Below, piece after piece: positions 1-64,000 of a DNA stretch of 64,000 nucleotides. The notes below the pieces were generated by a model. The model had not been told where the DNA came from. It was given only the letters and a program-made list of their open reading frames with translations, and ran no database searches. The stretch is from IMG/VR virus record IMGVR_UViG_3300027759_004177, positions 292,866-356,865 of that record; one strand, given 5' to 3'. Made by a program: the position numbers and the translations under genes. Position 1 is the first letter of the stretch. Each line of letters begins with the position of its first letter.

Positions 1-10
1 CGGATCGGTA

Positions 11-3000
11 ATGCCAGCATTTGGCGACTTCCGCGACAACTACATACTGGAACTTGAAAAGCGTATCTACAACAACATCAAGGCAGACTATACCAAAAAT
101 ATTATCAATTTATATGATATTGTTCCTGGACGCTTTAGAACAACCGAGTACACACGAGATGAGTTCGTACAAATTCTATCTCGCAACTTTTTACAATGGT
201 CCGGTACAAACAATGTGGACTATACCACCAACAGTTGGTATGATGCCAACAATTCCTGGACCTGGAACTATGAAAAGTTTACAGACACAGTAGATGACAA
301 ACCCTTGCAAGGCAGTTGGAGAGCAATTTATAACTATTGGTATGATACCGATCAACCCAATAGAGCACCATGGGAAATGTTGGGATTTGGATTTGAACCT
401 GCATGGTGGGAGACTCGGTATGGTCCAGCACCGTATACTCGAGGTAACTTTACTCTTTGGGAAGATTTAGAAGCTGGTTATGTTTGGAACAACGGAGACC
501 CCTACACTGACACTCGTTTTGCCCGTCCGGGGCTGACTGACTTTATTCCTGTAGACAGCGCCGGAAATTTATTACCACCAACTGACATCAACATAGTCAA
601 ACAATATAACCTAACTGCCGGCGGCAACAATTATGTCATTGGACAAGAAGGTCCTGTAGAAACAGCGTGGATACGCAGCAGTGACTATCCGTTTGCCGTA
701 CAAATGGCCATAGCCATGGCCAAACCTGCCAGTTATTTTGGAACACAGTATGATACATCGAGATTCTATGTCAGCGAAATCACGGGTCAATTTAGTAGTG
801 CCACCAATGAAAAAATTAACCCTGCCGATTTAAAAATCAACGGAGACACACGCACTGGGGCTGTCCAACGCACCAGTGGATACATTAACTGGATTGCTGA
901 TGTTATTAAAAACGTTGGCATAGATCCAGTTGAAAAAATTTCCAGTTATTTAGAAAATTTAAGTGTTAAGCTAAATTACAAAGTTGGCGGATTCACTGAC
1001 AAAAATATTCTAACAGTCACAGCAGAACAAACTACCCCAGGTGCCAAACGTGCTGGAGTTATCATACCTGACAGCAATTATAATGTATATCTGAATAAAT
1101 CAATACCTGTGTCTGTAGTTACCTATAGTGCAGTAATAGTGCAACGTACCAATGTTGGATATAGCGTGGTCGGATACAATACCAATGATCCATTCTTTAC
1201 AATTTTGCCCAGTGTCGCTAATAACAAAGCAGAGACAATCACGGTGGGCGATGTCAGCGCCAAACTGTATCAAGACACCACAAATCGCACAATATCAGTG
1301 CCATATGGTACAACCTACAGTAACATACAACAATTAAGTGACTTCTTGATCAGTTATGAACGATATCTCGAAAGTGTTGGATTTGTATTTGATCAATTTG
1401 ACAAAGATTTGCAAGAAGTAAAAAACTTCAGGACCAGTGTCAAAGAATTTTTATACTGGAGTCAACAGGGCTGGGAAGTAGGTACCATACTGGTGCTAAA
1501 TCCAACAACAGATCGACTGCTATTAAAAACATCCGGCACAGTGGTAGACGAAATAACCAATACACTAAACTCAGGACGCATATTGGATCAAAATTTCTTG
1601 CCTATCAAGAGTGGAAATTTTAACATTGTAAGAACTGAAAATTTTGCATTTGGCAACCAATTTGGTATAACCACACTCAACGGAACAGGTATATGTTTTG
1701 CCAGTCTAAATCTGGTTCAATTTGAACATGTGTTGGTATTTGACAACGAAAGTGACTTTGGTGACATTATCTATGTGCCATCGCAAGGAGTAAGACAGTA
1801 TCGATTAAGTTTGTCAGGAGCCAAGACCGGAGCCTGGACCGGCGCATTAAGTGCCAGTGGATACATGTACAATACTACAAATGTCAGTGGATGGACTGCT
1901 GGCACAGACTATCAAGTAGGCGACATTGTTACTTTTAATAATAACTATTATACTGCACTTGATTCTATACCAGCAACTACAAAATTCAATGTGGCAGACT
2001 GGGCACAAATTCAAGAATCTGATTTAAAAACTGGACTATTACCAAGCCTTGGTCTGTTAGCACAACAGTCAGAAAACATTTATAACGTTGATCGACCACC
2101 AGACAACGAAACATTGCAGTTATTCAGTGCAGGCTTAATTGGATTCCGTCCAAGAGACTATTTAACTGATTTGGGCATTGGTACCGCAACACAAACAAAA
2201 TTCTACCAGGGTCTTATCAAAGAAAAAGGCACATTAAATTCTATCACTGCCTTGACCAAGGGTAACTTTGACAACGTATCAGGTAACATCGCAATTTTTG
2301 AAGAGTGGGGATTCAAAGTTGGCGACTACGGCGACTTAGATGGCAATCAGTTTAAAGAATTCGTGCTAGACCAATCAGTTTTCAACACCAACCCTGTGGC
2401 ATTTACTCTGGGTAACACATACTCTGCTGGCAACATAATTGTTAATTTGCAGGCCAATGCCAATTTGACCATATCAAACGTGTACAATTCTAGCAATTTG
2501 TCCAACACCAGTACCGCAATATACAGCAACAGAGATAAAAGTTTTTACATCAACGATTTGCCTACCGCAGGATATGTGCATGTTGATGATACAGATTTAA
2601 CAATTTTTAACATCAATGAATACAATCAAAATCCTGATGTGGGTATTGGTAGTAAAATTTGGACAGCCAAAGACACCGGCAATAATTGGAACGTATATCG
2701 TGTAACAGAAACCGACATTTCTGCCACAACACTGACCTATGTTTTAGATGATTATGCACAGTTATTGTTCACAGACAAACACTCATTCCAGGTTGGAGAT
2801 CTATTAGTATTAAAAGGATTCCAGGTCGCCTATTTTGATAACTCTATTTTAGAAAATTTCAGTACCAACTATGATAACATTTATAAAATAGTTGATGTTG
2901 TTAATCAATTAACAGTTACAGTACAACTAAAAGACATCGCCGCATTGTCCAACTTGATTGCGACCAGCCCAGTCGTCAGCGAAGCGGCAGTTTATAAATT

Positions 3001-6000
3001 AGTATCGTCTAAAGTGCCAACTGTGACAGCGATTGACGGTCTTTTACCATTGCACGGATGGATTGATAACGACAGGATCTGGGTTGACACAGCTACCACT
3101 GATGCAGGATGGGGAGTCTATACGTTCAATCAGGCCTGGCCCAACACAGCCTCGGGTAATTTGACAGCCAATACAGTGACAGCCAATGATAGATTTGGTA
3201 GCCAAGTGACTATCAGCACCACCGGCAAATATTTTTATTCTAGTAATCCTGCACAAAAACAAGTGCAAGTGTTTGCTAATGTTGCTGGCAACTATAGTGC
3301 TAACATTACAATCTCCAACTCCGAAGCAAAATTTGGAAGCGTGTTAGAATCTCAAGGTAACTTGCTAGCCGTGGCTGCTGCAGGTAATGTTTATGTGTAT
3401 AGACAAAACGACAGCACCACCGCCAACACCATGGCCATTCCGTGGGTACCCAACGCTTTCCCAACACTGGGAACAGCCTGGACAGCCAATACTGTAATTG
3501 CTATCAACACCCAAATTAGCAACGGATCAAACACCTATATAACAACAGGCAATGTGTATGGTGCCACGTTTGCCAATATTATATCAAATACACGGGCAGT
3601 AAGTTTTATTCCTGTTAATTCCATTATTTCTTATCAGAGTAATATCTATGTTACCACTGCCAACGTTTGTCCGGCCAACGTATTTTTACCAACCACAGCA
3701 GAAAAATTTGCTGCAATTACTTCTAATATTCAATTGATCAACGTCTTGGCTGGTAATGTTCAATTGTTGCAGACCATTACCACAGGCAACATGTCCGGTA
3801 ATATTTCTAGTGTGTCAATGAGTGCAGACATGAAACAGATATACATTGGCGGAAACGATCGTGTTGAAGCCTATACTACTACCAATGGCGCCTGGGCCAA
3901 CATCAAATATACCTGGGCCAATGCTGTTACAGGCGTTGGTGCGTTTGGCAATGTGGTCAAAACCAATACCAATGGTACTCGTTTATTAATTGGTGCGCCA
4001 AATGCCACAAACACATATGATCAAAATGGTAATGTGTATTATTACACAGTTAACCTAACAACCAATGCTATCGCATTGACACAGACACTGAGTAGCGAAT
4101 ATAAGAATCAAGGCGCACAGTTTGGATACCAAATTGGAACAGACAGCACGGCCGCTAATGTGTTTATTGGTGCTCCTGGGTCACTGGGCACTGATAAGTT
4201 CTATGGCGTAGTAGAACATTGGACACATGACGGAAATGTTTATGTTCGTGCTGGAAATGTGTCTCGACCAAGAGACCAATCGGGTGCATTTGGCACCACT
4301 GTCAGCGTCAGTTCAGATGCAAAATTTGTGGCGGTAGGTAGCCGTGGTAGCGCCAGCGAAGAAACAACTGTGTTTGACAATTCCGACACAGTGATCGACA
4401 ACAATTCTACAAAATTTATTGATTCTATTGTGGCCAGTGGTAGTGTTTACGTATTTGAGTCATTGATGAATCAGTCCAATATCGCTGATGTTGTGTATTC
4501 GTTTACACAAGAATTAGAAACCGGCAGATATGCACAATTGGAAAGTGGCGACAACTTTGGAGCTGCTGTTGCGGTTGCTCCGGGATTGTTATTGGCCAGT
4601 GCACCTGAATCAGATTTGGCATCGGGCGTAGTGTATACATTTAACAATTTAACAAATACACCGTCTTGGCAGTTGACAAGAAGTCAATTGCCTCAAGTTG
4701 ACATTGACAGCATTAACAGATCATTTATATACAACAAATCAAATAATAATTTAATTGCACCATTGGACATTGTTGATCCGGCCAAAGGTAAAATTTTAGG
4801 CGGTGTGGCCAGCGACATTGATTATCGATTGGATCATGATCCTGCCACGTACAATGCTGGCACACAAAACACATATCAAGATTACCATTGGGGGCCTGCA
4901 CAAGTTGGTCGCATATGGTGGAATCTTGACAACCTACGATATACAAATTACGAACAAGATTCTTTGATTTATAGATTAAATCACTGGGGCGATCGTTTTC
5001 CTGAAAGTAAAGTAGAAATTTACGAATGGATAGAAAGTTCTGTATTACCTAGCGAATTTGTTGCCGGCGGAGAATCTGGCGTACCCTTATACGCAGACGA
5101 CTCAGCTTACAGCACATATGGATACGTAGATCAGTCTGGTGCAGTACGTGTCAAGTATTACTTTTGGGTAGCTCTTAGAGATCAAGCCAACACTCGTGCT
5201 GGCAAACAAAACAGCGTTGTTGCTATTACCGCAGCAATTGAAAATCCACAAAATCAAAATATACCGTACGCTACAGTTTTGCGTAACGACACAATAGCTT
5301 TATATAATGTTAAAAATCTATTGGTAGGAAAAAACAGCGTCCTGCATCTAGGAAGTCAAAGCAATCAGGCTGGATTAATACACAGCGAATATGCACTGGT
5401 GCAAGAAAATAGTCCCAGTAGCCAACTACCACAGTCTATTATTAATAAAGCATTTGATAGTCTATGCGAAGAAGATATCGAAGGAAATCCTGTTCCTGAT
5501 CCTAGCTTACCGGCTAGCCAGCGTTATGGTATCAGCATACGTCCTAGACAGACCATGTTTGTTGATCTGTATGCTGCACTAGCAAACGTTACAACTTTGG
5601 TCAATACAAAATTATATTATTATCCGGTTACCCAGCGTAAAGTATTAACTTTACTCAACAGTGAAGAAGCCCCACCAAGCTCACGCACCGGACAATATGA
5701 TTTAACTGTTGATACCAAACTTGAATTGTCTTACATTACTACCAATGGCCTGGCCGTTGGATATAAAGTTTTGGTGCTCAATGATCCAACCTATCTCACC
5801 AAGTGGGCAATATACAATTGGTCGGGCACAGCCTGGGCAGTACCTGCTGCCGGTACACGTCCACTGGGAAATGGATTGTATGGCAACTGGGTGCAATCAT
5901 ACAAGACCAGTCTTTATTGGAATTACATTGATTGGTATTCGGCCGATTTTGATCCCACCACAACAATCAATATCACTGTGGCAGACAACTTAGAATTTGG

Positions 6001-9000
6001 AAAACTAACTCTACAAGCAGATACCTATATCAAGGTTCTCAATGCCGGCAATGACAAATTTGCTATCTACTACATTGATCAAAACTTAAATCGTGTTACT
6101 GTGGGATTAGAGTCTGGCACTATTCAATTACCTGCAGCTGAAGCATTTATTCCCGGAAAAGAGTTCCGTAAAATTTTACAAAGCCTACAAACTGAAATAT
6201 TCATTGACGACTTGGCCGCAGATTTTAATGAATTATTTTTTACTTTGATCAAGTATGCGTTAGTAGAACAAAAAAATCTTGATTGGGTATTTAAAACCAG
6301 TTTTATCAGTGCCACGCAATACATTCGTAAACTTGAACAATTTGCCAGCTACATCACCGATAACCAAGACTTTTATCAAAGTTACATCAACGAAGTTAAA
6401 CCATACCGCACAATCCTGCGTGAGTTCAACATCAACTATCAACGAGACGACGAATTTGGCGGCGACATAACTGACTTTGATTTAGCACCATATTGGGACA
6501 GCAACATCAATGTGTATCGTAGTCCCAGCGGCGAACAGAGTTATGACGCAGGATTATTAAACAACCGTGTTTATTACGACTGGAAAAACAATTATGCCTA
6601 TGGCGTAGTTGACATCGTGGTTGGCGCAGGCGGCACTGGGTATGTGACAGCTCCACAGATCATTATATCAGGCGGTGGAGGCACTGGTGCCAATGCTGTG
6701 GCACAAATAAACGGGCTTGGCGAACTGGCCAACGTCACCGTTGTCAATGCCGGCACCGGTTACACCAGCAGTCCCTCAGTTATTATCAACGGCACCGGTA
6801 CAGGTGCAGTGGCCACCGCTGTATTACGCAATGTGTTTGACGGCGACGATCAAGGACACAATGTGGTTCGCAGTATTAAAACCAGTATTAAATTTGATAG
6901 ATTGACCTATGATATCAAGCGACCCGCACAATGGGCAAACACCATTGCAGAATCAACTGGATTAACCAACACCAACGCAGCAGTTATGTGGGATGAAGTT
7001 ACAGCAGGTCAGGTGATAGCTGCAAATACCGTTATAAATCTTGGCGGTGACTTATACCAACTATCAACTGTGCCGCACACAGTCAGTGCCAACGTTGATT
7101 TCCCGCTGGCCAACGTATCGTCAATCAATGCTGGAATATTGCCAACAGCCAACGATCGTATTGTGGCCTACAACGGAAACATTGACCTAAGAGCCAGTGC
7201 TGAAGGAATGGATTACCCGGGTGTCATAGTTGATGGCAGCACATACTTTGCATATGATACCGTCACCGAATGGACAGCAAACACTGACGTTGCCACAGAC
7301 ACACAAATTTCATACAACGGAAATGTTTACATTGTGACAGGAAATGTGTATGCCGGATATTTCGCCAACATTGTAGCCAATGTCACACAGGTCAGTGGAG
7401 AAAAAATTGACGCCATAATCCAAAGTAGATTTGCTGACAATCTAGGTTTAGACTCTGGTAACATTTATGTGGATGGCGGCGAGTATGTTGATAGATTCAG
7501 CAGCCATGCTCCAGAAGAGCTAGTTCCTGGACACATGTTTGACAGCCTAAATCTAAAAGTATTTTCAAATACAGCACCTGCAACCAATGAATATGCATTT
7601 AGATTGTTTGACAACATGAGTGAAGATCACGCTTTTTATAGAATCAGTGATGCATACACAACCACGCTGTCTAGAGATTTGCTAATTGCCGATGACAAGA
7701 TATTTGTAACTGATGGTACACGTTTACCAAACCCCAATAGAGATGCAGGCATTCCCGGTGTGGTTTTTGTCAATGGTGAAAAAATTAGCTACTATAGAAA
7801 CTATGCTCAAGAAACAATAACCGCCTGGACAGCAAATGCCACGATCCCAACAGATACCTTAACATCATTCAACGGAAATGTTTATCTAACACTGGGTAAT
7901 GTGTACGCACCAAATACTCCTTGGACGGCAAACACAACCTTTGCTGCCAATAGTTATGTGTACTTCAGCGGTAACAGTTATCGGATTACCGGAAATGTTA
8001 ACGCACCATACTTTGCCAACATTAGTGCCAATACTGCATTGATATATAACAATGAAAATTCAGGATTTGCCACGATAAGTTCTAATGTTGCATTGATTGC
8101 CAATACCGCCAATGTACTAGGGCAGATACGTCGAGCCACCGACGGAACTGCACCCAACGGTCTAAACACTACACCGTGGACCACTAACATAGTACTACCT
8201 ACCGGTACATATATCACATACAATAGCAACACTTATGTGACCACTGGAAATGTTTACGGATTTAATATACCGTGGAGATCCAATATTGTGTTGGCTGCAA
8301 ACACCTATTTCTTTTATGGATCCAATGTGTATCAGGTGTCCAGTAATGTTGGCGCCAATGTATACGGTGTTAGTTTTGCCAACATCAGTGCAAATGCAAA
8401 TGTAAAATACACCGGACGCATAGACTCGGGGTATGCGAGTATAGAATCTAATGTTCGATTGTTGTACACAGGCACAAATAACATACGACATCTTGCTAAC
8501 ACTAGAGTAGTAGACGCCAGTGAACAACAGGTTATACCGGATATTGTGGTCAGTAATACCAATATAGTTGCAACTACAGCAGTTAATACAACATCCAATG
8601 TCTCATTGAGATTGCGACTAAACGGTAATATCACTGCCAACATTGGCGATTATATTTTAACAAATATTGCCAATTTACGCTTGTTAGAAACAGTGACAAC
8701 TGCATCAAACATAGCAGTATTGCCACACACAGGAAATATTTTTGCAGGTAATGCTAATGCAATTTCCGTCGTTAGCAGAATTACAGGAAATGCATCAGCT
8801 ACCACAGCCCGAGTGATGTATGCCAATGTGTTAGGACAAGTAAGCAGCGTTGGTAATGTGACTGTGTCAGCCAACACTTATGTAACACGTAGTAATATTT
8901 GGTACGGAAATGTTACAAATGCGTTCTATGGCAACACCCTTGCCAACAGCACTACTGCCCAAGGCACATTCTTGATGGCATCACCAGGATACATACCATG

Positions 9001-9001
9001 A
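11..9001 (+). CDS. Very large virion structural protein (baseplate wedge/hub-like), 5'-truncated by the window
   Basis: 2996-aa ORF whose frame is open to the window edge (gga tcg gta atg). It contains FG-GAP-like propeller repeats (RFGSQV, QFGYQI, AFGTTV, NFGAAV; ~3190-4640), a GxGYxxxPxxxIxGGGGxGA repeat typical of myovirus structural proteins (~6614-6820) and several W-T-A-N-T aromatic modules. It lies directly upstream of the baseplate and fibre genes. Confidence 0.75.
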   Translation: MPAFGDFRDNYILELEKRIYNNIKADYTKNIINLYDIVPGRFRTTEYTRDEFVQILSRNFLQWSGTNNVDYTTNSWYDANNSWTWNYEKFTDTVDDKPLQGSWRAIYNYWYDTDQPNRAPWEMLGFGFEPAWWETRYGPAPYTRGNFTLWEDLEAGYVWNNGDPYTDTRFARPGLTDFIPVDSAGNLLPPTDINIVKQYNLTAGGNNYVIGQEGPVETAWIRSSDYPFAVQMAIAMAKPASYFGTQYDTSRFYVSEITGQFSSATNEKINPADLKINGDTRTGAVQRTSGYINWIADVIKNVGIDPVEKISSYLENLSVKLNYKVGGFTDKNILTVTAEQTTPGAKRAGVIIPDSNYNVYLNKSIPVSVVTYSAVIVQRTNVGYSVVGYNTNDPFFTILPSVANNKAETITVGDVSAKLYQDTTNRTISVPYGTTYSNIQQLSDFLISYERYLESVGFVFDQFDKDLQEVKNFRTSVKEFLYWSQQGWEVGTILVLNPTTDRLLLKTSGTVVDEITNTLNSGRILDQNFLPIKSGNFNIVRTENFAFGNQFGITTLNGTGICFASLNLVQFEHVLVFDNESDFGDIIYVPSQGVRQYRLSLSGAKTGAWTGALSASGYMYNTTNVSGWTAGTDYQVGDIVTFNNNYYTALDSIPATTKFNVADWAQIQESDLKTGLLPSLGLLAQQSENIYNVDRPPDNETLQLFSAGLIGFRPRDYLTDLGIGTATQTKFYQGLIKEKGTLNSITALTKGNFDNVSGNIAIFEEWGFKVGDYGDLDGNQFKEFVLDQSVFNTNPVAFTLGNTYSAGNIIVNLQANANLTISNVYNSSNLSNTSTAIYSNRDKSFYINDLPTAGYVHVDDTDLTIFNINEYNQNPDVGIGSKIWTAKDTGNNWNVYRVTETDISATTLTYVLDDYAQLLFTDKHSFQVGDLLVLKGFQVAYFDNSILENFSTNYDNIYKIVDVVNQLTVTVQLKDIAALSNLIATSPVVSEAAVYKLVSSKVPTVTAIDGLLPLHGWIDNDRIWVDTATTDAGWGVYTFNQAWPNTASGNLTANTVTANDRFGSQVTISTTGKYFYSSNPAQKQVQVFANVAGNYSANITISNSEAKFGSVLESQGNLLAVAAAGNVYVYRQNDSTTANTMAIPWVPNAFPTLGTAWTANTVIAINTQISNGSNTYITTGNVYGATFANIISNTRAVSFIPVNSIISYQSNIYVTTANVCPANVFLPTTAEKFAAITSNIQLINVLAGNVQLLQTITTGNMSGNISSVSMSADMKQIYIGGNDRVEAYTTTNGAWANIKYTWANAVTGVGAFGNVVKTNTNGTRLLIGAPNATNTYDQNGNVYYYTVNLTTNAIALTQTLSSEYKNQGAQFGYQIGTDSTAANVFIGAPGSLGTDKFYGVVEHWTHDGNVYVRAGNVSRPRDQSGAFGTTVSVSSDAKFVAVGSRGSASEETTVFDNSDTVIDNNSTKFIDSIVASGSVYVFESLMNQSNIADVVYSFTQELETGRYAQLESGDNFGAAVAVAPGLLLASAPESDLASGVVYTFNNLTNTPSWQLTRSQLPQVDIDSINRSFIYNKSNNNLIAPLDIVDPAKGKILGGVASDIDYRLDHDPATYNAGTQNTYQDYHWGPAQVGRIWWNLDNLRYTNYEQDSLIYRLNHWGDRFPESKVEIYEWIESSVLPSEFVAGGESGVPLYADDSAYSTYGYVDQSGAVRVKYYFWVALRDQANTRAGKQNSVVAITAAIENPQNQNIPYATVLRNDTIALYNVKNLLVGKNSVLHLGSQSNQAGLIHSEYALVQENSPSSQLPQSIINKAFDSLCEEDIEGNPVPDPSLPASQRYGISIRPRQTMFVDLYAALANVTTLVNTKLYYYPVTQRKVLTLLNSEEAPPSSRTGQYDLTVDTKLELSYITTNGLAVGYKVLVLNDPTYLTKWAIYNWSGTAWAVPAAGTRPLGNGLYGNWVQSYKTSLYWNYIDWYSADFDPTTTINITVADNLEFGKLTLQADTYIKVLNAGNDKFAIYYIDQNLNRVTVGLESGTIQLPAAEAFIPGKEFRKILQSLQTEIFIDDLAADFNELFFTLIKYALVEQKNLDWVFKTSFISATQYIRKLEQFASYITDNQDFYQSYINEVKPYRTILREFNINYQRDDEFGGDITDFDLAPYWDSNINVYRSPSGEQSYDAGLLNNRVYYDWKNNYAYGVVDIVVGAGGTGYVTAPQIIISGGGGTGANAVAQINGLGELANVTVVNAGTGYTSSPSVIINGTGTGAVATAVLRNVFDGDDQGHNVVRSIKTSIKFDRLTYDIKRPAQWANTIAESTGLTNTNAAVMWDEVTAGQVIAANTVINLGGDLYQLSTVPHTVSANVDFPLANVSSINAGILPTANDRIVAYNGNIDLRASAEGMDYPGVIVDGSTYFAYDTVTEWTANTDVATDTQISYNGNVYIVTGNVYAGYFANIVANVTQVSGEKIDAIIQSRFADNLGLDSGNIYVDGGEYVDRFSSHAPEELVPGHMFDSLNLKVFSNTAPATNEYAFRLFDNMSEDHAFYRISDAYTTTLSRDLLIADDKIFVTDGTRLPNPNRDAGIPGVVFVNGEKISYYRNYAQETITAWTANATIPTDTLTSFNGNVYLTLGNVYAPNTPWTANTTFAANSYVYFSGNSYRITGNVNAPYFANISANTALIYNNENSGFATISSNVALIANTANVLGQIRRATDGTAPNGLNTTPWTTNIVLPTGTYITYNSNTYVTTGNVYGFNIPWRSNIVLAANTYFFYGSNVYQVSSNVGANVYGVSFANISANANVKYTGRIDSGYASIESNVRLLYTGTNNIRHLANTRVVDASEQQVIPDIVVSNTNIVATTAVNTTSNVSLRLRLNGNITANIGDYILTNIANLRLLETVTTASNIAVLPHTGNIFAGNANAISVVSRITGNASATTARVMYANVLGQVSSVGNVTVSANTYVTRSNIWYGNVTNAFYGNTLANSTTAQGTFLMASPGYIP

Positions 9002-9684
9002 TAAATACTGATAACAAACAAAATTTAGAGGAAACAGCAGTGGAAAATACACCAAAACAGCCCGACGATACGTCCGGAATTTATGTTCGTGGACATATCA
9101 AGATATTTGATCCGGAATCTGGCGAAGTCTACATTGACAAGTCCAACGCTATTCACTACGAAAACTTCAGTCGTGCATTGGCCAGTAGTGTTGCCAACAA
9201 AGGACAGAATTTTATCTATGAAATGGTGCTAGGTAATGGCGGAACAAGTGTTGACACCACCGGTATCATCACATATCTTCCTACAAATACTTTGGGACAA
9301 AGCTCAAACTTGTACAATCCCACATTTAGTAAAATAGTAGACAACACCGCGGTTGCAAATTTGGACCCAGTCAATAACAAAATGACTGTAGCACACATTC
9401 CTGGTACAATTTATACAGACATTCTAGTTACTTGTTTGCTAGACTACGGCGAGCCAAGTGGTCAAGCCCTGTTTGACAACAGTCAAAACTTAAACAGCGA
9501 ATATGTGTTTGATGAATTAGGCCTGCGTGGTCGCAGTATAGATGGAACCACTGGGTTAACTTCAACTGGGTTGTTACTGACACACGTGGTATTTCATCCT
9601 GTACAAAAATCGTTAAACAGATTAATTCAAATAGACTATACTGTGCGTATTCAAACCCTAACTAACCTTAGCTCGATAGGATAA
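8998..9684 (+). CDS. Baseplate/virion structural protein
   Basis: ATG at 8998 overlaps the upstream stop (ATGA). An alternative GTG start at 9040 has SD GAGGA and follows a GATAAATA box. Motifs LLDYGEPSGQ, FDELGL and HPVQKSLNR; position between the giant structural gene and the fibre genes. The track start at 8899 is probably too long. Confidence 0.65.
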   Translation: MINTDNKQNLEETAVENTPKQPDDTSGIYVRGHIKIFDPESGEVYIDKSNAIHYENFSRALASSVANKGQNFIYEMVLGNGGTSVDTTGIITYLPTNTLGQSSNLYNPTFSKIVDNTAVANLDPVNNKMTVAHIPGTIYTDILVTCLLDYGEPSGQALFDNSQNLNSEYVFDELGLRGRSIDGTTGLTSTGLLLTHVVFHPVQKSLNRLIQIDYTVRIQTLTNLSSIG

Positions 9685-9688
9685 TGCC

Positions 9689-11266
9689 ATGAGTTATATT
9701 GTTAACAAAACAGATGGATCAGTACTAACAACCTTACTGGATGGTACTACCAACACCGAAACTGGATTAACTCTAATTGGTCGCAACTACACCAGCTACG
9801 GCGAAATTCAAAATGAAAATTTCATCAGATTGTTGGAAAATTTTGCCAGTACTTTGCCACCTGGACAAAGCGTAGGCTTTGCCCCAATTGCTGGACAGCT
9901 TTGGTGGGACACCACAAATCAACGACTCCGTGTTTATAACGGATCAGAGTTTATTAACGTCAGCGAGCGAACAGTTGGAGCAACAGCACCTAGTGTAGTT
10001 AAAACAGGCGACCAATGGTGGGATACCGCAGACCAACAACTAAAACTTTATAACGGCACCGCATGGATTGTGATAAATCCTCCATACTCTGCCACACAAG
10101 GTAAGAGTGGATCCTTGGTTGAAACAGTATCAGATACCAGTCTAATTTCTCATACTGTGGTCAACACCTACACCAACAATCGTTTAATTGCTGTATCCAG
10201 CTACGATCCGTCATTCCAGACTGGTGCATACAGTCAATTTAGTTTTATCAATCCTGGCATTACCCTGGCATCCAATGTGATGATACATGGTAATGTGACA
10301 AACAGTTTACAACTGGGTGGAACCTATGCCAATGCATTTCCACGCACCACTGCAAGAACAAATTTTTTATCAGATCTTGGAGTTGCAGGCAACTTGGTAA
10401 TTGGCAATGCCAACGTTTCGTACAGTAGCAATGCATTTGTAGTGACCAATTCTGTACTTGGTGGCAACGTTGACATTTACGTCAACACCACACTAGGTAA
10501 TACTCGTGCAGTTAGAATTAATGGCACCACTGGCATGATCACTGTGTCTGCCAATCCAACCAACAATTTGGGTGTAGTGACCAAAACATACGCCGATGAT
10601 ATTCAATTGGCACTGAACACTAGCCTTGTGGCCAACATAGCCAATGTCAATGCCAGTGTTGCTCAGTTACGTAGCGACTCATTTACGGCATTGACCACCA
10701 ACGTCAGCATACTAACATCTGCTACCAATCAATTGCGTACAGATACCAATGCCAATGTTGCGGCCTTGGACACAGCATTCAAAGCCAATGTGTCCTCTAT
10801 AGATTCTAACTTGGCCAACAAGACCACACGTATCGCAAGTCTTGAAAGTGACATAGTTCTCAAGTCTACCATTGCCAGTCCTGCATTTACAGGTACACCA
10901 ACTGCTACAACACCAACAGCCAGTGATAACAGTACACGTATTGCAACCACAGCCTATGTGGATGCAGCCGATCTAATTGGTACCAACTATACCAATACCG
11001 TAGTCAATGCTCTAGCAATCACAACAGCAGCAAATTTAGCTGTTGGCTTATCCAGTAAATCTAATATTGTCAGTCCATCATTTTCTGGAAACGCAACATC
11101 AGAGACCCCGGTATCAACAGATAATAGTACAAAGATTGCAACCACAGCATTTGTTCGTGGTGCCATTACTGGCAATTTAACTCGTTGGCAAGGCAGTCGC
11201 TATACTGTAAGTACCAGCGGTCCCACTGGCGGAGATGATGGAGATTTTTGGTTCCAGATCGGCTAG
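9689..11266 (+). CDS. Tail fibre-like protein 1
   Basis: N-terminus (YIVNKTDG...YGEIQNENFIRLLENFAS...GQLWWD) is shared with ORFs 12658 and 14657. It has a central coiled-coil-like stretch, two SPxFTGxPTAxTPxxxDNSTxIATTA repeats and a C-terminal GPTGGDDGDFWFQI motif. Confidence 0.75.
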   Translation: MSYIVNKTDGSVLTTLLDGTTNTETGLTLIGRNYTSYGEIQNENFIRLLENFASTLPPGQSVGFAPIAGQLWWDTTNQRLRVYNGSEFINVSERTVGATAPSVVKTGDQWWDTADQQLKLYNGTAWIVINPPYSATQGKSGSLVETVSDTSLISHTVVNTYTNNRLIAVSSYDPSFQTGAYSQFSFINPGITLASNVMIHGNVTNSLQLGGTYANAFPRTTARTNFLSDLGVAGNLVIGNANVSYSSNAFVVTNSVLGGNVDIYVNTTLGNTRAVRINGTTGMITVSANPTNNLGVVTKTYADDIQLALNTSLVANIANVNASVAQLRSDSFTALTTNVSILTSATNQLRTDTNANVAALDTAFKANVSSIDSNLANKTTRIASLESDIVLKSTIASPAFTGTPTATTPTASDNSTRIATTAYVDAADLIGTNYTNTVVNALAITTAANLAVGLSSKSNIVSPSFSGNATSETPVSTDNSTKIATTAFVRGAITGNLTRWQGSRYTVSTSGPTGGDDGDFWFQIG

Positions 11267-11269
11267 ACT

Positions 11270-12616
11270 ATGGCACGAGGAATCTTTCAAAAAATCAATG
11301 GTATATGGAAGCGGGTAATTGCTCCGTCGTATAAAGATAATGGCACGTGGAAATCCGTGCAAAAAGGATTTGTTAAACGAGACGGAGTTTGGCAACAGTT
11401 CTACCCCAGCGATGTCATTGCTGATATATTGGTAGTAGGTGGAGGCGGCGGTGGTGGAGTTGGTTATGGATATGAAGGCGGTGGTGGTGGCGGAGCCGGC
11501 GGAGTTGTATTCCAGGAAGATCAAACTTTATCGGTACTAAACGGCAACAACTACACAATTAAAGTTGGCACAGGTGGCGGCGCCAATGAATCAGGCACAT
11601 ACAGCCTATTTGGCACAGGTGGTATCACATTAACAAACACAGTAACTCCGGCTGTGTACGCAGGCACATACCCAGCGTACAATGGATTTTTAAACACATA
11701 CGGAGTCTGGACTCATCCAGGCATGGCTGGTGCTGCCGTTGGCACAGTATCAGCTACATACACCACACAGATACAAACAGGTCAAGATTACACTTTACGA
11801 GTCAGTGCCGACAATGCTATAGATGTTAGCATCGACGGCAACGCAGTTGGGTCAAATGGCGATTGGGGAACATATAACGATTATCGTGTAACATTAGCAT
11901 TTGGCGTTCATACTATAGTTTGTACAGCAACAAACTGGGGCGGCCCTGCCATGTTTGCTGCAGCACTATATGATCCACAGGAACGAGTGGTTTGGGATAC
12001 CAGAGCACCTATAAATTACCCTGTTGTTGTTGTAGAAAGCGGAATCACTGCATTGGGTGGCGGTAATGGCGGTTGGGGGACTTCCAATCAGACAGCAGGC
12101 TCGGGAGCCAGCGGTGGCGGCGGGTGCGGATTTGTGTATACACATGAAGGTGGCGCAGGATATCCAGGACAAGGATATGAAGGCGGTACAGGAATATGGC
12201 AAGGATTTGGCCAAGCTGGGGGTGGCGGTGGTGGTGGATTTGCTGGCGCCGGACAAGGTAGTAACGGATTTGCTGGCGGAGCAGGCGGACCCGGAATTAC
12301 TATATTGGGATTTAGTGTAGGCGGTGGCGGTGGTGGTGGCTATGGAAATCGAAGCCCATATGGTAGTGGTCCAGGCGGTCCGGGAGGCTCCGGCGGCGGA
12401 GGCGATGGAAACGGTGTAGATGCACAAGCCAATACTGGTGGCGGCGGTGGTGGTGGTCTGCACGGGGGTCAAACATCGGGTGGGCGTGGTGGCGATGGTA
12501 TTGTAGTGGTACAATATGCCGGTGCACCAGCATTTACAGGTGGTACAATTACCTATGATAACGGAATAACCACACATGTTTTCACTTCTAGCGGTTCGCT
12601 AACAGCATTAGGATAA
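11270..12616 (+). CDS. Glycine-rich fibre tip/adhesin-like protein
   Basis: N-terminal KINGIWK...KDNGTWK...KRDGVWQ repeats, many polyglycine runs, and a non-Gly beta-rich insert (~aa 120-255). Confidence 0.65.
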   Translation: MARGIFQKINGIWKRVIAPSYKDNGTWKSVQKGFVKRDGVWQQFYPSDVIADILVVGGGGGGGVGYGYEGGGGGGAGGVVFQEDQTLSVLNGNNYTIKVGTGGGANESGTYSLFGTGGITLTNTVTPAVYAGTYPAYNGFLNTYGVWTHPGMAGAAVGTVSATYTTQIQTGQDYTLRVSADNAIDVSIDGNAVGSNGDWGTYNDYRVTLAFGVHTIVCTATNWGGPAMFAAALYDPQERVVWDTRAPINYPVVVVESGITALGGGNGGWGTSNQTAGSGASGGGGCGFVYTHEGGAGYPGQGYEGGTGIWQGFGQAGGGGGGGFAGAGQGSNGFAGGAGGPGITILGFSVGGGGGGGYGNRSPYGSGPGGPGGSGGGGDGNGVDAQANTGGGGGGGLHGGQTSGGRGGDGIVVVQYAGAPAFTGGTITYDNGITTHVFTSSGSLTALG

Positions 12617-12623
12617 TATTGGC

Positions 12624-12631
12624 GATAAATA
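12624..12631 (+). promoter_or_regulatory. T4-late-promoter-like box GATAAATA
   Basis: Intergenic, 27 nt upstream of a fibre gene. Identical or similar boxes at 9000, 14624, 16665 (+) and 46357, 55406, 62050 (-). Confidence 0.55.
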
Positions 12632-12657
12632 AGTTAATATAATTAAGAAATTACAAT

Positions 12658-14628
12658 ATGCCATATCAAATTAACAAAACAGACGGAACGGTATTAACAA
12701 CAATTGCCGATGGAACTAGAGATACTACTACTAGTTTGAGTCTAGCTGGCCCAAATTTTGTTGGATATGGAGAATACTTGAATGAAAATCTAGTAGGTTT
12801 ACTAGAAAATTTTGCCAGTAACACAGCCCCAAGTTCGGTCAATTTGCAGGGACAGTTATGGTACGATAAGAATGCACAGATTCTAAAAGTTTTCACACCA
12901 CAAGGTTATGTGGCAGTTTCGGGAGTTACAAACTCAGGTAGCCAACCAGCCCTGGGCAAAAACGGTGATATCTGGTTTAACACATCCACTGAGCAAATGT
13001 ACGTGTACGACAACAGTGGAACAACACCAGGATTTAAAATTGTAGGTCCTGCATATACCAAACAGCAAGGTGTCAGCGGAGCAGTCCCCGTTACTGTAGA
13101 AGATGGTTCAATCAGTGGCACATATCATAATATTTTAAAACTACAGTATGGCAACGTAACCTATGCCACTGTCAGTGCAGATTCTGCATTCTTACCAACA
13201 CCGGCTATTCCAGGTTTTAGTTTTGTCAATCCTGGAATCACATTCAGTAGCAATGTAAATAATCCCACTGTCAATGCCAATGTTATAACCGGTGGCGCCA
13301 GTGGTTTGGTCATGGTAGATATCGTCAATCGTCAATTGCAAGGAACCTTACACGGCAACGTGGTAGCCACAACATTGAGTGGTACATTAACTGGCAATGT
13401 CATTGGTAATTTAACTGGTAATGTAGTGGCCACAACGCTACGCGGTAACCTAACTGGTAATGTTTCTGCAACAGTTACATATTCCGCAAACTTCAGTAGC
13501 GGCAATGCTGTAATCACTGGCGGATATGCACAAAATTTAACTAATGTGTCAGCCGCAATTGGTACCATAACAACATTATCTAGTACTACCGGTCAAGCAA
13601 CCAACTTTAGCTCAAGCAATGTTTTAGTCACCGGTGGTGCAGTTACAGGACTACTTAACTTTTCAACCTTGGTTGGACAAAGTACAAACTTTAGCAGTGG
13701 TAACATACGTGTGACTGGTGGTAGTGCTACAGGATTGCTTAATTTTTCAACTTCCTATGGTCAAAGCACAAACTTTAGCTCAAGCAACATTTTGGTCACC
13801 GGCGGTAGTGCTACAGGATTGACTAATTTCTCAGCCACAACAGGACAAGCAACTAATTTTAGTTCGGATAATATTTCGGTTACCGGTGGAAGCGCCACAG
13901 GACTAACCGCATACAGTGGCACAACTGGTCAAGCAACCAACTTTAGCTCAAGTAATATTTTGGTTAGTGGTGGCAATGTGTCGGGTGTCGCTGGCGTCAA
14001 TAACACATTTACGTTGGCTAACTTGGTTACTTCAGTGGCTACAACAAAAACTGCCAATGATAACACTACAGCAGTAGCCACAACAGCATTTGTACACGCA
14101 GTTTTACCCACTGGTATAATTGTGATGTGGAACAGCACAGCAGCCAGCATACCTGCAGGATGGCAGTTATGTAACGGTAGTAATGGAACTCCAGACCTGC
14201 GTGGACAATTTGTTGTGGGCGCCGGTGGCTCGTACACACCAGGCGACACAGGCGGCGCATCTTCAGTAACTTTAAGTGCCAATGCCATGCCAATACATAC
14301 ACACGAATTAACAGGATCGCTAACAACTGGATCAGCTGGTGGCCATACACATACAGTGAATGATCCTGGACATGCACACACTATAGACGGTCTTAATATT
14401 ACAAGTGGTGCAGGTGCTCAGTCGGGTTCAGGTTTTAACACAAGTGCAGCTACATTTAATACATCATCGGCCAGCACAAGCATTCAGATTAATGCTGCAT
14501 TAGATCACACACATTCATTAACTTTGAGTGGAAATACTCAAAGCACAGGCGGTACCGGCGGAACTACGCAACCGCACGAAAATCGTCCTCCGTACTACGC
14601 CCTATGTTACATCCAGAAAATGTACTAA
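12658..14628 (+). CDS. Tail fibre-like protein 2 with tail-collar domain
   Basis: Shared fibre N-terminus, 28-aa tandem repeats, and a collar motif (PTGIIVMW...IPAGWQLCNGSNGTPDLRGQFVVGAG...HTH...ENRPPYYALCYIQK). Confidence 0.8.
   Translation: MPYQINKTDGTVLTTIADGTRDTTTSLSLAGPNFVGYGEYLNENLVGLLENFASNTAPSSVNLQGQLWYDKNAQILKVFTPQGYVAVSGVTNSGSQPALGKNGDIWFNTSTEQMYVYDNSGTTPGFKIVGPAYTKQQGVSGAVPVTVEDGSISGTYHNILKLQYGNVTYATVSADSAFLPTPAIPGFSFVNPGITFSSNVNNPTVNANVITGGASGLVMVDIVNRQLQGTLHGNVVATTLSGTLTGNVIGNLTGNVVATTLRGNLTGNVSATVTYSANFSSGNAVITGGYAQNLTNVSAAIGTITTLSSTTGQATNFSSSNVLVTGGAVTGLLNFSTLVGQSTNFSSGNIRVTGGSATGLLNFSTSYGQSTNFSSSNILVTGGSATGLTNFSATTGQATNFSSDNISVTGGSATGLTAYSGTTGQATNFSSSNILVSGGNVSGVAGVNNTFTLANLVTSVATTKTANDNTTAVATTAFVHAVLPTGIIVMWNSTAASIPAGWQLCNGSNGTPDLRGQFVVGAGGSYTPGDTGGASSVTLSANAMPIHTHELTGSLTTGSAGGHTHTVNDPGHAHTIDGLNITSGAGAQSGSGFNTSAATFNTSSASTSIQINAALDHTHSLTLSGNTQSTGGTGGTTQPHENRPPYYALCYIQKMY
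13591..13975 (+). repeat. Five coding tandem repeats of 84 nt (28 aa), consensus GQ(A/S)TNFSSxNIxVTGGSATGLxNFSxxx
   Basis: Repeat starts at 13591, 13675, 13759, 13843 and 13927, exactly 84 nt apart. Confidence 0.9.
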
Positions 14629-14656
14629 ATACTAAGATAATCAAAGCGAAAAAAAC

Positions 14657-16651
14657 ATGGCATACACAATTAATTTAACCAATGGTACAGAAATAGTCGC
14701 AGGCGGTCTTTCCGACGGCTCTGTAGATACCAGTGCCACCAGTTTAACTCTAATTGGTAAAAACTATGCTGGCTACGGCGAAATTCTAAACGAAAATCTA
14801 GTGCACCTACTGGAAAATTTTGCCAGTCCAAATTCGGGTGCCACTTCAGGCCCACCCAATCCTTTAGCCGGACAGCTTTGGTGGGACACAACCAATAACA
14901 TTTTACGTGTGTATTCGGGCACAAGCTGGAAAATTTCAACTGGTGCTACCAGTGCTCCATTTTCAAGCCCTCCGGGAGATTTAAGTGCTCTAGGCGGGGA
15001 CTTATGGTTTGATAGTACCAATCAACAGTTAAAAATATACTCTGGAGCCAATTGGGTAACAGTAGGTCCTGCTGCAACACCGGTCACAGGTGACACAGGT
15101 GCTTTCCCGAGTGTAATGACAGATACACTGGGCGGTAGCCATATTGTTACACAGATTAGAATTGCTGGTGTTCCTTATATGATCGTCAGCAAAGACACTT
15201 TTCCCAGTGCCCTAGCAGGATTCAGCACAGTTAGAGCTGGTATTAATTTTAGTACTATTGCCAGTCCAGTTATGGGCATCAACACACAAGATATCAATGC
15301 CACGGCCAGCACCTTGGTCCAACGCGACTCATCTGCAGGCATCACTGGTGCTGGAATTACAGGTACAATATTGACTGGTACCAACTACATTACTTCGCCA
15401 ACTGTTATTGCGACAACCTCATTCAATGGAAATATTGCCGGCAATGTTACCGCAGACCTAGTAGAAGCAAGCACTATTCGTGCGTCTGGTATCAGTGCTA
15501 CGGGAGGATACACAGGCACACTATTGACTGCCAGCCAACCAAACGTGACCGGACTTGGCACTCTTACTGCACTCAATGTTAATGGCAACGTGGCCATAAC
15601 TGCTGCAAGTGCCATACTCAACGGCAGTCCAATTGCTAGAATTGGCGATCCTGCCAACTTTAGTTCTATCAACAGCACACCAATTGGCAATGCTGTGCCC
15701 AGTACCGGAGCATTTACCACACTAACAGCATCGGCCCTGACCACAACAGCGGCATTGACATCCAATGGTACTATTATTGCCAGTACTGTACAGGCTGGAA
15801 CCATTGGTAATTCAGGCGCAGTACTGTTTGGCACATTGAACTCATCAAGTGCAAGCCAGCCTAACCTTACCACAGCATCAGCTTTGGTCAGCGTGGGCAA
15901 CGTTACTACTGGTACATGGAGTGCTACCACAGTACAACCACAATATGGTGGTACAGGCGTCAACAATGGCACAAGAACAATTACCCTGGGCGGTAGCCTA
16001 ACAACCACAGCCGCTTGGACACTTAATCAAAACGTTGAAATTAATTCTAGCCCAACCTTGCGTGGCACAAACTTTAACAGCATTCCAAATGGTGCTTTGA
16101 TCAACAGCGGTATTGTTATCAACGGAATCAGTGTAGCTCTAGGCGGTACCTATAGTCAAACTTTAGTATCGAGTGTTACAGGAACAGCCAATCAAGTTAT
16201 TACCAGTGCGGCATCAGGAAACATTACTCTAAGCACACCACAAGATATTGGAACAGCGAGTAGCGTACGATTTGGTAGTTTGGGCATTGGTACAGCAGCT
16301 TCAGGAACCACCGGTGAAATACGTGCCACCAATAACGTAGTTGCTTATTACTCAGACGATAGACTAAAAACTCGTTTGGGTCGAATTGAAAACGCCCTGG
16401 ACAAGATATGTAGTTTGGAAGGTTTCTACTATGAAGCCAATCAAACTGCACAAGATTTGGGTTACGCTGTTCAACGTGAAATGGGTATCAGTGCCCAAAG
16501 CACACAATTGGTAGCACCCGAAATTGTTAAACCGGCTCCGATCGACGACCGGTATTTGACCGTACAATACGAGCGTCTTGCTCCGTTGATCATTGAAGCC
16601 ATCAAAGAGTTACGTGTTGAAATTGATGCTTTGAAAGCAAAAATTAAATAA
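14657..16651 (+). CDS. Tail fibre-like protein 3 with C-terminal intramolecular chaperone (peptidase S74-like)
   Basis: Shared fibre N-terminus. C-terminus YYSDDRLKT...ALDKICSLEGFYY...GISAQ...YERLAPLIIEAIKEL is the pattern of the autocleaving chaperone. Confidence 0.8.
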   Translation: MAYTINLTNGTEIVAGGLSDGSVDTSATSLTLIGKNYAGYGEILNENLVHLLENFASPNSGATSGPPNPLAGQLWWDTTNNILRVYSGTSWKISTGATSAPFSSPPGDLSALGGDLWFDSTNQQLKIYSGANWVTVGPAATPVTGDTGAFPSVMTDTLGGSHIVTQIRIAGVPYMIVSKDTFPSALAGFSTVRAGINFSTIASPVMGINTQDINATASTLVQRDSSAGITGAGITGTILTGTNYITSPTVIATTSFNGNIAGNVTADLVEASTIRASGISATGGYTGTLLTASQPNVTGLGTLTALNVNGNVAITAASAILNGSPIARIGDPANFSSINSTPIGNAVPSTGAFTTLTASALTTTAALTSNGTIIASTVQAGTIGNSGAVLFGTLNSSSASQPNLTTASALVSVGNVTTGTWSATTVQPQYGGTGVNNGTRTITLGGSLTTTAAWTLNQNVEINSSPTLRGTNFNSIPNGALINSGIVINGISVALGGTYSQTLVSSVTGTANQVITSAASGNITLSTPQDIGTASSVRFGSLGIGTAASGTTGEIRATNNVVAYYSDDRLKTRLGRIENALDKICSLEGFYYEANQTAQDLGYAVQREMGISAQSTQLVAPEIVKPAPIDDRYLTVQYERLAPLIIEAIKELRVEIDALKAKIK

Positions 16652-16692
16652 AACACTACAAAAAGATAAGTAATATAAACAGGAAATAAACT

Positions 16693-17688
16693 ATGAGTTA
16701 TGCACAAGGTGATATAATTGATGCCTCAGACTATAATAATCTGATAGGAACGGACCCTAGCAGTACCACCAATCGTATCAACACCATATGGGCCACGGGT
16801 TCAGGAAGTGCCGGATATGGACAAACCGCTATAAGCCAGGTCAGCACTGGCGGTGTGGTCACAGCCACACAATGGGCCAGTTTAATTAACACCTTAAACA
16901 GTATCAGAACACACCAAACGGGCTCTGGGTCAGGTATTACCGCAGTTGTATCTGGTAACAAAATTGATTTTTTAAGTAACCTAACCACAGTGATTGCTGC
17001 TGGATACACTTCAAGATTGGCATTTGCCTCAAACTCTGCTGTAACTGCAGCCGTGGGCGGTACCCTAAGCACAGCATGGACAGTAACAGTTACCCCTCCC
17101 GGCTCAAATCCCCCCGCTGGCGGATCCAGCATAACCAGTGTGACTAGAGGATTTGGCACTAGATGTACTTTTGCCAGCGCCGATCAAGCACGTTACTTCT
17201 TCAATGCTGGTGGCCGTTTAAAATTAAATCTCAGTGCTACACAAAACTCTAGTACTACTGCTCGTACCAATGAAATTATTAGTTTGGTGGGTTTTGCTGG
17301 TGGCGTAGCCACATTTGGTGCCAACACCAATGGCGGTCGTACTGGCGCAGGTGCCACATTGGTCACCAATGATACCACCGACGGCTACTGGACCAGCACA
17401 TTCAATTCCAATAACACCATTATTGATATTACCAGCACCACAACCAACTACACATCAGACAAAATTTATGTTTATGTAAATCCCAATGGTAACCAAGGCA
17501 GCTACAACGGCAACGGCGCCAATGTAGATTTTTGGACTGTTATCCAAACCTTCTCTGGTGGCGACAACGGTACCTACAGTTTTGATGACTCATTTGGTGT
17601 CAACGTGATTCGAACCGTTGATATTAGCTGGCCAGAAACCACAAACCTAAGTAATACCTGGGGTGCGGTAACAGTTACTTCAATTTAA
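16693..17688 (+). CDS. Putative virion structural protein
   Basis: 331 aa, Thr/Ser/Gly-rich, with an ARYFFNAGG motif. It has SD AGGA and an upstream GATAAGTA box, and is the last gene of the structural block. Confidence 0.55.
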   Translation: MSYAQGDIIDASDYNNLIGTDPSSTTNRINTIWATGSGSAGYGQTAISQVSTGGVVTATQWASLINTLNSIRTHQTGSGSGITAVVSGNKIDFLSNLTTVIAAGYTSRLAFASNSAVTAAVGGTLSTAWTVTVTPPGSNPPAGGSSITSVTRGFGTRCTFASADQARYFFNAGGRLKLNLSATQNSSTTARTNEIISLVGFAGGVATFGANTNGGRTGAGATLVTNDTTDGYWTSTFNSNNTIIDITSTTTNYTSDKIYVYVNPNGNQGSYNGNGANVDFWTVIQTFSGGDNGTYSFDDSFGVNVIRTVDISWPETTNLSNTWGAVTVTSI

Positions 17689-17706
17689 TTTTCCTAGTCA
17701 ACCCAG

Positions 17707-17735
17707 TTGACAAACCGGCATAGTTAGTGTAAACT
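17707..17735 (+). promoter_or_regulatory. Sigma70-type promoter for the modification cluster
   Basis: TTGACA (17707-17712), 17-nt spacer, TAAACT (17730-17735), upstream of ATG 17767. Confidence 0.65.
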
Positions 17736-17750
17736 ATACTATGCCTTTAT
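17717..17750 (+). terminator. Hairpin with GTAA tetraloop followed by a T-rich tract; possible terminator of the structural operon
   Basis: GGCATAGT-TAGT-[GTAA]-ACTA-T-ACTATGCC forms 12 bp with one bulge, then TTTATTCT. It lies 29 nt after the stop at 17688. Confidence 0.5.
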
Positions 17751-17766
17751 TCTATCCATTTTAACT

Positions 17767-18081
17767 ATGTCAGATATCAATCAACTTGTCGAGCAAGTGC
17801 GTCTTGCCACAGATTATCAAATCAACAAACAAATCTTACGTGAAAAGATCCTAACAGATCTGCATGTTGCCCATAACGGCGGGCTATTTTTTGTTACCAC
17901 AGAGTTGATCGGCTTTTTAACCACATGGCCAGATGATACAGTATACCTTGAAGATACTTATCACAATCCCATTGAAGTTGACCGAATTGAATTGTTGACT
18001 TTGTGTAGAGAACACTATCAAAAAGTAATGAACCGCTGGCATCAAGAACATGCAAAACTCAAACAGATCAGAAAAATCTAG
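17767..18081 (+). CDS. Hypothetical protein
   Basis: 104-aa ORF, first gene after the promoter, overlapping the next gene. Confidence 0.6.
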   Translation: MSDINQLVEQVRLATDYQINKQILREKILTDLHVAHNGGLFFVTTELIGFLTTWPDDTVYLEDTYHNPIEVDRIELLTLCREHYQKVMNRWHQEHAKLKQIRKI

Positions 18082-18835
18082 AGGTATTGTTGCGTTTGCT
18101 ATCAACACAGCAACCACAGACTATGCCAGCATAGCCCAGCAAACTGTTGCCTTGGCTGCTCGGGTATTAGATTTACCTTATACCATTGTCACCGAAGATC
18201 ATATGGCCCGTATGAATTGGCACAACTATAGACATGATGTAGATCTTGGCCACGAAGTTGAATGGAAAAATTTTGGTCGCAATCTCTGCTATGAGTTGAG
18301 TCCATATGATGAAACCCTGGTCATTGATGTAGACTATGTGGTACAAGATGCTGGACTATTAAAAATATTTGATTTGCCGTGGGACTACTTGTTACAACGA
18401 TCAGCTAGAAGTTTAAATGATGAGTATGTGCCTGAGGTTATGGGTGCTCACAGTTTGCCTTATGTGTGGGCCACGGTGTTTGCATTTAGAAAAACTAGCC
18501 GTGCCAAAACATTTTTTGATTTGGTGCAGAGAATTGAAGCCAACTATCACTATTATAGAGAATTGTTTAATGCGGAAAGTAGGAGTTATAGAAACGATTA
18601 TGCATTTGCCATGGCCGATGTAATACTAAATGGATTTGCTGTTTCCGATGTCAGTATACCAGGACCCATGCTCAACATACTACAACCCGTTGAATCAATG
18701 ACCGTGCAAGGCAATCGAATAGTTATTAAAGACCGACAAACTGCTTATGTGGTGCCAAGGATGAACATGCATGTGATGGGCAAAGCATATCTACAAAGCG
18801 AAAACTTCAAAGAATTTATAAATGCCGCAACATAA
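18050..18835 (+). CDS. Glycosyltransferase-like protein (GT-A fold)
   Basis: SRGIVAFA N-terminal strand, ELSPYDETLVIDVDY (DxD-type motif), WATVFAF, YRNDYAFA. Confidence 0.6.
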   Translation: MQNSNRSEKSRGIVAFAINTATTDYASIAQQTVALAARVLDLPYTIVTEDHMARMNWHNYRHDVDLGHEVEWKNFGRNLCYELSPYDETLVIDVDYVVQDAGLLKIFDLPWDYLLQRSARSLNDEYVPEVMGAHSLPYVWATVFAFRKTSRAKTFFDLVQRIEANYHYYRELFNAESRSYRNDYAFAMADVILNGFAVSDVSIPGPMLNILQPVESMTVQGNRIVIKDRQTAYVVPRMNMHVMGKAYLQSENFKEFINAAT

Positions 18836-19673
18836 AGAACAACAAGGATTTGTAACCTTTGCACAAAATACACAGGATACAGACTATCTTGACTTGGCCT
18901 ATGTACAAGCATTAAATATTAAAGCAACACAAAAGAATAATCGGTACGCAGTCATTGTTGATGCTGCTACCCGGGAGAAAGTAAATGAACGCCATCATCG
19001 TGTTTTTGATTATATCATTGATTTGCCCGTGGATCATAATGAGCCTACCAGTGCTAGGAAGTTTGCTAACGAATGGCAAGTGTTTCGTCTCACGCCATTT
19101 AAAGAAACTATCAAGTTAGAATCGGACTTGTTGTTTACACGCACGATTGATCATTGGTGGATAGCATTTAGATTAAAGAACGTTTGTCTAAGTACAGGCT
19201 GTAAAAATTATCAGGGAATTAACAGCACCATTCGAAAATATAGAGAACTGTTTGATGCAAACCATTTGCCTGATGTATATAATGGCCTGATGTATTTTAG
19301 ATTCAGTCAAGAAGCCAAACAATTCTTTGAAGCCGCACAGTATATACAAATGAATTGGTCTTATGTACGTACCGGACTTAAACAATGTATGGAAGATCGG
19401 CCCAGCACAGATGTATTGTATGCACTGGCCGCATCAATGGTTGGCCAAGAAACATGCACAATGCCCAGCATGGACTTCTTAAATTTCGTACACCTAAAAC
19501 CCGCAATCAATGGTGTGGAAGAAACTGTACCGGTAACTGATCAATTGGTTACAGAATTTGATCGTGGTATGATACGTATCAACAACGTAAATCAATTACA
19601 ACCCATACATTATTTTGAAAAAGATTTTGTAACAGCAGAAATGAAGGAGTGGTATGAGTCCAGAAATTGTTGA
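18822..19673 (+). CDS. Glycosyltransferase-like protein (GT-A fold), paralogue of ORF 18050
   Basis: QQGFVTFAQN, LTPFKETIKLESDLL, YNGLMYF, STDVLYALAA, HLKP. Confidence 0.6.
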   Translation: MPQHKEQQGFVTFAQNTQDTDYLDLAYVQALNIKATQKNNRYAVIVDAATREKVNERHHRVFDYIIDLPVDHNEPTSARKFANEWQVFRLTPFKETIKLESDLLFTRTIDHWWIAFRLKNVCLSTGCKNYQGINSTIRKYRELFDANHLPDVYNGLMYFRFSQEAKQFFEAAQYIQMNWSYVRTGLKQCMEDRPSTDVLYALAASMVGQETCTMPSMDFLNFVHLKPAINGVEETVPVTDQLVTEFDRGMIRINNVNQLQPIHYFEKDFVTAEMKEWYESRNC

Positions 19674-20022
19674 AGCATTGCGGTTAGTTGAAGAATACGA
19701 TCGTCAACGTCCCAAACTGACAACAGAGTTTAGGATATACCATGACGAAGAAGGTCGAGTCACCATGTATTGTGAAACTGCTCATCCCGACGATACCAAC
19801 TACATTGTGATAGACAATCCTGATATGTTTTTTAAAACCAATACTGGTAGGTTGCGTGTAATCGATGGAGAATTAAAGATTATCGACACACGACCAACAC
19901 GAACACATCTTGCAAAAAGCACTACAGGACAACCAGTAGTACGAGGCATGGCTGCACTGGCATTAACGCCCACAGAAGAATATCAAGACATAGAATATTA
20001 TGACAGAAAAACAATTAATTGA
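19654..20022 (+). CDS. Hypothetical protein
   Basis: 122-aa ORF overlapping both neighbours. Confidence 0.6.
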   Translation: MSPEIVEALRLVEEYDRQRPKLTTEFRIYHDEEGRVTMYCETAHPDDTNYIVIDNPDMFFKTNTGRLRVIDGELKIIDTRPTRTHLAKSTTGQPVVRGMAALALTPTEEYQDIEYYDRKTIN

Positions 20023-20899
20023 CGTTGCAGACTTAGACTGCATCTATCTAACATATGACGAACCAAACAAAGAAACAAACTGGATCCGGATACAAAACAT
20101 GGTCCCGTGGGCCAAAAGAGTAGACGGAGTTAAAGGCAGTGACGCAGCTCACAAAGCGGCTGCAGACGCTAGCGACACAGACCGTTTTATTCTTATTGAT
20201 GGTGACAACGTTCCAGATCCTGAATTTTTCAATTTACAACTGGCCCTTGACAAAACCAATGACTCTTGCGTTTTTCGTTGGAGGGCTCGCAATGCCGTTA
20301 ACGGACTGATGTATGGCAATGGTGGTATGAGTTCGTGGACTCGAGAGTTTAGCTATGCTATGCGTACACACGAAGCAACAGACGGCTCTGCAGAGAATGA
20401 TGTAGAGTTTTGTTTTTATCCCAACTACTGGGCTATGAATGATTGCTACTCAACCACGTATCCCAATGCAACACCTTATCAAGCATGGCGAGCCGGCTTC
20501 CGAGAAGGCGTTAAGATGGCCCTGGATCGTGGAGCAAAGATTTCCATGCAAGAATTTGAAAGTCGTGTTAATACTCGTAACTATGACAACTTATGCATCT
20601 GGCAAAGTGTGGGTAGCGATGCAGAGCACGGTTTTTGGGCCATATACGGTGCCAGACTTGGTACATATATGATGATGTTGGAGGGCTGGGATCATCGACA
20701 GGTACAGGACTTTGATGTGTTGGCAATGTTGTGGAGAAACTTTGAACAAGATGGCCCAGACCAATGTCGTAGCGTAGGAGATATCTTACGCACACGACTA
20801 GGCTTGCCTATTGTGGACATGGATCCTGAAGAAAGCCGATTCTTCAAACATCATTATAAATCAATGTTTAAAAATCAAGGTCCCATGGTCAGAGAATGA
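20000..20899 (+). CDS. Glycosyltransferase-like protein (GT-A-like)
   Basis: CIYLTYDEP, VDGVKGSDAAHKAAA, FILIDGDN (DxD), NGLMYGNGG, AWRAGFREGVK; paralogous to the C-terminal domain of ORF 39064. Confidence 0.55.
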   Translation: MTEKQLIDVADLDCIYLTYDEPNKETNWIRIQNMVPWAKRVDGVKGSDAAHKAAADASDTDRFILIDGDNVPDPEFFNLQLALDKTNDSCVFRWRARNAVNGLMYGNGGMSSWTREFSYAMRTHEATDGSAENDVEFCFYPNYWAMNDCYSTTYPNATPYQAWRAGFREGVKMALDRGAKISMQEFESRVNTRNYDNLCIWQSVGSDAEHGFWAIYGARLGTYMMMLEGWDHRQVQDFDVLAMLWRNFEQDGPDQCRSVGDILRTRLGLPIVDMDPEESRFFKHHYKSMFKNQGPMVRE

Positions 20900-21615
20900 A
20901 TATCTTAGTCAATGGAACTTCTATCAGTCGCGGCGAAAATTCGTGGCCATATTTTTTACAATCGCAGATGAATTGTTCTTTGATTAATCTAGCTCAGGCT
21001 GGTAGTGGCAACACGTACATACATGAAGCAACAGTAGCAGAACTCAGCGAAAGATCCTACAACCTCGTGTTAATACAATGGACATACGCAGATCGTTTTG
21101 ATTTCAGAGTTAAAGATATCAGCAAGTTCGGCGACACAACATATACAACCAACTTTCAATCCCGGCAGAACGATTGGCCTAGCAAACAAATACATCCTGT
21201 AAATGATCAAGACTACGTACAACCGGATTGGATATTTGGATGTGGGTATCTAAACGAACGCCAGGATAACAGCCTTGGCAGGGTATTTAAACCTTTATAC
21301 CAGCACGTTGGAGCAAATGAACATGTATTTTCAACTTTAATAAAAATTATATCATTGCAAAGCACACTCAAGGCCTTGGGTATTCCTTACTTGTTTACAG
21401 AATACCGCCCAATGACTCGACTAAGTCGATTCGATCAGCTTTACAAATTAATTGATTGGAATAACTTTTATTCGGGCAAACATTTATTTACTATTGCCAA
21501 AGAACATGATGCACTGGATGATACTTTACACCCATCCACGGAATGTCAGCAACTATATGCCGTTGACTTACATAACGATTTAGTTAAACGGGGATATATC
21601 AATGCAAGATCTTAG
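20896..21615 (+). CDS. SGNH/GDSL-like hydrolase or acyltransferase
   Basis: ILVNGTSIS, NLAQAGSGN, QWT, C-terminal DTLHP. Confidence 0.55.
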   Translation: MNILVNGTSISRGENSWPYFLQSQMNCSLINLAQAGSGNTYIHEATVAELSERSYNLVLIQWTYADRFDFRVKDISKFGDTTYTTNFQSRQNDWPSKQIHPVNDQDYVQPDWIFGCGYLNERQDNSLGRVFKPLYQHVGANEHVFSTLIKIISLQSTLKALGIPYLFTEYRPMTRLSRFDQLYKLIDWNNFYSGKHLFTIAKEHDALDDTLHPSTECQQLYAVDLHNDLVKRGYINARS

Positions 21616-22594
21616 CCCAAACAATCCAGCAGGTTGTCAAGATCGATTCATCTTTGATTTGAACGACAACAGAATCTGGAACATCAACGGGTTTATTAAA
21701 TTTTTAGTTGATAATCAAGGTCGAGTCATTGACATAGAGATACCCGAGGGTGTGGCGTTAGACAGCATAGGCATTTACGATTTGTTAGATTTGTTCTCAT
21801 TTAAATCGGTCACTATACGCAGTTTTAATCTAGTGCAACAATCACATCCTGTATACAAATTAAATTTTCATCCGTTGGCATTTAAATACTTTATTGTATC
21901 TCCTAATACAGATTACAGCCAATATCATGGTTGGTCTGGAAAATATATGTTTGGGGCATTTTATAATAGACCAACTTGGTCACGAATTGGCCTAGCCGCA
22001 TATTTACACACCAATCACAGTGACAAGACTCTGTTGAATTTCCGTTACGACCCTGACAATACAGACATTAGAAACACATTTGAACTAGACCAACTATTTC
22101 AAATTGACCCTAAATCCTTGGAATATTTTGGTCATCTAATACCTGCGTTGCCATTACGAGTGGAGCCCGTGGATGGGTACACCATCGGAGTCAGCACCAA
22201 AGAGCATACTGACCAACTTAGTGAATTTTATACTGACTTCTTAATTGACATTGTAAGCGAAACATTTGTACGTGGCAGATGTTTTTATCCTACAGAAAAA
22301 ACTGTTAGACCCATGCTGATGAAAAAGCCTTTTATACATATGGGACCCAAATGTTTTTTAATACATTTACGTCAAATGGGATTTCGAACGTTTGGTGATT
22401 TTTGGTCCGAGGACTATGATGGATACGGTATGGATCAGCGGTATAAGTATATACTCAAATTAATTGACACGCTGGCAGCCAAGTCCAAACAAGAACTACA
22501 AGACATGTATGCCCGTATGCAACCAATTTTAGAGCACAATTATCAATTGTTACTGACAAAACAATTTACACGAGAAATTACCTATGTTGAATAG
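21602..22594 (+). CDS. Glycosyltransferase-like protein (GT10/GT47-like C-terminus)
   Basis: DIVSETF...PTEKTVRPMLMKKPFI...LRQMGFRTF...EDYD...LEHNYQ. Confidence 0.45.
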   Translation: MQDLSPNNPAGCQDRFIFDLNDNRIWNINGFIKFLVDNQGRVIDIEIPEGVALDSIGIYDLLDLFSFKSVTIRSFNLVQQSHPVYKLNFHPLAFKYFIVSPNTDYSQYHGWSGKYMFGAFYNRPTWSRIGLAAYLHTNHSDKTLLNFRYDPDNTDIRNTFELDQLFQIDPKSLEYFGHLIPALPLRVEPVDGYTIGVSTKEHTDQLSEFYTDFLIDIVSETFVRGRCFYPTEKTVRPMLMKKPFIHMGPKCFLIHLRQMGFRTFGDFWSEDYDGYGMDQRYKYILKLIDTLAAKSKQELQDMYARMQPILEHNYQLLLTKQFTREITYVE

Positions 22595-23630
22595 CGAATA
22601 CCATGTTGGTATCAACGACAACAAGTTTTGGCGTAAAGACTTGTTAGTTATGCACCTGTACGATTGCTTAAACACCAACCAACAGCCAGCCCTGCGGGTA
22701 ACTCCAGAAGGTTCAAGCCTTGCAGGCTGTGGTTTATATAGGTACTTGGATGCGTTTTGCAAACATACTGGATACGATAAAAAGAACATCAGCATACGCA
22801 CAGGCAACATGATCGAACAACACCCTGAGTACACAATTATAAAAGATGCCACCGCTTGGTTCGAAGTTCCTATTATGCAACAATGGGCACAAAAAAATCC
22901 GATCAACACAGGCACTATGCCTAGATTACACTTTGGACACTTTGTTGGAAAAAGCAATTGGAATAGATTGTGGATTGGTGCTGTGTTGCACAGTAAATAC
23001 AATGATAAGTTATTTCAAACATATAACACCGGCATTGGTACACACTATCTTACTAAGAATGACGGCCTTTGTGATTTTGTGGGCTTAGAAGATCTGGTCA
23101 AAATGGAATGTGATCAAATTGATGTGGCTGTCGAATTTTTAAAGTCTTGTCCAAAGTTTATACCTGAGGACATAGAAGCAATTAAAAATATGTCAACTTA
23201 CATCAAACAAGACGATTACTACCCTATACAATTACCAGCCAATCTTAACATATTGAAATACTATAACAATATATTTGTGGACATTATCCATGAAACATTT
23301 GTTCGTGATGAAGTATGTTTTGCTACAGAAAAAACTTGGAGAACAATGTTAGCACGTAGGCCTTTTATTACCATGGGAGGCAGAAATCATTTGGCTAATT
23401 TAAAGCGTCTAGGATTCCGTACATTCAATGACATCTGGGATGAAGGTTACGACGAGTATGGTATGCAGTGGCGTGTTAAAGAAATACTAAAACTAATAGA
23501 TACTATCAGTTCTTGGTCAGTGGAAAAGATACAACAGGTCTTACAAGATATGCAACCTATACTAGAACACAACTATCAAACTTTTATGACACTAACACAT
23601 CAAAAAATACAGCGAACATTCAATGACTAA
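22584..23630 (+). CDS. Glycosyltransferase-like protein, paralogue of ORF 21602
   Basis: DIIHETF...ATEKTWR...RPFI...LGFRTF...EGYD...LEHNYQ. Confidence 0.45.
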   Translation: MLNSEYHVGINDNKFWRKDLLVMHLYDCLNTNQQPALRVTPEGSSLAGCGLYRYLDAFCKHTGYDKKNISIRTGNMIEQHPEYTIIKDATAWFEVPIMQQWAQKNPINTGTMPRLHFGHFVGKSNWNRLWIGAVLHSKYNDKLFQTYNTGIGTHYLTKNDGLCDFVGLEDLVKMECDQIDVAVEFLKSCPKFIPEDIEAIKNMSTYIKQDDYYPIQLPANLNILKYYNNIFVDIIHETFVRDEVCFATEKTWRTMLARRPFITMGGRNHLANLKRLGFRTFNDIWDEGYDEYGMQWRVKEILKLIDTISSWSVEKIQQVLQDMQPILEHNYQTFMTLTHQKIQRTFND

Positions 23631-24459
23631 ATTCCATTTACCTTTTGTAGAAATGATGGTTACACAATTTTGTAATCTAAGCTGTGTTGGCTGTAGTAAC
23701 TATGCTGACCTAAAACACACAGGTTATGTTCCTTGGGCAGATGGTCGGCGCGAAATAGAATCGTGGCTACCACGCATGACAATTGAAGACTTTGGTATCA
23801 TGGGTGGCGAGCCCCTGATCAATCCCGAACTTAAACAATGGATACGTGGCTTGCGTGAGTTATTACCCACAAGCCCCATACGCTTTAGCACCAATGGCGA
23901 ATTGCTAGATCGACATTTAGATGTGCTAGAAACAGCACACGAAGTGGGCAACTTTGTTTTTAAGATCACTGTACACCAACACAGCGAGCGTGTAGAACGT
24001 GTCATTGCTAAAATCTTCTCAATGTACAAGTGGGAACCTGTGTACGAATATGGCATCTATCGTTACAAAACCACAAACGGATTAAGATTTCAGGTCAATC
24101 GTCCGCTGACATTTATCAAGTATTATAAGAATGATTACGCCAACATGATGCCGTTCAATTCCAATCCTGTGGATAGTTTCAATATTTGTATGCAACAACG
24201 ATGTCCACTCATGTTCAATGGACGTATGTACAAGTGTAGTACACTAGGCGGATTGGAACAAACACTAGATCGTTTTAGTAACACCGACCCTGCATGGGAG
24301 CCATACAAAGGCAAATACATTACACCTACGAGCCCAGATGCAGATATTGCGGCGTTCTTAAACAATTATGGTCGTCCACATCAAGTGTGTACAATGTGTC
24401 CTACCGCCCAGGATGACGAAAGTGTTATTTTACATTATAATAACGTAATAACAAAATGA
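23623..24459 (+). CDS. Radical SAM protein with C-terminal Cys cluster
   Basis: CNLSCVGC, GGEP, and C-terminal C...CP...YKC...CTMC (SPASM/twitch-like). Confidence 0.85.
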   Translation: MTKFHLPFVEMMVTQFCNLSCVGCSNYADLKHTGYVPWADGRREIESWLPRMTIEDFGIMGGEPLINPELKQWIRGLRELLPTSPIRFSTNGELLDRHLDVLETAHEVGNFVFKITVHQHSERVERVIAKIFSMYKWEPVYEYGIYRYKTTNGLRFQVNRPLTFIKYYKNDYANMMPFNSNPVDSFNICMQQRCPLMFNGRMYKCSTLGGLEQTLDRFSNTDPAWEPYKGKYITPTSPDADIAAFLNNYGRPHQVCTMCPTAQDDESVILHYNNVITK

Positions 24460-25337
24460 CAAGATTCTTTGCCTTCGGGTGCTCCTTTACTAACTCTAAA
24501 AATCCTACTTGGGCTGACATAGTGGCGCACGAGTACAACCATTACCAAAACTGGGGACAGGCTGGTGCAGGTAATAGTTTTATATTCTACAGTCTAATGG
24601 AATGTAACAAGCGTAATCAGATTACTCCGGACGATGTAGTAATGATCATGTGGAGCAGCATTGGTAGAGAAGATCGTTATGTTGGAGGAGAATGGTTGAC
24701 TCCTGGTAGTATATACAATCAACAAGATTATGATGAGAACTTTGTAAAGAAGTTTACAGATCCAACAGGATACTTGTTACGAGATGCAGCACACTTGGCT
24801 GGTGCTAAAGCCATATTAGATAATATTGGGTGTCGGTATTATTTTTTTAGTATTGTTCCGTTTAATGTTCCAGACGATAACGTTTTTAAAATCTTTAGCA
24901 TAGATAATAAAATATTAAATGTTTATGCTGAAGAATTTCGATCTGTGCGTCCCAGTGTATACGAAGTTGTCTTTGATCACGACTGGTACAGCCGGGCCGG
25001 CATTAAACAAGAAGACAAGCTCAAAGAAGAATACGAAATTAAACGTGGCGATGATTGGCCCACATGGGATAAGTTTATAATACAAGACTTCGGCGGTGTA
25101 CCCAAAGATATTAAAGATGAAATAAACAACCAACACGAGTTTACCAACAGATATTTGCGTAGGTATGACACACATCCAACTCCAGCAGAATATTTAGAAT
25201 ATATCACACGAGTAGCACCAGACATAGAAGTATCCTCTGCCACACAAGATTGGGTAGCAACAGTGACTGATAGATTAATCAAACACCAAGACTTAACCAA
25301 ACTTTGGAAACCTAATAGAAAGCCTGCGAGATTCTAA
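24456..25337 (+). CDS. SGNH-like hydrolase or acyltransferase
   Basis: FFAFGCSFT, NWGQAGAGN, MWS, DTHPT. Confidence 0.55.
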   Translation: MTRFFAFGCSFTNSKNPTWADIVAHEYNHYQNWGQAGAGNSFIFYSLMECNKRNQITPDDVVMIMWSSIGREDRYVGGEWLTPGSIYNQQDYDENFVKKFTDPTGYLLRDAAHLAGAKAILDNIGCRYYFFSIVPFNVPDDNVFKIFSIDNKILNVYAEEFRSVRPSVYEVVFDHDWYSRAGIKQEDKLKEEYEIKRGDDWPTWDKFIIQDFGGVPKDIKDEINNQHEFTNRYLRRYDTHPTPAEYLEYITRVAPDIEVSSATQDWVATVTDRLIKHQDLTKLWKPNRKPARF

Positions 25338-26719
25338 TGACCAAATCAACATTTATGACAGCCGCAGAAAAGATGAAGGAACTATTGGGCCCGAGTCTTT
25401 GCCTGGCCAAATGGAAACAGGTTAGCCTGCATCTAGCTACTGGTATGACCAACAGTTGTTACCATCCACCCTTACATGAAATAGATCCTGCACCCTTAAA
25501 AGAAAATCCTGGTGCACTACACAACACAGTACACAAAAAAGATCAACGTGTGATCATGCTCAAGAACGAACGCCCTACGGAATGTAATTATTGCTGGACA
25601 CAAGAGGACATGGGCAATCTCAGTGATCGTCATTACAGATCAGGAGAACCCTGGGCCGCCGACGACTACAATGCAATTAAAGCCAGCACAGGTACGGAAG
25701 ATTGGATACCCAGTTATGTTGAAGTTAATTTTAATCACGTGTGTAATCTCAAGTGTAGCTATTGTAGTCCGCAGTTCTCTAGTACCTGGATGCAAGAAAC
25801 TGACTATTATGGTGCCTATCCCACAAGCACTCCGCATAACGATCCTGCTCACTTCGCTGGTCGTCGCAGGCCTATACCGGTCAGCTACGATAATCCATAT
25901 GTGGATGCATTCTGGGAATGGTGGCCTGAGCTGTATCCGCACCTGAAACATTTCCGTATGACCGGTGGCGAGCCGCTAATGGACAAGAATACTTATAAGG
26001 TATTTGATTATGTGTTGGCACTACCAAATCCAGAACTACACTTGGACGTGACCAGCAACTTTAGTGTTGACGATCGTTTATTTGACAAGTATCTGGGTTA
26101 TGTCAAACAGTTATGTAACACACAGATAGAACACTTTATGCAGTACGTGAGTTTGGATAGTGGTAAACCCAGGCATGCAGAATACATTAGACACGGATTA
26201 AATTTTGCCAGAATGACTGATAATGTAAATCGTTTCTTAACAGGCGTTCCCTACCGTAATAGTCTAACATTTATCATTACCATGAACAATCTAAGTGTGT
26301 TGGGCCTACAGCGACAACTGGAATGGATACTTGATCTCCGAAGCACACATAGTAAAACCTATCAACGTGTTTGGTTTGATACTCCCCTGCTACGTACACC
26401 CACTTGGCAAAGTGTACAAATACTGCCCGAAGTCTACGTTGGTGTGTTAGAACGTGTGGCCGACTGGATGGAACTACAGTTGGAAACAGCAGATAGACCA
26501 TTTCAGGGATTCAAAGACTACGAAGTACAGCGTATGCGCCGTGATATAGATTGGATGAAAGCAGGTCGCAATTTGGATCCAGAATATGTTAAACTGCAAC
26601 GTGCAGATTTTTATCGTTTCTTTAACGAGCACGACAAACGACGCAAAACTGACTTTTTAAAAACTTTTCCAGAAATGACAGAATTTTGGAACGAATGTAA
26701 GTACCATGCCCAGAATTAA
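25337..26719 (+). CDS. Radical SAM protein with N-terminal twitch/SPASM-like Cys cluster
   Basis: CLAKW...SCYH...CNYCW, then CNLKCSYC and TGGEP. Confidence 0.9.
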   Translation: MTKSTFMTAAEKMKELLGPSLCLAKWKQVSLHLATGMTNSCYHPPLHEIDPAPLKENPGALHNTVHKKDQRVIMLKNERPTECNYCWTQEDMGNLSDRHYRSGEPWAADDYNAIKASTGTEDWIPSYVEVNFNHVCNLKCSYCSPQFSSTWMQETDYYGAYPTSTPHNDPAHFAGRRRPIPVSYDNPYVDAFWEWWPELYPHLKHFRMTGGEPLMDKNTYKVFDYVLALPNPELHLDVTSNFSVDDRLFDKYLGYVKQLCNTQIEHFMQYVSLDSGKPRHAEYIRHGLNFARMTDNVNRFLTGVPYRNSLTFIITMNNLSVLGLQRQLEWILDLRSTHSKTYQRVWFDTPLLRTPTWQSVQILPEVYVGVLERVADWMELQLETADRPFQGFKDYEVQRMRRDIDWMKAGRNLDPEYVKLQRADFYRFFNEHDKRRKTDFLKTFPEMTEFWNECKYHAQN

Positions 26720-28055
26720 CAACGAAACTGATTTAGAGTACAAACGCAGAGTGATTGACATCAAGTCAGACAGCTTCTGTGCGGCCAAGTGGTACAATGC
26801 CACCATATGGCTAGGCTCGGGGCAAACCACCAGTTGTCATCATCCCCTGCCGCATCAAGTCAGTGTAGCTGAAGTAGAAGCGAACCCCAAAGCCTTACAC
26901 AACACCCCAAAGAAAAAAGCCGAACGTGCTCAAATGCAACGAGGAGAACGTCCCAGCGGTTGCGAATACTGCTGGAAAATAGAAGACATCGGTCGCGACA
27001 ACATTAGCGATCGTGTTTACAAAACAGTCATATATGATGACAAGGATTTGGATTATGCTTTTCAAACTCCAGCAAATGAAGATGTGGATTTACAAACACT
27101 TGAAATTGCCTTTGACCGCACCTGCCAGTTCGCTTGCTCTTATTGCAACCCGGCGTTTAGTAGCACTTGGGTCAAGGACATTAGGAATAATGGTGCTTAT
27201 ACCAATCTTGTCAGCGATGGCCGCAATCACTTTACTCACGCTCATGACGGCAGTCAGCTATACCGGTTTGGAGAAACGAATCCGTATGTTGAAGCCTTCC
27301 ACAAATGGTGGGAAACAGACTTACATAGAACGTTGAAAGAGTTACGTATCACTGGGGGCGAGCCATTGATGAGTGCAGAAACTTGGAAGTTGATTGATTG
27401 GTTTAAAACTAACAAAGGCAAAAGTTTTACACGTCTTGCTATCAACAGTAACTTAGGCACTGAAGTAGACATTGATCGTTTACTTGCCGCCATTGATGGT
27501 GTAGAAGTTGACCTATATACCAGCAATGAATCAATAGGCTTGCAGGCCGAATACATTAGAGATGGTCTTGTGTTTGACGACTGGGCTAACAATGTAGAAC
27601 GTTTGCTAGATTCGGGTAAGTTTCGTGGCCTGCATGTCATGTGTACTATTAATGCATTGTGCTTGGATACACTAGACAGCTTTCTTGAAATGGTATATAA
27701 CTGGAAACTTGAGTACGGCACGGATGCCATTAACTTCTCGCTGAATATATTACGTTTTCCAAGTTTTCAAAGTCCTCTGGTATTGCCAGACAACATACGA
27801 ACACAATACAGAACACAATTAAGTGACTTCTATAAAACACACAAAGACACTGGGGTGCTACATGGTTTTGAGATTGATCAATTAAAACGCCTGATTGATT
27901 ATCTTGATGTTGTTATAACTCCACACACGGGTGCCATGGAACAATCTATCTTACAACACGATTTTAAAAACTTCTTCTCACAATACGATCAACGTCGTGG
28001 TAAGAATTTTGTAGAGACGTTTCCTAATTTAACAGAATGGTATAATACACTATGA
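26706..28055 (+). CDS. Radical SAM protein with N-terminal twitch/SPASM-like Cys cluster
   Basis: CAAKW...SCHH...CEYCW, then CQFACSYC and TGGEP. Confidence 0.9.
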   Translation: MPRINNETDLEYKRRVIDIKSDSFCAAKWYNATIWLGSGQTTSCHHPLPHQVSVAEVEANPKALHNTPKKKAERAQMQRGERPSGCEYCWKIEDIGRDNISDRVYKTVIYDDKDLDYAFQTPANEDVDLQTLEIAFDRTCQFACSYCNPAFSSTWVKDIRNNGAYTNLVSDGRNHFTHAHDGSQLYRFGETNPYVEAFHKWWETDLHRTLKELRITGGEPLMSAETWKLIDWFKTNKGKSFTRLAINSNLGTEVDIDRLLAAIDGVEVDLYTSNESIGLQAEYIRDGLVFDDWANNVERLLDSGKFRGLHVMCTINALCLDTLDSFLEMVYNWKLEYGTDAINFSLNILRFPSFQSPLVLPDNIRTQYRTQLSDFYKTHKDTGVLHGFEIDQLKRLIDYLDVVITPHTGAMEQSILQHDFKNFFSQYDQRRGKNFVETFPNLTEWYNTL

Positions 28056-29383
28056 CCAAAGAATTTTATAACAAGGGTTATGACTATATGGCACGTAAAC
28101 CATATTTTATTGAACTCGAACAGTTGAATGACTCTCAGCAAGACTTATTAATAAAAAGCGAAACATTTTGCATGATGCCTTGGGTACACATGCATGCCTT
28201 CCCAGACGGTCGTGCATATCCTTGCTGTGTGGCAGACTATTGGCATCCTGTGGGGGACCTACGTAAAAGCACTATGGAACAAGTTTGGAATCAAGAACCT
28301 TATCGTAACTTGCGTAAGAATATGGTTAGCGAAACCAAGAGCAAAGAGTGTACCAAGTGCTACGAACAAGAACGCAATGGATTTTTTAGTATGCGTAACG
28401 ATGCCAATCGTAACTACGGACATCATATAGGAGAAGTAAATGAAACCAAAGAAGATGGAACCAATCCTAAGTTCAAAATACGTTATTGGGACGTTCGTTT
28501 TAGTAACCTTTGTAACTTCCGTTGTCGCAGCTGTGGGCCTATTTTTAGCAGTAATTGGTATCAAGATCACGTAAAAATGTACGGCAAGAAACCTGATGTG
28601 TTAGGCCGTGACATGGCTGTGATTGAATATACCACAGGCAACGAAGATGACATGATTGCACAAATGATGCCACACGTTCCACACCTGGAGCAGGTATACT
28701 TTGCCGGTGGCGAGCCCTTGATCATGAAAGAACATTATTACTTGCTTGAGAAGTTGATTGAAGCAGGTAAAACTGATGTGCGTATCCAATATAACACAAA
28801 CTTTAGTGAACTGGCATTTAAGGACAAGCACGTATTTGAATATTGGCGACATTTTAAAAATGTCAGTGTAGGTGCCAGTTTAGATGCCAGCGGAGCTAGA
28901 GCGGAGCTGATGCGTAAAGGAACAGATTGGACACAGGCAGTAGATAATCGTCGTCGCATGATAGCAGAAGTGCCACATGTGGATTTTTACATTAGTGCCA
29001 CAGTTAGTTCAATGAACGTGTTGCATGTATTAGACTTTCATAGAGAATGGACCGAGCTTGGATTGATCAAAGCCAAGGACTTTAATGTAAACATTTGCCA
29101 AAGCCCGGAATGGTATCGAGTAGATATCTTTCCAGAACAGTTTAAACAGGATGTTATTGTGCCCGCCTACGAGCAACACATTGAGTGGTTAACACCGCAA
29201 GACAATCTTAAACGTGCTACCAATGGATTTCGTAGCACTCTCAAATTCATGAACAGCACAGATCAAAGTCATTTGTGGCCACGCTTTGTTGAGGAGTGTG
29301 CCAAACTAGACGCTGTACGTCGAGAAGATTTTTGGGCAACATTCCCTGAATTAGCCAGCTTACGAGATTATGAACCTACCTAA
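28052..29383 (+). CDS. Radical SAM protein with N-terminal twitch/SPASM-like Cys cluster
   Basis: CMMPW...PCC...CTKCY, then CNFRCRSC and AGGEP. Confidence 0.9.
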   Translation: MTKEFYNKGYDYMARKPYFIELEQLNDSQQDLLIKSETFCMMPWVHMHAFPDGRAYPCCVADYWHPVGDLRKSTMEQVWNQEPYRNLRKNMVSETKSKECTKCYEQERNGFFSMRNDANRNYGHHIGEVNETKEDGTNPKFKIRYWDVRFSNLCNFRCRSCGPIFSSNWYQDHVKMYGKKPDVLGRDMAVIEYTTGNEDDMIAQMMPHVPHLEQVYFAGGEPLIMKEHYYLLEKLIEAGKTDVRIQYNTNFSELAFKDKHVFEYWRHFKNVSVGASLDASGARAELMRKGTDWTQAVDNRRRMIAEVPHVDFYISATVSSMNVLHVLDFHREWTELGLIKAKDFNVNICQSPEWYRVDIFPEQFKQDVIVPAYEQHIEWLTPQDNLKRATNGFRSTLKFMNSTDQSHLWPRFVEECAKLDAVRREDFWATFPELASLRDYEPT

Positions 29384-30587
29384 CACGATATGTATGTTGC
29401 CGTGGGTCAGCATTGAAGCTAGTCCAATGGGCACCACACGTCCTTGCTGTATGGCATATGATGAGATTACCGATGAGTCAGGCAAGAAGTACGACTTAAA
29501 CGAAACTAATCTTGAAGTGGCATACCACAGTGAGTATATGCAGGACTTACGACGTCAGTTTCGTTGTGGAGAAAAACCTGCAACCTGTAATCGTTGTTGG
29601 GAAGAAGAAGCCGCAGGTAGGGACAGTAAACGTATACACAGCCAAGTAAGATTAAAAGAATTATACAAACAAGTAGACTGGGCTAATGACGATCCTGATC
29701 AACTATGGTTTGTTGATTTAAAACTGGGTAACATCTGTAACTTAAAATGTCGTATATGTGGTTCTTGGTCCAGTAGTAAGTGGGCTGAAGAAGAACTTGC
29801 TTACATGCCCAAAGACTTTAACAAAAAAGAGCACATTGCCTACACTTGGCTACGGCAAGGTGCATGGCCACGCAAGACCACAACCTTCTGGGATAACATG
29901 CGTGACTTGTTGCCCAACATCCGGTACTTTGAATTTACCGGTGGCGAGCCCTGGATGATACAAGAACACTTTGATTTATTACAGTACGCAGTAGATCAAG
30001 GATACAGTAAAAATATTGATATACACTACAACACCAATGCTACACAACAACCTAGTACTCCACAAATTTTAATGTGGAAAGAGTTTGGCCGAGTTGACAT
30101 TGCCTTTAGTATTGACAACGTAGGCTCACGTTTTGAATATGAACGCTACGGAGCCAATTGGCTATTGGCAAACAAGATCATTGATGATGTGCATTTTACA
30201 CAGGCTGTCGACGCTCCTAATATTACCACACAGTTATGCTTTACTATCAACATACAAAACGTGTATTACCTAGACGAACTACTAGCCTGGGCGGATACAA
30301 AAAGATTTGGCGACGTCTATTTTAATATGATGCATAGCCCAGATCACATGAGCATACAAATGATGACTCCGGCAGCACAGGAGTTGGTACTAAACAAATT
30401 AAAAACAACATTTTGGAAAAATAACAAATATCAACAAGAAATTGATAGTGTAATTAAATTTATTGAACTTGGCACAGGCAGTGATGGCCGAGAGTTTTTG
30501 TTTAAGATGCAACGTACAGATGAACATCGCAAACAAAACTTTATGGATACACATGAAGAAATAGCACGGGCAATGGGTTATGAATAA
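29370..30587 (+). CDS. Radical SAM protein with N-terminal twitch/SPASM-like Cys cluster
   Basis: CMLPW...PCC...CNRCW, then CNLKCRIC and TGGEP. Confidence 0.9.
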   Translation: MNLPNTICMLPWVSIEASPMGTTRPCCMAYDEITDESGKKYDLNETNLEVAYHSEYMQDLRRQFRCGEKPATCNRCWEEEAAGRDSKRIHSQVRLKELYKQVDWANDDPDQLWFVDLKLGNICNLKCRICGSWSSSKWAEEELAYMPKDFNKKEHIAYTWLRQGAWPRKTTTFWDNMRDLLPNIRYFEFTGGEPWMIQEHFDLLQYAVDQGYSKNIDIHYNTNATQQPSTPQILMWKEFGRVDIAFSIDNVGSRFEYERYGANWLLANKIIDDVHFTQAVDAPNITTQLCFTINIQNVYYLDELLAWADTKRFGDVYFNMMHSPDHMSIQMMTPAAQELVLNKLKTTFWKNNKYQQEIDSVIKFIELGTGSDGREFLFKMQRTDEHRKQNFMDTHEEIARAMGYE

Positions 30588-31887
30588 ACCGGCAACACTA
30601 TGCATGGCACCATGGACACACACTTATCTTAGTCCACAAACAGAACGACGCTTGTGCTGTGCCAGCCGTGAACCTGCACAAAACTTTGAACAGTATATAG
30701 ATACATCGGCCGGCACAGGACGATACATTCCCATCACATTAGATGAGCATTGGAACAGTGAACACATGCGTAGTGTGCGCCGTAGAATGATGGCTGGAGA
30801 AACCTTGCCCGAGTGTGAAGTGTGTAACAACAAACTATTAAACACAGACGTTTACCGTAGTTATTTTAATCAATTGTTTGGAGATAAGTACTTACAGGCC
30901 CGAGAGCATACTGATGCAACAGGCTACACGACAATGAAGCCAGTTTCGTGGGATTACAGGTTCAGCAATCTCTGTAATTTTAAATGCCGCATGTGCGGCG
31001 ACATGTTGTCGAGTGCTTGGGAGAGCGAGCAACGCCAACACGGAATGATCGACTTTACAAATCCAAAGAACAATTGGATGCGTCTTGAAGTCAAAGAGCA
31101 AATAGAACAGTTTCAAGACACCCAGATAGAGCAAGAGTTTGCAGATGCCGTGGAACAGCATCGAGTTGAGGAAGTCTACTGGGTTGGTGGTGAACCGTTG
31201 ATGTATGAGCAACACTGGCGCTATATGCAACGGATAATTGAATTGGGAGATGGACCAAATGTTTACGCTCGATACAACACTAATCTTAGTCGTATTAGTT
31301 ATAGAGGCGTTAATTTGTTTAGCGATATTTTATGCCGGTTACGTGACTGGCAAATCTGTGCAAGCATCGACGGCACGGGCAGAATTGGAGAGTATATTAG
31401 ATCAGGTCTTGATTTTGATCAGTGGCTTGCGAACATCCGCCAGGGACTTGCGTACCACCATCACCGCCGCCAGATCCGTCTGGACTTCACTCTTACTACA
31501 CCAGGACTCTTTGAAGTACAAGCGATACAAACGCTCGCCCAAGAACTCGGAGTAGATGTTTTAGCAAAGGTGGTGTTCTCGTTTAGTCCGGACATCATTA
31601 TGAGCCCGTTGGCACTACCTAAAGATGTACTGCATCCTTGGATAGACGAAATTGTGAATGGTACTCCTGGGGAACGTCCTCTTACCGGCCCGTTACGGGA
31701 CATACTGATTCAACTCAAAACAAGACCCACTTTTGCCGAACAATGGCCTGACTCGTATCAAGCAGGCCTACGCAAGGGCAAACAACGAATTCTACAGTTG
31801 GAAAAAATCAGAAACGACACATATACGTTTAGAGATATAATGTACTCGAGACCTGCGGCACTAGAATGGTATGACTCAATCAATTAA
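30580..31887 (+). CDS. Radical SAM protein with N-terminal twitch/SPASM-like Cys cluster
   Basis: CMAPW...LCC...CEVC, then CNFKCRMC and VGGEP. Confidence 0.9.
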   Translation: MNKPATLCMAPWTHTYLSPQTERRLCCASREPAQNFEQYIDTSAGTGRYIPITLDEHWNSEHMRSVRRRMMAGETLPECEVCNNKLLNTDVYRSYFNQLFGDKYLQAREHTDATGYTTMKPVSWDYRFSNLCNFKCRMCGDMLSSAWESEQRQHGMIDFTNPKNNWMRLEVKEQIEQFQDTQIEQEFADAVEQHRVEEVYWVGGEPLMYEQHWRYMQRIIELGDGPNVYARYNTNLSRISYRGVNLFSDILCRLRDWQICASIDGTGRIGEYIRSGLDFDQWLANIRQGLAYHHHRRQIRLDFTLTTPGLFEVQAIQTLAQELGVDVLAKVVFSFSPDIIMSPLALPKDVLHPWIDEIVNGTPGERPLTGPLRDILIQLKTRPTFAEQWPDSYQAGLRKGKQRILQLEKIRNDTYTFRDIMYSRPAALEWYDSIN

Positions 31888-32956
31888 AGTAATCTTACGC
31901 AACCCTTTAAACTACACAGATCAAGTTGATTATACAATTACGGCTGCAGATAACCAATTGGCACGGGATTGGGTATCAGCATTAAAATTAGAACTATCGA
32001 GTGGTCGGCTATTAGAAAAGAATTTTTGTTTTATGGGTTTTCCCCGTACAGCCCGCACACTGGAATATCTTTGTGACGAACTCAATCAAGCAGTAGATAT
32101 CATTAATAGTTCTGGCATAGAATATCATATTCCTGAAGTGTTTTCCCCTGACACGGTACGTGGATTTGATTATGCAGATAATGGTGTCAATCATGCTGTA
32201 ATGAATCAACTACACAATCACTTTGAGCGATTGCAAGGAACTGTTTGGGGTTTAAGTGATTATTACCGACGTGCCAACTACGAAACAAAGTATGCTATCC
32301 GACAGTTAAACAACATCTGTCACGAGATGGAAAACCTAATACTAAGTCAGCGTAAAGAAGCCACAGCACCTTATTGGGTACGTCCAAGCCAAATTACTAC
32401 ATTTCTACAAGCCGAGCGTTATGACCTCAAAGGCGAACATCGCACAGGGTTTGCCATCAATGGATATGATCGTGTACTAGGCGGAGTATATATGCATTGG
32501 ACACAGATAGGCAAAACCTTGTTTGAAGTGTTCCGCGACGAAGGAGCACCAGAACTTACAGCAACAACGTGTGAGGCCATCACAGAGTTAAAATACTACT
32601 CAGGCGAATTTGATGTAGAGTGGGGTAACGATGTGACCTTACTAGGCGACAACAATCCTTGGCACACAAAGGAGCAGATAGAGTTTCGCAAGTGGCTAAT
32701 AGCCAACAATCGAGATCCTGCAGATCCTGCATTAAGTCTAGGATACTTGCCTGTAGGACAAGTAGAATTGACAAAGAGTTTTGGTACAGCAGATTATCAA
32801 CAGATATGGAACATACTTGGCAATCATTTGGACATATATCAAATAGAAGCAGGAGACGTATCCGCAACATTTGATTATTGCTGGACCGATGCCACGTACA
32901 AACAACAACAAATAGATCGGATGAGGCCGGGATATGACTATAGTAGCCGGGGGTGA
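31871..32956 (+). CDS. Hypothetical protein
   Basis: 361-aa ORF overlapping both neighbours; His/Glu motifs HNHFE and CHEME; family not recognised. Confidence 0.7.
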   Translation: MTQSIKVILRNPLNYTDQVDYTITAADNQLARDWVSALKLELSSGRLLEKNFCFMGFPRTARTLEYLCDELNQAVDIINSSGIEYHIPEVFSPDTVRGFDYADNGVNHAVMNQLHNHFERLQGTVWGLSDYYRRANYETKYAIRQLNNICHEMENLILSQRKEATAPYWVRPSQITTFLQAERYDLKGEHRTGFAINGYDRVLGGVYMHWTQIGKTLFEVFRDEGAPELTATTCEAITELKYYSGEFDVEWGNDVTLLGDNNPWHTKEQIEFRKWLIANNRDPADPALSLGYLPVGQVELTKSFGTADYQQIWNILGNHLDIYQIEAGDVSATFDYCWTDATYKQQQIDRMRPGYDYSSRG

Positions 32957-33737
32957 TAGTTTTGTTTTTGGTCACGAATTAAAAGACTGCGGCAAGAACC
33001 CTAGTAAAAATACCTTTACGGCTTTATTGGGCGCCGACGTTTGTGTAGCTCGTGGCGGATACTCCAATAGTGCTATTGCTAGAACAGTGATGTCTGAATG
33101 CAGTCGACATCAAGACAATCTTGGCGTTATTGTTAGTTGGACTTTTTCTAGTAGGTTTGAATTTAGATTTGCCTACAGTACTGGACAAGTTAGCAGCCCC
33201 TGGTACAGCATCAATGCCTGGACCATAGAAGATAATTTTGAAAATATCAAAAGTGAGTTTGTTACAGAAAACGAAGCAATATTTAACAGCCAAGTAGAAA
33301 CTATAAAACGGGCACAGAGCACAGGGGTACAGGACTTTGCAAAAACATTTTATAAACATGTGGGCAGTACAGAGTACTGGGAAATATATACTACACTTAA
33401 AGAAATTGTATTATTACAAAATTATTTGAAGCTACGCAATATACCTTATATGTTTACCTGTGCTGATAACCAAATTGTAAAAAATTATACTGTAGACAAT
33501 GCAGACGTACATATTTCTGCATTATACAATCAAATTGATTTTGATCATTGGTTTTGGTTCCCGCCGGGCACCGGAGCAAATCAAACCGAAACCCCAAGAG
33601 GTTTTTATCAGTGGGCCGTGGAGAATAAATACCCAGTAGGCACCACACATCCGCTGGAACAAGCACACATAGACGCATCCACGTTGATGCAAGGAAAATT
33701 CAATGAATTGGTTACGAAACATTTACAATCGAATTAA
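32934..33737 (+). CDS. SGNH-like hydrolase or acyltransferase
   Basis: IVAGGDSFVFG, ARGGYSN, SWT, THPL. Confidence 0.6.
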   Translation: MTIVAGGDSFVFGHELKDCGKNPSKNTFTALLGADVCVARGGYSNSAIARTVMSECSRHQDNLGVIVSWTFSSRFEFRFAYSTGQVSSPWYSINAWTIEDNFENIKSEFVTENEAIFNSQVETIKRAQSTGVQDFAKTFYKHVGSTEYWEIYTTLKEIVLLQNYLKLRNIPYMFTCADNQIVKNYTVDNADVHISALYNQIDFDHWFWFPPGTGANQTETPRGFYQWAVENKYPVGTTHPLEQAHIDASTLMQGKFNELVTKHLQSN

Positions 33738-33804
33738 ACTAGAATTACGCTATCGCAAGAAGTTAAAAGAGCTTCGTAAACGAGATCCATTTATCTATAA
33801 ATGA
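33703..33804 (+). CDS. 33-aa basic peptide MNWLRNIYNRIKLELRYRKKLKELRKRDPFIYK (below the ORF-track cutoff)
   Basis: Translated by hand. It fills the only gap in the operon, and its TGA overlaps the ATG of the next gene (ATGA at 33801-33804) like the other coupled genes. Confidence 0.65.
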   Translation: MNWLRNIYNRIKLELRYRKKLKELRKRDPFIYK

Positions 33805-34445
33805 TTTATTGTATCGGAGACAGTTTTACCTACGGGGAAGAACTTGCTGACCGTAATACAGCATGGCCGGCAATATTGGGTAAAAAATTAAATCAACCTG
33901 TGACCAATTGGGGCAAACCAGCAACTGGAAACCATCGCATGGTCAAGCGTACAATGGATGCTGTATTTGCGGGTGCTTCGTTGATTGTCGTTGGTTGGTC
34001 AGATCCAGCTAGACAAGAGTTTGCTGATGATATCAGTATTACTGACTTATGGGCAGGTAGGGATTATCGTAGAATGCAAACCTGTACTGATCATCGACGT
34101 GATTTAATCAAGTATATGACAGCGTATGACGTTCCGGGATATTACTACGCACAGTGGATACGACAAATCGTTTTAACACAGACTTTTTGTCGTGCAAATG
34201 CCGTTCCTTGTGTGATGTTTAGTGCGTGTAATGCTGAAAGTTGGAATATTGATTATATAAAAAAACAAAGTCAACACGAGCATTTAACGCGACACGTAGA
34301 TGTAGACACATACATTGGTTGGCCATATTCAGGATCAACGGAATGGACATATGGTACACCGCATGGCCCGGGCGGTCATCCTCTGGAACAGGGTCATGAG
34401 ATTATAGCAGAAAAAATTTATGAGCATATTAGCCGTCGGGTGTAG
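33801..34445 (+). CDS. SGNH-like hydrolase or acyltransferase
   Basis: IYCIGDSFTYG, NWGKPATGN, GWS, GGHPL. Confidence 0.65.
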   Translation: MIYCIGDSFTYGEELADRNTAWPAILGKKLNQPVTNWGKPATGNHRMVKRTMDAVFAGASLIVVGWSDPARQEFADDISITDLWAGRDYRRMQTCTDHRRDLIKYMTAYDVPGYYYAQWIRQIVLTQTFCRANAVPCVMFSACNAESWNIDYIKKQSQHEHLTRHVDVDTYIGWPYSGSTEWTYGTPHGPGGHPLEQGHEIIAEKIYEHISRRV

Positions 34446-35070
34446 TTTTACAGCAGGTGCAGAATTACCCAATCCTGCAGAATCTGCTTGGCCCAACCTA
34501 ATAGGAAAATTAAATAATCGTCCAGTAAAAAATTTGGGACTTGGCGGCGCATCCAATGATCGTACATTTAGATTGGTTATAGAGGAAACTGCTCAACAAC
34601 GATTTGATTTGGTTGTTATACAGTGGACTGAACCTAGTCGTATGGAAATATGGAATGCCCGCCGCCGCAATACCATGGATGTAAATATAGGAAAGTTGCA
34701 TTCAAACATGTTTGAGATGTCTTGGCTCGATACTTACTATTGCAATCACTACGATGATTTCCACGCTCATCGTAAATGGGCCGCACAGATATTGTCCTTG
34801 CAAGGATATTTAAAATCAATCGATCAGCCCTATGTTATGGTCAGTTTAAATGGACTTGATCAAAGACTTTACACGGGTGCATGGAGTAGTGTAAAATACT
34901 TGTGGGACGGTGTTGACACCATGCATTACCCAGGTTGGCCGTTTGAGGGAATTTATATGTGGCAAGGTGATTGTCCTAGAGCTCCCGGCGGGCATCCATT
35001 GGAGCTGGGACACAAAAGAATAGCAGAAAAAATAAATGAGCATATTAGGAATCTCGGCTGGCTTCCATGA
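34420..35070 (+). CDS. SGNH-like hydrolase or acyltransferase, tandem paralogue of ORF 33801
   Basis: ILAVGCSFTAG, NLGLGGASN, QWT, GGHPL. Confidence 0.6.
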   Translation: MSILAVGCSFTAGAELPNPAESAWPNLIGKLNNRPVKNLGLGGASNDRTFRLVIEETAQQRFDLVVIQWTEPSRMEIWNARRRNTMDVNIGKLHSNMFEMSWLDTYYCNHYDDFHAHRKWAAQILSLQGYLKSIDQPYVMVSLNGLDQRLYTGAWSSVKYLWDGVDTMHYPGWPFEGIYMWQGDCPRAPGGHPLELGHKRIAEKINEHIRNLGWLP

Positions 35071-36517
35071 CGCCGCCATTTCGTTAATTAACTCCGATGG
35101 AGAAATAGTATTTGCCGGGCATTCAGAACGCTACAGCAAACGTAAGAACGATCCAAATCTTTGTATTAGTCTATTAGAAGAGATATGCGATTACCCCATC
35201 GATACCATCGCATACTATGAACGACCTTGGAACAAACAATTACGTCAATTGTACAGTGGGCAAGGAATAGAGTGGAACAAACTTTTTGTTAAACAAATTG
35301 TTCGGGATCAATTGCATGGCTGGTTGGCGTATCCTCCTAAAAACATAAAAACTTATAATCATCATTTGAGTCACGCCGCAGCAGGATTTCAAACAAGTGT
35401 GTTTGACAAAGCCACAGTGGTTGTAATTGATGCTATTGGCGAATGGGATACCATTAGCATTTGGGGTGCTCATTACGTGGATGGTCAGGCCAAATATCAC
35501 AGACTGTGGGGACAGCGGTATCCGCATAGTATTGGACTGTTTTATTCAGCAATGACTCAGCGTGTGGGACTAAAACCCAACGAAGAAGAGTACATATTAA
35601 TGGGCATGAGTGCATATGGTAAAGATAATGTTGCTGACGTTATAAAAAATGCTGTAATTAACAATGAGTGGGATTTGACTTTTAAACAAAATTTACACAC
35701 TGGCGTTGACACGGAGTTTTTACGTGGAATCTCAGACATGGATATTGCCACATCTAGCCAGGCTTTTACAGAAAATCTGATATATAATGTTATGCGTCGA
35801 GCCAAAGACTTTGGCTGGAGCAGAAATTTGGTTTACATGGGCGGAGTTGCCCTAAATTGTTTAGCTAATCGTAATCTTGGTGATTATTTTGAAAAAATTT
35901 GGATCATGCCTAATCCTGGTGACGCTGGTAGCAGTCTTGGCGCCGCTGCCCTTGCCTACGGTAAAAGAATTGACTTCAACAACGCATACCTTGGTCACTG
36001 CATTAGCGGCGACTATCCCGTCAATGCCATCCTTGATTGTTTACTCCACGATAAAATCGTTGGAGTTGCTTCCGGCCGAGCCGAATTTGGACCTCGTGCC
36101 CTTGGGAACAGAAGTCTCCTCGCCGATCCGCGTGGATCAGATATAAAAGATCGTGTCAACCAAATCAAACGTCGTCAAAAGTTTAGGCCATTTGCGCCGG
36201 TTATCTTGGCTGAGCAAGCTGAGTTATTTTTTGATATGCCCCGTGGTTTCAGTGATAGTCCATATATGCAGTCAGTCGCCCATTGCCGGCATCCTGACAC
36301 TTACCCTGCTATTGTGCATCACGACGGCACTAGCCGAGTACAAACGGTTACAGATAATGGCTCAGGCATTAGAGAACTCCTAGAAAAATGGTATGTAATG
36401 ACCGGCTGTCCCATGTTGCTCAACACCAGTCTCAACATTAGAGGTGAACCCATGGTCAACGATCGTGCTGATGCAGATCGATTTGAACAACTATACGGAG
36501 TGCGTGTATGCTCGTAA
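35036..36517 (+). CDS. Carbamoyltransferase (CmcH/NodU family)
   Basis: HDAA, SERYSKRKND, HHLSHAA, IDAIGE, HSIGLFY, GGVALNC, PGDAGSSLG, EFGPRALGNRS, KRRQKFRPFAP, HHDGTSRVQ, LLNTSLN. Confidence 0.95.
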   Translation: MSILGISAGFHDAAISLINSDGEIVFAGHSERYSKRKNDPNLCISLLEEICDYPIDTIAYYERPWNKQLRQLYSGQGIEWNKLFVKQIVRDQLHGWLAYPPKNIKTYNHHLSHAAAGFQTSVFDKATVVVIDAIGEWDTISIWGAHYVDGQAKYHRLWGQRYPHSIGLFYSAMTQRVGLKPNEEEYILMGMSAYGKDNVADVIKNAVINNEWDLTFKQNLHTGVDTEFLRGISDMDIATSSQAFTENLIYNVMRRAKDFGWSRNLVYMGGVALNCLANRNLGDYFEKIWIMPNPGDAGSSLGAAALAYGKRIDFNNAYLGHCISGDYPVNAILDCLLHDKIVGVASGRAEFGPRALGNRSLLADPRGSDIKDRVNQIKRRQKFRPFAPVILAEQAELFFDMPRGFSDSPYMQSVAHCRHPDTYPAIVHHDGTSRVQTVTDNGSGIRELLEKWYVMTGCPMLLNTSLNIRGEPMVNDRADADRFEQLYGVRVCS

Positions 36518-37050
36518 GAATTACAGACAATTTTTATCAACTTACTGATGTGTTTAGTCCAACTCTTTATCAAAGACTGACATCTAGTTTTGATCAAGAT
36601 AGATCCGCCTGGAATCAAATTTCAGATGATAACACTGATGTAAAACGTCAACAGTTAAGTTTATCAGTCAATGAATATCTTGCACAACAGATACATGCAG
36701 AATTAAGAAAGTATGTTAGAATAGCAGAACCACGTGTTGGACCACTATATCAAAATGGTCCACAACTATGGTACGACGACAACGGCTATATTAATACTAT
36801 ACATGATGGTGATGTCAGCCCCAACCACTGTGTCAATGTACAAGTTTACCTCAGCAATGGTGCAGAAAACATGGGCACCTGTTGTTACGATGAAGGTGCT
36901 TGGCATAGTGTACCCTATCAAGCCAACTCAGGATACATGCTGATAGGTCCTACTCGTATACCGCATGGTATGCAACATCCAGTAACCAATCACAGAATGA
37001 GTTTATATCAGGGATTTAGAAACACCGAAGTACCGTCAGATATTTGGTAA
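36508..37050 (+). CDS. 2OG-Fe(II) oxygenase-like protein
   Basis: IHDGD...VQVYL...GT...YQANSGY...PHGM...RMSLY follows the DSBH layout, but the first motif is HxxD rather than HxD. Confidence 0.55.
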   Translation: MLVRITDNFYQLTDVFSPTLYQRLTSSFDQDRSAWNQISDDNTDVKRQQLSLSVNEYLAQQIHAELRKYVRIAEPRVGPLYQNGPQLWYDDNGYINTIHDGDVSPNHCVNVQVYLSNGAENMGTCCYDEGAWHSVPYQANSGYMLIGPTRIPHGMQHPVTNHRMSLYQGFRNTEVPSDIW

Positions 37051-37061
37051 AGGAAAACAAA

Positions 37062-37901
37062 ATGACACAACGTATTTTAATTATGGGCCTGCCGGGTGCA
37101 GGTAAAACAACCTTGGCTGGTGCTCTTAAAAAGTATTTGGAACAGTACGGAACAATGAGTATGTATTCTGCTGAACAACTTCCAGTAACCGGGTTTGATG
37201 CTAAGGTAACTTGGTTTAATGCTGACGATATTCGTCGTAAGTACAACGACTGGGATTTTAGCAATGAAGGACGCATCCGCCAAAGCCTACGTATGTTTCA
37301 GTTTAGTATAGAAGCCGGCGGAGAATATGTGATCTGCGACTTTGTTGCACCCTTGGTAGAAATGCGTAACAACTTCAAAGCTGATTGGACCATTTGGGTA
37401 GATACTATACGTGAAGGTCGTTATGCTGACACCAATGCGGCCTTTGTTGAGCCTGACGTGTATGACTTCCGTGTCACAGAACAAAACGCAGAAAAATGGG
37501 CTGAGTTTATTGGATCGCATATTATTGATAACCGCCGCAGGCCCACGTTTGATTGGCGGAAAGAAACTGTACAAATGTTAGGACGTTGGCAACCTTGGCA
37601 CGATGGACACCGTGCTTTGTTTGAGCGTCTAATACAACGCACAGGACAAGTAGTCATACAAATACGTGACGTACAAGGTTGGCAAGGATCAAATCCATTT
37701 GAAGTAGAAAAGGTTAAAGGCTTTATTCGTCGCGACCTAGATCCAATCTATCAAGGACAATATGAAATACAAGTGGTACCTAATATTGTACACATTGGTT
37801 GGGGTCGTGGAGTAGGATATACCAGTGGTGAAGAAACATTTGATGAAGCTGTCACAGACATCAGTGCCACAAAGATTCGTCGAGAACTAGGACTCAAGTG
37901 A
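37062..37901 (+). CDS. Fusion of an adenylyl-sulfate-kinase-like P-loop domain and a cytidylyltransferase-like domain
   Basis: GLPGAGKTT, NADDIR, DFSNEGRIRQ, ICDFVAP; C-terminal LGRWQPWHDGH (HxGH). ATG at 37062 has SD AGGA; the track starts at TTG 37044. Confidence 0.75.
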   Translation: MTQRILIMGLPGAGKTTLAGALKKYLEQYGTMSMYSAEQLPVTGFDAKVTWFNADDIRRKYNDWDFSNEGRIRQSLRMFQFSIEAGGEYVICDFVAPLVEMRNNFKADWTIWVDTIREGRYADTNAAFVEPDVYDFRVTEQNAEKWAEFIGSHIIDNRRRPTFDWRKETVQMLGRWQPWHDGHRALFERLIQRTGQVVIQIRDVQGWQGSNPFEVEKVKGFIRRDLDPIYQGQYEIQVVPNIVHIGWGRGVGYTSGEETFDEAVTDISATKIRRELGLK

Positions 37902-39065
37902 GATAGGTATAGGCAAGCCAGTTCTGACATCTAGGCGATATGGGGGTATGCGTTGAAACGCACGATCTATCGCTGTAATAGACCGAATCAAATGATCCCA
38001 TTCACGCTTGATAAACGCCGGATCATTAAATAATTGATAGTTGTGTTCTAAGACGGGTTGCATGTCTAGCAACATGGTCATTTGTTGTTCTGTGCTTAAT
38101 TCGCTAACAGTTTTTATTACTTGAGCAATAGCTTCAATACGTATTACAGGATCTTCTATTGCATCGTAACTTTCATCCCAGTAGTCACCAAATGTACGAA
38201 AGCCATAACTACGCAAATACTCTAAGTTATGGGCACAACCAGCAAGTACAAATGGCATACGAAGTACAATAGGTTTAAATATCTTTTCTGTCAAGTGTGT
38301 TTTTGTTTGAAAGAAACAGGTTTCCGTTACCAAGAATACAAAACTTTTCATCAACTCAGTCATGGGACTTAACAACATACTTTGATTAGGAATGTTTTGT
38401 CCAGCAAAATCTATACGCAACTCTGGTATCTGTTTTATGTTGGCAATAGCTTGTTCGATGTATGCAGAGTCAAATTTATATTCGGGAACACCTCGGCGTA
38501 GGTTATCATCAAACGCACCATCGTCGGGGCAATGGTGACTGTAACTTACATATCCTGAGTCTAGTAAATTGTTTTTGTACAACTCATTGACTAACAAACT
38601 ACGATACATGCGACGATTACTGGTCAACCGATTGAATGATATATAAGATTTTTCTAAAGTACGTTCGTGTGGTAGTTGTAGACCAGGAAGCATTTGGTGT
38701 CCTCGGAACCAATCGTGTGCAGCAAAAATATGAAAGAAGTAATTGATATGCAGGAATGGAAATTCTTTACAGATGCGTTTGGCTTCGTCACTGTCACGTT
38801 CAGTGGATACTAGAATAAATGGTTTTTGCTCAAGACCGGTGATGGCTTCAAACACCGGACGATTGTAATCTAAATCCAACGGCTCTTGATCATAAAAGAT
38901 AAACAATGGCCCGCGAAATTTACCTGCATCTTCGTCATTGCGTCGAAATTCAAGATTTTCTGGTAGAGTTGATCCAAAAGGATGTAGGTAAACTACCCTG
39001 GGATCTGTTATAATAGTTTGTAGGTGTTGGAATATATTTTCGTAATGACTGGATAAGTTATACAT
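37887..39065 (-). CDS. Glycosyltransferase-like protein (same family as ORFs 21602 and 22584)
   Basis: SFNRL...R, LVTET...LTEKIFKPI...PFV...LRSYGFRTF...DESYD...LEHNYQ. Confidence 0.5.
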   Translation of the reverse strand: MYNLSSHYENIFQHLQTIITDPRVVYLHPFGSTLPENLEFRRNDEDAGKFRGPLFIFYDQEPLDLDYNRPVFEAITGLEQKPFILVSTERDSDEAKRICKEFPFLHINYFFHIFAAHDWFRGHQMLPGLQLPHERTLEKSYISFNRLTSNRRMYRSLLVNELYKNNLLDSGYVSYSHHCPDDGAFDDNLRRGVPEYKFDSAYIEQAIANIKQIPELRIDFAGQNIPNQSMLLSPMTELMKSFVFLVTETCFFQTKTHLTEKIFKPIVLRMPFVLAGCAHNLEYLRSYGFRTFGDYWDESYDAIEDPVIRIEAIAQVIKTVSELSTEQQMTMLLDMQPVLEHNYQLFNDPAFIKREWDHLIRSITAIDRAFQRIPPYRLDVRTGLPIPISLES

Positions 39066-40896
39066 GTTTGATGTTTTTTACTTTGGCGATAAACCGGGCT
39101 TGTTTGCTTTTGAACAACCTGCGACTAGTCTCAAAGATGCCGCTGATAAATGTAAGACTACACACTACTGGTATATTTATGGGGGCAATGATTACACCGG
39201 CTTCGACTTTGAATACGTACCGGTACCTTGGGAAACCACGCACTTGCATGTATGGCCTAGCCAGCATCAACGCAATGGCGAAGTGTATCTAGCCAATCGA
39301 CGTACAGCACACAATCAAGAATGGCACTTCCATACAGAACAGAGTGTTGTCCGTAAGCCCGATCGCGGCATATGGCGTGTACCCGACAACATAGACGACA
39401 CAGACTTTGATTATTCATGGCATCCTGATCGTACCGAACCTGACTACGAATATCGATTTCCCACACAGTGGCAACGCGAAGGTGGTCCTGTGTATCCAGG
39501 CTCAGCCGGCGTCAAGTACATGACTGACCAACGCATACGTGCAGGCGCCACACAAATATTCTACATGGACTTTATGAATGGTGGTATAGCACGTCATCAA
39601 TTTGATTTATTAAAATTAGATCACCCTGATATCAAGCGAACACGGTATGTGGACAACCATCTCAACGTGTTCAAGCGTATTATGAACATGGCCACCACAG
39701 AATATGTATGGATCATCAGTAGCATCTGCGACTATACGCAATTTGATTTTACCTGGCACCCCAGCGAAGCACAGCGTGAAATGATCCACTGCTTTCCTTC
39801 GGGTAACCAACGTCGTGGCGACACATTCTATATACATGTCCCCAGTTTCACTCGGCAGATGTTTGAGTTAGAGCTGTTGGATTGGTTCAATGTTATCAAC
39901 TACTCAGATGATCAACAGGTAGAACGTTTTGGTATGCCGGTGCACCAATACTCAACCGACGATCTAGTAACCGAAATCAAAAACTACAAGTTCGAAACTC
40001 CTTATGTGATGTTCACTAACCAAAAGGACCTGGTGTTACATGATAGCCCTTGTTTATGGACCAAGAAAGACCGTACAGTGGTTCGTATTAGCACAGCAGG
40101 TGCTACTGCGATAGTGCCTCGAGATATCAAGGAGGATTTACGCACACAAATCTACGATTATCCTTACATTGAGGACACGAAACCCAGGTTAAACGACTAC
40201 TTAGGAGGCCGTGATTGTCTCGACATAGTCTATATCAGCAACGGTGAACCGGACGAAGAACGTTGGTATAATCATTTGTGCTATATGAGCAATACCCGAG
40301 CAAAATGGGTTAGAGGAGTTGATGGTAGAACAGCCGCTTATCAAGAAGCTGCACGTCAAAGTGCAACACCCTGGTTTTTTGCTGTGTTTGCCAAATTAGA
40401 AGTGTTGGGCAATCAGTTTCCTTGGGACTCCTGGTTACCAGACTACTTCCAAGAACCCAAACATTATATTTTTAATAGTCGTAATCCTGTAAACGGATTA
40501 GAGTATGGGCACCAAGGTGTCATTGCTTACAACAAGCGATTGGTGTTAGAGAATAACGCACCTGGCATAGACTTTACACTAAGCCAACCACACGAAAGTG
40601 TTCCTATCCTGTCAGGTACAGCACACTACAATCAAAGCCCATGGATGACTTGGCGTACCGCTTTCCGTGAAGTGGTCAAACTACGACACTTTATGGACAT
40701 AAAACCTACTGTGGAAACAGAACATAGACTCGCGACATGGTTGACTGTTGCTGAGGGAGATTTTGCTGAGTGGAGTATACGTGGAGCAGAAGATGCTGTA
40801 GCTTATTACGCAGAAGTTGCGGGAGACTATGAACAGTTAAAACTCAGCTTTGAATGGCTATGGTTGAGAGAACGATTTAATTCAAGTAAGCCGTAA
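39064..40896 (+). CDS. Multi-domain glycosyltransferase-like protein
   Basis: C-terminal domain paralogous to ORF 20000 (DIVYISNGEP, GVDGRTAAY, NGLEYGHQG, TWRTAFREVVK); internal repeats of a DYxxFDFxW/YxP motif. Confidence 0.55.
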   Translation: MFDVFYFGDKPGLFAFEQPATSLKDAADKCKTTHYWYIYGGNDYTGFDFEYVPVPWETTHLHVWPSQHQRNGEVYLANRRTAHNQEWHFHTEQSVVRKPDRGIWRVPDNIDDTDFDYSWHPDRTEPDYEYRFPTQWQREGGPVYPGSAGVKYMTDQRIRAGATQIFYMDFMNGGIARHQFDLLKLDHPDIKRTRYVDNHLNVFKRIMNMATTEYVWIISSICDYTQFDFTWHPSEAQREMIHCFPSGNQRRGDTFYIHVPSFTRQMFELELLDWFNVINYSDDQQVERFGMPVHQYSTDDLVTEIKNYKFETPYVMFTNQKDLVLHDSPCLWTKKDRTVVRISTAGATAIVPRDIKEDLRTQIYDYPYIEDTKPRLNDYLGGRDCLDIVYISNGEPDEERWYNHLCYMSNTRAKWVRGVDGRTAAYQEAARQSATPWFFAVFAKLEVLGNQFPWDSWLPDYFQEPKHYIFNSRNPVNGLEYGHQGVIAYNKRLVLENNAPGIDFTLSQPHESVPILSGTAHYNQSPWMTWRTAFREVVKLRHFMDIKPTVETEHRLATWLTVAEGDFAEWSIRGAEDAVAYYAEVAGDYEQLKLSFEWLWLRERFNSSKP

Positions 40897-41986
40897 TACT
40901 GTCAATTACAAGCTCTACTTCGGTGTCGGTCATTTCGGGATAGATAGGTAAACTCAATGCTTCTTTGCTGTGTGCTGTACTACCACGCATGATGTCTCTA
41001 GCATAATCCACATAATCCCAGCCCACTGGATGTTCAAATAAAGGTTGTTCGTAGTGTATTTTAGTTTCAATGCCTTTGCTGGCCAACATGCCTTGCATGG
41101 CACTACGTGATCCTGTACGAATAACAAACTTGTGCCAAGCATGTTCTACGTCTTGGTTGGGTAATAGCACATCCACCCAATCAGTTAAGTTTTCTATGTA
41201 CAAGTCAGCAATCTCTGCACGTCGTCGTTGCCAAGTATCAAAGTACTTTAATTTAACTAACATTTGAGCACAGTCTGAATCACTCATCTTGCTGTTGGTA
41301 CCAGCATGGTCGTGATTTAATACCTTGCCATTATCCCTAAGAGCCAGAGCAAATTGATAGATATCATAATCATCTGTGAGTATCATGCCGCCTGAACCAT
41401 AATTGTTTAGATTCTTTGTGGGATCAAAACTCAATACGCTTACATCGCCTAGTTTGCCTGACGGGATACCGTTGTAGGTGGCACCAAAACTTTGTGCGGC
41501 ATCTTCAATAATTTTGACATCTTCGTTAAAAAACTTGGTAACATTTAATAGTCTATTGTAGTCTAACACGTTGCCAAACATATTGACATACATGACAGTA
41601 TCTATGTGTCCGTCTAGGGCATAGTCAATTGTTTCTATATCCAACAAGGCATTATGGTCTACATCGCAGTACACAGGTTCATTGCCGGCCATTAACACTG
41701 AGTTAAGTGTGGCAACAAAACTAATGCCCGGGATCATGATCTTTTCTATGTCCTTGCTACGAGCAGTAGCCAATTGGGCAAACACCAGGGCTTGTGTTCC
41801 AGAGTTAACTGCCACAGCATATTGACGCATACATCGTTGAGCCATTTGTCGTTCAAACATCTGTGTATAGGGACCATCCAGTACTTGTCCCGTACGATAT
41901 GCACGGTCACTGGCATCAAGTATCTCGTCCCGGAGCAGTCGGTATTGGCGAGCTACGCCATTAAATGGTACGCTGTAGCCACTCAT
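40877..41986 (-). CDS. DegT/DnrJ/EryC1/StrS-family PLP-dependent sugar aminotransferase
   Basis: VNSGTQAL, FVATLNSV, IIEDAAQSFGA, SFDPTKNL (PLP lysine), GSGGMILT, HAWH, LSLPIYP. Confidence 0.93.
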   Translation of the reverse strand: MSGYSVPFNGVARQYRLLRDEILDASDRAYRTGQVLDGPYTQMFERQMAQRCMRQYAVAVNSGTQALVFAQLATARSKDIEKIMIPGISFVATLNSVLMAGNEPVYCDVDHNALLDIETIDYALDGHIDTVMYVNMFGNVLDYNRLLNVTKFFNEDVKIIEDAAQSFGATYNGIPSGKLGDVSVLSFDPTKNLNNYGSGGMILTDDYDIYQFALALRDNGKVLNHDHAGTNSKMSDSDCAQMLVKLKYFDTWQRRRAEIADLYIENLTDWVDVLLPNQDVEHAWHKFVIRTGSRSAMQGMLASKGIETKIHYEQPLFEHPVGWDYVDYARDIMRGSTAHSKEALSLPIYPEMTDTEVELVIDSITAYLN

Positions 41987-42908
41987 AATATTTTTGAAAA
42001 CCTTCTTCTATGTCCACACGTCCACGATAGCCAAAGTCTTGGCCGGCACGTATGGTGCTTAGTGTGCCACGACTGGGGAATCTTGGATTGGCATCGGCCA
42101 TTTTAATACGTCCGCCACCTGCAATCGCGACAGCCAGTTCTGCAGCTTCTAGTAGACTGCGGCCACAACTGCGTGTGATGTTATATGTACGTTTGGAACT
42201 GTTAAAACTAAGTGAGGCTTTGACAATACCATCAACGGCATCATCAACATAGGTAAAGTCTAAGTGTTCTTCTGCCCCGCATACCACAAGTTCTTGGTCT
42301 AGCATGGCACGGGTTAGGAACTTGCTGACCACGCGATCTTCAACATCTCGTGGTCCATACACCGCACTTGGACGTAACACGACATAATCAATTCCGGCCC
42401 GTTCACATAGATCACGTGTTAGGCTTTCACCGGCATACTTTAAAATACCATAGATACCTTTTGGATTACAACGCATATCTTCGTAGCCGTACAGCTCAAA
42501 GTCTCCGTAGACCATGCTAGAACTGATGTAAACAAATCTACGAACATCGAAGCGTTCGCTACAGCGTAATAAGTTAATCAATCCATTGGTCAATACTGTG
42601 GCGCCTTCTTCGGGATTTTCATCTACGGCTTTGGCCCTGGGAAATGCTGCACAATGTATCACAACATCAGGTCTACATTCATCAAACACATTTAGTAAGG
42701 CATTGTAGTTTTTAATGTCTACATGATGTATATCAGTCGTAGCAATACGTTCTAAACGTTCTTGATGTAGCTTGGACATTTCAGCATCAGGTACAATACC
42801 GTAGTTGGTAAAGTTATCTAGGATACAAACATTGTGTCCTTGTGCTTCAAGTTCAGCTACCACATTGTGCCCAATAAAACCTACACCACCGGTGACTAAT
42901 ATGTTCAT
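41961..42908 (-). CDS. NAD-dependent NDP-sugar epimerase/dehydratase (extended SDR)
   Basis: ILVTGGVGFIG, ISSSMVYG, YGILK (YxxxK), RPSAVYGP, DFTYVDD. Confidence 0.93.
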   Translation of the reverse strand: MNILVTGGVGFIGHNVVAELEAQGHNVCILDNFTNYGIVPDAEMSKLHQERLERIATTDIHHVDIKNYNALLNVFDECRPDVVIHCAAFPRAKAVDENPEEGATVLTNGLINLLRCSERFDVRRFVYISSSMVYGDFELYGYEDMRCNPKGIYGILKYAGESLTRDLCERAGIDYVVLRPSAVYGPRDVEDRVVSKFLTRAMLDQELVVCGAEEHLDFTYVDDAVDGIVKASLSFNSSKRTYNITRSCGRSLLEAAELAVAIAGGGRIKMADANPRFPSRGTLSTIRAGQDFGYRGRVDIEEGFQKYYEWLQRTI

Positions 42909-43816
42909 ACAGCCATCTCTGCTCGAATTGATGCATGGCTAGTGTAGCCTTCTAATGTGATATCTGACATGGTAAAATCAAAGATACTTTTAACATCGGG
43001 GTTGAGTAGAAGTTGTGGGGCAGGTAATGGTTCACGATCCAATTGTTCTCGAACCTGCTCTACATGATTCAAGTAGATGTGTGCATCTCCGAGAACATGA
43101 ACAAACTCCCCAACCGATAGGTCGCACACCTGAGCAATCAAGTGAGTTAAAAGAGAGTAGCTGGCAATGTTAAAAGGAACTCCTAGAAACATGTCACAAC
43201 TTCTTTGGTACATTTGGCAACTCAGTTTACGATCTCGACTTACATAAAACTGAGCAAACATGTGGCAAGGTGGTAGAGCCATTTGATCTAGTTCGCCAGG
43301 ATTCCACGCTGTTAATACATGTCTACGTCCATATGGATCTTGTTTAAGACTTTTAATTAGATCTTGTAATTGATCAACTTCTTTGATATGCAATAGGCCG
43401 CCACGATTAAAAATGTTACCAAAATCATCTTTAAATGTTTCGGCTTTGTGTTCTACAGGAGTGCGCCAACGGCGCCACTGTACTCCGTACACACGACCCA
43501 AGTCACCTTCAAATTTAGCCTTAGACTTCCAATAAGGAGCCAGAGCATTAGGAGTCCATATGGTTACTGTGCCATCGCTAGTACCATGTGTAATTTCTGC
43601 CAGTCTGCGTTCACTGCCTGAACCTTCAATCATCCATAGCAGTTCGCCTACACAGGCTCGCCAGGCAAGTTTTTTAGTAGTTACTGCCGGGAATGAAACA
43701 GATAAGTCATAGCGTTGTTGCAAACCAAACAGGCCGATAGTGCCCACGCCGGTTCGATCATCTCTTTGTTCGCCCTGCTCAAGAACTTGTCTAAGTGCGT
43801 CTAGGTATTGTTTCAT
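42905..43816 (-). CDS. thyA: Thymidylate synthase
   Basis: DDRTGVGT, ELLW, YGVQWR, MALPPCH, YQRSCDMFLGVPFNIASY, DAHIY. Confidence 0.97.
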   Translation of the reverse strand: MKQYLDALRQVLEQGEQRDDRTGVGTIGLFGLQQRYDLSVSFPAVTTKKLAWRACVGELLWMIEGSGSERRLAEITHGTSDGTVTIWTPNALAPYWKSKAKFEGDLGRVYGVQWRRWRTPVEHKAETFKDDFGNIFNRGGLLHIKEVDQLQDLIKSLKQDPYGRRHVLTAWNPGELDQMALPPCHMFAQFYVSRDRKLSCQMYQRSCDMFLGVPFNIASYSLLTHLIAQVCDLSVGEFVHVLGDAHIYLNHVEQVREQLDREPLPAPQLLLNPDVKSIFDFTMSDITLEGYTSHASIRAEMAV

Positions 43817-44598
43817 AGGTGTAATAAGTCTGTTAGGTGTTTATACAGTATTGTATGACCTTCTCGGTTAGGATGCAAGCCATCTGGGTGAAAAATAAGT
43901 TCATCCATTATTCTAGTACTGTCGGATATTGAGTTGAATTCCTGCCGAACTTGATCAGCGAACTCTGGCGTATATGTGGATAAGTTGATGTAGTTGATAT
44001 CCCAAGTATACGTTATACCAAATTCAGGATTATCTGTTCCGGGGTGTTCTTGATATTGTCCTGCTAACAAGTATATCCAACTTACCACTGTGGGCAATAG
44101 GTTTGTGTATTTGTTGAGTATATTAGTGTTTACATTATAGGTGCCACCAACACAATGTATGTTGGCATTGTGCTTTTTGGCCACTGTATCAAGTTGACGG
44201 TATATAGAGTCTTGTTGTTGACGTACTAGATTAATTAACCCGGCAGCTGTTTTAATGGCTTCGGTAAACCCGGGCAAGTTACCGGCATCACTGTCACGTT
44301 TGAGATTTAATTCAGCAAGTTCTGGCATGATAAGATCTAGCAAAGGATCAGCCATTATAAAAAATACAACGTCTCCGTCTTGGTATCGGCTCGCTAATTT
44401 ACCATCTAGATATGTGATCACACGACTGTGGTAACTACGAGCTTGACTGGCATCTACTACTGTGTATCCTGCATCGGCAAAATACTGTTTTATGCCATCA
44501 TGTTGGACCACGGGATTACCAGGAGCCCATTCTCCACGAGCCCAGCTGGATCCTGATACAAATATTTTAGGTTGGTTTGCGTTTGAAGACCGACTCAT
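43813..44598 (-). CDS. SGNH-like protein
   Basis: IFVSGSSWARG and C-terminal DGLHPN; lies between dfr and thyA. Confidence 0.5.
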   Translation of the reverse strand: MSRSSNANQPKIFVSGSSWARGEWAPGNPVVQHDGIKQYFADAGYTVVDASQARSYHSRVITYLDGKLASRYQDGDVVFFIMADPLLDLIMPELAELNLKRDSDAGNLPGFTEAIKTAAGLINLVRQQQDSIYRQLDTVAKKHNANIHCVGGTYNVNTNILNKYTNLLPTVVSWIYLLAGQYQEHPGTDNPEFGITYTWDINYINLSTYTPEFADQVRQEFNSISDSTRIMDELIFHPDGLHPNREGHTILYKHLTDLLHL

Positions 44599-45067
44599 AG
44601 ACCGTAAATGTTGATTGAAAATCTCGACTTACTTGAGCACGTACAGGATGGAATCCTGTCAAGAACTCTTTTACATATATTCTAGTGTCTGCACGATAAG
44701 TTCCTTTGACGTGTGTTAGGTATATCCTATCAAACAAAGGTTTAGCAGTTTCTAACAGGGCGGAACCACCAATCACAAATATTTTTTTAGTGGGATTTTC
44801 ACGCTCTAGATCCAGAAGTTTTTCTTGTACATCTCCGCTGAAAGGATTTGCATGTGTCACAGGTCTATGTGTGGCTACATACACAGTACGATTAGGTAAC
44901 GGCTTGGGCATCTTGGGATCGTCCCAGGTCTTGCGGCCCATGACAACCACATGCCCAGTGGTCAAGTTTTTAAAGTGTTGTAAATCTTCAGCGTTATGCG
45001 GCCAAGGTAACGTTCCGTTATGGCCCATACCGCCGTTGAAATCAACGGCAAATATAGCATTTATCAT
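44567..45067 (-). CDS. folA: Dihydrofolate reductase
   Basis: GGMGHNGTLPW, DLQHFK, VVMGRKTW, PLPNR, FVIGGS. Confidence 0.95.
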   Translation of the reverse strand: MINAIFAVDFNGGMGHNGTLPWPHNAEDLQHFKNLTTGHVVVMGRKTWDDPKMPKPLPNRTVYVATHRPVTHANPFSGDVQEKLLDLERENPTKKIFVIGGSALLETAKPLFDRIYLTHVKGTYRADTRIYVKEFLTGFHPVRAQVSRDFQSTFTVYESVFKRKPT

Positions 45068-45411
45068 AAGTCTTTGAGTAAGTTGTCAGTGAAAGGCTGG
45101 ATTACTTTGGCCACGCTGTCTACACTTATATGAAAATCAACATCTTGTATGATATCATCCAAGGCTTCTAGTTTGGCATTGATAATTTTTTCCACTACAG
45201 CAGGATCGGCACCTTCGTCAATCATCTCAGCGACGTTGACATCTACACTGGTGCCATCTTTTAAATTAACAGTAATATAACGTAAGACACCAATGGGTAC
45301 TTGTTCTTTGGTTACTTCTTTTAAGAGCTTTTCCCATTGATCTTTACGGTTTAAGTTAAGCCGCTTGCTTCTTGGTCGTCGTGGCTTTTTTGGCTCTTGT
45401 TGGTTTGGCAT
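45064..45411 (-). CDS. Hypothetical protein
   Basis: 115-aa ORF overlapping neighbours. Confidence 0.7.
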   Translation of the reverse strand: MPNQQEPKKPRRPRSKRLNLNRKDQWEKLLKEVTKEQVPIGVLRYITVNLKDGTSVDVNVAEMIDEGADPAVVEKIINAKLEALDDIIQDVDFHISVDSVAKVIQPFTDNLLKDL

Positions 45412-46060
45412 TTTTCGCAGGTGTTAGTGATTGTGCTTCTTCAGTTAAACGCTTGGCTTCGGCTAATAGTTGCTCGGCTTGTTTTTGCATCTGAGCAGCC
45501 TGGCTTAGTCTTTGTGTGGCCAAATCATCATCGCTTAGTACACCCTTGAGATAGGCAGCGGCGCTATCGGTTGCTTCAACATCAAGATTGGTTCTGCTGA
45601 TACTGGAATTGTTTGGTGGCATACCAACTTCACGACCTTCTGTGGTACGACGTTTTTTAGTTTGCAATCCTGCATTGGCGTCAATGTCGGCCAACTTCTT
45701 GATGGCCTCTTCGCCTTTTTCCATTTCATCTAGGATACTGTTTAGTTCATCTAAACGTACACTGGATTTCATTGTGGGAGTTATCAACACTTGGCTGGTT
45801 GGAACCTTCTTGATAAAACCTTCTTTGTGTAATACTTCAAGAGCATTACGACCATCAGCCATGGTTGTACGGAACAACACGTCACTGAATTCTTTGGCGT
45901 TTTGACCAATTGGGCTTTCCAAGGCCTTCATGACTTCGTCATGAATCATGCGTGGAAGTGTTTCGCTGTATGTAAGCAAGGCCATATGATCCTCGTTTGG
46001 TACACGGCGCCATAGTAATACTATTCTTTTGTTGTTGTGTTTACCCACATGTTTAATCAT
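45356..46060 (-). CDS. Hypothetical protein with coiled-coil and basic C-terminal tail
   Basis: 234-aa ORF with AGGA upstream. Confidence 0.75.
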   Translation of the reverse strand: MIKHVGKHNNKRIVLLWRRVPNEDHMALLTYSETLPRMIHDEVMKALESPIGQNAKEFSDVLFRTTMADGRNALEVLHKEGFIKKVPTSQVLITPTMKSSVRLDELNSILDEMEKGEEAIKKLADIDANAGLQTKKRRTTEGREVGMPPNNSSISRTNLDVEATDSAAAYLKGVLSDDDLATQRLSQAAQMQKQAEQLLAEAKRLTEEAQSLTPAKNAKPTRAKKATTTKKQAA

Positions 46061-46074
46061 TTTGAATTTTCCTT

Positions 46075-46332
46075 TTATTCAGCAGCTGGTGTGGCTACTG
46101 TTTCATCACTGGCTGGTGCAGAAGATGATGACATTGCGCCACTGGCTGTAAGGAAAGTGGTTATGCGATCAAATACTCCGCCAATCTGTGTGAATTCTTC
46201 GGCACGAAATGCGCCACGTGTACTGGCCAACTGAAGGGCCTGGGCACACAGCATCAAGTCCGATAATTGTAACTGAACTGCTGTTTCATCGGGCTGTGCT
46301 ACTTGTTCTTGTTGTATTGCTTGTTCTTGCAT
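46075..46332 (-). CDS. Hypothetical protein
   Basis: 85 aa; SD GGAG; upstream CGTAAATA box at 46357-46364. Confidence 0.7.
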   Translation of the reverse strand: MQEQAIQQEQVAQPDETAVQLQLSDLMLCAQALQLASTRGAFRAEEFTQIGGVFDRITTFLTASGAMSSSSAPASDETVATPAAE

Positions 46333-46389
46333 AGATATCTCCGTAAACTATGCATATATTTACGATCTATACAGCCACCGGAAAAATTT

Positions 46390-46680
46390 TTAGAACTCGA
46401 AATCGAAGGTGTTGATTTGATCTAGTACTAGGGCAAACATACTAGCTTCTACGGCTATTTCAAATGCGGCACAGCGATGGCTGTGTACATTGGCATCGGC
46501 ATCTTTGTAATACTGTTCACCATGGTAAAACCTACCTGAAAGATTGGTCCAGATCCAATCTGAAATGGTTTTTTCGGTGCATTTTAATTCAAAGGTAACC
46601 GGTGTAAAGTGCGGCGGGCAATGATCTAATTCTCTAAGTCCAAATACCGCCAGGGGATTGGCTTCGTTATACTTTAGCAC
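46390..46680 (-). CDS. Hypothetical protein
   Basis: 96-aa ORF in the coupled series. Confidence 0.65.
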   Translation of the reverse strand: MLKYNEANPLAVFGLRELDHCPPHFTPVTFELKCTEKTISDWIWTNLSGRFYHGEQYYKDADANVHSHRCAAFEIAVEASMFALVLDQINTFDFEF

Positions 46681-46966
46681 TGGACCGGATGGAATCGATG
46701 GTTTCTTGGCTTAGTTCGCCTTCAACCAAGGTAAATTTGGTATCGCTTTGATCAGCTTCGGGTATTACCAATCTATCTGCAAGCAAGGCTTCAGCATCAC
46801 GCACAAAAGTTTCGGTTACTTGATACTGTTTGGTATACTGAGCAATTTCCATGGAGCGGCTAAGATCATCTAGACAGTTTTCTAGTTTGAGAATACGCAA
46901 CTGCAACTTTAGTGCCAATTCACGTGCGGCCTTGGGTTTTAAATCTTTGGGATTTACAAATTCCAT
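46667..46966 (-). CDS. Hypothetical protein
   Basis: 99-aa ORF in the coupled series. Confidence 0.65.
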   Translation of the reverse strand: MEFVNPKDLKPKAARELALKLQLRILKLENCLDDLSRSMEIAQYTKQYQVTETFVRDAEALLADRLVIPEADQSDTKFTLVEGELSQETIDSIRSSAKV

Positions 46967-47148
46967 TATTCTACTCCAAAATGTTTTAAAATATTGTCAC
47001 TGCTCTGATAAGGTTCGGCGGTGTGTGCAATATCAGCACACTCCCGCACAATGGCCTGGGCAAACTCTTCAACCTTGAGTCGCCATATGGGGCTATGAGC
47101 AATGGTAAAGTGAGTGTCCTCGGCTATGCGTTGGATATTTTCGTTCAT
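46966..47148 (-). CDS. Hypothetical protein (MNENIQRIAED...)
   Basis: ATG at 47148 overlaps the vWA stop (ATGA); 60 aa. The track start at 47232 is probably too long. Confidence 0.6.
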   Translation of the reverse strand: MNENIQRIAEDTHFTIAHSPIWRLKVEEFAQAIVRECADIAHTAEPYQSSDNILKHFGVE

Positions 47149-48389
47149 TTCACAGCATCTTCGTAGTGGGCATACACACCAAACTCGGGCTGGGCTTCTT
47201 TGTTGCCTTTGATAATCCACACAGTATCGCAATACTGCTCGACCTGATCAGGGCTCCAACCAAAGAAACAAAAGTCAGTAAACATGATCAATTTCTTGGG
47301 TTCGATGTTGTTTTCTTCCAACCAAGTCCAAACACAATGCGGATCTGTACCACCGCCACCACCCGGTACAAAGCTCTCAATGTCAGCGATATTGTCCGAT
47401 GTGAATATTTCGTGATTGTGTACTTGGGTATCCCAACCCAACACATGGATACGATATTCGTCGTAACTTTCCATGATACCTTTGATTTCACTCAAGAAAA
47501 TCTTGAGATCTGGGTCAGTGATACTACCTGAAGTATCAATACCAATCACAACATCAATCTGGTTGCCGGGCAACATGCCGGGCATGACAGCATCCATATG
47601 CCACCCTCTGCGGCTGGGACGTTGCCAAGTAAAATCACTCTTGATAGAACTTTCAACCTGCTGATTGATCAACTCACGCCAGTTAATCACAGGTTCGGTT
47701 AGGTCCTTGATCATGCGTTTGACACCACCGGGCAAATTACCTGCACCCGAAGCATTGGCGGCATTTAGTACTGCATCTTTGATTTCGTCGCGAATAGCCT
47801 TCTTTTCTTCTTCGCTCAGGCGTGGACGACCGTTGCCTGGCTTGTCGCCATCTTCGCCTTCACCACCTTCTCCGTCCAAATGTTCGTCTAGTAGACGCTT
47901 CATCAATTCATCAATGTTGATTTTGTCGGCATTGGCATACAAGTCATCATACACTTCTTCGGCACTCATACCTTTGTACTTCGAGTCGTACAGGGCAACG
48001 GGAATCTTGTCGCCAATACGTTGTTCTACCAGGTCCCAGTTTACGCAATAGTCATCGGCAATGTTCCACAGTTTTGGATCTCTGTTGCCACGACGTCCCA
48101 TATGGTCATAAACCGCATGAAGCACTTCATGTCCGACCAAGAATTCCAATTGCTTTAGGGGAAGGTTATTGACAAACTCTGAATTATAGTAAAATTTACG
48201 GCCGTCTGTGGCGGCAGTAGGACACCATTCATCTGCGTTGATAAGTGTTAGGCGGGTAGCAAGGTTGCCAAAGAATGGAGCACGGAGCAAAAGACCAATA
48301 CGTGCGGTAACCAGTTTTTCGCGGGCACTTGCATCCGTCTTGGGATCTGTTACTGTTACCGCTTTACTTTTTTCTGCTAGTGTAGTCAT
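47145..48389 (-). CDS. DUF2201-like protein: HExxH metallopeptidase-like N-terminus plus vWA domain
   Basis: AATDG, HEVLH, WNIADDY, WQRPSRR, IDTSGS (MIDAS), GGGGT, FTD. ATG at 48389 has SD AGGAG. Confidence 0.88.
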   Translation of the reverse strand: MTTLAEKSKAVTVTDPKTDASAREKLVTARIGLLLRAPFFGNLATRLTLINADEWCPTAATDGRKFYYNSEFVNNLPLKQLEFLVGHEVLHAVYDHMGRRGNRDPKLWNIADDYCVNWDLVEQRIGDKIPVALYDSKYKGMSAEEVYDDLYANADKINIDELMKRLLDEHLDGEGGEGEDGDKPGNGRPRLSEEEKKAIRDEIKDAVLNAANASGAGNLPGGVKRMIKDLTEPVINWRELINQQVESSIKSDFTWQRPSRRGWHMDAVMPGMLPGNQIDVVIGIDTSGSITDPDLKIFLSEIKGIMESYDEYRIHVLGWDTQVHNHEIFTSDNIADIESFVPGGGGGTDPHCVWTWLEENNIEPKKLIMFTDFCFFGWSPDQVEQYCDTVWIIKGNKEAQPEFGVYAHYEDAVK

Positions 48390-48413
48390 TCTGTTCGCTC
48401 CTGTATTATATAT

Positions 48414-48442
48414 ATTATACATTTAATTGATTTTTTGGTCAA
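48414..48442 (-). promoter_or_regulatory. Sigma70-type promoter of the vWA gene
   Basis: TTGACC, 17-nt spacer, TATAAT, with TG at the extended -10 position. Confidence 0.8.
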
Positions 48443-48734
48443 CCTTTTGGTTAGCACGGTTTTTTCGTTGATTAAACACATCTTCCATGCCCTGTACACT
48501 AGAACCAGGCTTGATCACTTGTGGTGCTGTGGGCTGGCTGACTGCGACTGTGGCACGTGGTTCAGGTGCTGTGGGACGGCAAATATCATTGCCGCTGATG
48601 CTTCGGCTGATCTTGCAGTCTTGATCGCGAACAGCACTGATACCATGGTCTGCTAGACCTTTACCGGTGGTTTCTACCGAAGCCACACTAGCTAGACCGA
48701 CTATGAGCAAAGGACCTATGACCATTGTGGCCAC
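48423..48734 (-). CDS. Hypothetical protein
   Basis: 103 aa; hydrophobic N-terminus and two Cys; start uncertain (GTG 48734 or ATG 48725). Confidence 0.5.
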   Translation of the reverse strand: MATMVIGPLLIVGLASVASVETTGKGLADHGISAVRDQDCKISRSISGNDICRPTAPEPRATVAVSQPTAPQVIKPGSSVQGMEDVFNQRKNRANQKVDQKIN

Positions 48735-48913
48735 CTTAACATAAAATAAGTACGGTCTGCTGGGTCGGGGATATATAACATCATTTGTCCTAGTGCTATC
48801 TTATTGTGGCCTAACCAAGTACCAATGGATTCTTTGTTATCTAACCACCATTTACGATTCATGACTACACAAATCTCTGGAGTATCTAGATCTGGACAAA
48901 AGTCATAGTTCAT
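48716..48913 (-). CDS. Hypothetical protein
   Basis: 65-aa ORF following the AAA+ gene. Confidence 0.5.
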   Translation of the reverse strand: MNYDFCPDLDTPEICVVMNRKWWLDNKESIGTWLGHNKIALGQMMLYIPDPADRTYFMLRWPQWS

Positions 48914-48968
48914 AAGAATAAGGAGGACTTACAGCGTGTGCCTGCCCCCTGCCTGTGACAGCAACCTT

Positions 48969-50078
48969 TTACTTACCGCCTGCCGCGATAATGTACTTGC
49001 CGTACCGCTTGTGGAACTCATCAAAGTTCTTGAGCTTGCCTGGTACCAGGGGTAAGTTGTAAGTGGTCAACGCAACTCTAGCACCCATAACAACCAATTC
49101 AGTGGTAAAGTTATCCATCATAAAGCGGAAGAAGTTATCGGCCATACCGTGCCATTGGCTGATCTTTTCCTTGCCTAGTTTGGCATAAGCATCTTGCAAT
49201 TCATAGCACATGGACACAGTCAAGGAGTACATGGCACTGACTTCTTTGACATCTAAAGTCTTGACCTTACCTGCCAAGATTTCGCTTGGGTTAGGCATCT
49301 TGCTGGCAACCTTGCGGTGTGCCATAAACTTAACTGCCAAGCCATCACCGATAGTACCAGCAATCAAGTCCGACAATTCTGCATCTGTGGCATCTTCGTC
49401 ATGTAAGAATTCACTTACAAAGTGCCATGAACGTGGTGTTGCAAAGGCACGGCTGGCTGAGCGTGGGTTAAAATCCATCAAGTCTTGCTTGGCAAAACCA
49501 ATGTAACCTACCACGTCCTTGTGCTCACGATTCTGCACAGCCCACTCGTTCCATGAGTCGTAATCAGCACGTACTTCCAAATGTACGAAACGATTTGCCA
49601 GGGGCATTGGCATACGGAAACTAACACCTTTGTCGCTTTCACGATTACCCGCGGCCACAATTACCACATTCTTGGGCAGGTGATACTTGCCTAGTCTGCG
49701 ATTGAGAATCAACTGATAGGCCGCGGCCTGTACTGCCGGGGCCGCCACATTCATCTCGTCTAAGAACAAGGTCACAACAGGGTATTCTGCGGCCAACTCT
49801 GGTGTTGGTAAGTCCACTGGCTCGGCCCAGTCCATTTTGCCCAACTCTTTGTTATAAAACGGAATACCACGCAGATCTGTGGGCTCCATTTGGCCTAGAC
49901 GTAAGTCAATGGTATAACCGCCTAATTCTTGGGTAAGACCGGCTACCAATTCACTTTTACCTACTCCGGGAGGACCCCAAATAAAAACAGGGCGTTGGAC
50001 TTTGAATGCACGAAGCAAGCGGCTACGGCATTCATTGGGTGTTACTGTACGGCTTTCACTAATAGTTGTACTCATCAC
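48969..50078 (-). CDS. MoxR-type AAA+ ATPase
   Basis: Walker A GPPGVGKS, Walker B LFLDEMN, QLILNR, AAGN, LANRF, TPRSW; partner vWA gene downstream. Confidence 0.92.
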   Translation of the reverse strand: MMSTTISESRTVTPNECRSRLLRAFKVQRPVFIWGPPGVGKSELVAGLTQELGGYTIDLRLGQMEPTDLRGIPFYNKELGKMDWAEPVDLPTPELAAEYPVVTLFLDEMNVAAPAVQAAAYQLILNRRLGKYHLPKNVVIVAAGNRESDKGVSFRMPMPLANRFVHLEVRADYDSWNEWAVQNREHKDVVGYIGFAKQDLMDFNPRSASRAFATPRSWHFVSEFLHDEDATDAELSDLIAGTIGDGLAVKFMAHRKVASKMPNPSEILAGKVKTLDVKEVSAMYSLTVSMCYELQDAYAKLGKEKISQWHGMADNFFRFMMDNFTTELVVMGARVALTTYNLPLVPGKLKNFDEFHKRYGKYIIAAGGK

Positions 50079-50119
50079 AGGCTCCTAAAAATTACTACAA
50101 AATTAACTACTATAGAACT

Positions 50120-50148
50120 ATTATACAATTAAATGATTTTACGGTCTA
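50120..50148 (-). promoter_or_regulatory. Sigma70-type promoter of the AAA+ gene
   Basis: TAGACC, 17-nt spacer, TATAAT, with extended TG; SD AGGAG downstream. Confidence 0.7.
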
Positions 50149-50464
50149 CTAAATTTTCACGATCGCTGTAAATTTTATTACCACGATCACGAATTAAATC
50201 AGCCGAACCTTGCGGATCTGCGTCAAACATACCACGAATATCTTCGTCTGAAATACCTTCCGCCACATTCATGGTATAGATTTCATAATGTCTTTGGCTG
50301 TTGGCCCTAGCACGAAGCATCAAATGATTGACCATACTGCCCAACCGAACCGGTGGATCTTCATTCTTGAGTGTGGCCCAAGTGGCTTCTTTTTCATAGT
50401 CTGTGATATTGATCACAGCCTCAAGCCCCGTGCAGTCCCACGACACAAGAAACAGGTTGCTCAT
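50129..50464 (-). CDS. Hypothetical protein
   Basis: 111-aa ORF; ATGA overlap with the upstream gene. Confidence 0.7.
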   Translation of the reverse strand: MSNLFLVSWDCTGLEAVINITDYEKEATWATLKNEDPPVRLGSMVNHLMLRARANSQRHYEIYTMNVAEGISDEDIRGMFDADPQGSADLIRDRGNKIYSDRENLVDRKII

Positions 50465-50649
50465 ACTTCGGCGATTTCCCAGGCCATGATACGGCGTTCC
50501 ATTTCGGCATCAAGTACATCACGAATAGCCCGTTCGCCTTCAGTCAATGTAGTCGAGCTCCAAAACGTATCTAGCAAGGATGATAATTCTTGAGCCGGCA
50601 TAGTCCGGGCCATTGCTTGGTATTCTTCTCGGGTACGATATTTCGACAT
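50461..50649 (-). CDS. Hypothetical protein
   Basis: 62 aa; SD AGGAG. Confidence 0.65.
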   Translation of the reverse strand: MSKYRTREEYQAMARTMPAQELSSLLDTFWSSTTLTEGERAIRDVLDAEMERRIMAWEIAEV

Positions 50650-50663
50650 TTCGATCTCCTGTT

Positions 50664-50702
50664 TAAAAAGTACTGGTTTTTATTTTGAGTCAAAAACCAG
50701 TA
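50664..50702 (-). terminator. 11-bp inverted repeat followed by CTTTTT; terminator or operator
   Basis: TACTGGTTTTT-N10-AAAAACCAGTA (50671-50702), directly upstream of the SD of ORF 50649. Confidence 0.4.
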
Positions 50703-50770
50703 AAAAGTGACTGCGTCGTTTCTGGGGTATCAAGGCTCCCCAAGGACCGCACGGCCCCATCACAGCCTTA
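50702..50770 (-). ncRNA. Candidate structured RNA (three-way junction plus pseudoknot)
   Basis: GC-rich intergenic stretch. Pairings found by eye: GUGAU/GUCAC, GGGCC-GUGC-GGUCC, UGGGG/CCCCA, and loop AGCCUU with the 5' AAGGCU. Confidence 0.35.
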
Positions 50771-51049
50771 TCTGGAAAGATTCATTACACGACCTTGGAA
50801 CTCGTTGAAGCTGACTCTCCAAGGCACAAATATTTCATGACCCACACGACTGTCAGGACCGGATTGATTAGTATCGGTGTCGGCACCAAAATGATCACGG
50901 GTAACACGGATCTTGTAGGCCTGATAACCTTGCTCGGTATTGTGAGCATCAATCACTTGACCTTCGATAAAACAATCATCACGTCCCGCCATGGGTTTGA
51001 AATCATAGCTACGGATGATATCACCATCTACTATTGTTAGTCCAACCAT
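50768..51049 (-). CDS. Hypothetical protein
   Basis: ATG at 51049 with SD AGGAG; 93 aa. The track start at 51088 lies inside the promoter. Confidence 0.7.
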   Translation of the reverse strand: MVGLTIVDGDIIRSYDFKPMAGRDDCFIEGQVIDAHNTEQGYQAYKIRVTRDHFGADTDTNQSGPDSRVGHEIFVPWRVSFNEFQGRVMNLSR

Positions 51050-51079
51050 TTTCTGCTCCTTATTAATCACTATACATAC

Positions 51080-51108
51080 ATTATACATTTTAATGAATTA
51101 TGGATCAA
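51080..51108 (-). promoter_or_regulatory. Sigma70-type promoter
   Basis: TTGATC, 17-nt spacer, TATAAT, with extended TG. Confidence 0.75.
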
Positions 51109-51124
51109 CCAGAATTTTAAGTAC

Positions 51125-51150
51125 AAAAAACCCCCTAAAAACAGGGGGTT
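51125..51150 (-). terminator. Rho-independent terminator of the 51177-54617 operon
   Basis: AACCCCCT-GTTTTT-AGGGGGTT followed by TTTT on the minus strand, 27 nt after the stop codon. Confidence 0.8.
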
Positions 51151-51176
51151 ATGGGTGTTGTTTTTAGGCAACAGAG

Positions 51177-52229
51177 TTACTTTTTACCTATATACTCGTG
51201 ACTGTAACAAACCCTATAAGCATCTCGAACAGTGGTTGTACCGCCGTAACCTGCCATTTTTCTAGCAGTACCATCCTTGTTCAAGTAACTACCTACCCTG
51301 GATTTTTTATTCATTGACGTAGGGCGCCATAGTTCGGATTTTTCACGATGCTCGCCGAAACTAGGGTGTGCTGTTTTACTAAAGTATCTTAGACCATGGC
51401 TAACATAGATTTCGGCAATGGCATCACTAAATCGTGTACCTATGCCCATGCCTTGAAACTCGGGTAAGATCACAGTACGATGGCCACGCCAGTAACTGTG
51501 AATATCTCTATTAGTTGAATGTATAGCAGCATGAAACCCAATGGGTTTATCACCTAAGAGTAAGACATAGTAATGAGCACTTTTACTAATAGCAGTATCT
51601 AAATAGTGATACTTACTGAAATATCTCCAATAGTCGACACTTGAGCTTTTGATGGTGAGTGCAAGTTTTGGTCTTGTCCCCAATCGAAGAAGTGACCTCC
51701 GATTTTCTAAGACACAGAGATCTGTGTCATAAACGTATTCAGGATCTAACCATTCTACTATGTCTCTATGGCAACTTGCAATATATAGTGGATCTGTTTT
51801 ACCCTGCCGATTGTAGAACTTGCGAATACTTAGGGCAAGACTTTTAGCAGTATCGCGATCAACAACTGACGTAAACTCGTCAACTGTGCCGAGTCCTTGA
51901 TCTAAACTAATGGCCATTTCAAAGCGATGATACTCGCCATTGCTTAAGGTATTGGGTGGTCGGAACCAAGTAGGAATACTACGCAGTCCGCAGGCAAGTA
52001 AGAGTTCTTCGCCACGTTCCGGAGTAGAGAAGTTTTCTATTGTAGTGCGAGCGTTATCTACTACAGGCTGACGTAGTTCACCTAGGCTACGCAGGATAGT
52101 GCTTTTACCACTACCGCTTGTGCCTACAATTAATACAATACCATCAGTTGGAAGCTCGGGGATAGTTACGCCGCTTTCCTTATAGTCTGTAATATCGTAC
52201 TTCTTTTTAATTTCTTCTAAGTAACTCAT
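51177..52229 (-). CDS. ABC-ATPase fused to a GNAT acetyltransferase
   Basis: Walker A GTSGSGKS, signature LSNGE, Walker B VDEF, H-loop SCH; C-terminal RTVILPEFQGMGIG (acetyl-CoA motif A). No transmembrane segment. Start is ATG 52229 or 52235. Confidence 0.88.
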   Translation of the reverse strand: MSYLEEIKKKYDITDYKESGVTIPELPTDGIVLIVGTSGSGKSTILRSLGELRQPVVDNARTTIENFSTPERGEELLLACGLRSIPTWFRPPNTLSNGEYHRFEMAISLDQGLGTVDEFTSVVDRDTAKSLALSIRKFYNRQGKTDPLYIASCHRDIVEWLDPEYVYDTDLCVLENRRSLLRLGTRPKLALTIKSSSVDYWRYFSKYHYLDTAISKSAHYYVLLLGDKPIGFHAAIHSTNRDIHSYWRGHRTVILPEFQGMGIGTRFSDAIAEIYVSHGLRYFSKTAHPSFGEHREKSELWRPTSMNKKSRVGSYLNKDGTARKMAGYGGTTTVRDAYRVCYSHEYIGKK

Positions 52230-53017
52230 ATGCAAACCTTATAATTTCCTTGTTTAGACCAATCAGATATGCTAGTTACATTGGTGGGTATAGCAGTACT
52301 AGGCCAAACAAACAAGTAACCGTTACCGAGATCAAATCTCTTTAGAAAATTTATACTAGAACCTTCTCCGTATGGAGCTGAGGAGTATAATACTTTCCCG
52401 TCAGCATCTAACGCTTCATAACCGTTGTTAATAGGCACAGGATTTTTTTTAGTTTTTCTAGTCTGGTGAATTTTATAAGAACTTGCGTTGGGTGTTGCAA
52501 AATTTTGTTCTTCTAAGTAAATTGACTTGTGCCCTAAGTCCTCTCCGTAAATTAAAAGAATACTAGTTAGTACTGTACAATTGGCGGCCGTTATTGTCTT
52601 ATTGGCATAATCTCGATACTCCTGAATCGCCAACGGCATAAGAATTCCAGGATCTCCTTTCCATCCTTGCATGTCAATTGGTGAACGACGAGAAGGCAAC
52701 AATACAGAATTTGGTCTACGCACCCATAAAGAATCTTTGATAATTTCAAAGTATTGGCCACCGCTTTTGAGCATATGAGGTTTTGGTTTGGTATTGTAAA
52801 ACTTAATAGCATCGTTACTCTTAACATCAAATGCTCGATGATCGACCTTTACGTCAACAATGGTACCTGATCCGCCAACTCTTACTGCATTGGCATAAAA
52901 AGGTTTTAGGCCAAGAGCAATAACCTTTTCTGCTGTGGTGCTGTTAGGGACATTGATGCTCCAGGCCGTTTGAGCCCATGCAGCAATGTTAGTGGCAATT
53001 TGTTCTGTTAGTATCAT
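52226..53017 (-). CDS. Hypothetical protein, possible PD-(D/E)XK nuclease
   Basis: GGSGTIVDVKVDHRAFDVKS fits a D...(D/E)xK arrangement; overlaps both neighbours. Confidence 0.45.
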   Translation of the reverse strand: MILTEQIATNIAAWAQTAWSINVPNSTTAEKVIALGLKPFYANAVRVGGSGTIVDVKVDHRAFDVKSNDAIKFYNTKPKPHMLKSGGQYFEIIKDSLWVRRPNSVLLPSRRSPIDMQGWKGDPGILMPLAIQEYRDYANKTITAANCTVLTSILLIYGEDLGHKSIYLEEQNFATPNASSYKIHQTRKTKKNPVPINNGYEALDADGKVLYSSAPYGEGSSINFLKRFDLGNGYLFVWPSTAIPTNVTSISDWSKQGNYKVCI

Positions 53018-53571
53018 ATAATTAAATGTTTAAAGTAATTATAATGCTTTTCCAAGGTCCATGTCAATGGATCAATTGCCGTTCCATCGTGTGTTTGGTA
53101 AGTGGCAGAGAACACATTGGTATAGCGTTCAAATGGCAACCACATGTTGGGAGTTTTAGAGGCCCAACCTGCATCTTTGAGGGCCCGGTGTTTGGCACGA
53201 CTCAATCTTACTGTGGGCGGATTCAGAGCTTGCTCTACGGAGATACGGCCAGCCAACAGCAAGTCACGGATACGACTGGCTGGAATCAAATGTTCAAAGT
53301 CACAATCTTCGTCTGCACCAATTTCGTGATAGTGTGCTTTCATGCCATCACGTTGTTGGATACAGTATTCGTGATAACGACGTAGGTAGTAATCAATGTC
53401 ATTGCGGATTTCACGCAACAACTGTTGATCATTTACTACTTCACTATAATCAACTACCAAGCGATCCAAATTCTTTCGACAGTAAGCGGCCACGGTTCGA
53501 TAAGTATCTGCGGTGCGTGTGGTCTTACCGTAGTTGGGGGCAATAAAAGTGTCTAGGGATTCTTTTAACAT
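53014..53571 (-). CDS. Hypothetical protein with an EHxxP (HNH/His-Me-finger-like) motif
   Basis: DFEHLIPAS...LNPPTVRLSRAKH. Confidence 0.4.
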   Translation of the reverse strand: MLKESLDTFIAPNYGKTTRTADTYRTVAAYCRKNLDRLVVDYSEVVNDQQLLREIRNDIDYYLRRYHEYCIQQRDGMKAHYHEIGADEDCDFEHLIPASRIRDLLLAGRISVEQALNPPTVRLSRAKHRALKDAGWASKTPNMWLPFERYTNVFSATYQTHDGTAIDPLTWTLEKHYNYFKHLII

Positions 53572-54617
53572 TATGACGCCTCTGGAAACAAGCCAGGAAC
53601 AAAATTACCAGCTTCAATGCCTACTTTACTACCTTCTCCGTGATATGGTAAGTTTAATGCACCACCATTATGAATATGCAATTCACGCATGAAGTTGGCC
53701 ATGGCCATCGGAGCAGTCCAACCTGCACCTGGGTGAGTATGGTCCCATTGCAGTTTAGCTTTGGCATGAATAGTGGCTGAATTTCTATGAGTTTTCTTCA
53801 AGCTGTCTAACAAGGTTTTCATCCAATCTGCAGGCAATTTGATGTTGGGATTGGTACCAGCTAGACGTTGTAGTTCATGTAAGCCGATATAAACACCTTG
53901 ATCAATTTCTTCTCCAATTGGGAAAGTTTCCTTGATTGCCGACAGGATATTGTGTAGCACTCGACCAGACTCATCCAACTCAATGCCCTTTTGTGCATAT
54001 TTAAAGTGACTGAAGAAGTAATCGTTGTCGCCACGCAGATTATCGCTGGCACGGCTACCTTTGTCTTGCAGGTCAATGCCTAACTTATCAAACTGATCCT
54101 GCATGGTTCTAGCGTGTACTACCTTAATATCACGGCTACCATTTTTGTAGCGTACAAGAGCATTGCGATGTAAGTCACCTGGGGTAAGACGTTTAACACC
54201 TGTGTCGTTTAACATTTCAAAAGCATAACTAGCAAAGTTCTTGTCATCTGTAACAACCACCGCACAAGGAATTTCTGTAAAACCTAAGATAGCGGCACTG
54301 ATAGTACGATGCTGGCCGTCGTAAGTATCAATACGATCTGTATCTATTAATTGGCAAGCCGACACAGGTGAACAGATGCGACTGTCCCATTTCTTCATGA
54401 TATTGATAATATGTTTGTGTAGCACATCACGTTGGACTTCGTAGTCGATCCAAAGATCGGCAATGGCGACCATGGTGCTTTTGGGGAACGAATGACCGAT
54501 TCTGGCCGCAACTCGCCAGGCAGTTAATTCTCTATCAGTTACGTTGTAATGAGCTTTGAGTTGACGTTCAACTTCTTGAGCCACGTCAGTGAGTTTGCGT
54601 GTGAGACGCTTTGACAT
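53571..54617 (-). CDS. DGQHR/ParB-Srx-fold protein
   Basis: IDYEVQR...TYDGQHRT...IPCAVV; SD AAGGAG. Confidence 0.75.
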   Translation of the reverse strand: MSKRLTRKLTDVAQEVERQLKAHYNVTDRELTAWRVAARIGHSFPKSTMVAIADLWIDYEVQRDVLHKHIINIMKKWDSRICSPVSACQLIDTDRIDTYDGQHRTISAAILGFTEIPCAVVVTDDKNFASYAFEMLNDTGVKRLTPGDLHRNALVRYKNGSRDIKVVHARTMQDQFDKLGIDLQDKGSRASDNLRGDNDYFFSHFKYAQKGIELDESGRVLHNILSAIKETFPIGEEIDQGVYIGLHELQRLAGTNPNIKLPADWMKTLLDSLKKTHRNSATIHAKAKLQWDHTHPGAGWTAPMAMANFMRELHIHNGGALNLPYHGEGSKVGIEAGNFVPGLFPEAS

Positions 54618-54683
54618 TGTAATTCTCCTTCGTTGCCCGACACAATGCGGGATTGGTTAATAAAACTGCTACTTCTAATTACT

Positions 54684-54712
54684 ATTATACGCTCTTTTTC
54701 TGCGGTTGTCAA
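54684..54712 (-). promoter_or_regulatory. Perfect-consensus sigma70 promoter
   Basis: TTGACA (54712-54707), 17-nt spacer, TATAAT (54689-54684). Confidence 0.9.
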
Positions 54713-54731
54713 CCATCTAAGTTAGTGATCA

Positions 54732-55118
54732 CTAACCTTGTGATTCTATATTATCTAAATATGATGCTAAGTCATTGCCGTGTAAGGTCAGCATCATGGC
54801 TTCTTCCTCTTCAAACACTATAATTTTTTGACGTTTGAGCAGGTAGTACATGCTTTTAAACTGTCGTTCTAATTGCAACAGATGATGATTGGTCAGTTCT
54901 TCAGGCAAAGCAAATTCATAACTTTGTAGTTTGAGCACAGCCTTGACAAATTGTAGTCCTTGAAGACTCAACCTTAGGCTGGTGTCGTCTGTGGGATTCT
55001 TCCACCAACGCAGTTGTAGGTCGGTAGTTTGGCCAATTGGAAACTCAGCCTGTTCTACAAATATTTTTGTGAGTTGACGTTGAGTGTAACGCTTATGGGA
55101 AGATTTTGTCGCCGGCAC
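54732..55118 (-). CDS. Hypothetical protein
   Basis: Open frame; start uncertain (GTG 55118 proposed; the track gives 55193). Confidence 0.6.
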   Translation of the reverse strand: MPATKSSHKRYTQRQLTKIFVEQAEFPIGQTTDLQLRWWKNPTDDTSLRLSLQGLQFVKAVLKLQSYEFALPEELTNHHLLQLERQFKSMYYLLKRQKIIVFEEEEAMMLTLHGNDLASYLDNIESQG

Positions 55119-55380
55119 GTAACAGTACCACACTGAACTTGTCAGTCTTAAACAAGGTGTTGAGTTTCTTGCAGAGATTAATTGCATGGCCACTGTTACT
55201 GAAACTTACTTTTTTGTACTTGGGGCCAGGGTAACTCACTAAAATATTGTGTGTCTTGAGATTGATAGGTTGATTGTCGTAGAACACCGCCCAGATACCT
55301 TCAGAGGCCAGCACTTGCTCGCTCTTGTAAGTGGTTTTGTTAACGTGGTCCAACAACACAGTTGGCTTGGGTCTAGACAT
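55093..55380 (-). CDS. Hypothetical protein
   Basis: 95 aa; SD AAGGA; upstream GATAAATA box at 55406-55413. Confidence 0.75.
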   Translation of the reverse strand: MSRPKPTVLLDHVNKTTYKSEQVLASEGIWAVFYDNQPINLKTHNILVSYPGPKYKKVSFSNSGHAINLCKKLNTLFKTDKFSVVLLRAGDKIFP

Positions 55381-55429
55381 TTTCAGTTATCCTTGATATA
55401 CTGTTTATTTATCTCTTAATATACGTATA

Positions 55430-55648
55430 TTATTTAAAACCGCCACCGTCCATGCTGATATCAGTTTTGATGATGGAATTTTCAGTATTTTTACAGAATC
55501 CACTGATGGTGGCCAGCAACTCGTAAATTTCGGCATGCAAGTTGCGAGCTTCTTGAGCATTCAGTGTTAAGATTTTGCCATTGCTTTGATTCATGGCTCT
55601 AACACGATCGTTAAACATGCGTACATGGACAGATACGTTATTGTCCAT
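55430..55648 (-). CDS. Hypothetical protein
   Basis: 72-aa ORF in the coupled series. Confidence 0.65.
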   Translation of the reverse strand: MDNNVSVHVRMFNDRVRAMNQSNGKILTLNAQEARNLHAEIYELLATISGFCKNTENSIIKTDISMDGGGFK

Positions 55649-56114
55649 TGGCTTCTCGCATGGCTTCTATCATGCGGTCTTGAGTTTTGAATGGACCTTG
55701 ATATTCGTAACGATTCAGTGTGATAAGTTTTGGACAGTAGGCACGAACCCAGGTTGAACTGAATTTAATAATGTAGTAGCCGGCACAGAAGAAACTTTTA
55801 CTTTTGCTACCTTTGGTGTAGATGGGCAAGTAACGTTGCACATCTAACACTTCGTTGTTGGGTTGTGTGTTGGTGGGAAATCCATACACATCATACACAT
55901 CTAGTTTTTCTTTCTTGGGTTTTTCAGCCTTGACAAATTCGATGTTGTATTTTTTACTGATCATCTTGATTGATGGAAACAGTTCTCTTTGCTCATCGTG
56001 TACATAAGCAAAGCCGCCTTCTTCAATGGCCTGGATGGTGGCAATCTTTTCTCCACCTTCTTCTACAATCCAAAATTTATTTTTTACAACAGGTTTAGCA
56101 ATAATATCACTCAT
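55638..56114 (-). CDS. Hypothetical protein
   Basis: 158 aa; SD AAGGAG. Confidence 0.75.
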   Translation of the reverse strand: MSDIIAKPVVKNKFWIVEEGGEKIATIQAIEEGGFAYVHDEQRELFPSIKMISKKYNIEFVKAEKPKKEKLDVYDVYGFPTNTQPNNEVLDVQRYLPIYTKGSKSKSFFCAGYYIIKFSSTWVRAYCPKLITLNRYEYQGPFKTQDRMIEAMREANGQ

Positions 56115-56123
56115 GGTGACTCC

Positions 56124-56483
56124 TTAAATAGCTTCTTGTAAGATCCATACCAACCAGATATAGAACGTGTAGTGAGCCAGCTGATCGGCTCCCAGTTGAA
56201 TCCAAAACTTTTGTGTGTTGGCATTTCGTGTGCCCCATTTGGCCTTGACGTAATCTATGTGATAATGTACAACACTATCTAAGAGACCGAACACCAAACC
56301 CACCGGTGCACTATTCACAAATACTGTCACTATGATGCCAGTAAACACGCCATGCATGACAGCATGTTCTATGCCTCCCATAAGACCATATGTGCCTTTT
56401 TGTTCGACCATGTATTCAAACTGCAATACGAAATCTGCAATCCAATGTTTGACAGCCATCACAAACAATAACAAAAAAATCAT
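56124..56483 (-). CDS. DUF3307-like membrane protein
   Basis: KHWIADFVLQ...HAVMHG...HYHIDYVK...LGADQLAH with hydrophobic helices. Confidence 0.7.
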   Translation of the reverse strand: MIFLLLFVMAVKHWIADFVLQFEYMVEQKGTYGLMGGIEHAVMHGVFTGIIVTVFVNSAPVGLVFGLLDSVVHYHIDYVKAKWGTRNANTQKFWIQLGADQLAHYTFYIWLVWILQEAI

Positions 56484-56650
56484 CTTTTAATAAACCAATA
56501 ATTTATCGCAGCAACCAACCAACTGATCGAAGCGTCAACATACTCTCCGCGACCAATCTGAGCACAACCGGCCATGATCAAAAAACCAATAAGAAACCAA
56601 GTGATTTCGGTGTAGTTACGCAAATACCACTGTCTAAAATTTTCTAACAT
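56480..56650 (-). CDS. 56-aa small membrane protein (MLENFRQWYLRNYTEITWFLIGFLIMAG...)
   Basis: Translated by hand; SD AAGGA; ATGA overlap with the next gene; two hydrophobic segments. Confidence 0.6.
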   Translation of the reverse strand: MLENFRQWYLRNYTEITWFLIGFLIMAGCAQIGRGEYVDASISWLVAAINYWFIKR

Positions 56651-56651
56651 A

Positions 56652-57647
56652 TTATTCCTTTTCTGGGTAACTTGCTTCTAAAAATCTAGTGTACTGTTCA
56701 GCGTATTCTGACATTTTTACTAGATCATATTTGCCGCAAAACTTTAAAAAATGGGCACCAATCATGGGGCGGTTAAGTGCCACGCTATTTCCATCTATGG
56801 TGCCACGGATTTTAACTTTGACGTCGTCGGGTTGTGCGGTTAGGTCAACTAGCACACGATTACGTTCATAGTCGTCCAGCACACGATGTTCCTGACCGTT
56901 GTGATCAGTCCAGCGTTGTAGCATTAGATTATTCCACGCAAAGCCTTTCGCTGTTTTATCGTTAAATGCCTCAATGAGTCCCACTTTATTTTTACTTCCC
57001 ACCTTACGCACCCCTGGGTATGCCGAGAAAATGTTATCTGTGGGGTCACCTCGCATACATTTTTCGAAAAGAATCCACTTAGGATCCGGAATTGTTTTTG
57101 GTTCCTTAGTTTTTTTATCTTTGACTGGGGCACCTTTCTTGTCGAAAATACCTTGAATAGTGTGGAGCTCATCTGCGATTCCGTTATATTGATTTACATT
57201 TTCTGCTAGTAGTTGATGAAAGTCTGTATCACTTGACACAATGGTATGATGATCACGTGGGTGGGCTTGTATCCAACCGGCAATCAAATCATCTGCTTCA
57301 AGTTCAGGGTGTTGTAATACTGTGCAGTTTGTTTTTGTGGCCAAGAAGTCTTTGAGAGTATCGAAGCTTTCCCAAAACAATGCATCTTCTTCAGCTTCTT
57401 TTTCTGTCAAGGCCGCACGAGCCACACTACGATTCTTTTTATAAGGCTCATAATAGTCTTTACGCCAACTACGACCTTCCAAGCAGAAAATAACGTGATC
57501 TGCCTTTTGATCTCTCCAGCTCTTATTAACACTATTTAGCGTTACCTGAATGGCGAAACCCAGCCTATCCCAAGTATCAGCTTGACGGTGTGCGGCATGC
57601 CTGGCACGGAAGAAAGTATTAGCGGTGTCAACAAGTAGATATCTCAT
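56652..57647 (-). CDS. rnh: T4-like RNase H / 5'-3' flap exonuclease
   Basis: YLLVDTAN, YKKNR, LEADDLIA, IVSSDTDFHQL, GDPTDNI. ATG at 57647 sits just downstream of a promoter. Confidence 0.88.
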   Translation of the reverse strand: MRYLLVDTANTFFRARHAAHRQADTWDRLGFAIQVTLNSVNKSWRDQKADHVIFCLEGRSWRKDYYEPYKKNRSVARAALTEKEAEEDALFWESFDTLKDFLATKTNCTVLQHPELEADDLIAGWIQAHPRDHHTIVSSDTDFHQLLAENVNQYNGIADELHTIQGIFDKKGAPVKDKKTKEPKTIPDPKWILFEKCMRGDPTDNIFSAYPGVRKVGSKNKVGLIEAFNDKTAKGFAWNNLMLQRWTDHNGQEHRVLDDYERNRVLVDLTAQPDDVKVKIRGTIDGNSVALNRPMIGAHFLKFCGKYDLVKMSEYAEQYTRFLEASYPEKE

Positions 57648-57653
57648 GTAGTT

Positions 57654-57682
57654 ATAATAGCATATAATGATTAAGTTGTCAA
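57654..57682 (-). promoter_or_regulatory. Sigma70-type promoter of rnh
   Basis: TTGACA, 17-nt spacer, TATTAT. Confidence 0.7.
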
Positions 57683-58372
57683 TAGCGTTTGGACATAATT
57701 TTGGTATAGGAATTCGGCCCAGGCGGTATGGGCATCTGGACCAAAATGATATGATCCAGGACGAACCGTTTCGAATCCCCGTTGCTTTAACCAATTGTAG
57801 TAAGTATATTCTGGACTGTATGGATGTATATAACTGTTGCCCCATTCAAATTTTAAAGTTTTGGTAAATGGTTCAAATGTGTTAAAAAATATGTGTGGTA
57901 TTTTGTTCTGGTCAAGATATCTATGCAGTTGGTGTATTTTTTCGTGTGCGTTTCTAACAGCATGATCGTAGTTGATGTTTAAAATGTAACCGCGGTATTG
58001 ATCTTTGATTTCTGTAGGCCAATCTTCACCAATGCCACCGGCATTGACTTGCCAATACTGTTCAGTGCCTTCGTGCCACCACTCTTCTCGTTCCCATGTT
58101 GACCACCCAATGATGGCCAACTCGGGTTTTACAATGTCAAGGGCCTTGTAAGTGGTACGAATGATTCTGTCGTTGCTACTGGCTGACTCTGCATCACATT
58201 GTAGTATGGCACCCAGCATGTTGGCCAACTCACAGCCGTAGCTGACACGTAGATTATCTGGATGCGGTTCACGTGCCATGTTCCAATATAGGCTATCGTC
58301 TTGGGCAAACGAATAGGTGTTTACTGCTTCGGCACCAGCACTATGGCTGTCACCATTTACATACAAGATCAC
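57671..58372 (-). CDS. SGNH-like hydrolase or acyltransferase
   Basis: ILYVNGDSHSAG, AESASSN, GWS, SYHFG. Confidence 0.55.
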   Translation of the reverse strand: MILYVNGDSHSAGAEAVNTYSFAQDDSLYWNMAREPHPDNLRVSYGCELANMLGAILQCDAESASSNDRIIRTTYKALDIVKPELAIIGWSTWEREEWWHEGTEQYWQVNAGGIGEDWPTEIKDQYRGYILNINYDHAVRNAHEKIHQLHRYLDQNKIPHIFFNTFEPFTKTLKFEWGNSYIHPYSPEYTYYNWLKQRGFETVRPGSYHFGPDAHTAWAEFLYQNYVQTLLTT

Positions 58373-58755
58373 GATACTTCAGTACGCCCGTCACCAATAT
58401 CTCTACGTTCAATGTTGCGTGGACGTGCATCTATTGGCTGATTGGCTTCCCATTGTTCAAAGTTTTCTGCCACTACATTTTTACACACATCAGCAAACCA
58501 ACGGTCTACCATGTCTGCATCTGTATCTGCAGGTTTGTGTTGATAACCAGCACGTACCAGATTGGCAATAAACTTGTCATTCCAATCTAGCTCAAATGCA
58601 CCGTTGCCAATGTTGTCTGGATCTAAATCTACACTAAGAATCGCCACATAAGGTTCGCCCTTTTCTGTGGCCAAGTCCTTGGCAGATTTTTTTCGAGTCT
58701 TGGGTGCTTCTGGTTTTGTTTCGGGTTTCTTTTTAAAGCGATCAAATATTCCCAT
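58369..58755 (-). CDS. Hypothetical protein
   Basis: 128 aa; SD AAGGA. Confidence 0.75.
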   Translation of the reverse strand: MGIFDRFKKKPETKPEAPKTRKKSAKDLATEKGEPYVAILSVDLDPDNIGNGAFELDWNDKFIANLVRAGYQHKPADTDADMVDRWFADVCKNVVAENFEQWEANQPIDARPRNIERRDIGDGRTEVS

Positions 58756-59704
58756 TTTTATTCCTTATGTTCTTAATGTAAAAACTTGCTACAAAAAATA
58801 TTACAAATGATGCCAGTGTTATCACAGTTGGTGTCAGCATATTTAGATTTTTACTCATGAAGTAAAAATAGTTTACAGCATTCATGGCCAGTACTGTGTA
58901 CAACATGGTTTCTTTACGTACCCATCCCAACAGTATGTTACCAAATGGAGCAAAAAACAACACCACCGGGGCAGCCGCCAGCCACATCAAATAAACATCC
59001 GGGTGTACAGCATCCAAAAACAAACCACGATAGGCAATGCCAAACACAGTGATCACAGCCATGAGCACAATGCTGATGTCTGTGCTGATCTTTTCCTTCA
59101 TGCCGTAGTAGCAGGTCAACGCAATGTAAATCAACATGTCACTGCCTGTGCCGAACATGGCAGAGGCACAACCACCTATGAATGAAAATATTGTAAAAGT
59201 AACAAATTGGGAACCTTTGAGTTCGACATCATCCACGGTGCCACGACCACGGCTGATCAAGTAGGCCACAATAAAGGCCAAGGCCAGACTCACAAACAAC
59301 ATCTGTACGGTTTTGAAAGCAACAGCACCGGCCACAGTGGTCATAAGCACAAAACCAATCATGTTTACGGCCGCATAGAACGGTATGTGTCTAAATGTTC
59401 GTAGATCATGTCCTTTGCGTGTCAAGATCCATATGGCCGCTGATACCATGCCAATGCTTTGTATAGCCAGACTAAAATCACGTGCCGCAGGCGGAGTAAT
59501 GTTAAAGTATAAACTCAAAATTGGAAATGCCACAGCACCGCCGCCTTCTGGGGTAAAGCCAGCCACTGCTGACCCAAACACCATCATTAACGCATACAGC
59601 CAGTGTGTTTCGTACAAGGCAAAACCCGGTCCGGTCAAGATCAGGTATAACCAAGTGGTCAATACTGCCACTGCCCACACGGGCCAAATCATCATTTTAT
59701 TCAT
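58742..59704 (-). CDS. TauE/SafE-like (sulfite exporter family) membrane protein
   Basis: Multiple transmembrane helices; GFTPEGGGAVAFP and the internal repeat SAMFGTGSD. Confidence 0.65.
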   Translation of the reverse strand: MNKMMIWPVWAVAVLTTWLYLILTGPGFALYETHWLYALMMVFGSAVAGFTPEGGGAVAFPILSLYFNITPPAARDFSLAIQSIGMVSAAIWILTRKGHDLRTFRHIPFYAAVNMIGFVLMTTVAGAVAFKTVQMLFVSLALAFIVAYLISRGRGTVDDVELKGSQFVTFTIFSFIGGCASAMFGTGSDMLIYIALTCYYGMKEKISTDISIVLMAVITVFGIAYRGLFLDAVHPDVYLMWLAAAPVVLFFAPFGNILLGWVRKETMLYTVLAMNAVNYFYFMSKNLNMLTPTVITLASFVIFFVASFYIKNIRNKNGNI

Positions 59705-60201
59705 TTTGCATCCTGTTCTGTTACTTCTACCCAGGTGTAATCACCCAACCACTTGACCTGGCAAATATATTCATAATCTGCAGGCGCACCTGTGGTCCAA
59801 TCATTTGGGCCCAAGTGGGTCAATCTAGTGCCTTGTTTGTTGTGTTCGTAAGCCAACCAATAGGTTTGGCCGTGATACACTTGGAACTCGTACTTGGCGG
59901 CATGTACCATGTCGGTAATATCTAATCGACGCTTGAGTTCTGCTGCTTGTTTTTGTAATACTGTTACCAATTCTGTAATACGGTTATATTCTTGTTGAGC
60001 ATACATACGGGCCACATTGACCATGATGTCTTTTTGCTTTTCAACAGGAATAAGATCAAACTTGGGTCCACCCGCTTCAGTGGGATACGTGCTTACGTTG
60101 CGATTAAAAAACGCAACTAAGGTATTGCCAACTGTGACGTCAAAACTCTCTCGTCCGTCGGTGACATTGGATTTTTTTTCAGTCACTGTTGTAGTTGCCA
60201 A
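59701..60201 (-). CDS. Hypothetical protein (DUF2452-like by recall)
   Basis: YPTEAGGPKF...KQAAELKRR...AKYEFQVYHGQTYWL. Confidence 0.5.
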   Translation of the reverse strand: MATTTVTEKKSNVTDGRESFDVTVGNTLVAFFNRNVSTYPTEAGGPKFDLIPVEKQKDIMVNVARMYAQQEYNRITELVTVLQKQAAELKRRLDITDMVHAAKYEFQVYHGQTYWLAYEHNKQGTRLTHLGPNDWTTGAPADYEYICQVKWLGDYTWVEVTEQDAK

Positions 60202-60407
60202 ATTAAGTGTTCCTGGGGAGCATGATATCTGTATTCAAACACAGGTTCACCGGGGCCGACCCAGACTGCTGTGCCACGATATGCATGTTGCAACCAGATT
60301 TGACGGTTAGTGAGTTCACATTGTTTCGGCCACCAGACAAATACGTAATCCCAGTCGGCTCGTGCATGAAACTGATCATAGTGGTCCATGCCCGGTATGG
60401 GAGCCAT
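60183..60407 (-). CDS. Hypothetical protein
   Basis: ATG at 60407 immediately follows the queE stop; 74 aa, Trp-rich. Confidence 0.55.
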   Translation of the reverse strand: MAPIPGMDHYDQFHARADWDYVFVWWPKQCELTNRQIWLQHAYRGTAVWVGPGEPVFEYRYHAPQEHLIWQLQQ

Positions 60408-60408
60408 A

Positions 60409-61269
60409 TTATTTGCCCCAGCCGTTGCCCCAGAGATCCACATGCAAGCGTGGGCTGTAGTTGAATCCCAGTTTGCAACAGATGTTGGCAATGTTTAGTT
60501 TGTTTGATTCGTATGGATCAACTACACCGCCCTGTGGCATCAAGTATACCACGCCTTTGAAACCGTCATGTCTAAATGCATCCACAGCACGTATGGCTTC
60601 TGTAACGTGATCTTCAGTTTCAACCACAAACTTGAGATAAGTGTGTCCGTAAGTTTGATAGATATTGACAATCTTGGGTTTGATAGCATCATCCCACGAC
60701 TCGCCTGACGCACTTAGTTTGGCACTGACACTGAATGTGACTTCACGTCCGGCTTTGTCACTGGCCCAGTCAATCAAGTAATCGCGGAAGTCTTCGTGTA
60801 GTTCTTGAGTACCGTTGGTTTCAAATGTGATATTCTTCAAGTCTGCCATGCGGTGATGACTCAACAGTTCTGCATAAGCACGTTGCCAACCTAGCAAAGG
60901 TTCACCGCCTGTAATAACCAAGTGAACATCATTGCCATTGTTTTGCATCCACATGTTATTAGGTGTCAGCGCCAACATCTTTTCCACAAGTTCTTCTGTG
61001 GTCAGTGTGTGACTCAGGTGTTTGTAGGCTGGATGCCACGATGCATAACTGTCACATCCTGTTTCTACCAATGGAAGATCGTTGAATGTTTTGTACAGTT
61101 CTACCTTTTTGGCCACGTCATCTGCACCTGTTGATTTTTCGCCAGGCTTGCAACCAAAACCTGAACAGGTAAAGTTACATCCGTATGTTCTTAAGAATAC
61201 GCTAGGTACTCCAACAAAGCGACCTTCGCCTTGTAAGCTATAAAATATTTCGCTGACTTTAATCTTCAT
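60409..61269 (-). CDS. queE: 7-carboxy-7-deazaguanine synthase (radical SAM)
   Basis: EIFYSLQGEG...VFLRTYGCNFTC...GCDS...ITGGEP...ETNGT...SAKL...KFVV...PRLHVDLWG; next to queD and folE. Confidence 0.88.
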   Translation of the reverse strand: MKIKVSEIFYSLQGEGRFVGVPSVFLRTYGCNFTCSGFGCKPGEKSTGADDVAKKVELYKTFNDLPLVETGCDSYASWHPAYKHLSHTLTTEELVEKMLALTPNNMWMQNNGNDVHLVITGGEPLLGWQRAYAELLSHHRMADLKNITFETNGTQELHEDFRDYLIDWASDKAGREVTFSVSAKLSASGESWDDAIKPKIVNIYQTYGHTYLKFVVETEDHVTEAIRAVDAFRHDGFKGVVYLMPQGGVVDPYESNKLNIANICCKLGFNYSPRLHVDLWGNGWGK

Positions 61270-61534
61270 ATATTGTTGACCATTGTGTTAATTTTTGACT
61301 CTTTCTCACTTGTGCCGCATGTAATTCTGCTTCTGTAAAAATATTGTGTGCCTTGAGTAATTCTACTAACAATGTAACATCGCCTAGTTCTTGTACCAAA
61401 TGTTCACGCTGGGTACCACCATCCTTGTAGCTATTGTCAATACCAAAGCGGCGAATCTTGCTGATAGCAACAATAACTTCAGCACACTCCTCTTGCAGTA
61501 TGTCTAAGATTTCGTTAACCTTCGTAGATTGCAC
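61259..61534 (-). CDS. MazG-like nucleotide pyrophosphohydrolase
   Basis: LQEECAEV...ISKIRRFG...LVQELGDV. GTG at 61534 has SD GGAG; the track gives 61570. Confidence 0.75.
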   Translation of the reverse strand: MQSTKVNEILDILQEECAEVIVAISKIRRFGIDNSYKDGGTQREHLVQELGDVTLLVELLKAHNIFTEAELHAAQVRKSQKLTQWSTIYED

Positions 61535-61964
61535 TATTGGCTCCGTGTTCGGCACACTCAACTCTAACACAATAACAACGATTATTAGTTTTTTCTCGAA
61601 TCAATTGATCTGCAAAATTAAAAGCGTGTTCAGCAAACTTTTCTGCACCTACTCCATCAAACATTCGGATCTCTACTAGGTCTAATGCTTGTAATTCTTC
61701 GAACTTGGCCAAGTGTGGATCTTGTCGATCCAGGGCCAACTTGTGATCAAAGTGATCTTCTAGCCAGGCTTTTAGTTCTTTAAGTCCTCCAAAGTCCACT
61801 GCCCAGTTCTTGTTGTCTAATTGGTCACAACCAAATGTAAATGTGAACGCTAGGCTGTAACCATGTAGCAGATGACAGTGACTGTGATCAGCATTGGGCT
61901 GTCTAAATACAGCACTCAATCCAATGTTGTGTCCGTAATGTTTTGTTGAGTAATACTTTGCCAT
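61515..61964 (-). CDS. queD: 6-carboxy-5,6,7,8-tetrahydropterin synthase
   Basis: SHCHLLHGY, VDFGGLK, FDHKL, AEKFAE, VECAEH; SD AGGAG. Confidence 0.9.
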   Translation of the reverse strand: MAKYYSTKHYGHNIGLSAVFRQPNADHSHCHLLHGYSLAFTFTFGCDQLDNKNWAVDFGGLKELKAWLEDHFDHKLALDRQDPHLAKFEELQALDLVEIRMFDGVGAEKFAEHAFNFADQLIREKTNNRCYCVRVECAEHGANSAIYEG

Positions 61965-61970
61965 TGATTT

Positions 61971-62035
61971 CTCCTATGTTAATTATAGCATAGGCGGCAG
62001 AATTTATCAAGCGGGAATGACGCCAAGACCGCTGT
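61971..62035 (-). ncRNA. Candidate cis-regulatory pseudoknot with anti-SD hairpin in the queD leader
   Basis: AGCGG/CCGCU stem with a 14-nt loop; loop GGCG can pair with downstream CGCC; CCUAUG/CAUAGG hairpin covers part of the SD. Confidence 0.4.
61982..62010 (-). promoter_or_regulatory. Sigma70-type promoter upstream of queD
   Basis: TTGATA (62010-62005), 17-nt spacer, TATAAT (61987-61982). Confidence 0.6.
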
Positions 62036-62052
62036 TTTGGGGATATAACTAT

Positions 62053-62598
62053 TTATCTCCACCATTCTTCCCAAGGAAAAACACACCATATGGGTTCTTC
62101 CAGTTTGTTTATTGACATGCCTGTATAGTCTACATCTTTAAAGTCACTGGCCTCGTTGTTGATCAACACAGCAAAACGAACATTGTTGCCCCATACTGTC
62201 TTCCAACGCTCGTGGTCTGGCAAGCAACCGCTTGTCCAATCTTCGCGAATCCAATTTAGGGTAGCACCTGTGTCATTGATATCATCCACAACCAGAATGT
62301 TTTTGGCGTTGATACTGTAATCAAAGTCGGCTAACAACCGTTCTTCTTTGGGCACATATCCAAATGCTTCTTCGGCCATCCACAAGTTGCTTTCTGGTCC
62401 ATGATCACTGTCACGTAAACTTACTTTCAGCGTTTCCATTGGAACTTCTAAATAATGACTCAGCATGGCAGCTGGTACTAGGCCGCCACGAGTAAGTCCC
62501 ACAATGTAGTCAGGCTTCCATCCATCTGCATTCATGGCACGAATGATATCGTGTACCCAAGCTCGAACTGTTGAATCTTTGTAATATACTTTGTTCAT
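62053..62598 (-). CDS. Type I phosphoribosyltransferase (purine-PRT-like)
   Basis: IVGLTRGGLVPA, PRPP-binding ILVVDDINDTGATL, WCVFPWE. Confidence 0.9.
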   Translation of the reverse strand: MNKVYYKDSTVRAWVHDIIRAMNADGWKPDYIVGLTRGGLVPAAMLSHYLEVPMETLKVSLRDSDHGPESNLWMAEEAFGYVPKEERLLADFDYSINAKNILVVDDINDTGATLNWIREDWTSGCLPDHERWKTVWGNNVRFAVLINNEASDFKDVDYTGMSINKLEEPIWCVFPWEEWWR

Positions 62599-62599
62599 T

Positions 62600-62770
62600 T
62601 TATCTTCTCGTGTTAATTCTTATACATTCGGCTAATTCTCGATCTGAATGCGATTTTGTAATACAGTTTCTAGCACTGGCATCAGCCAGCGGATCGTGAG
62701 TTTGATAATATACTGCCATGGCAAGTATGATAGCAAGTAGAATTGCAATAACGATGTCGCTCAATTTCAT
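62600..62770 (-). CDS. 56-aa protein with N-terminal transmembrane helix
   Basis: Translated by hand: MKLSDIVIAILLAIILAMAVYYQ...; SD AAGGA. Confidence 0.55.
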   Translation of the reverse strand: MKLSDIVIAILLAIILAMAVYYQTHDPLADASARNCITKSHSDRELAECIRINTRR

Positions 62771-62780
62771 TTGAATATCC

Positions 62781-63008
62781 TTATTTTTCTAAATTACGTA
62801 TACGCAAGCTAAGATCACGACCATCTGTGACCTGTCGATTTTCAAGTTGTGTTACCTTGCGTTGCAATCTAGAAATTCTAATGTGTGCATATACCAGCAC
62901 AGCAACCACAAGAGTAAATGTCAGTCCCCAACCGGCAACAATGCCGATCATCCAAGACCATAGGTCGGATATTTCTGTTACAACAGCCTGTAGACTTTGT
63001 GTAATCAT
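62781..63008 (-). CDS. Small membrane protein with coiled-coil C-terminus
   Basis: 75 aa; ATGA overlap with the upstream gene. Confidence 0.6.
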   Translation of the reverse strand: MITQSLQAVVTEISDLWSWMIGIVAGWGLTFTLVVAVLVYAHIRISRLQRKVTQLENRQVTDGRDLSLRIRNLEK

Positions 63009-63430
63009 GCAAATGCTTCCTCTTCTAAATAGCGTTTTAATTCTTTGTCCGTGGGTTCTACTGTGTAATTGTTCTTGAAGAAGATTTCGTAGCTGTCCGA
63101 ACCGTATTTTCCAATGCCATACAGTTTGTCAGCTTCATTGCCATCCCATTCCATGAAATCCAGACTCATCTGTGTGAGACGATCATAGCGACGATTTACC
63201 ATGCCCAGACTCCAGATCACATCACGCACCTCGTCCGGAGTGGCCTGCAGGAACGCATAAGGGGTTCTCCACTTGCTCCAAAATACAGGAGCCACAGTCT
63301 TTACGGGTTTACGGCCTGTTTGGTTCAACATTATGACCGCAACCATGTGTTGCCAGGCCGCATCGACACCCTCCAAGCCATCAGGCAACTGCTGTTGCAC
63401 CATGAGATCATCGCGGAGTGGCTGTATCAT
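63005..63430 (-). CDS. HhH-GPD (MBD4-like) DNA glycosylase
   Basis: WQHMVAVIMLNQT...LGMVNRR...LYGIGKYGSDSYEIF...PTDKELKRY. Confidence 0.8.
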   Translation of the reverse strand: MIQPLRDDLMVQQQLPDGLEGVDAAWQHMVAVIMLNQTGRKPVKTVAPVFWSKWRTPYAFLQATPDEVRDVIWSLGMVNRRYDRLTQMSLDFMEWDGNEADKLYGIGKYGSDSYEIFFKNNYTVEPTDKELKRYLEEEAFA

Positions 63431-64000
63431 CTTGGTGCAAACTCTTGTTGCAGTTTGATATTGTCCATGAACTCTTTCTTGGTGCCAGGATCATCTTTGA
63501 ACGCACCTTTGAGCACCGTGGTCTGAGTCAAACTTGAATGTGCCATGATACCACGATTTTCACAGCAACCATGTGTGGCCTGTATGTACACACCAATATT
63601 TTCGCTGTCGGTGGCCCGTGCTATTTCTCTGGCAATGTCGTTGGCCAGTTCTTCTTGTAGAGTACCGCGACGAGCACACCACTGAGCAATCCTAGTGTAC
63701 TTAGATAAGCCAATAAGTTTGTTGGCAGCAATGATACCAATATAAGCCACCCCAGATACAGGCTGGTGATGATGACTGCACATACTACGCAATTCACTTC
63801 TAACAACCAACATTCCTTCATATCGATCCTCACTATCGTTGGGGAAAGCAGTGGCATCGGGTCTGGGTTCATATCTACCTGCCATGATTTCGTTGAAATA
63901 CATCTTGGCCAAGCGTCGTGCTGTGCCACGACTGTTGGGATCTGTCGCACGATCAATCAACAAGGTGTCCAACACCTGTTCAAATGCTTTGGTAGCCTCG
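63427..64000 (-). CDS. folE: GTP cyclohydrolase I, 5'-truncated by the window
   Basis: TARRLAKMY, SMCSHHHQP, GLSKYTR, QEEL, HGCCENRG; frame open to the window edge. Confidence 0.95.
   Translation of the reverse strand, partial: EATKAFEQVLDTLLIDRATDPNSRGTARRLAKMYFNEIMAGRYEPRPDATAFPNDSEDRYEGMLVVRSELRSMCSHHHQPVSGVAYIGIIAANKLIGLSKYTRIAQWCARRGTLQEELANDIAREIARATDSENIGVYIQATHGCCENRGIMAHSSLTQTTVLKGAFKDDPGTKKEFMDNIKLQQEFAPR

Follow-up and report, generated by a model that had tools for sequence, protein, structure and literature searches.

A 357-kb freshwater phage, like many uncultured relatives and one cultured cyanophage, carries the genes for a 7-deazaguanine base together with a purine phosphoribosyltransferase (PRTase), but no DNA transglycosylase was detected in it. 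The phage may therefore make the modified base as a nucleotide rather than swap it into finished DNA, a reading inferred from sequence comparison alone. The window, i.e. the whole 64,000-nt stretch that was analysed, is the last 64 kb of a complete 356,865-bp phage record (G000; IMGVR_UViG_3300027759_004177), which CheckV rates 100% complete. The window ends because the contig ends. The first and last ~282 bases of the record overlap imperfectly, and folE runs across this junction. The initial annotation had described, on the minus strand, the order folE, glycosylase, two small membrane ORFs, PRTase, queD, MazG-like gene and queE, and had stated that the window contains no queC, dpdA or tgt. 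The ORF and family searches confirmed this observation, with the order exactly as described, and none of the three missing genes was detected in the rest of the record either. folE, queD and queE are present in single copies in the genome. The features and the matches that identify them are listed in the table.

Table. Genes of the deazaguanine locus and neighbouring features (window coordinates unless marked G000, which denotes positions in the complete record)
Feature	Position	Strand	Size	Evidence and remarks
folE (GTP cyclohydrolase I)	63427-64000, continuing into G000:1-545	-	C-terminal 190 codons in the window; 278 aa in all	PF01227 E 2e-39; phrog_2197; Lys/Asp-rich N-terminal extension of about 90 aa
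MBD4-like HhH-GPD DNA glycosylase	63005-63430	-	141 aa	E 7e-11 to MBD4 glycosylase domains over residues 25-135; GIGKYGxDSY retained, including the catalytic Asp in GxDSY; GIGKYGSDSYEIF present; PF00730 at its cut-off; in 6/80 related loci and in locus L096
Small membrane ORF, one hydrophobic helix	62781-63008	-	75 aa	Conserved in 17-19 of 80 loci
Small hydrophobic ORF, one hydrophobic helix	62600-62770	-	56 aa	Poorly conserved, in only 2/80 loci; may not be functional
Type I purine (6-oxopurine-type) PRTase	62053-62598	-	181 aa	PF00156 E 3e-13; XPRT/HGPRT NCBIfam hits; best solved relative 1vdm, a purine PRTase, E 8e-9; invariant VDDInDtGxT and FPWE motifs
queD (6-carboxytetrahydropterin synthase)	61515-61964	-	149 aa	PF01242 (PTPS) E 1.5e-14; phrog_2389 E 1e-39; catalytic Cys motif CxxxHGY as in phiST QueD, not the DpdL motif
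MazG-like all-alpha NTP pyrophosphohydrolase	61259-61570	-	about 90-103 aa	PF03819 E 6e-5; phrog_4856 E 2e-19; true start probably inside the ORF; the only MazG in the genome
queE	60409-61269	-		phrog_2076 E 1e-53; several QueE TIGRFAMs E 1e-10 to 1e-13, below their cut-offs; N-terminal SLQGEG motif
Small conserved protein	60183-60407	-	about 74 aa	Starts right after the queE stop codon; follows queE in 53/80 loci; no Pfam or PHROG match
DUF2452 protein	59701-60201	-	166 aa	PF10504 E 1e-7; frequent neighbour (28/80 loci); model pLDDT 71, one long helix plus a small sheet, no significant fold match
FEN	56652-57845
DpdL homologue (outside the window)	G000:8763-9212			BLASTP E 7e-18 and 34% identity to phiST DpdL; LxxxHRHxF kept

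We next asked whether the PRTase belongs to the module. Among the 80 closest viral loci, the PRTase was linked to queE in 76, to queD in 66 and to folE in 48, although the gene order around it varied. The same linkage occurred in distant lineages, namely the T4-like Synechococcus phage BUCT-ZZ01, with the operon QueE-PRT-x-QueD-FolE, and five contigs binned into MAGs. In contrast, bacterial homologues (up to 41% identity) were not linked to que genes. The PRTase is thus an integral, conserved member of the deazaguanine module. The best PDB hits were purine, HGPRT and XGPRT enzymes, and the PRPP motif (VVDDINDTGAT) and the RGG loop (TRGG) were invariant in 28 sequences, in line with the 6-oxopurine PRTases. 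The MazG-like gene is frequent (36/80 loci), but it is absent from more than half of the loci and from BUCT-ZZ01. Its acidic motifs QEECxE and ExGD were invariant, and its predicted four-helix fold (model pLDDT 90) best matched HisE, iMazG, DCTPP1 and YpjD, matches that are weak in E-value but consistent. The glycosylase, by comparison, is an accessory gene and not part of the conserved core, and the small membrane ORFs are accessory as well.

As the initial annotation had proposed as a check, we searched the rest of the genome for the missing enzymes. The QueC profile PF06508 found nothing in G000 and nothing above its cut-off in 39 related records, whereas the control genomes did match. A DpdA1/2 profile that found phages 9g (1e-38) and Dp-1 (3e-155) returned nothing in G000 (best E 0.79), and a DpdA3 profile that found phiST and CP220 was likewise negative. 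An hhalign comparison of all 280 ORFs of 150 aa or more gave at most 2.8% probability, and phmmer with the HVTV-1 and CP220 proteins gave no hit; DpdA4 was covered only by this single-sequence phmmer, with no profile and no positive control. The Pfam TGT model was also negative, but this is uninformative because it missed all four control phages. No hit with the DpdA1/2, DpdA3 or DpdA4 queries was obtained in the complete BUCT-ZZ01 genome either. Thus, no dpdA was found just outside the window or anywhere else in the genome. Since DpdA families are very divergent and were missed before, an undetected or host-encoded transglycosylase cannot be excluded.

The initial annotation had missed a homologue of DpdL, which lies 8.7 kb past the junction. 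DpdL, a QueD paralogue, is the proposed, unvalidated CDG decarboxylase of phage phiST, in whose DNA all G is replaced by 7-deazaguanine (dDG) (PMC10516641). The homologue was present in 17 of 19 PRTase-type records, including BUCT-ZZ01. We then compared the two architectures. The 37 DpdA3 loci carried QueD-QueE-FolE-DpdL-kinase-DpdA3, with DpdA3 adjacent to the P-loop kinase-like gene in 33/37, and no PRTase within 10 kb (0/37). The 85 PRTase loci carried no DpdA3 (0/85) and no kinase, and the best kinase hit in G000 was E 0.05. However, phiST itself encodes a homologous PRTase next to a dNMP-kinase-like gene and RNR, elsewhere in its genome, as well as a MazG-like gene in its cluster. PRTase and DpdA3 can therefore coexist in one genome. 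Searches for other nucleotide-metabolism genes found RNR large and small subunits, a T4-type dNMP kinase and a family-B polymerase (PolB, about 15 kb past the junction) in G000, but no guanylate kinase. Some G-containing palindromes were avoided (AAGCTT, 13 seen against 53 expected; GCGC, O/E 0.45), and phiST showed similar avoidance.

Given these results, we tentatively assume that the cluster is the core of a 7-deazaguanine pathway that works through a nucleotide rather than a DNA transglycosylase. FolE, QueD and QueE would convert GTP to the free base 7-carboxy-7-deazaguanine (CDG), which follows from family membership and established pathway knowledge. Since no QueC is present, the pathway would not go on to preQ0. 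The DpdL homologue is expected to decarboxylate CDG, or its nucleotide, to 7-deazaguanine. The PRTase would then join the deazaguanine base to PRPP and give a 7-deaza-GMP analogue, as the CDG-specific PRTase TubE does in the QueC-less tubercidin cluster (PMC6112128). Host kinases, together with the phage's own ribonucleotide reductase, dNMP kinase and polymerase, would carry the analogue into phage DNA, which is less certain, and the MazG-like enzyme would lower competing dGTP or tune the pool. What the comparisons establish is the gene identities, the conserved linkage, and the failure of profiles with working controls to find QueC, DpdA1/2 or DpdA3; the decarboxylation, the substrates of the PRTase and MazG-like enzyme, and the presence of the base in DNA are inferred. 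Several observations speak against this view, among them the coexistence of PRTase and DpdA3 in phiST, the divergence of the DpdA families, the lack of a guanylate kinase gene and the absence of MazG from more than half of the loci and from BUCT-ZZ01. Moreover, the PRTase keeps the Asp of the 6-oxopurine PRPP motif (D109, invariant in 28/28), which in HGPRT and XGPRT contacts N7, an atom absent in deazaguanine. In addition, que-linked PRTases did not form a clean clade apart from bacterial housekeeping enzymes in a tree, as those of L090 and L096 grouped with Flavobacteriales enzymes. The interpretation in the initial annotation, a possible DpdA-independent route in which the PRTase makes a deazaguanine nucleotide, MazG trims the competing pool and the glycosylase edits DNA, is partly supported: comparative genomics favours the PRTase, the recurring MazG-like gene and the absence of QueC and detectable DpdA, but the glycosylase is not supported as a working part.

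Other explanations appear less likely. The PRTase may be an ordinary guanine/xanthine salvage enzyme that regenerates GMP, and hence GTP, for FolE, or recycles guanine, with the base put into DNA after replication by a transglycosylase that is too divergent to detect or is supplied by the host. The conserved motif, the interleaving with housekeeping homologues and the coexistence of both genes in phiST fit this possibility, as do the facts that DpdA3 and DpdA4 were overlooked until 2023 (PMC10516641) and that base exchange would release guanine, which a PRTase could recycle. On the other hand, the controlled searches found no DpdA, PRTase and DpdA3 are mutually exclusive within the gene neighbourhood, and salvage alone does not explain why this PRTase family in viruses is almost always beside queE. 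We consider it unlikely, though the strongest of the alternatives.

It is still less likely that the module makes a free deazapurine nucleotide or nucleoside not destined for DNA, such as an antimetabolite, an inhibitor of a host defence or a signal, which would resemble the first steps of tubercidin or toyocamycin biosynthesis, with MazG as the tailoring phosphohydrolase. The gene content parallels TubC/A/B plus TubE without QueC, a nucleotide hydrolase is present, and a TauE-type permease lies just downstream. However, no GMP reductase, UbiD decarboxylase or nucleoside deoxyribosyltransferase was found in the genome, the TauE gene occurs in only 4/80 loci, the module lies among replication genes (FEN and PolB), and it shares DpdL with phages whose DNA is fully dDG. 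The simpler alternative in the initial annotation, auxiliary queuosine or folate metabolism plus purine salvage, is weakened and seems the least likely. In this view, the phage boosts CDG supply for the host's QueC, QueF and Tgt so that host or phage tRNAs carry queuosine, and the PRTase and MazG are unrelated housekeeping genes. folE, queD and queE are common viral auxiliary genes, pieces of queE and queD appear in freshwater metatranscriptome libraries, and no insertion enzyme was found. Yet no QueC was found in any of 40 records, the conserved DpdL homologue, if it is the proposed decarboxylase, would divert CDG away from preQ0, and the PRTase is embedded inside the operon in independent lineages.

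Published work concludes that every virus with deazaguanine synthesis genes also encodes a DpdA, so that the modification is always made after replication (PMC10516641). Herein, a complete genome, a cultured cyanophage and dozens of uncultured relatives keep the base-synthesis genes and, in most records examined, DpdL, carry a PRTase in the cluster, and lack every detectable DpdA. Full-text literature searches found no paper linking a PRTase to phage deazaguanine genes. If the PRTase acts on the deaza base, this would be the first pool-level route to a modified guanine in phage DNA, and it would supply enzymes for making 7-deaza-GTP or 7-deaza-dGTP biologically. A bolder possibility, which we regard as doubtful but not excluded, is that a large, widespread group of freshwater and marine phages, including jumbo phages and at least one cultured T4-like cyanophage, synthesises a 7-deazaguanine deoxynucleotide de novo (GTP, then CDG, then DpdL and PRTase, then RNR and kinases) and replicates with it, so that G is replaced before replication with no transglycosylase at all. 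This would overturn the published generalisation and raise the question of whether the PRTase, kinase-like and MazG genes of phiST contribute to its 100% replacement. The idea is directly testable because BUCT-ZZ01 grows on the model strain PCC 7942.

Among known systems, the dDG system of Cellulophaga phages such as phiST (Cui, Hutinet et al., NAR 2023, PMC10516641) shares FolE, QueD of the CxxxHGY type and QueE with no QueC, a DpdL homologue with LxxxHRHxF, a MazG-like gene in the cluster, a position near the DNA polymerase and a homologous PRTase (33% identity). It differs in having DpdA3 and the CGPG_00066-type kinase-like gene, neither of which was found here, where the PRTase sits inside the cluster instead. 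Tubercidin biosynthesis in Streptomyces tubercidicus (PMC6112128) likewise combines GTP cyclohydrolase I, CPH4 synthase and CDG synthase without QueC, and has a PF00156 purine-type PRTase and a nucleotide phosphohydrolase in the same cluster. The phage lacks the GMP reductase-like enzyme (TubD/ToyE; PF00478) and the UbiD decarboxylase (TubF; PF01977), so it has no route to 7-deazaadenine; its hydrolase is MazG-type, not Nudix, and the context is a phage replication region, not a secondary-metabolite cluster. DpdA-dependent modification (phages 9g, CAjan and Dp-1; the bacterial dpd cluster) starts from the same FolE/QueD/QueE steps, and its likely purpose is protection of DNA from restriction, but it needs QueC (preQ0) and a TGT-family transglycosylase acting on finished DNA, neither of which was detected here. 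Finally, the proposed logic is that of pool-level base replacement, as with PurZ/MazZ/DatZ for 2-aminoadenine in S-2L or the dCTPase plus dCMP hydroxymethylase for hydroxymethyl-C in T4: make the unusual nucleotide, remove the competing canonical dNTP with a MazG- or HD-type hydrolase, and let the phage polymerase use the new pool. There are no homologous enzymes apart from the MazG fold, and in the phage studied here the new base would be built as a free base and would have to be re-attached to ribose phosphate.

The 356,865-bp IMG/VR virus record, of which the window is the last 64 kb, is rated 100% complete by CheckV. The first ~282 bases of the record recur, with a few mismatches, at its end. 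Therefore, the record closes on itself, as a circularly permuted genome or a mix of variants would, although IMG/VR classes it as 'linear'. The folE gene, which appears cut at base 64000, continues at the contig start and encodes 278 aa, including an N-terminal extension of about 90 residues that begins with a Lys/Asp/Asn-rich low-complexity stretch and is not covered by the GTP cyclohydrolase I profile. The DNA was found in many freshwater metagenomes from several studies. We also compared contigs of four sequencing runs with the record, which showed its presence in freshwater DNA libraries and pieces of queE and queD in two freshwater metatranscriptome libraries, some without mismatches. The latter is consistent with transcription, although DNA carry-over in the RNA libraries is not excluded, and the comparison gives no evidence on modification.

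The observation made in the initial annotation was correct, since all eight ORFs that it named exist on the minus strand and in the order given. The family assignments are clear for folE, queD, queE and the PRTase, whereas the MazG-like protein and the glycosylase each sit at their Pfam cut-off. The glycosylase is truly MBD4-like, as evidenced by an E-value of 7e-11 to the solved MBD4 catalytic domains and the retention of GIGKYGxDSY. The MazG-like protein keeps the acidic motifs of the family in 21 homologues; a sequence search of the PDB found nothing, but the protein is predicted to fold (pLDDT 90) into the all-alpha NTP pyrophosphohydrolase fold, and its best structural neighbours are HisE, iMazG, DCTPP1 and YpjD, with weak E-values but consistent identity. 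The PRTase is a 6-oxopurine-type enzyme whose best solved relative is 1vdm, followed by HGPRT and XGPRT enzymes, and its PRPP motif VVDDINDTGAT is intact. In addition, QueD carries the catalytic Cys motif CxxxHGY, as does the QueD of phage phiST.

We next asked whether the PRTase is part of the module. A scan of viral contigs found 260 relatives of the PRTase, of which the best 80 were examined. The queE gene lies beside the PRTase in 76 of these loci, queD in 66 and folE in 48, many loci being cut by contig ends. The MazG-like gene is present in 36 loci, DUF2452 in 28, the glycosylase in only 6 and the TauE/SafE-type permease that follows DUF2452 here in only 4. A small protein follows queE in 53 loci. 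The gene order around the PRTase differs between sub-lineages, yet the PRTase stays next to queD or queE. Furthermore, the linkage recurs in distant lineages: the cultured T4-like Synechococcus phage BUCT-ZZ01 has a tight QueE-PRT-x-QueD-FolE operon with a PRTase 27% identical to the one studied here, and five contigs binned into MAGs show it too. In contrast, about 75 bacterial homologues (Sphingomonadales, Flavobacteriales; up to 41% identity) show no such linkage. The glycosylase is therefore accessory and the PRTase is core, and the interpretation in the initial annotation, which had given both a role in a possible DpdA-independent route, was partly supported. The DUF2452 protein gave a model of pLDDT 71 without a significant fold match and had atlas hits only to DUF2452 itself; the DUF6071 neighbour matched only DUF6071 clusters, a few with GDSL-lipase hits, and is not TGT-like; and the small post-queE protein and other conserved neighbours had no Pfam or PHROG match.

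Four PRTase loci carried a protein similar to phiST DpdL, the QueD paralogue proposed by Cui, Hutinet and colleagues as the CDG decarboxylase giving 7-deazaguanine (PMC10516641). A profile built from these proteins finds one strong match in this genome (E 5e-75), 8.7 kb past the junction and on the same strand, where the initial annotation could not have seen it. The protein is 34% identical to phiST DpdL (E 7e-18) and has the signature LxxxHRHxF. Homologues occur in 17 of 19 PRTase-type records, including BUCT-ZZ01. Pfam does not see this family: a Pfam search for a second QueD paralogue found none, and the DpdL homologue was found only with the custom profile. Two sets of sugar-nucleotide-type enzymes were also seen, one of them between folE and the DpdL homologue and conserved upstream of folE in many relatives (gene families 8, 12 and 20 of the related loci). 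These may have a role in further base or DNA decoration, but this is only a possibility. The coordinates are collected in the table.

Features of the phage record with their coordinates (G000, the whole 356,865-bp record; L002, the contig start)
Sequence	Positions	Strand	Feature
Window and G000	63719-64000 and 1-282		Overlapping ends of the record
Window and G000	63427-64000 and 1-545	minus	folE, split across the ends
G000 (L002)	8763-9212 (8763-9212)	minus	DpdL homologue
L002	9214-10347		Radical SAM/SPASM gene, next to the DpdL homologue
L002	595-4732		DegT-like fragment, AMP-binding enzyme, radical SAM enzyme and epimerase/dehydratase
Window	40877-43816		Full DegT aminotransferase plus an epimerase, directly beside thymidylate synthase
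Window	47145-50078 and 51177-52235		MoxR-like AAA ATPase with a DUF2201 metallopeptidase/VWA partner, and a protein combining a P-loop NTPase with a GNAT acetyltransferase domain
Window	58742-59704		TauE/SafE-type anion permease, directly after DUF2452
Window	60155-61930		Matches of metatranscriptome contigs to queE and queD

To compare the PRTase loci with phiST-type loci, we collected 145 DpdA3 homologues, built a profile and retrieved 37 viral loci (L170-L206). These loci share QueD-QueE-FolE-DpdL, a P-loop kinase-like gene homologous to phiST CGPG_00066 (beside DpdA3 in 33 of 37) and DpdA3, and none has a PRTase within 10 kb. Conversely, none of the 85 PRTase loci has DpdA3 or that kinase. 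However, phiST itself has both, its PRTase lying 17 kb from the cluster, next to a dNMP-kinase-like gene and the ribonucleotide reductase. The same base-synthesis set thus comes with either DpdA3 plus the kinase or the PRTase. The published account says that other deazaguanine phages lack the kinase-like gene, and its conservation in these DpdA3 loci hints at nucleotide-level chemistry in DpdA3 phages too.

Given that the initial annotation had found no queC, dpdA or tgt in the window and had named a dpdA just outside it as grounds for refutation, we examined whether a transglycosylase is really absent from the genome. Searches of the genome and 12 relatives with the Pfam TGT model (PF01702) were negative, but the same search found nothing in phages 9g, Dp-1, HVTV-1 and CP220 (L207-L210), all of which have a DpdA, and in the protein database the Dp-1 DpdA homologues carry no Pfam domain. 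Negative TGT searches in phages are therefore not evidence of absence, and these results were discarded in favour of family-specific profiles. A profile from 120 homologues of the Dp-1 DpdA finds Dp-1 (3e-155) and 9g DpdA1 (1e-38) but nothing in this genome (best E 0.79), in the PRTase loci, in BUCT-ZZ01 or in the larger relatives. The DpdA3 profile finds phiST (9e-123) and CP220 (1.7e-18) and nothing here. In addition, hhalign of all 280 ORFs of 150 aa or more against the DpdA3 alignment gave at most 2.8% probability, and phmmer with the HVTV-1 DpdA4 and the CP220 protein found nothing. A still more divergent or host-encoded enzyme cannot be ruled out. QueC is absent from this genome and from 39 related records.

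The state of the DNA was approached through restriction-site avoidance. The genome strongly under-represents GCGC (O/E 0.45), CGCG (0.54), AAGCTT (13 seen, 53 expected), GTGCAC (22 seen, 66 expected) and TGCGCA (0 seen, 9 expected), but phiST, whose DNA is fully modified, shows similar avoidance, so that this proxy for modification points neither way. A search for nanopore runs in which miscalls at G might be seen listed none. Among other genes, the genome encodes the large and small subunits of a class I ribonucleotide reductase, a T4-type dNMP kinase, thymidylate synthase, a family-B DNA polymerase about 15 kb past the junction and a 5'-3' exonuclease just downstream of the module. Guanylate kinase, GMP reductase, UbiD, nucleoside deoxyribosyltransferase and DNA polymerase A are absent. 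The missing GMP reductase and UbiD exclude a tubercidin-like route to 7-deazaadenine. The MazG of the cluster is the only MazG in the genome.

CDG is a free base, and known biochemistry offers two ways to bring such a base into nucleic acid chemistry: base exchange by a TGT or DpdA enzyme, and phosphoribosylation, which TubE performs specifically on CDG in a cluster that also lacks QueC (PMC6112128). Since no transglycosylase is detectable and a purine-type PRTase is embedded in the operon across lineages, the most economical reading is that the PRTase makes the deaza-GMP analogue, with DpdL acting before or after it. Kinases, the phage reductase and the phage polymerase would then take it into DNA, while MazG would lower dGTP. 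Our data establish what the genes are and that they occur together; each catalytic step beyond CDG, including the substrates of the PRTase, DpdL and MazG, is an inference. We hold this model only tentatively, and its full form, with DNA as the end point, is more doubtful still.

Several findings speak against the model. The PRTase retains the Asp that contacts N7 in canonical enzymes; a PRTase tree, with long branches for BUCT-ZZ01 and phiST, does not separate que-linked enzymes from housekeeping relatives; and phiST has both a PRTase and DpdA3. These points keep alive, although as an unlikely alternative, the view that the PRTase serves salvage while a hidden transglycosylase modifies the DNA. 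A small-molecule end product is possible but less likely again. Support of tRNA, which the initial annotation had offered as part of its simpler alternative, also remains possible but is the least likely of these; the conserved DpdL homologue and the lack of QueC weaken it.

A literature search found no paper describing any of this. The parts themselves are known, and the phiST system is the closest relative. What differs is the DpdA-less, PRTase-containing architecture, which is widespread: relatives of the PRTase were found in 260 viral contigs, freshwater and marine, and the group includes jumbo phages and a T4-like cyanophage. This architecture conflicts with the published statement that all such viruses encode a DpdA.

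Follow-up and report, generated by a model that had tools for sequence, protein, structure and literature searches.

The preQ1-I riboswitch (Rfam RF00522; types I-III) is the described RNA that most closely resembles the element analyzed here. It is an H-type pseudoknot with a 5-bp P1 closed by a conserved G, a P2 formed by the hairpin loop and the 3' tail, a specificity cytosine placed immediately 5' of the P1 3' strand and preceded by U (type I) or A (types II and III), and an A-rich L3 (PMC11625349). In these riboswitches a U (UU) directly after the P1 5' strand in L1 reads the ligand, and L3 runs directly into the P2 3' strand, which overlaps or abuts the Shine-Dalgarno (SD) sequence or a terminator, and the preQ1 riboswitches covered in that review all work by occluding the SD or terminating transcription on ligand binding. 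Other compact H-type pseudoknot riboswitches, such as SAM-II, also combine a small classical pseudoknot with translational control. Here, we analyzed the 88-nt leader of a queD gene in a giant freshwater phage, which holds a conserved RNA pseudoknot that shares several hallmarks of preQ1-I, fails the Rfam PreQ1 model and seems wired to switch translation on instead of off.

Genomic context of the queD leader

The window, that is, the whole stretch of 64,000 nucleotides that was analyzed, is the last 64 kb of a 356,865-bp IMG/VR virus record (IMGVR_UViG_3300027759_004177) that CheckV rates as complete. A BLAST search of positions 61400-62700 against GenBank phages gave no match, so the group has no deposited relative in that collection at the DNA level. 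The leader lies on the minus strand inside a deazapurine gene cluster composed of FolE (63427-63975), an HhH-GPD protein (63005-63430), two small ORFs, a purine phosphoribosyltransferase-like gene (62053-62598), the 88-nt spacer, a QueD-like 6-carboxytetrahydropterin synthase (61515-61964), a MazG-like protein (61259-61570) and a QueE-like protein (60409-61269). The assignments were supported by Pfam (PTPS, 1.5e-14), PHROG (QueD-like, 1.4e-39; QueE-like, 9.8e-54) and NCBIfam matches.

The initial annotation of this region had proposed a riboswitch-like pseudoknot with a competing anti-SD hairpin, and all of these elements were confirmed. The pseudoknot spans 41 nt (62033-61993, minus strand) and comprises the P1 5' strand AGCGG (62033-62029), L1 UCUU (62028-62025), the P2 5' strand GGCG (62024-62021), L2 UCAUUC (62020-62015), the P1 3' strand CCGCU (62014-62010), an A-rich L3 tail UGAUAAAU (62009-62002), the block UCUGC (62001-61997) and the P2 3' strand CGCC (61996-61993). 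The anti-SD hairpin (61994-61973) is formed by CCUAUG (61994-61989), which overlaps the P2 3' strand by CC, the loop CUAUAAUUAA and CAUAGG (61978-61973), which covers AGG of the SD (AGGAG, 61975-61971), while the start codon AUG lies at 61964-61962. In addition, a sigma-70-type promoter, TTGATA (62010-62005) -17- TGcTATAAT (-10 at 61987-61982), is embedded in the element (62010-61982) with an 11/12 match and is the best promoter-like site in 58000-64000. One item of the initial annotation did not hold, since the GATAAATA sequence (62057-62050) proposed as a box is the end of the upstream phosphoribosyltransferase ORF, with its stop TAA at 62055-62053, 19 nt before P1, and is not conserved in relatives.

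Comparative evidence for the pseudoknot

The single sequence did not fold significantly better than shuffled sequences (MFE z-score of -1.1), and it is the comparison with relatives that makes the case for the structure. A scan of viral contigs with the QueD protein found at least 597 relatives, of which the best 80 (85-100% identity) were retrieved, and nearly all of them carry the same leader core. In an alignment of 59 distinct cores (A1), P1 plus the pseudoknotted P2 were paired in 87.6% of cells, compared to 64% for shuffles and 38-53% for controls in which the 3' partners were slid by 1-3 columns. The covariation score was 0.547 against 0.164 for shuffles, with 0 of 500 shuffles reaching the observed value, and 10 of 11 pairs showed changes on both sides. 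For P1, 98.3% of cells were paired and 4 of 5 pairs showed changes on both sides (GC/CG/AU, CG/AU/UA), with variants such as GCGG/CCGC, CCGG/CCGG, GAGG/CCUC, GUGG/CCAC, UCGG/CCGA, AAGG/CCUU and GUCG/CGAC, and 11 P1 sequence combinations were found among 152 distinct leaders. All 6 P2 pairs showed changes on both sides across the family, and P2 occurs as GGCG:CGCC, GGCAU:AUGCC, GACGC:GUGUC, AUGAC:GUCAU, ACGAC:GUCGU, GGCU:AGCC, GGUG:CAUC and GAAC:GUUC.

The invariant bases of A1 sit in loops rather than stems, apart from the G62029-C62014 pair that closes P1. They include U62020 and C62019 at the start of L2 and C62015 immediately before the P1 3' strand (columns T15, C16 and C20), an A of the tail, and the UCUGC block. 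The family consensus is N-C-U-U followed by 0-6 variable bases for L1 and W-U-A-Y-A-A-A-Y for the tail. The L1 consensus was seen in the unbiased QueD-anchored set, although the counts from the 152 parsed leaders are partly circular because the parser required CU. Similarly, the UCUGC block (UCCGC in 6 of 152 leaders) was used as a search anchor, and its invariance is partly by construction; even so, 78 of 80 QueD-selected loci carry it.

Distribution of the motif

Covariance models built from A1 with P1 (R1) and with P2 (R2) found exactly one strong copy (50-52 bits) in the window's own genome and one copy in each of five other 236-356 kb records. Weak second hits of these models in the window's own genome (sequence G000), for example at 62364-62392 of G000 with 17.5 bits, have no P1, match only the tail and UCUGC, and are due to chance. 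A degenerate DNA pattern scan of all viral contigs returned 80 loci, of which 70 are true matches scoring 32-62 bits with R1. In 67 of 71 instances the first downstream ORF is a QueD homologue, and most of these belong to a QueD subfamily only 37-46% identical to that of the window. In three instances a methyltransferase gene (one locus, and a degenerate extra copy in another) or a cupin gene comes first, while the fourth non-QueD case ends at the locus edge before any ORF could be read. Gene order around queD is shuffled among FolE, the phosphoribosyltransferase, HhH-GPD, MazG and QueE, but the motif always stays in front of the first gene of the operon. The same pattern scan of bacterial and archaeal genomes gave only chance-level scores of 23 bits or less, which the pattern itself largely accounts for, and R1 found no hit in the 307 bacterial genomes sampled. 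We found no paper describing this phage motif.

No Rfam 15 family matched the element. There were no gathering-level hits in the 64-kb window, and a 451-nt scan of the leader region (61800-62250) at E up to 10 gave only three unrelated chance hits (E 1.4-6), with no match to preQ1-I, preQ1-II, preQ1-III, SAM-II, SAM-V, guanidine-III, fluoride or other families. The RF00522 model had four matches at E up to 10 in the whole 357-kb genome and the queD leader was not among them, so it scores below 10.6 bits against a gathering score of 39 bits; the best hit (16.5 bits, window 57100-57128) lies inside an ORF (56652-57845) and is a chance match to an A-run. Scans of 10 related loci at E up to 10 gave no PreQ1 hit either.

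Expression platforms and direction of switching

The 152 distinct leaders fall into four platform types. In type A, that of the window (77 leaders), the P2 3' strand is followed directly by CCUAUG...CAUAGG, an anti-SD hairpin. In type B (26 leaders), the P2 3' strand runs on into (U)GCCAUUG, which is complementary to CAAUGGCA around the start codon, and in type C (39 leaders) GUCAUC/GUCGUC pairs with GAUGGC and a CCUU pairs with the SD. The remaining leaders, type O (10), show UGUCU:AGACA, GCCGUCUU:AAGAUGGC, CCCAUA:UAUGGG, or the variant block CUCC facing GGAG. When only the platform was folded, 97% of leaders had at least 3 expected base pairs between the UCUGC/P2-3' window and the SD/AUG window, where UCUGC can pair with GCA of AUGGCA or with GGAG of the SD. 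The median platform energy was -9.3 kcal/mol, compared to -3.6 when that segment was made unavailable. The anti-start helix of type B was 87% paired against 27-60% for slid controls, with compensatory changes at three pairs, for example CAUUG:CAAUG changing to CAUCUU:AAGAUG. In type A, the hairpin arms are invariant in 63 of 65 leaders and the two exceptions are compensatory (CCUAUA:UAUAGG and CUCUAUU:AAUAGAG), so that this helix rests on two variants plus a conservation that the overlapping extended -10 promoter element could also explain. A chimera control did not separate native from swapped platforms, because all P2-3' strands are complementary to the conserved AUGGCA, a fact that also explains why the P2 5' strands tend to mimic the start region.

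In the window, the hairpin has -6.9 kcal/mol in isolation, and the full leader folds at -18.9 kcal/mol with P1 intact and UGCCG plus CCUAUG paired to CAUAGG plus UGGCA. Locking the aptamer raises the mean unpaired probability of the SD from 0.39 to 0.83. P1 is compatible with both states, so only P2 competes, and the 3' strand of the aptamer is therefore an anti-SD or anti-start element whose withdrawal into the pseudoknot should expose the ribosome-binding site, in agreement with the ON logic inferred in the initial annotation.

Promoter position separates the lineages sharply. Types B, C and O have a TTGACx-16/17-TATAAT promoter upstream of P1, which reaches 9/12 or better in 23 of 26 type B, 23 of 39 type C and 4 of 9 type O leaders. 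Among the strongest matches (10/12 or better) the -10 hexamer most often ends 7 nt before P1, so the aptamer begins at about +1. None of these 75 leaders has an internal promoter, whereas one is present at 9/12 or better in 68 of 77 type A leaders, with the -35 hexamer built from the last base of P1-3' plus the tail (where type A prefers ACA and the others have UAA) and the -10 hexamer in the hairpin loop, preceded by the TG of the arm. Only 3 of 77 type A leaders have an upstream promoter within 60 nt. Nevertheless, P1 and P2 still covary within type A alone (88.9% paired against 78.4% shuffled; covariation 0.251 against 0.087, reached by 0 of 500 shuffles), and the aptamer must therefore be functional RNA there too, presumably on read-through transcripts from the phosphoribosyltransferase gene. 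The short transcript from the internal promoter would be essentially unstructured (about -0.5 kcal/mol). Two metatranscriptomes holding related sequence gave only short unstranded contigs from 90-99% relatives, without start-site information.

Discussion

The comparative analysis leaves little doubt that the queD leader carries a real cis-regulatory RNA pseudoknot, and, in the absence of ligand-binding and expression data, we consider it more likely than not that this element is a metabolite-sensing ON riboswitch. In the proposed ligand-free fold, P1 forms but the UCUGC/P2-3' segment pairs downstream, burying part of the SD and the start codon. When a small molecule stabilizes P2 and the tertiary core, that segment would be withdrawn, the SD and AUG freed, and queD, the first gene of the queD-mazG-queE deazapurine operon, translated. 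A conserved aptamer joined to varied expression platforms of the same logic, with covarying stems, invariant loop bases and a consistent association with one metabolic pathway, is what a riboswitch looks like. It should be noted, however, that an ON switch in front of a biosynthetic gene is unusual. The initial annotation had also cautioned that the internal promoter would bypass the element, and this promoter is indeed conserved, but only in the lineage of the window. We infer two layers of expression in this lineage, in which long transcripts from upstream would be switch-controlled, while short transcripts, lacking the aptamer and the 5' arm of the hairpin, would be translated constitutively. 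The lineage-specific move of the promoter from upstream of the aptamer to inside it would layer a regulated and an unregulated transcript on one gene.

The invariant C before the P1 3' strand, the closing G-C of P1 and the A-rich L3 suggest a pocket that probably resembles that of preQ1-I and point to a ligand with a guanine-like face, with a 7-deazaguanine or a pterin as the best guess. The window's own genome and the five other large genomes all lack TGT/DpdA and a true QueC, and the window's genome also lacks QueF, so FolE-QueD-QueE would stop at 7-carboxy-7-deazaguanine unless new enzymes act on it. Candidate ligands are CDG, preQ0 or preQ1, which would give positive feedback or sensing of the host pool; a pterin intermediate made by FolE (its product or derivatives), which often lies directly upstream and would give feed-forward control; or guanine. 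A bolder interpretation, which we regard as possible but tentative, is that this is a new riboswitch class, confined to uncultured freshwater jumbo phages, that re-uses a preQ1-I-like pocket to sense a different guanine-faced metabolite (CDG or preQ0, or a pterin intermediate made by the neighboring FolE). It would switch on a deazapurine pathway that lacks QueC and DpdA/TGT and instead carries a purine phosphoribosyltransferase, a MazG-like NTP pyrophosphatase and an HhH-GPD glycosylase-like protein, governing a possibly nucleotide-level route to modified DNA.

Alternative explanations appear less likely. The structure and its switching helices are equally compatible with a protein effector, for example QueD, QueE or a dedicated repressor or activator, acting on a translational operator as may occur in the phage T4 gene 32 leader or in ribosomal-protein leaders. 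This reading cannot be excluded but seems unlikely, given that the invariant positions coincide with the ligand-pocket positions of preQ1-I, that the best hit of the R1 model in two genuine preQ1-I loci lands on the aptamer (see below), and that the element is tied to a small-molecule biosynthetic operon across QueD lineages down to 37% identity and through gene-order shuffling, a pattern typical of metabolite sensing. Considering the internal promoter match, its conservation in type A and the sequence-level conservation of the hairpin loop and arms, the region could also be regarded as only a promoter and ribosome-binding site, with the RNA folds as by-products. However, this is very unlikely and already contradicted by the compensatory changes in P1 and P2, including those within type A, which promoter function does not explain, and by the conservation of the same aptamer in types B, C and O without any internal promoter.

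An ordinary preQ1-I OFF riboswitch that has merely diverged in sequence, with preQ1 binding repressing queD as in bacteria, would be consistent with the H-type topology, the 5-bp P1, the UC or AC before P1-3', the A-rich L3, the association with a que gene and the partial reciprocal model hit. Nonetheless, it is also improbable in view of the low scores with the Rfam model, the N-C-U-U sequence of L1, the inserted UCUGC, and the position of the SD 12-30 nt downstream of a P2 3' strand that competes with anti-SD or anti-start pairing, so that pseudoknot formation exposes the ribosome site rather than hiding it.

Riboswitches are rare in phages, and if our reading holds, a covariation-supported, preQ1-I-like pseudoknot with ON wiring, found in more than 150 variants upstream of phage queD operons, would add a new riboswitch subtype or class. 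It would also provide a compact natural ON switch of about 41 nt for a purine- or pterin-like ligand and a handle on how giant phages time or meter the synthesis of deazapurine DNA modifications that protect against host restriction.

Comparison with known systems

SAM-II, SAM-V and other compact H-type pseudoknot riboswitches (e.g., guanidine-III and fluoride) share with this element a small classical pseudoknot with a long loop crossing a helix groove and translational control, but the conserved bases and the gene association (queD) differ. The logic proposed here would correspond to that of translational ON riboswitches such as the add adenine riboswitch, in which a segment of the 3' helix of the aptamer otherwise appears to pair with the SD or start codon, although the fold (a three-way junction against a pseudoknot), the ligand and the gene context differ. 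The phage T4 gene 32 leader pseudoknot appears likewise to be a phage 5'-leader H-type pseudoknot involved in translational control, but it probably serves as a nucleation site for its own protein product, while here the loops are conserved in a preQ1-I-like pattern and the regulated gene encodes a metabolic enzyme.

The resemblance to preQ1-I, whose shared pocket hallmarks the initial annotation had missed, is the closest one. Both are H-type pseudoknots with a 5-bp P1 closed by a conserved G-C, an invariant C directly before the P1 3' strand (preceded in the phage leaders by U in 120, A in 16 and C in 16 of 152) and an A-rich L3, and both sit 5' of a 7-deazaguanine pathway gene. As a reciprocal test, genuine preQ1-I aptamers from Bacillus tequilensis (44.9 bits) and a Macrococcus genome (32.7 bits) were retrieved, and R1, run without filters on these 3-kb loci, placed its best hit in each exactly on the aptamer (11.5-11.9 bits, E about 0.003), with an alignment covering P1, L1, P1-3' and the A-rich tail, but not UCUGC or P2-3'. 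On the other hand, L1 is N-C-U-U plus 0-6 nt instead of UU (first base U in 56, C in 52 and A in 44 of 152 leaders), an invariant UCUGC with no counterpart in preQ1-I follows the A-rich tail, P2 is longer (4-7 bp), variable and lies away from the SD, the predicted logic is inverted, and the element was found only in viral contigs among the sequences searched. The element is therefore best described as a distant preQ1-I-like variant, and not as a member of the preQ1-I family.

In a few relatives the first gene after the motif is not queD, but a SAM-dependent methyltransferase (locus L171, 4665-5339, minus strand) or a cupin protein (locus L162, 6412-6750, minus strand). In addition, locus L107 (7-54 and 68-754, plus strand) has a degenerate second copy of the motif (28.6 bits) in front of a methyltransferase-like gene, about 1 kb upstream of the normal copy. 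The best match to the Rfam PreQ1 model in the genome (16.5 bits, E 0.15), found on the minus strand at window positions 57100-57128, lies inside the 397-aa ORF 56652-57845 and is a chance match to an A-rich stretch.

The predicted MazG-like ORF, with a GTG start at 61570, overlaps the 3' end of queD by 56 nt (61515-61570); the true start may be further downstream, or the two genes may be translationally coupled. Besides, a strong terminator-like hairpin, AAAAAAAGCACCGCGAACGGTGCTTTTTTTG, was observed in locus L087 at 1545-1570 (G000:C1 about 62408-62433, G000 being the window's own genome, outside the window); this hairpin lies between convergent ORFs and is flanked by A and T runs, so it could terminate in both directions. 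Two freshwater metatranscriptome runs (X1 and X2) contained contigs 90-100% identical to parts of the queE and queD region (window 60155-61928), indicating that related phages are present in RNA libraries, although this does not prove transcription.

The deazapurine cluster (window 58742-63975, minus strand) has FolE, QueD and QueE, but the whole 357-kb genome lacks QueC, TGT/DpdA and QueF, while five related large records (G001-G005) also lack TGT and a true QueC. Instead, a purine phosphoribosyltransferase-like gene, a MazG-like NTP pyrophosphohydrolase, an HhH-GPD glycosylase-like protein, DUF2452 and a TauE-like membrane protein travel with the cluster. This suggests a non-canonical, possibly nucleotide-level, route from CDG to a modified base.
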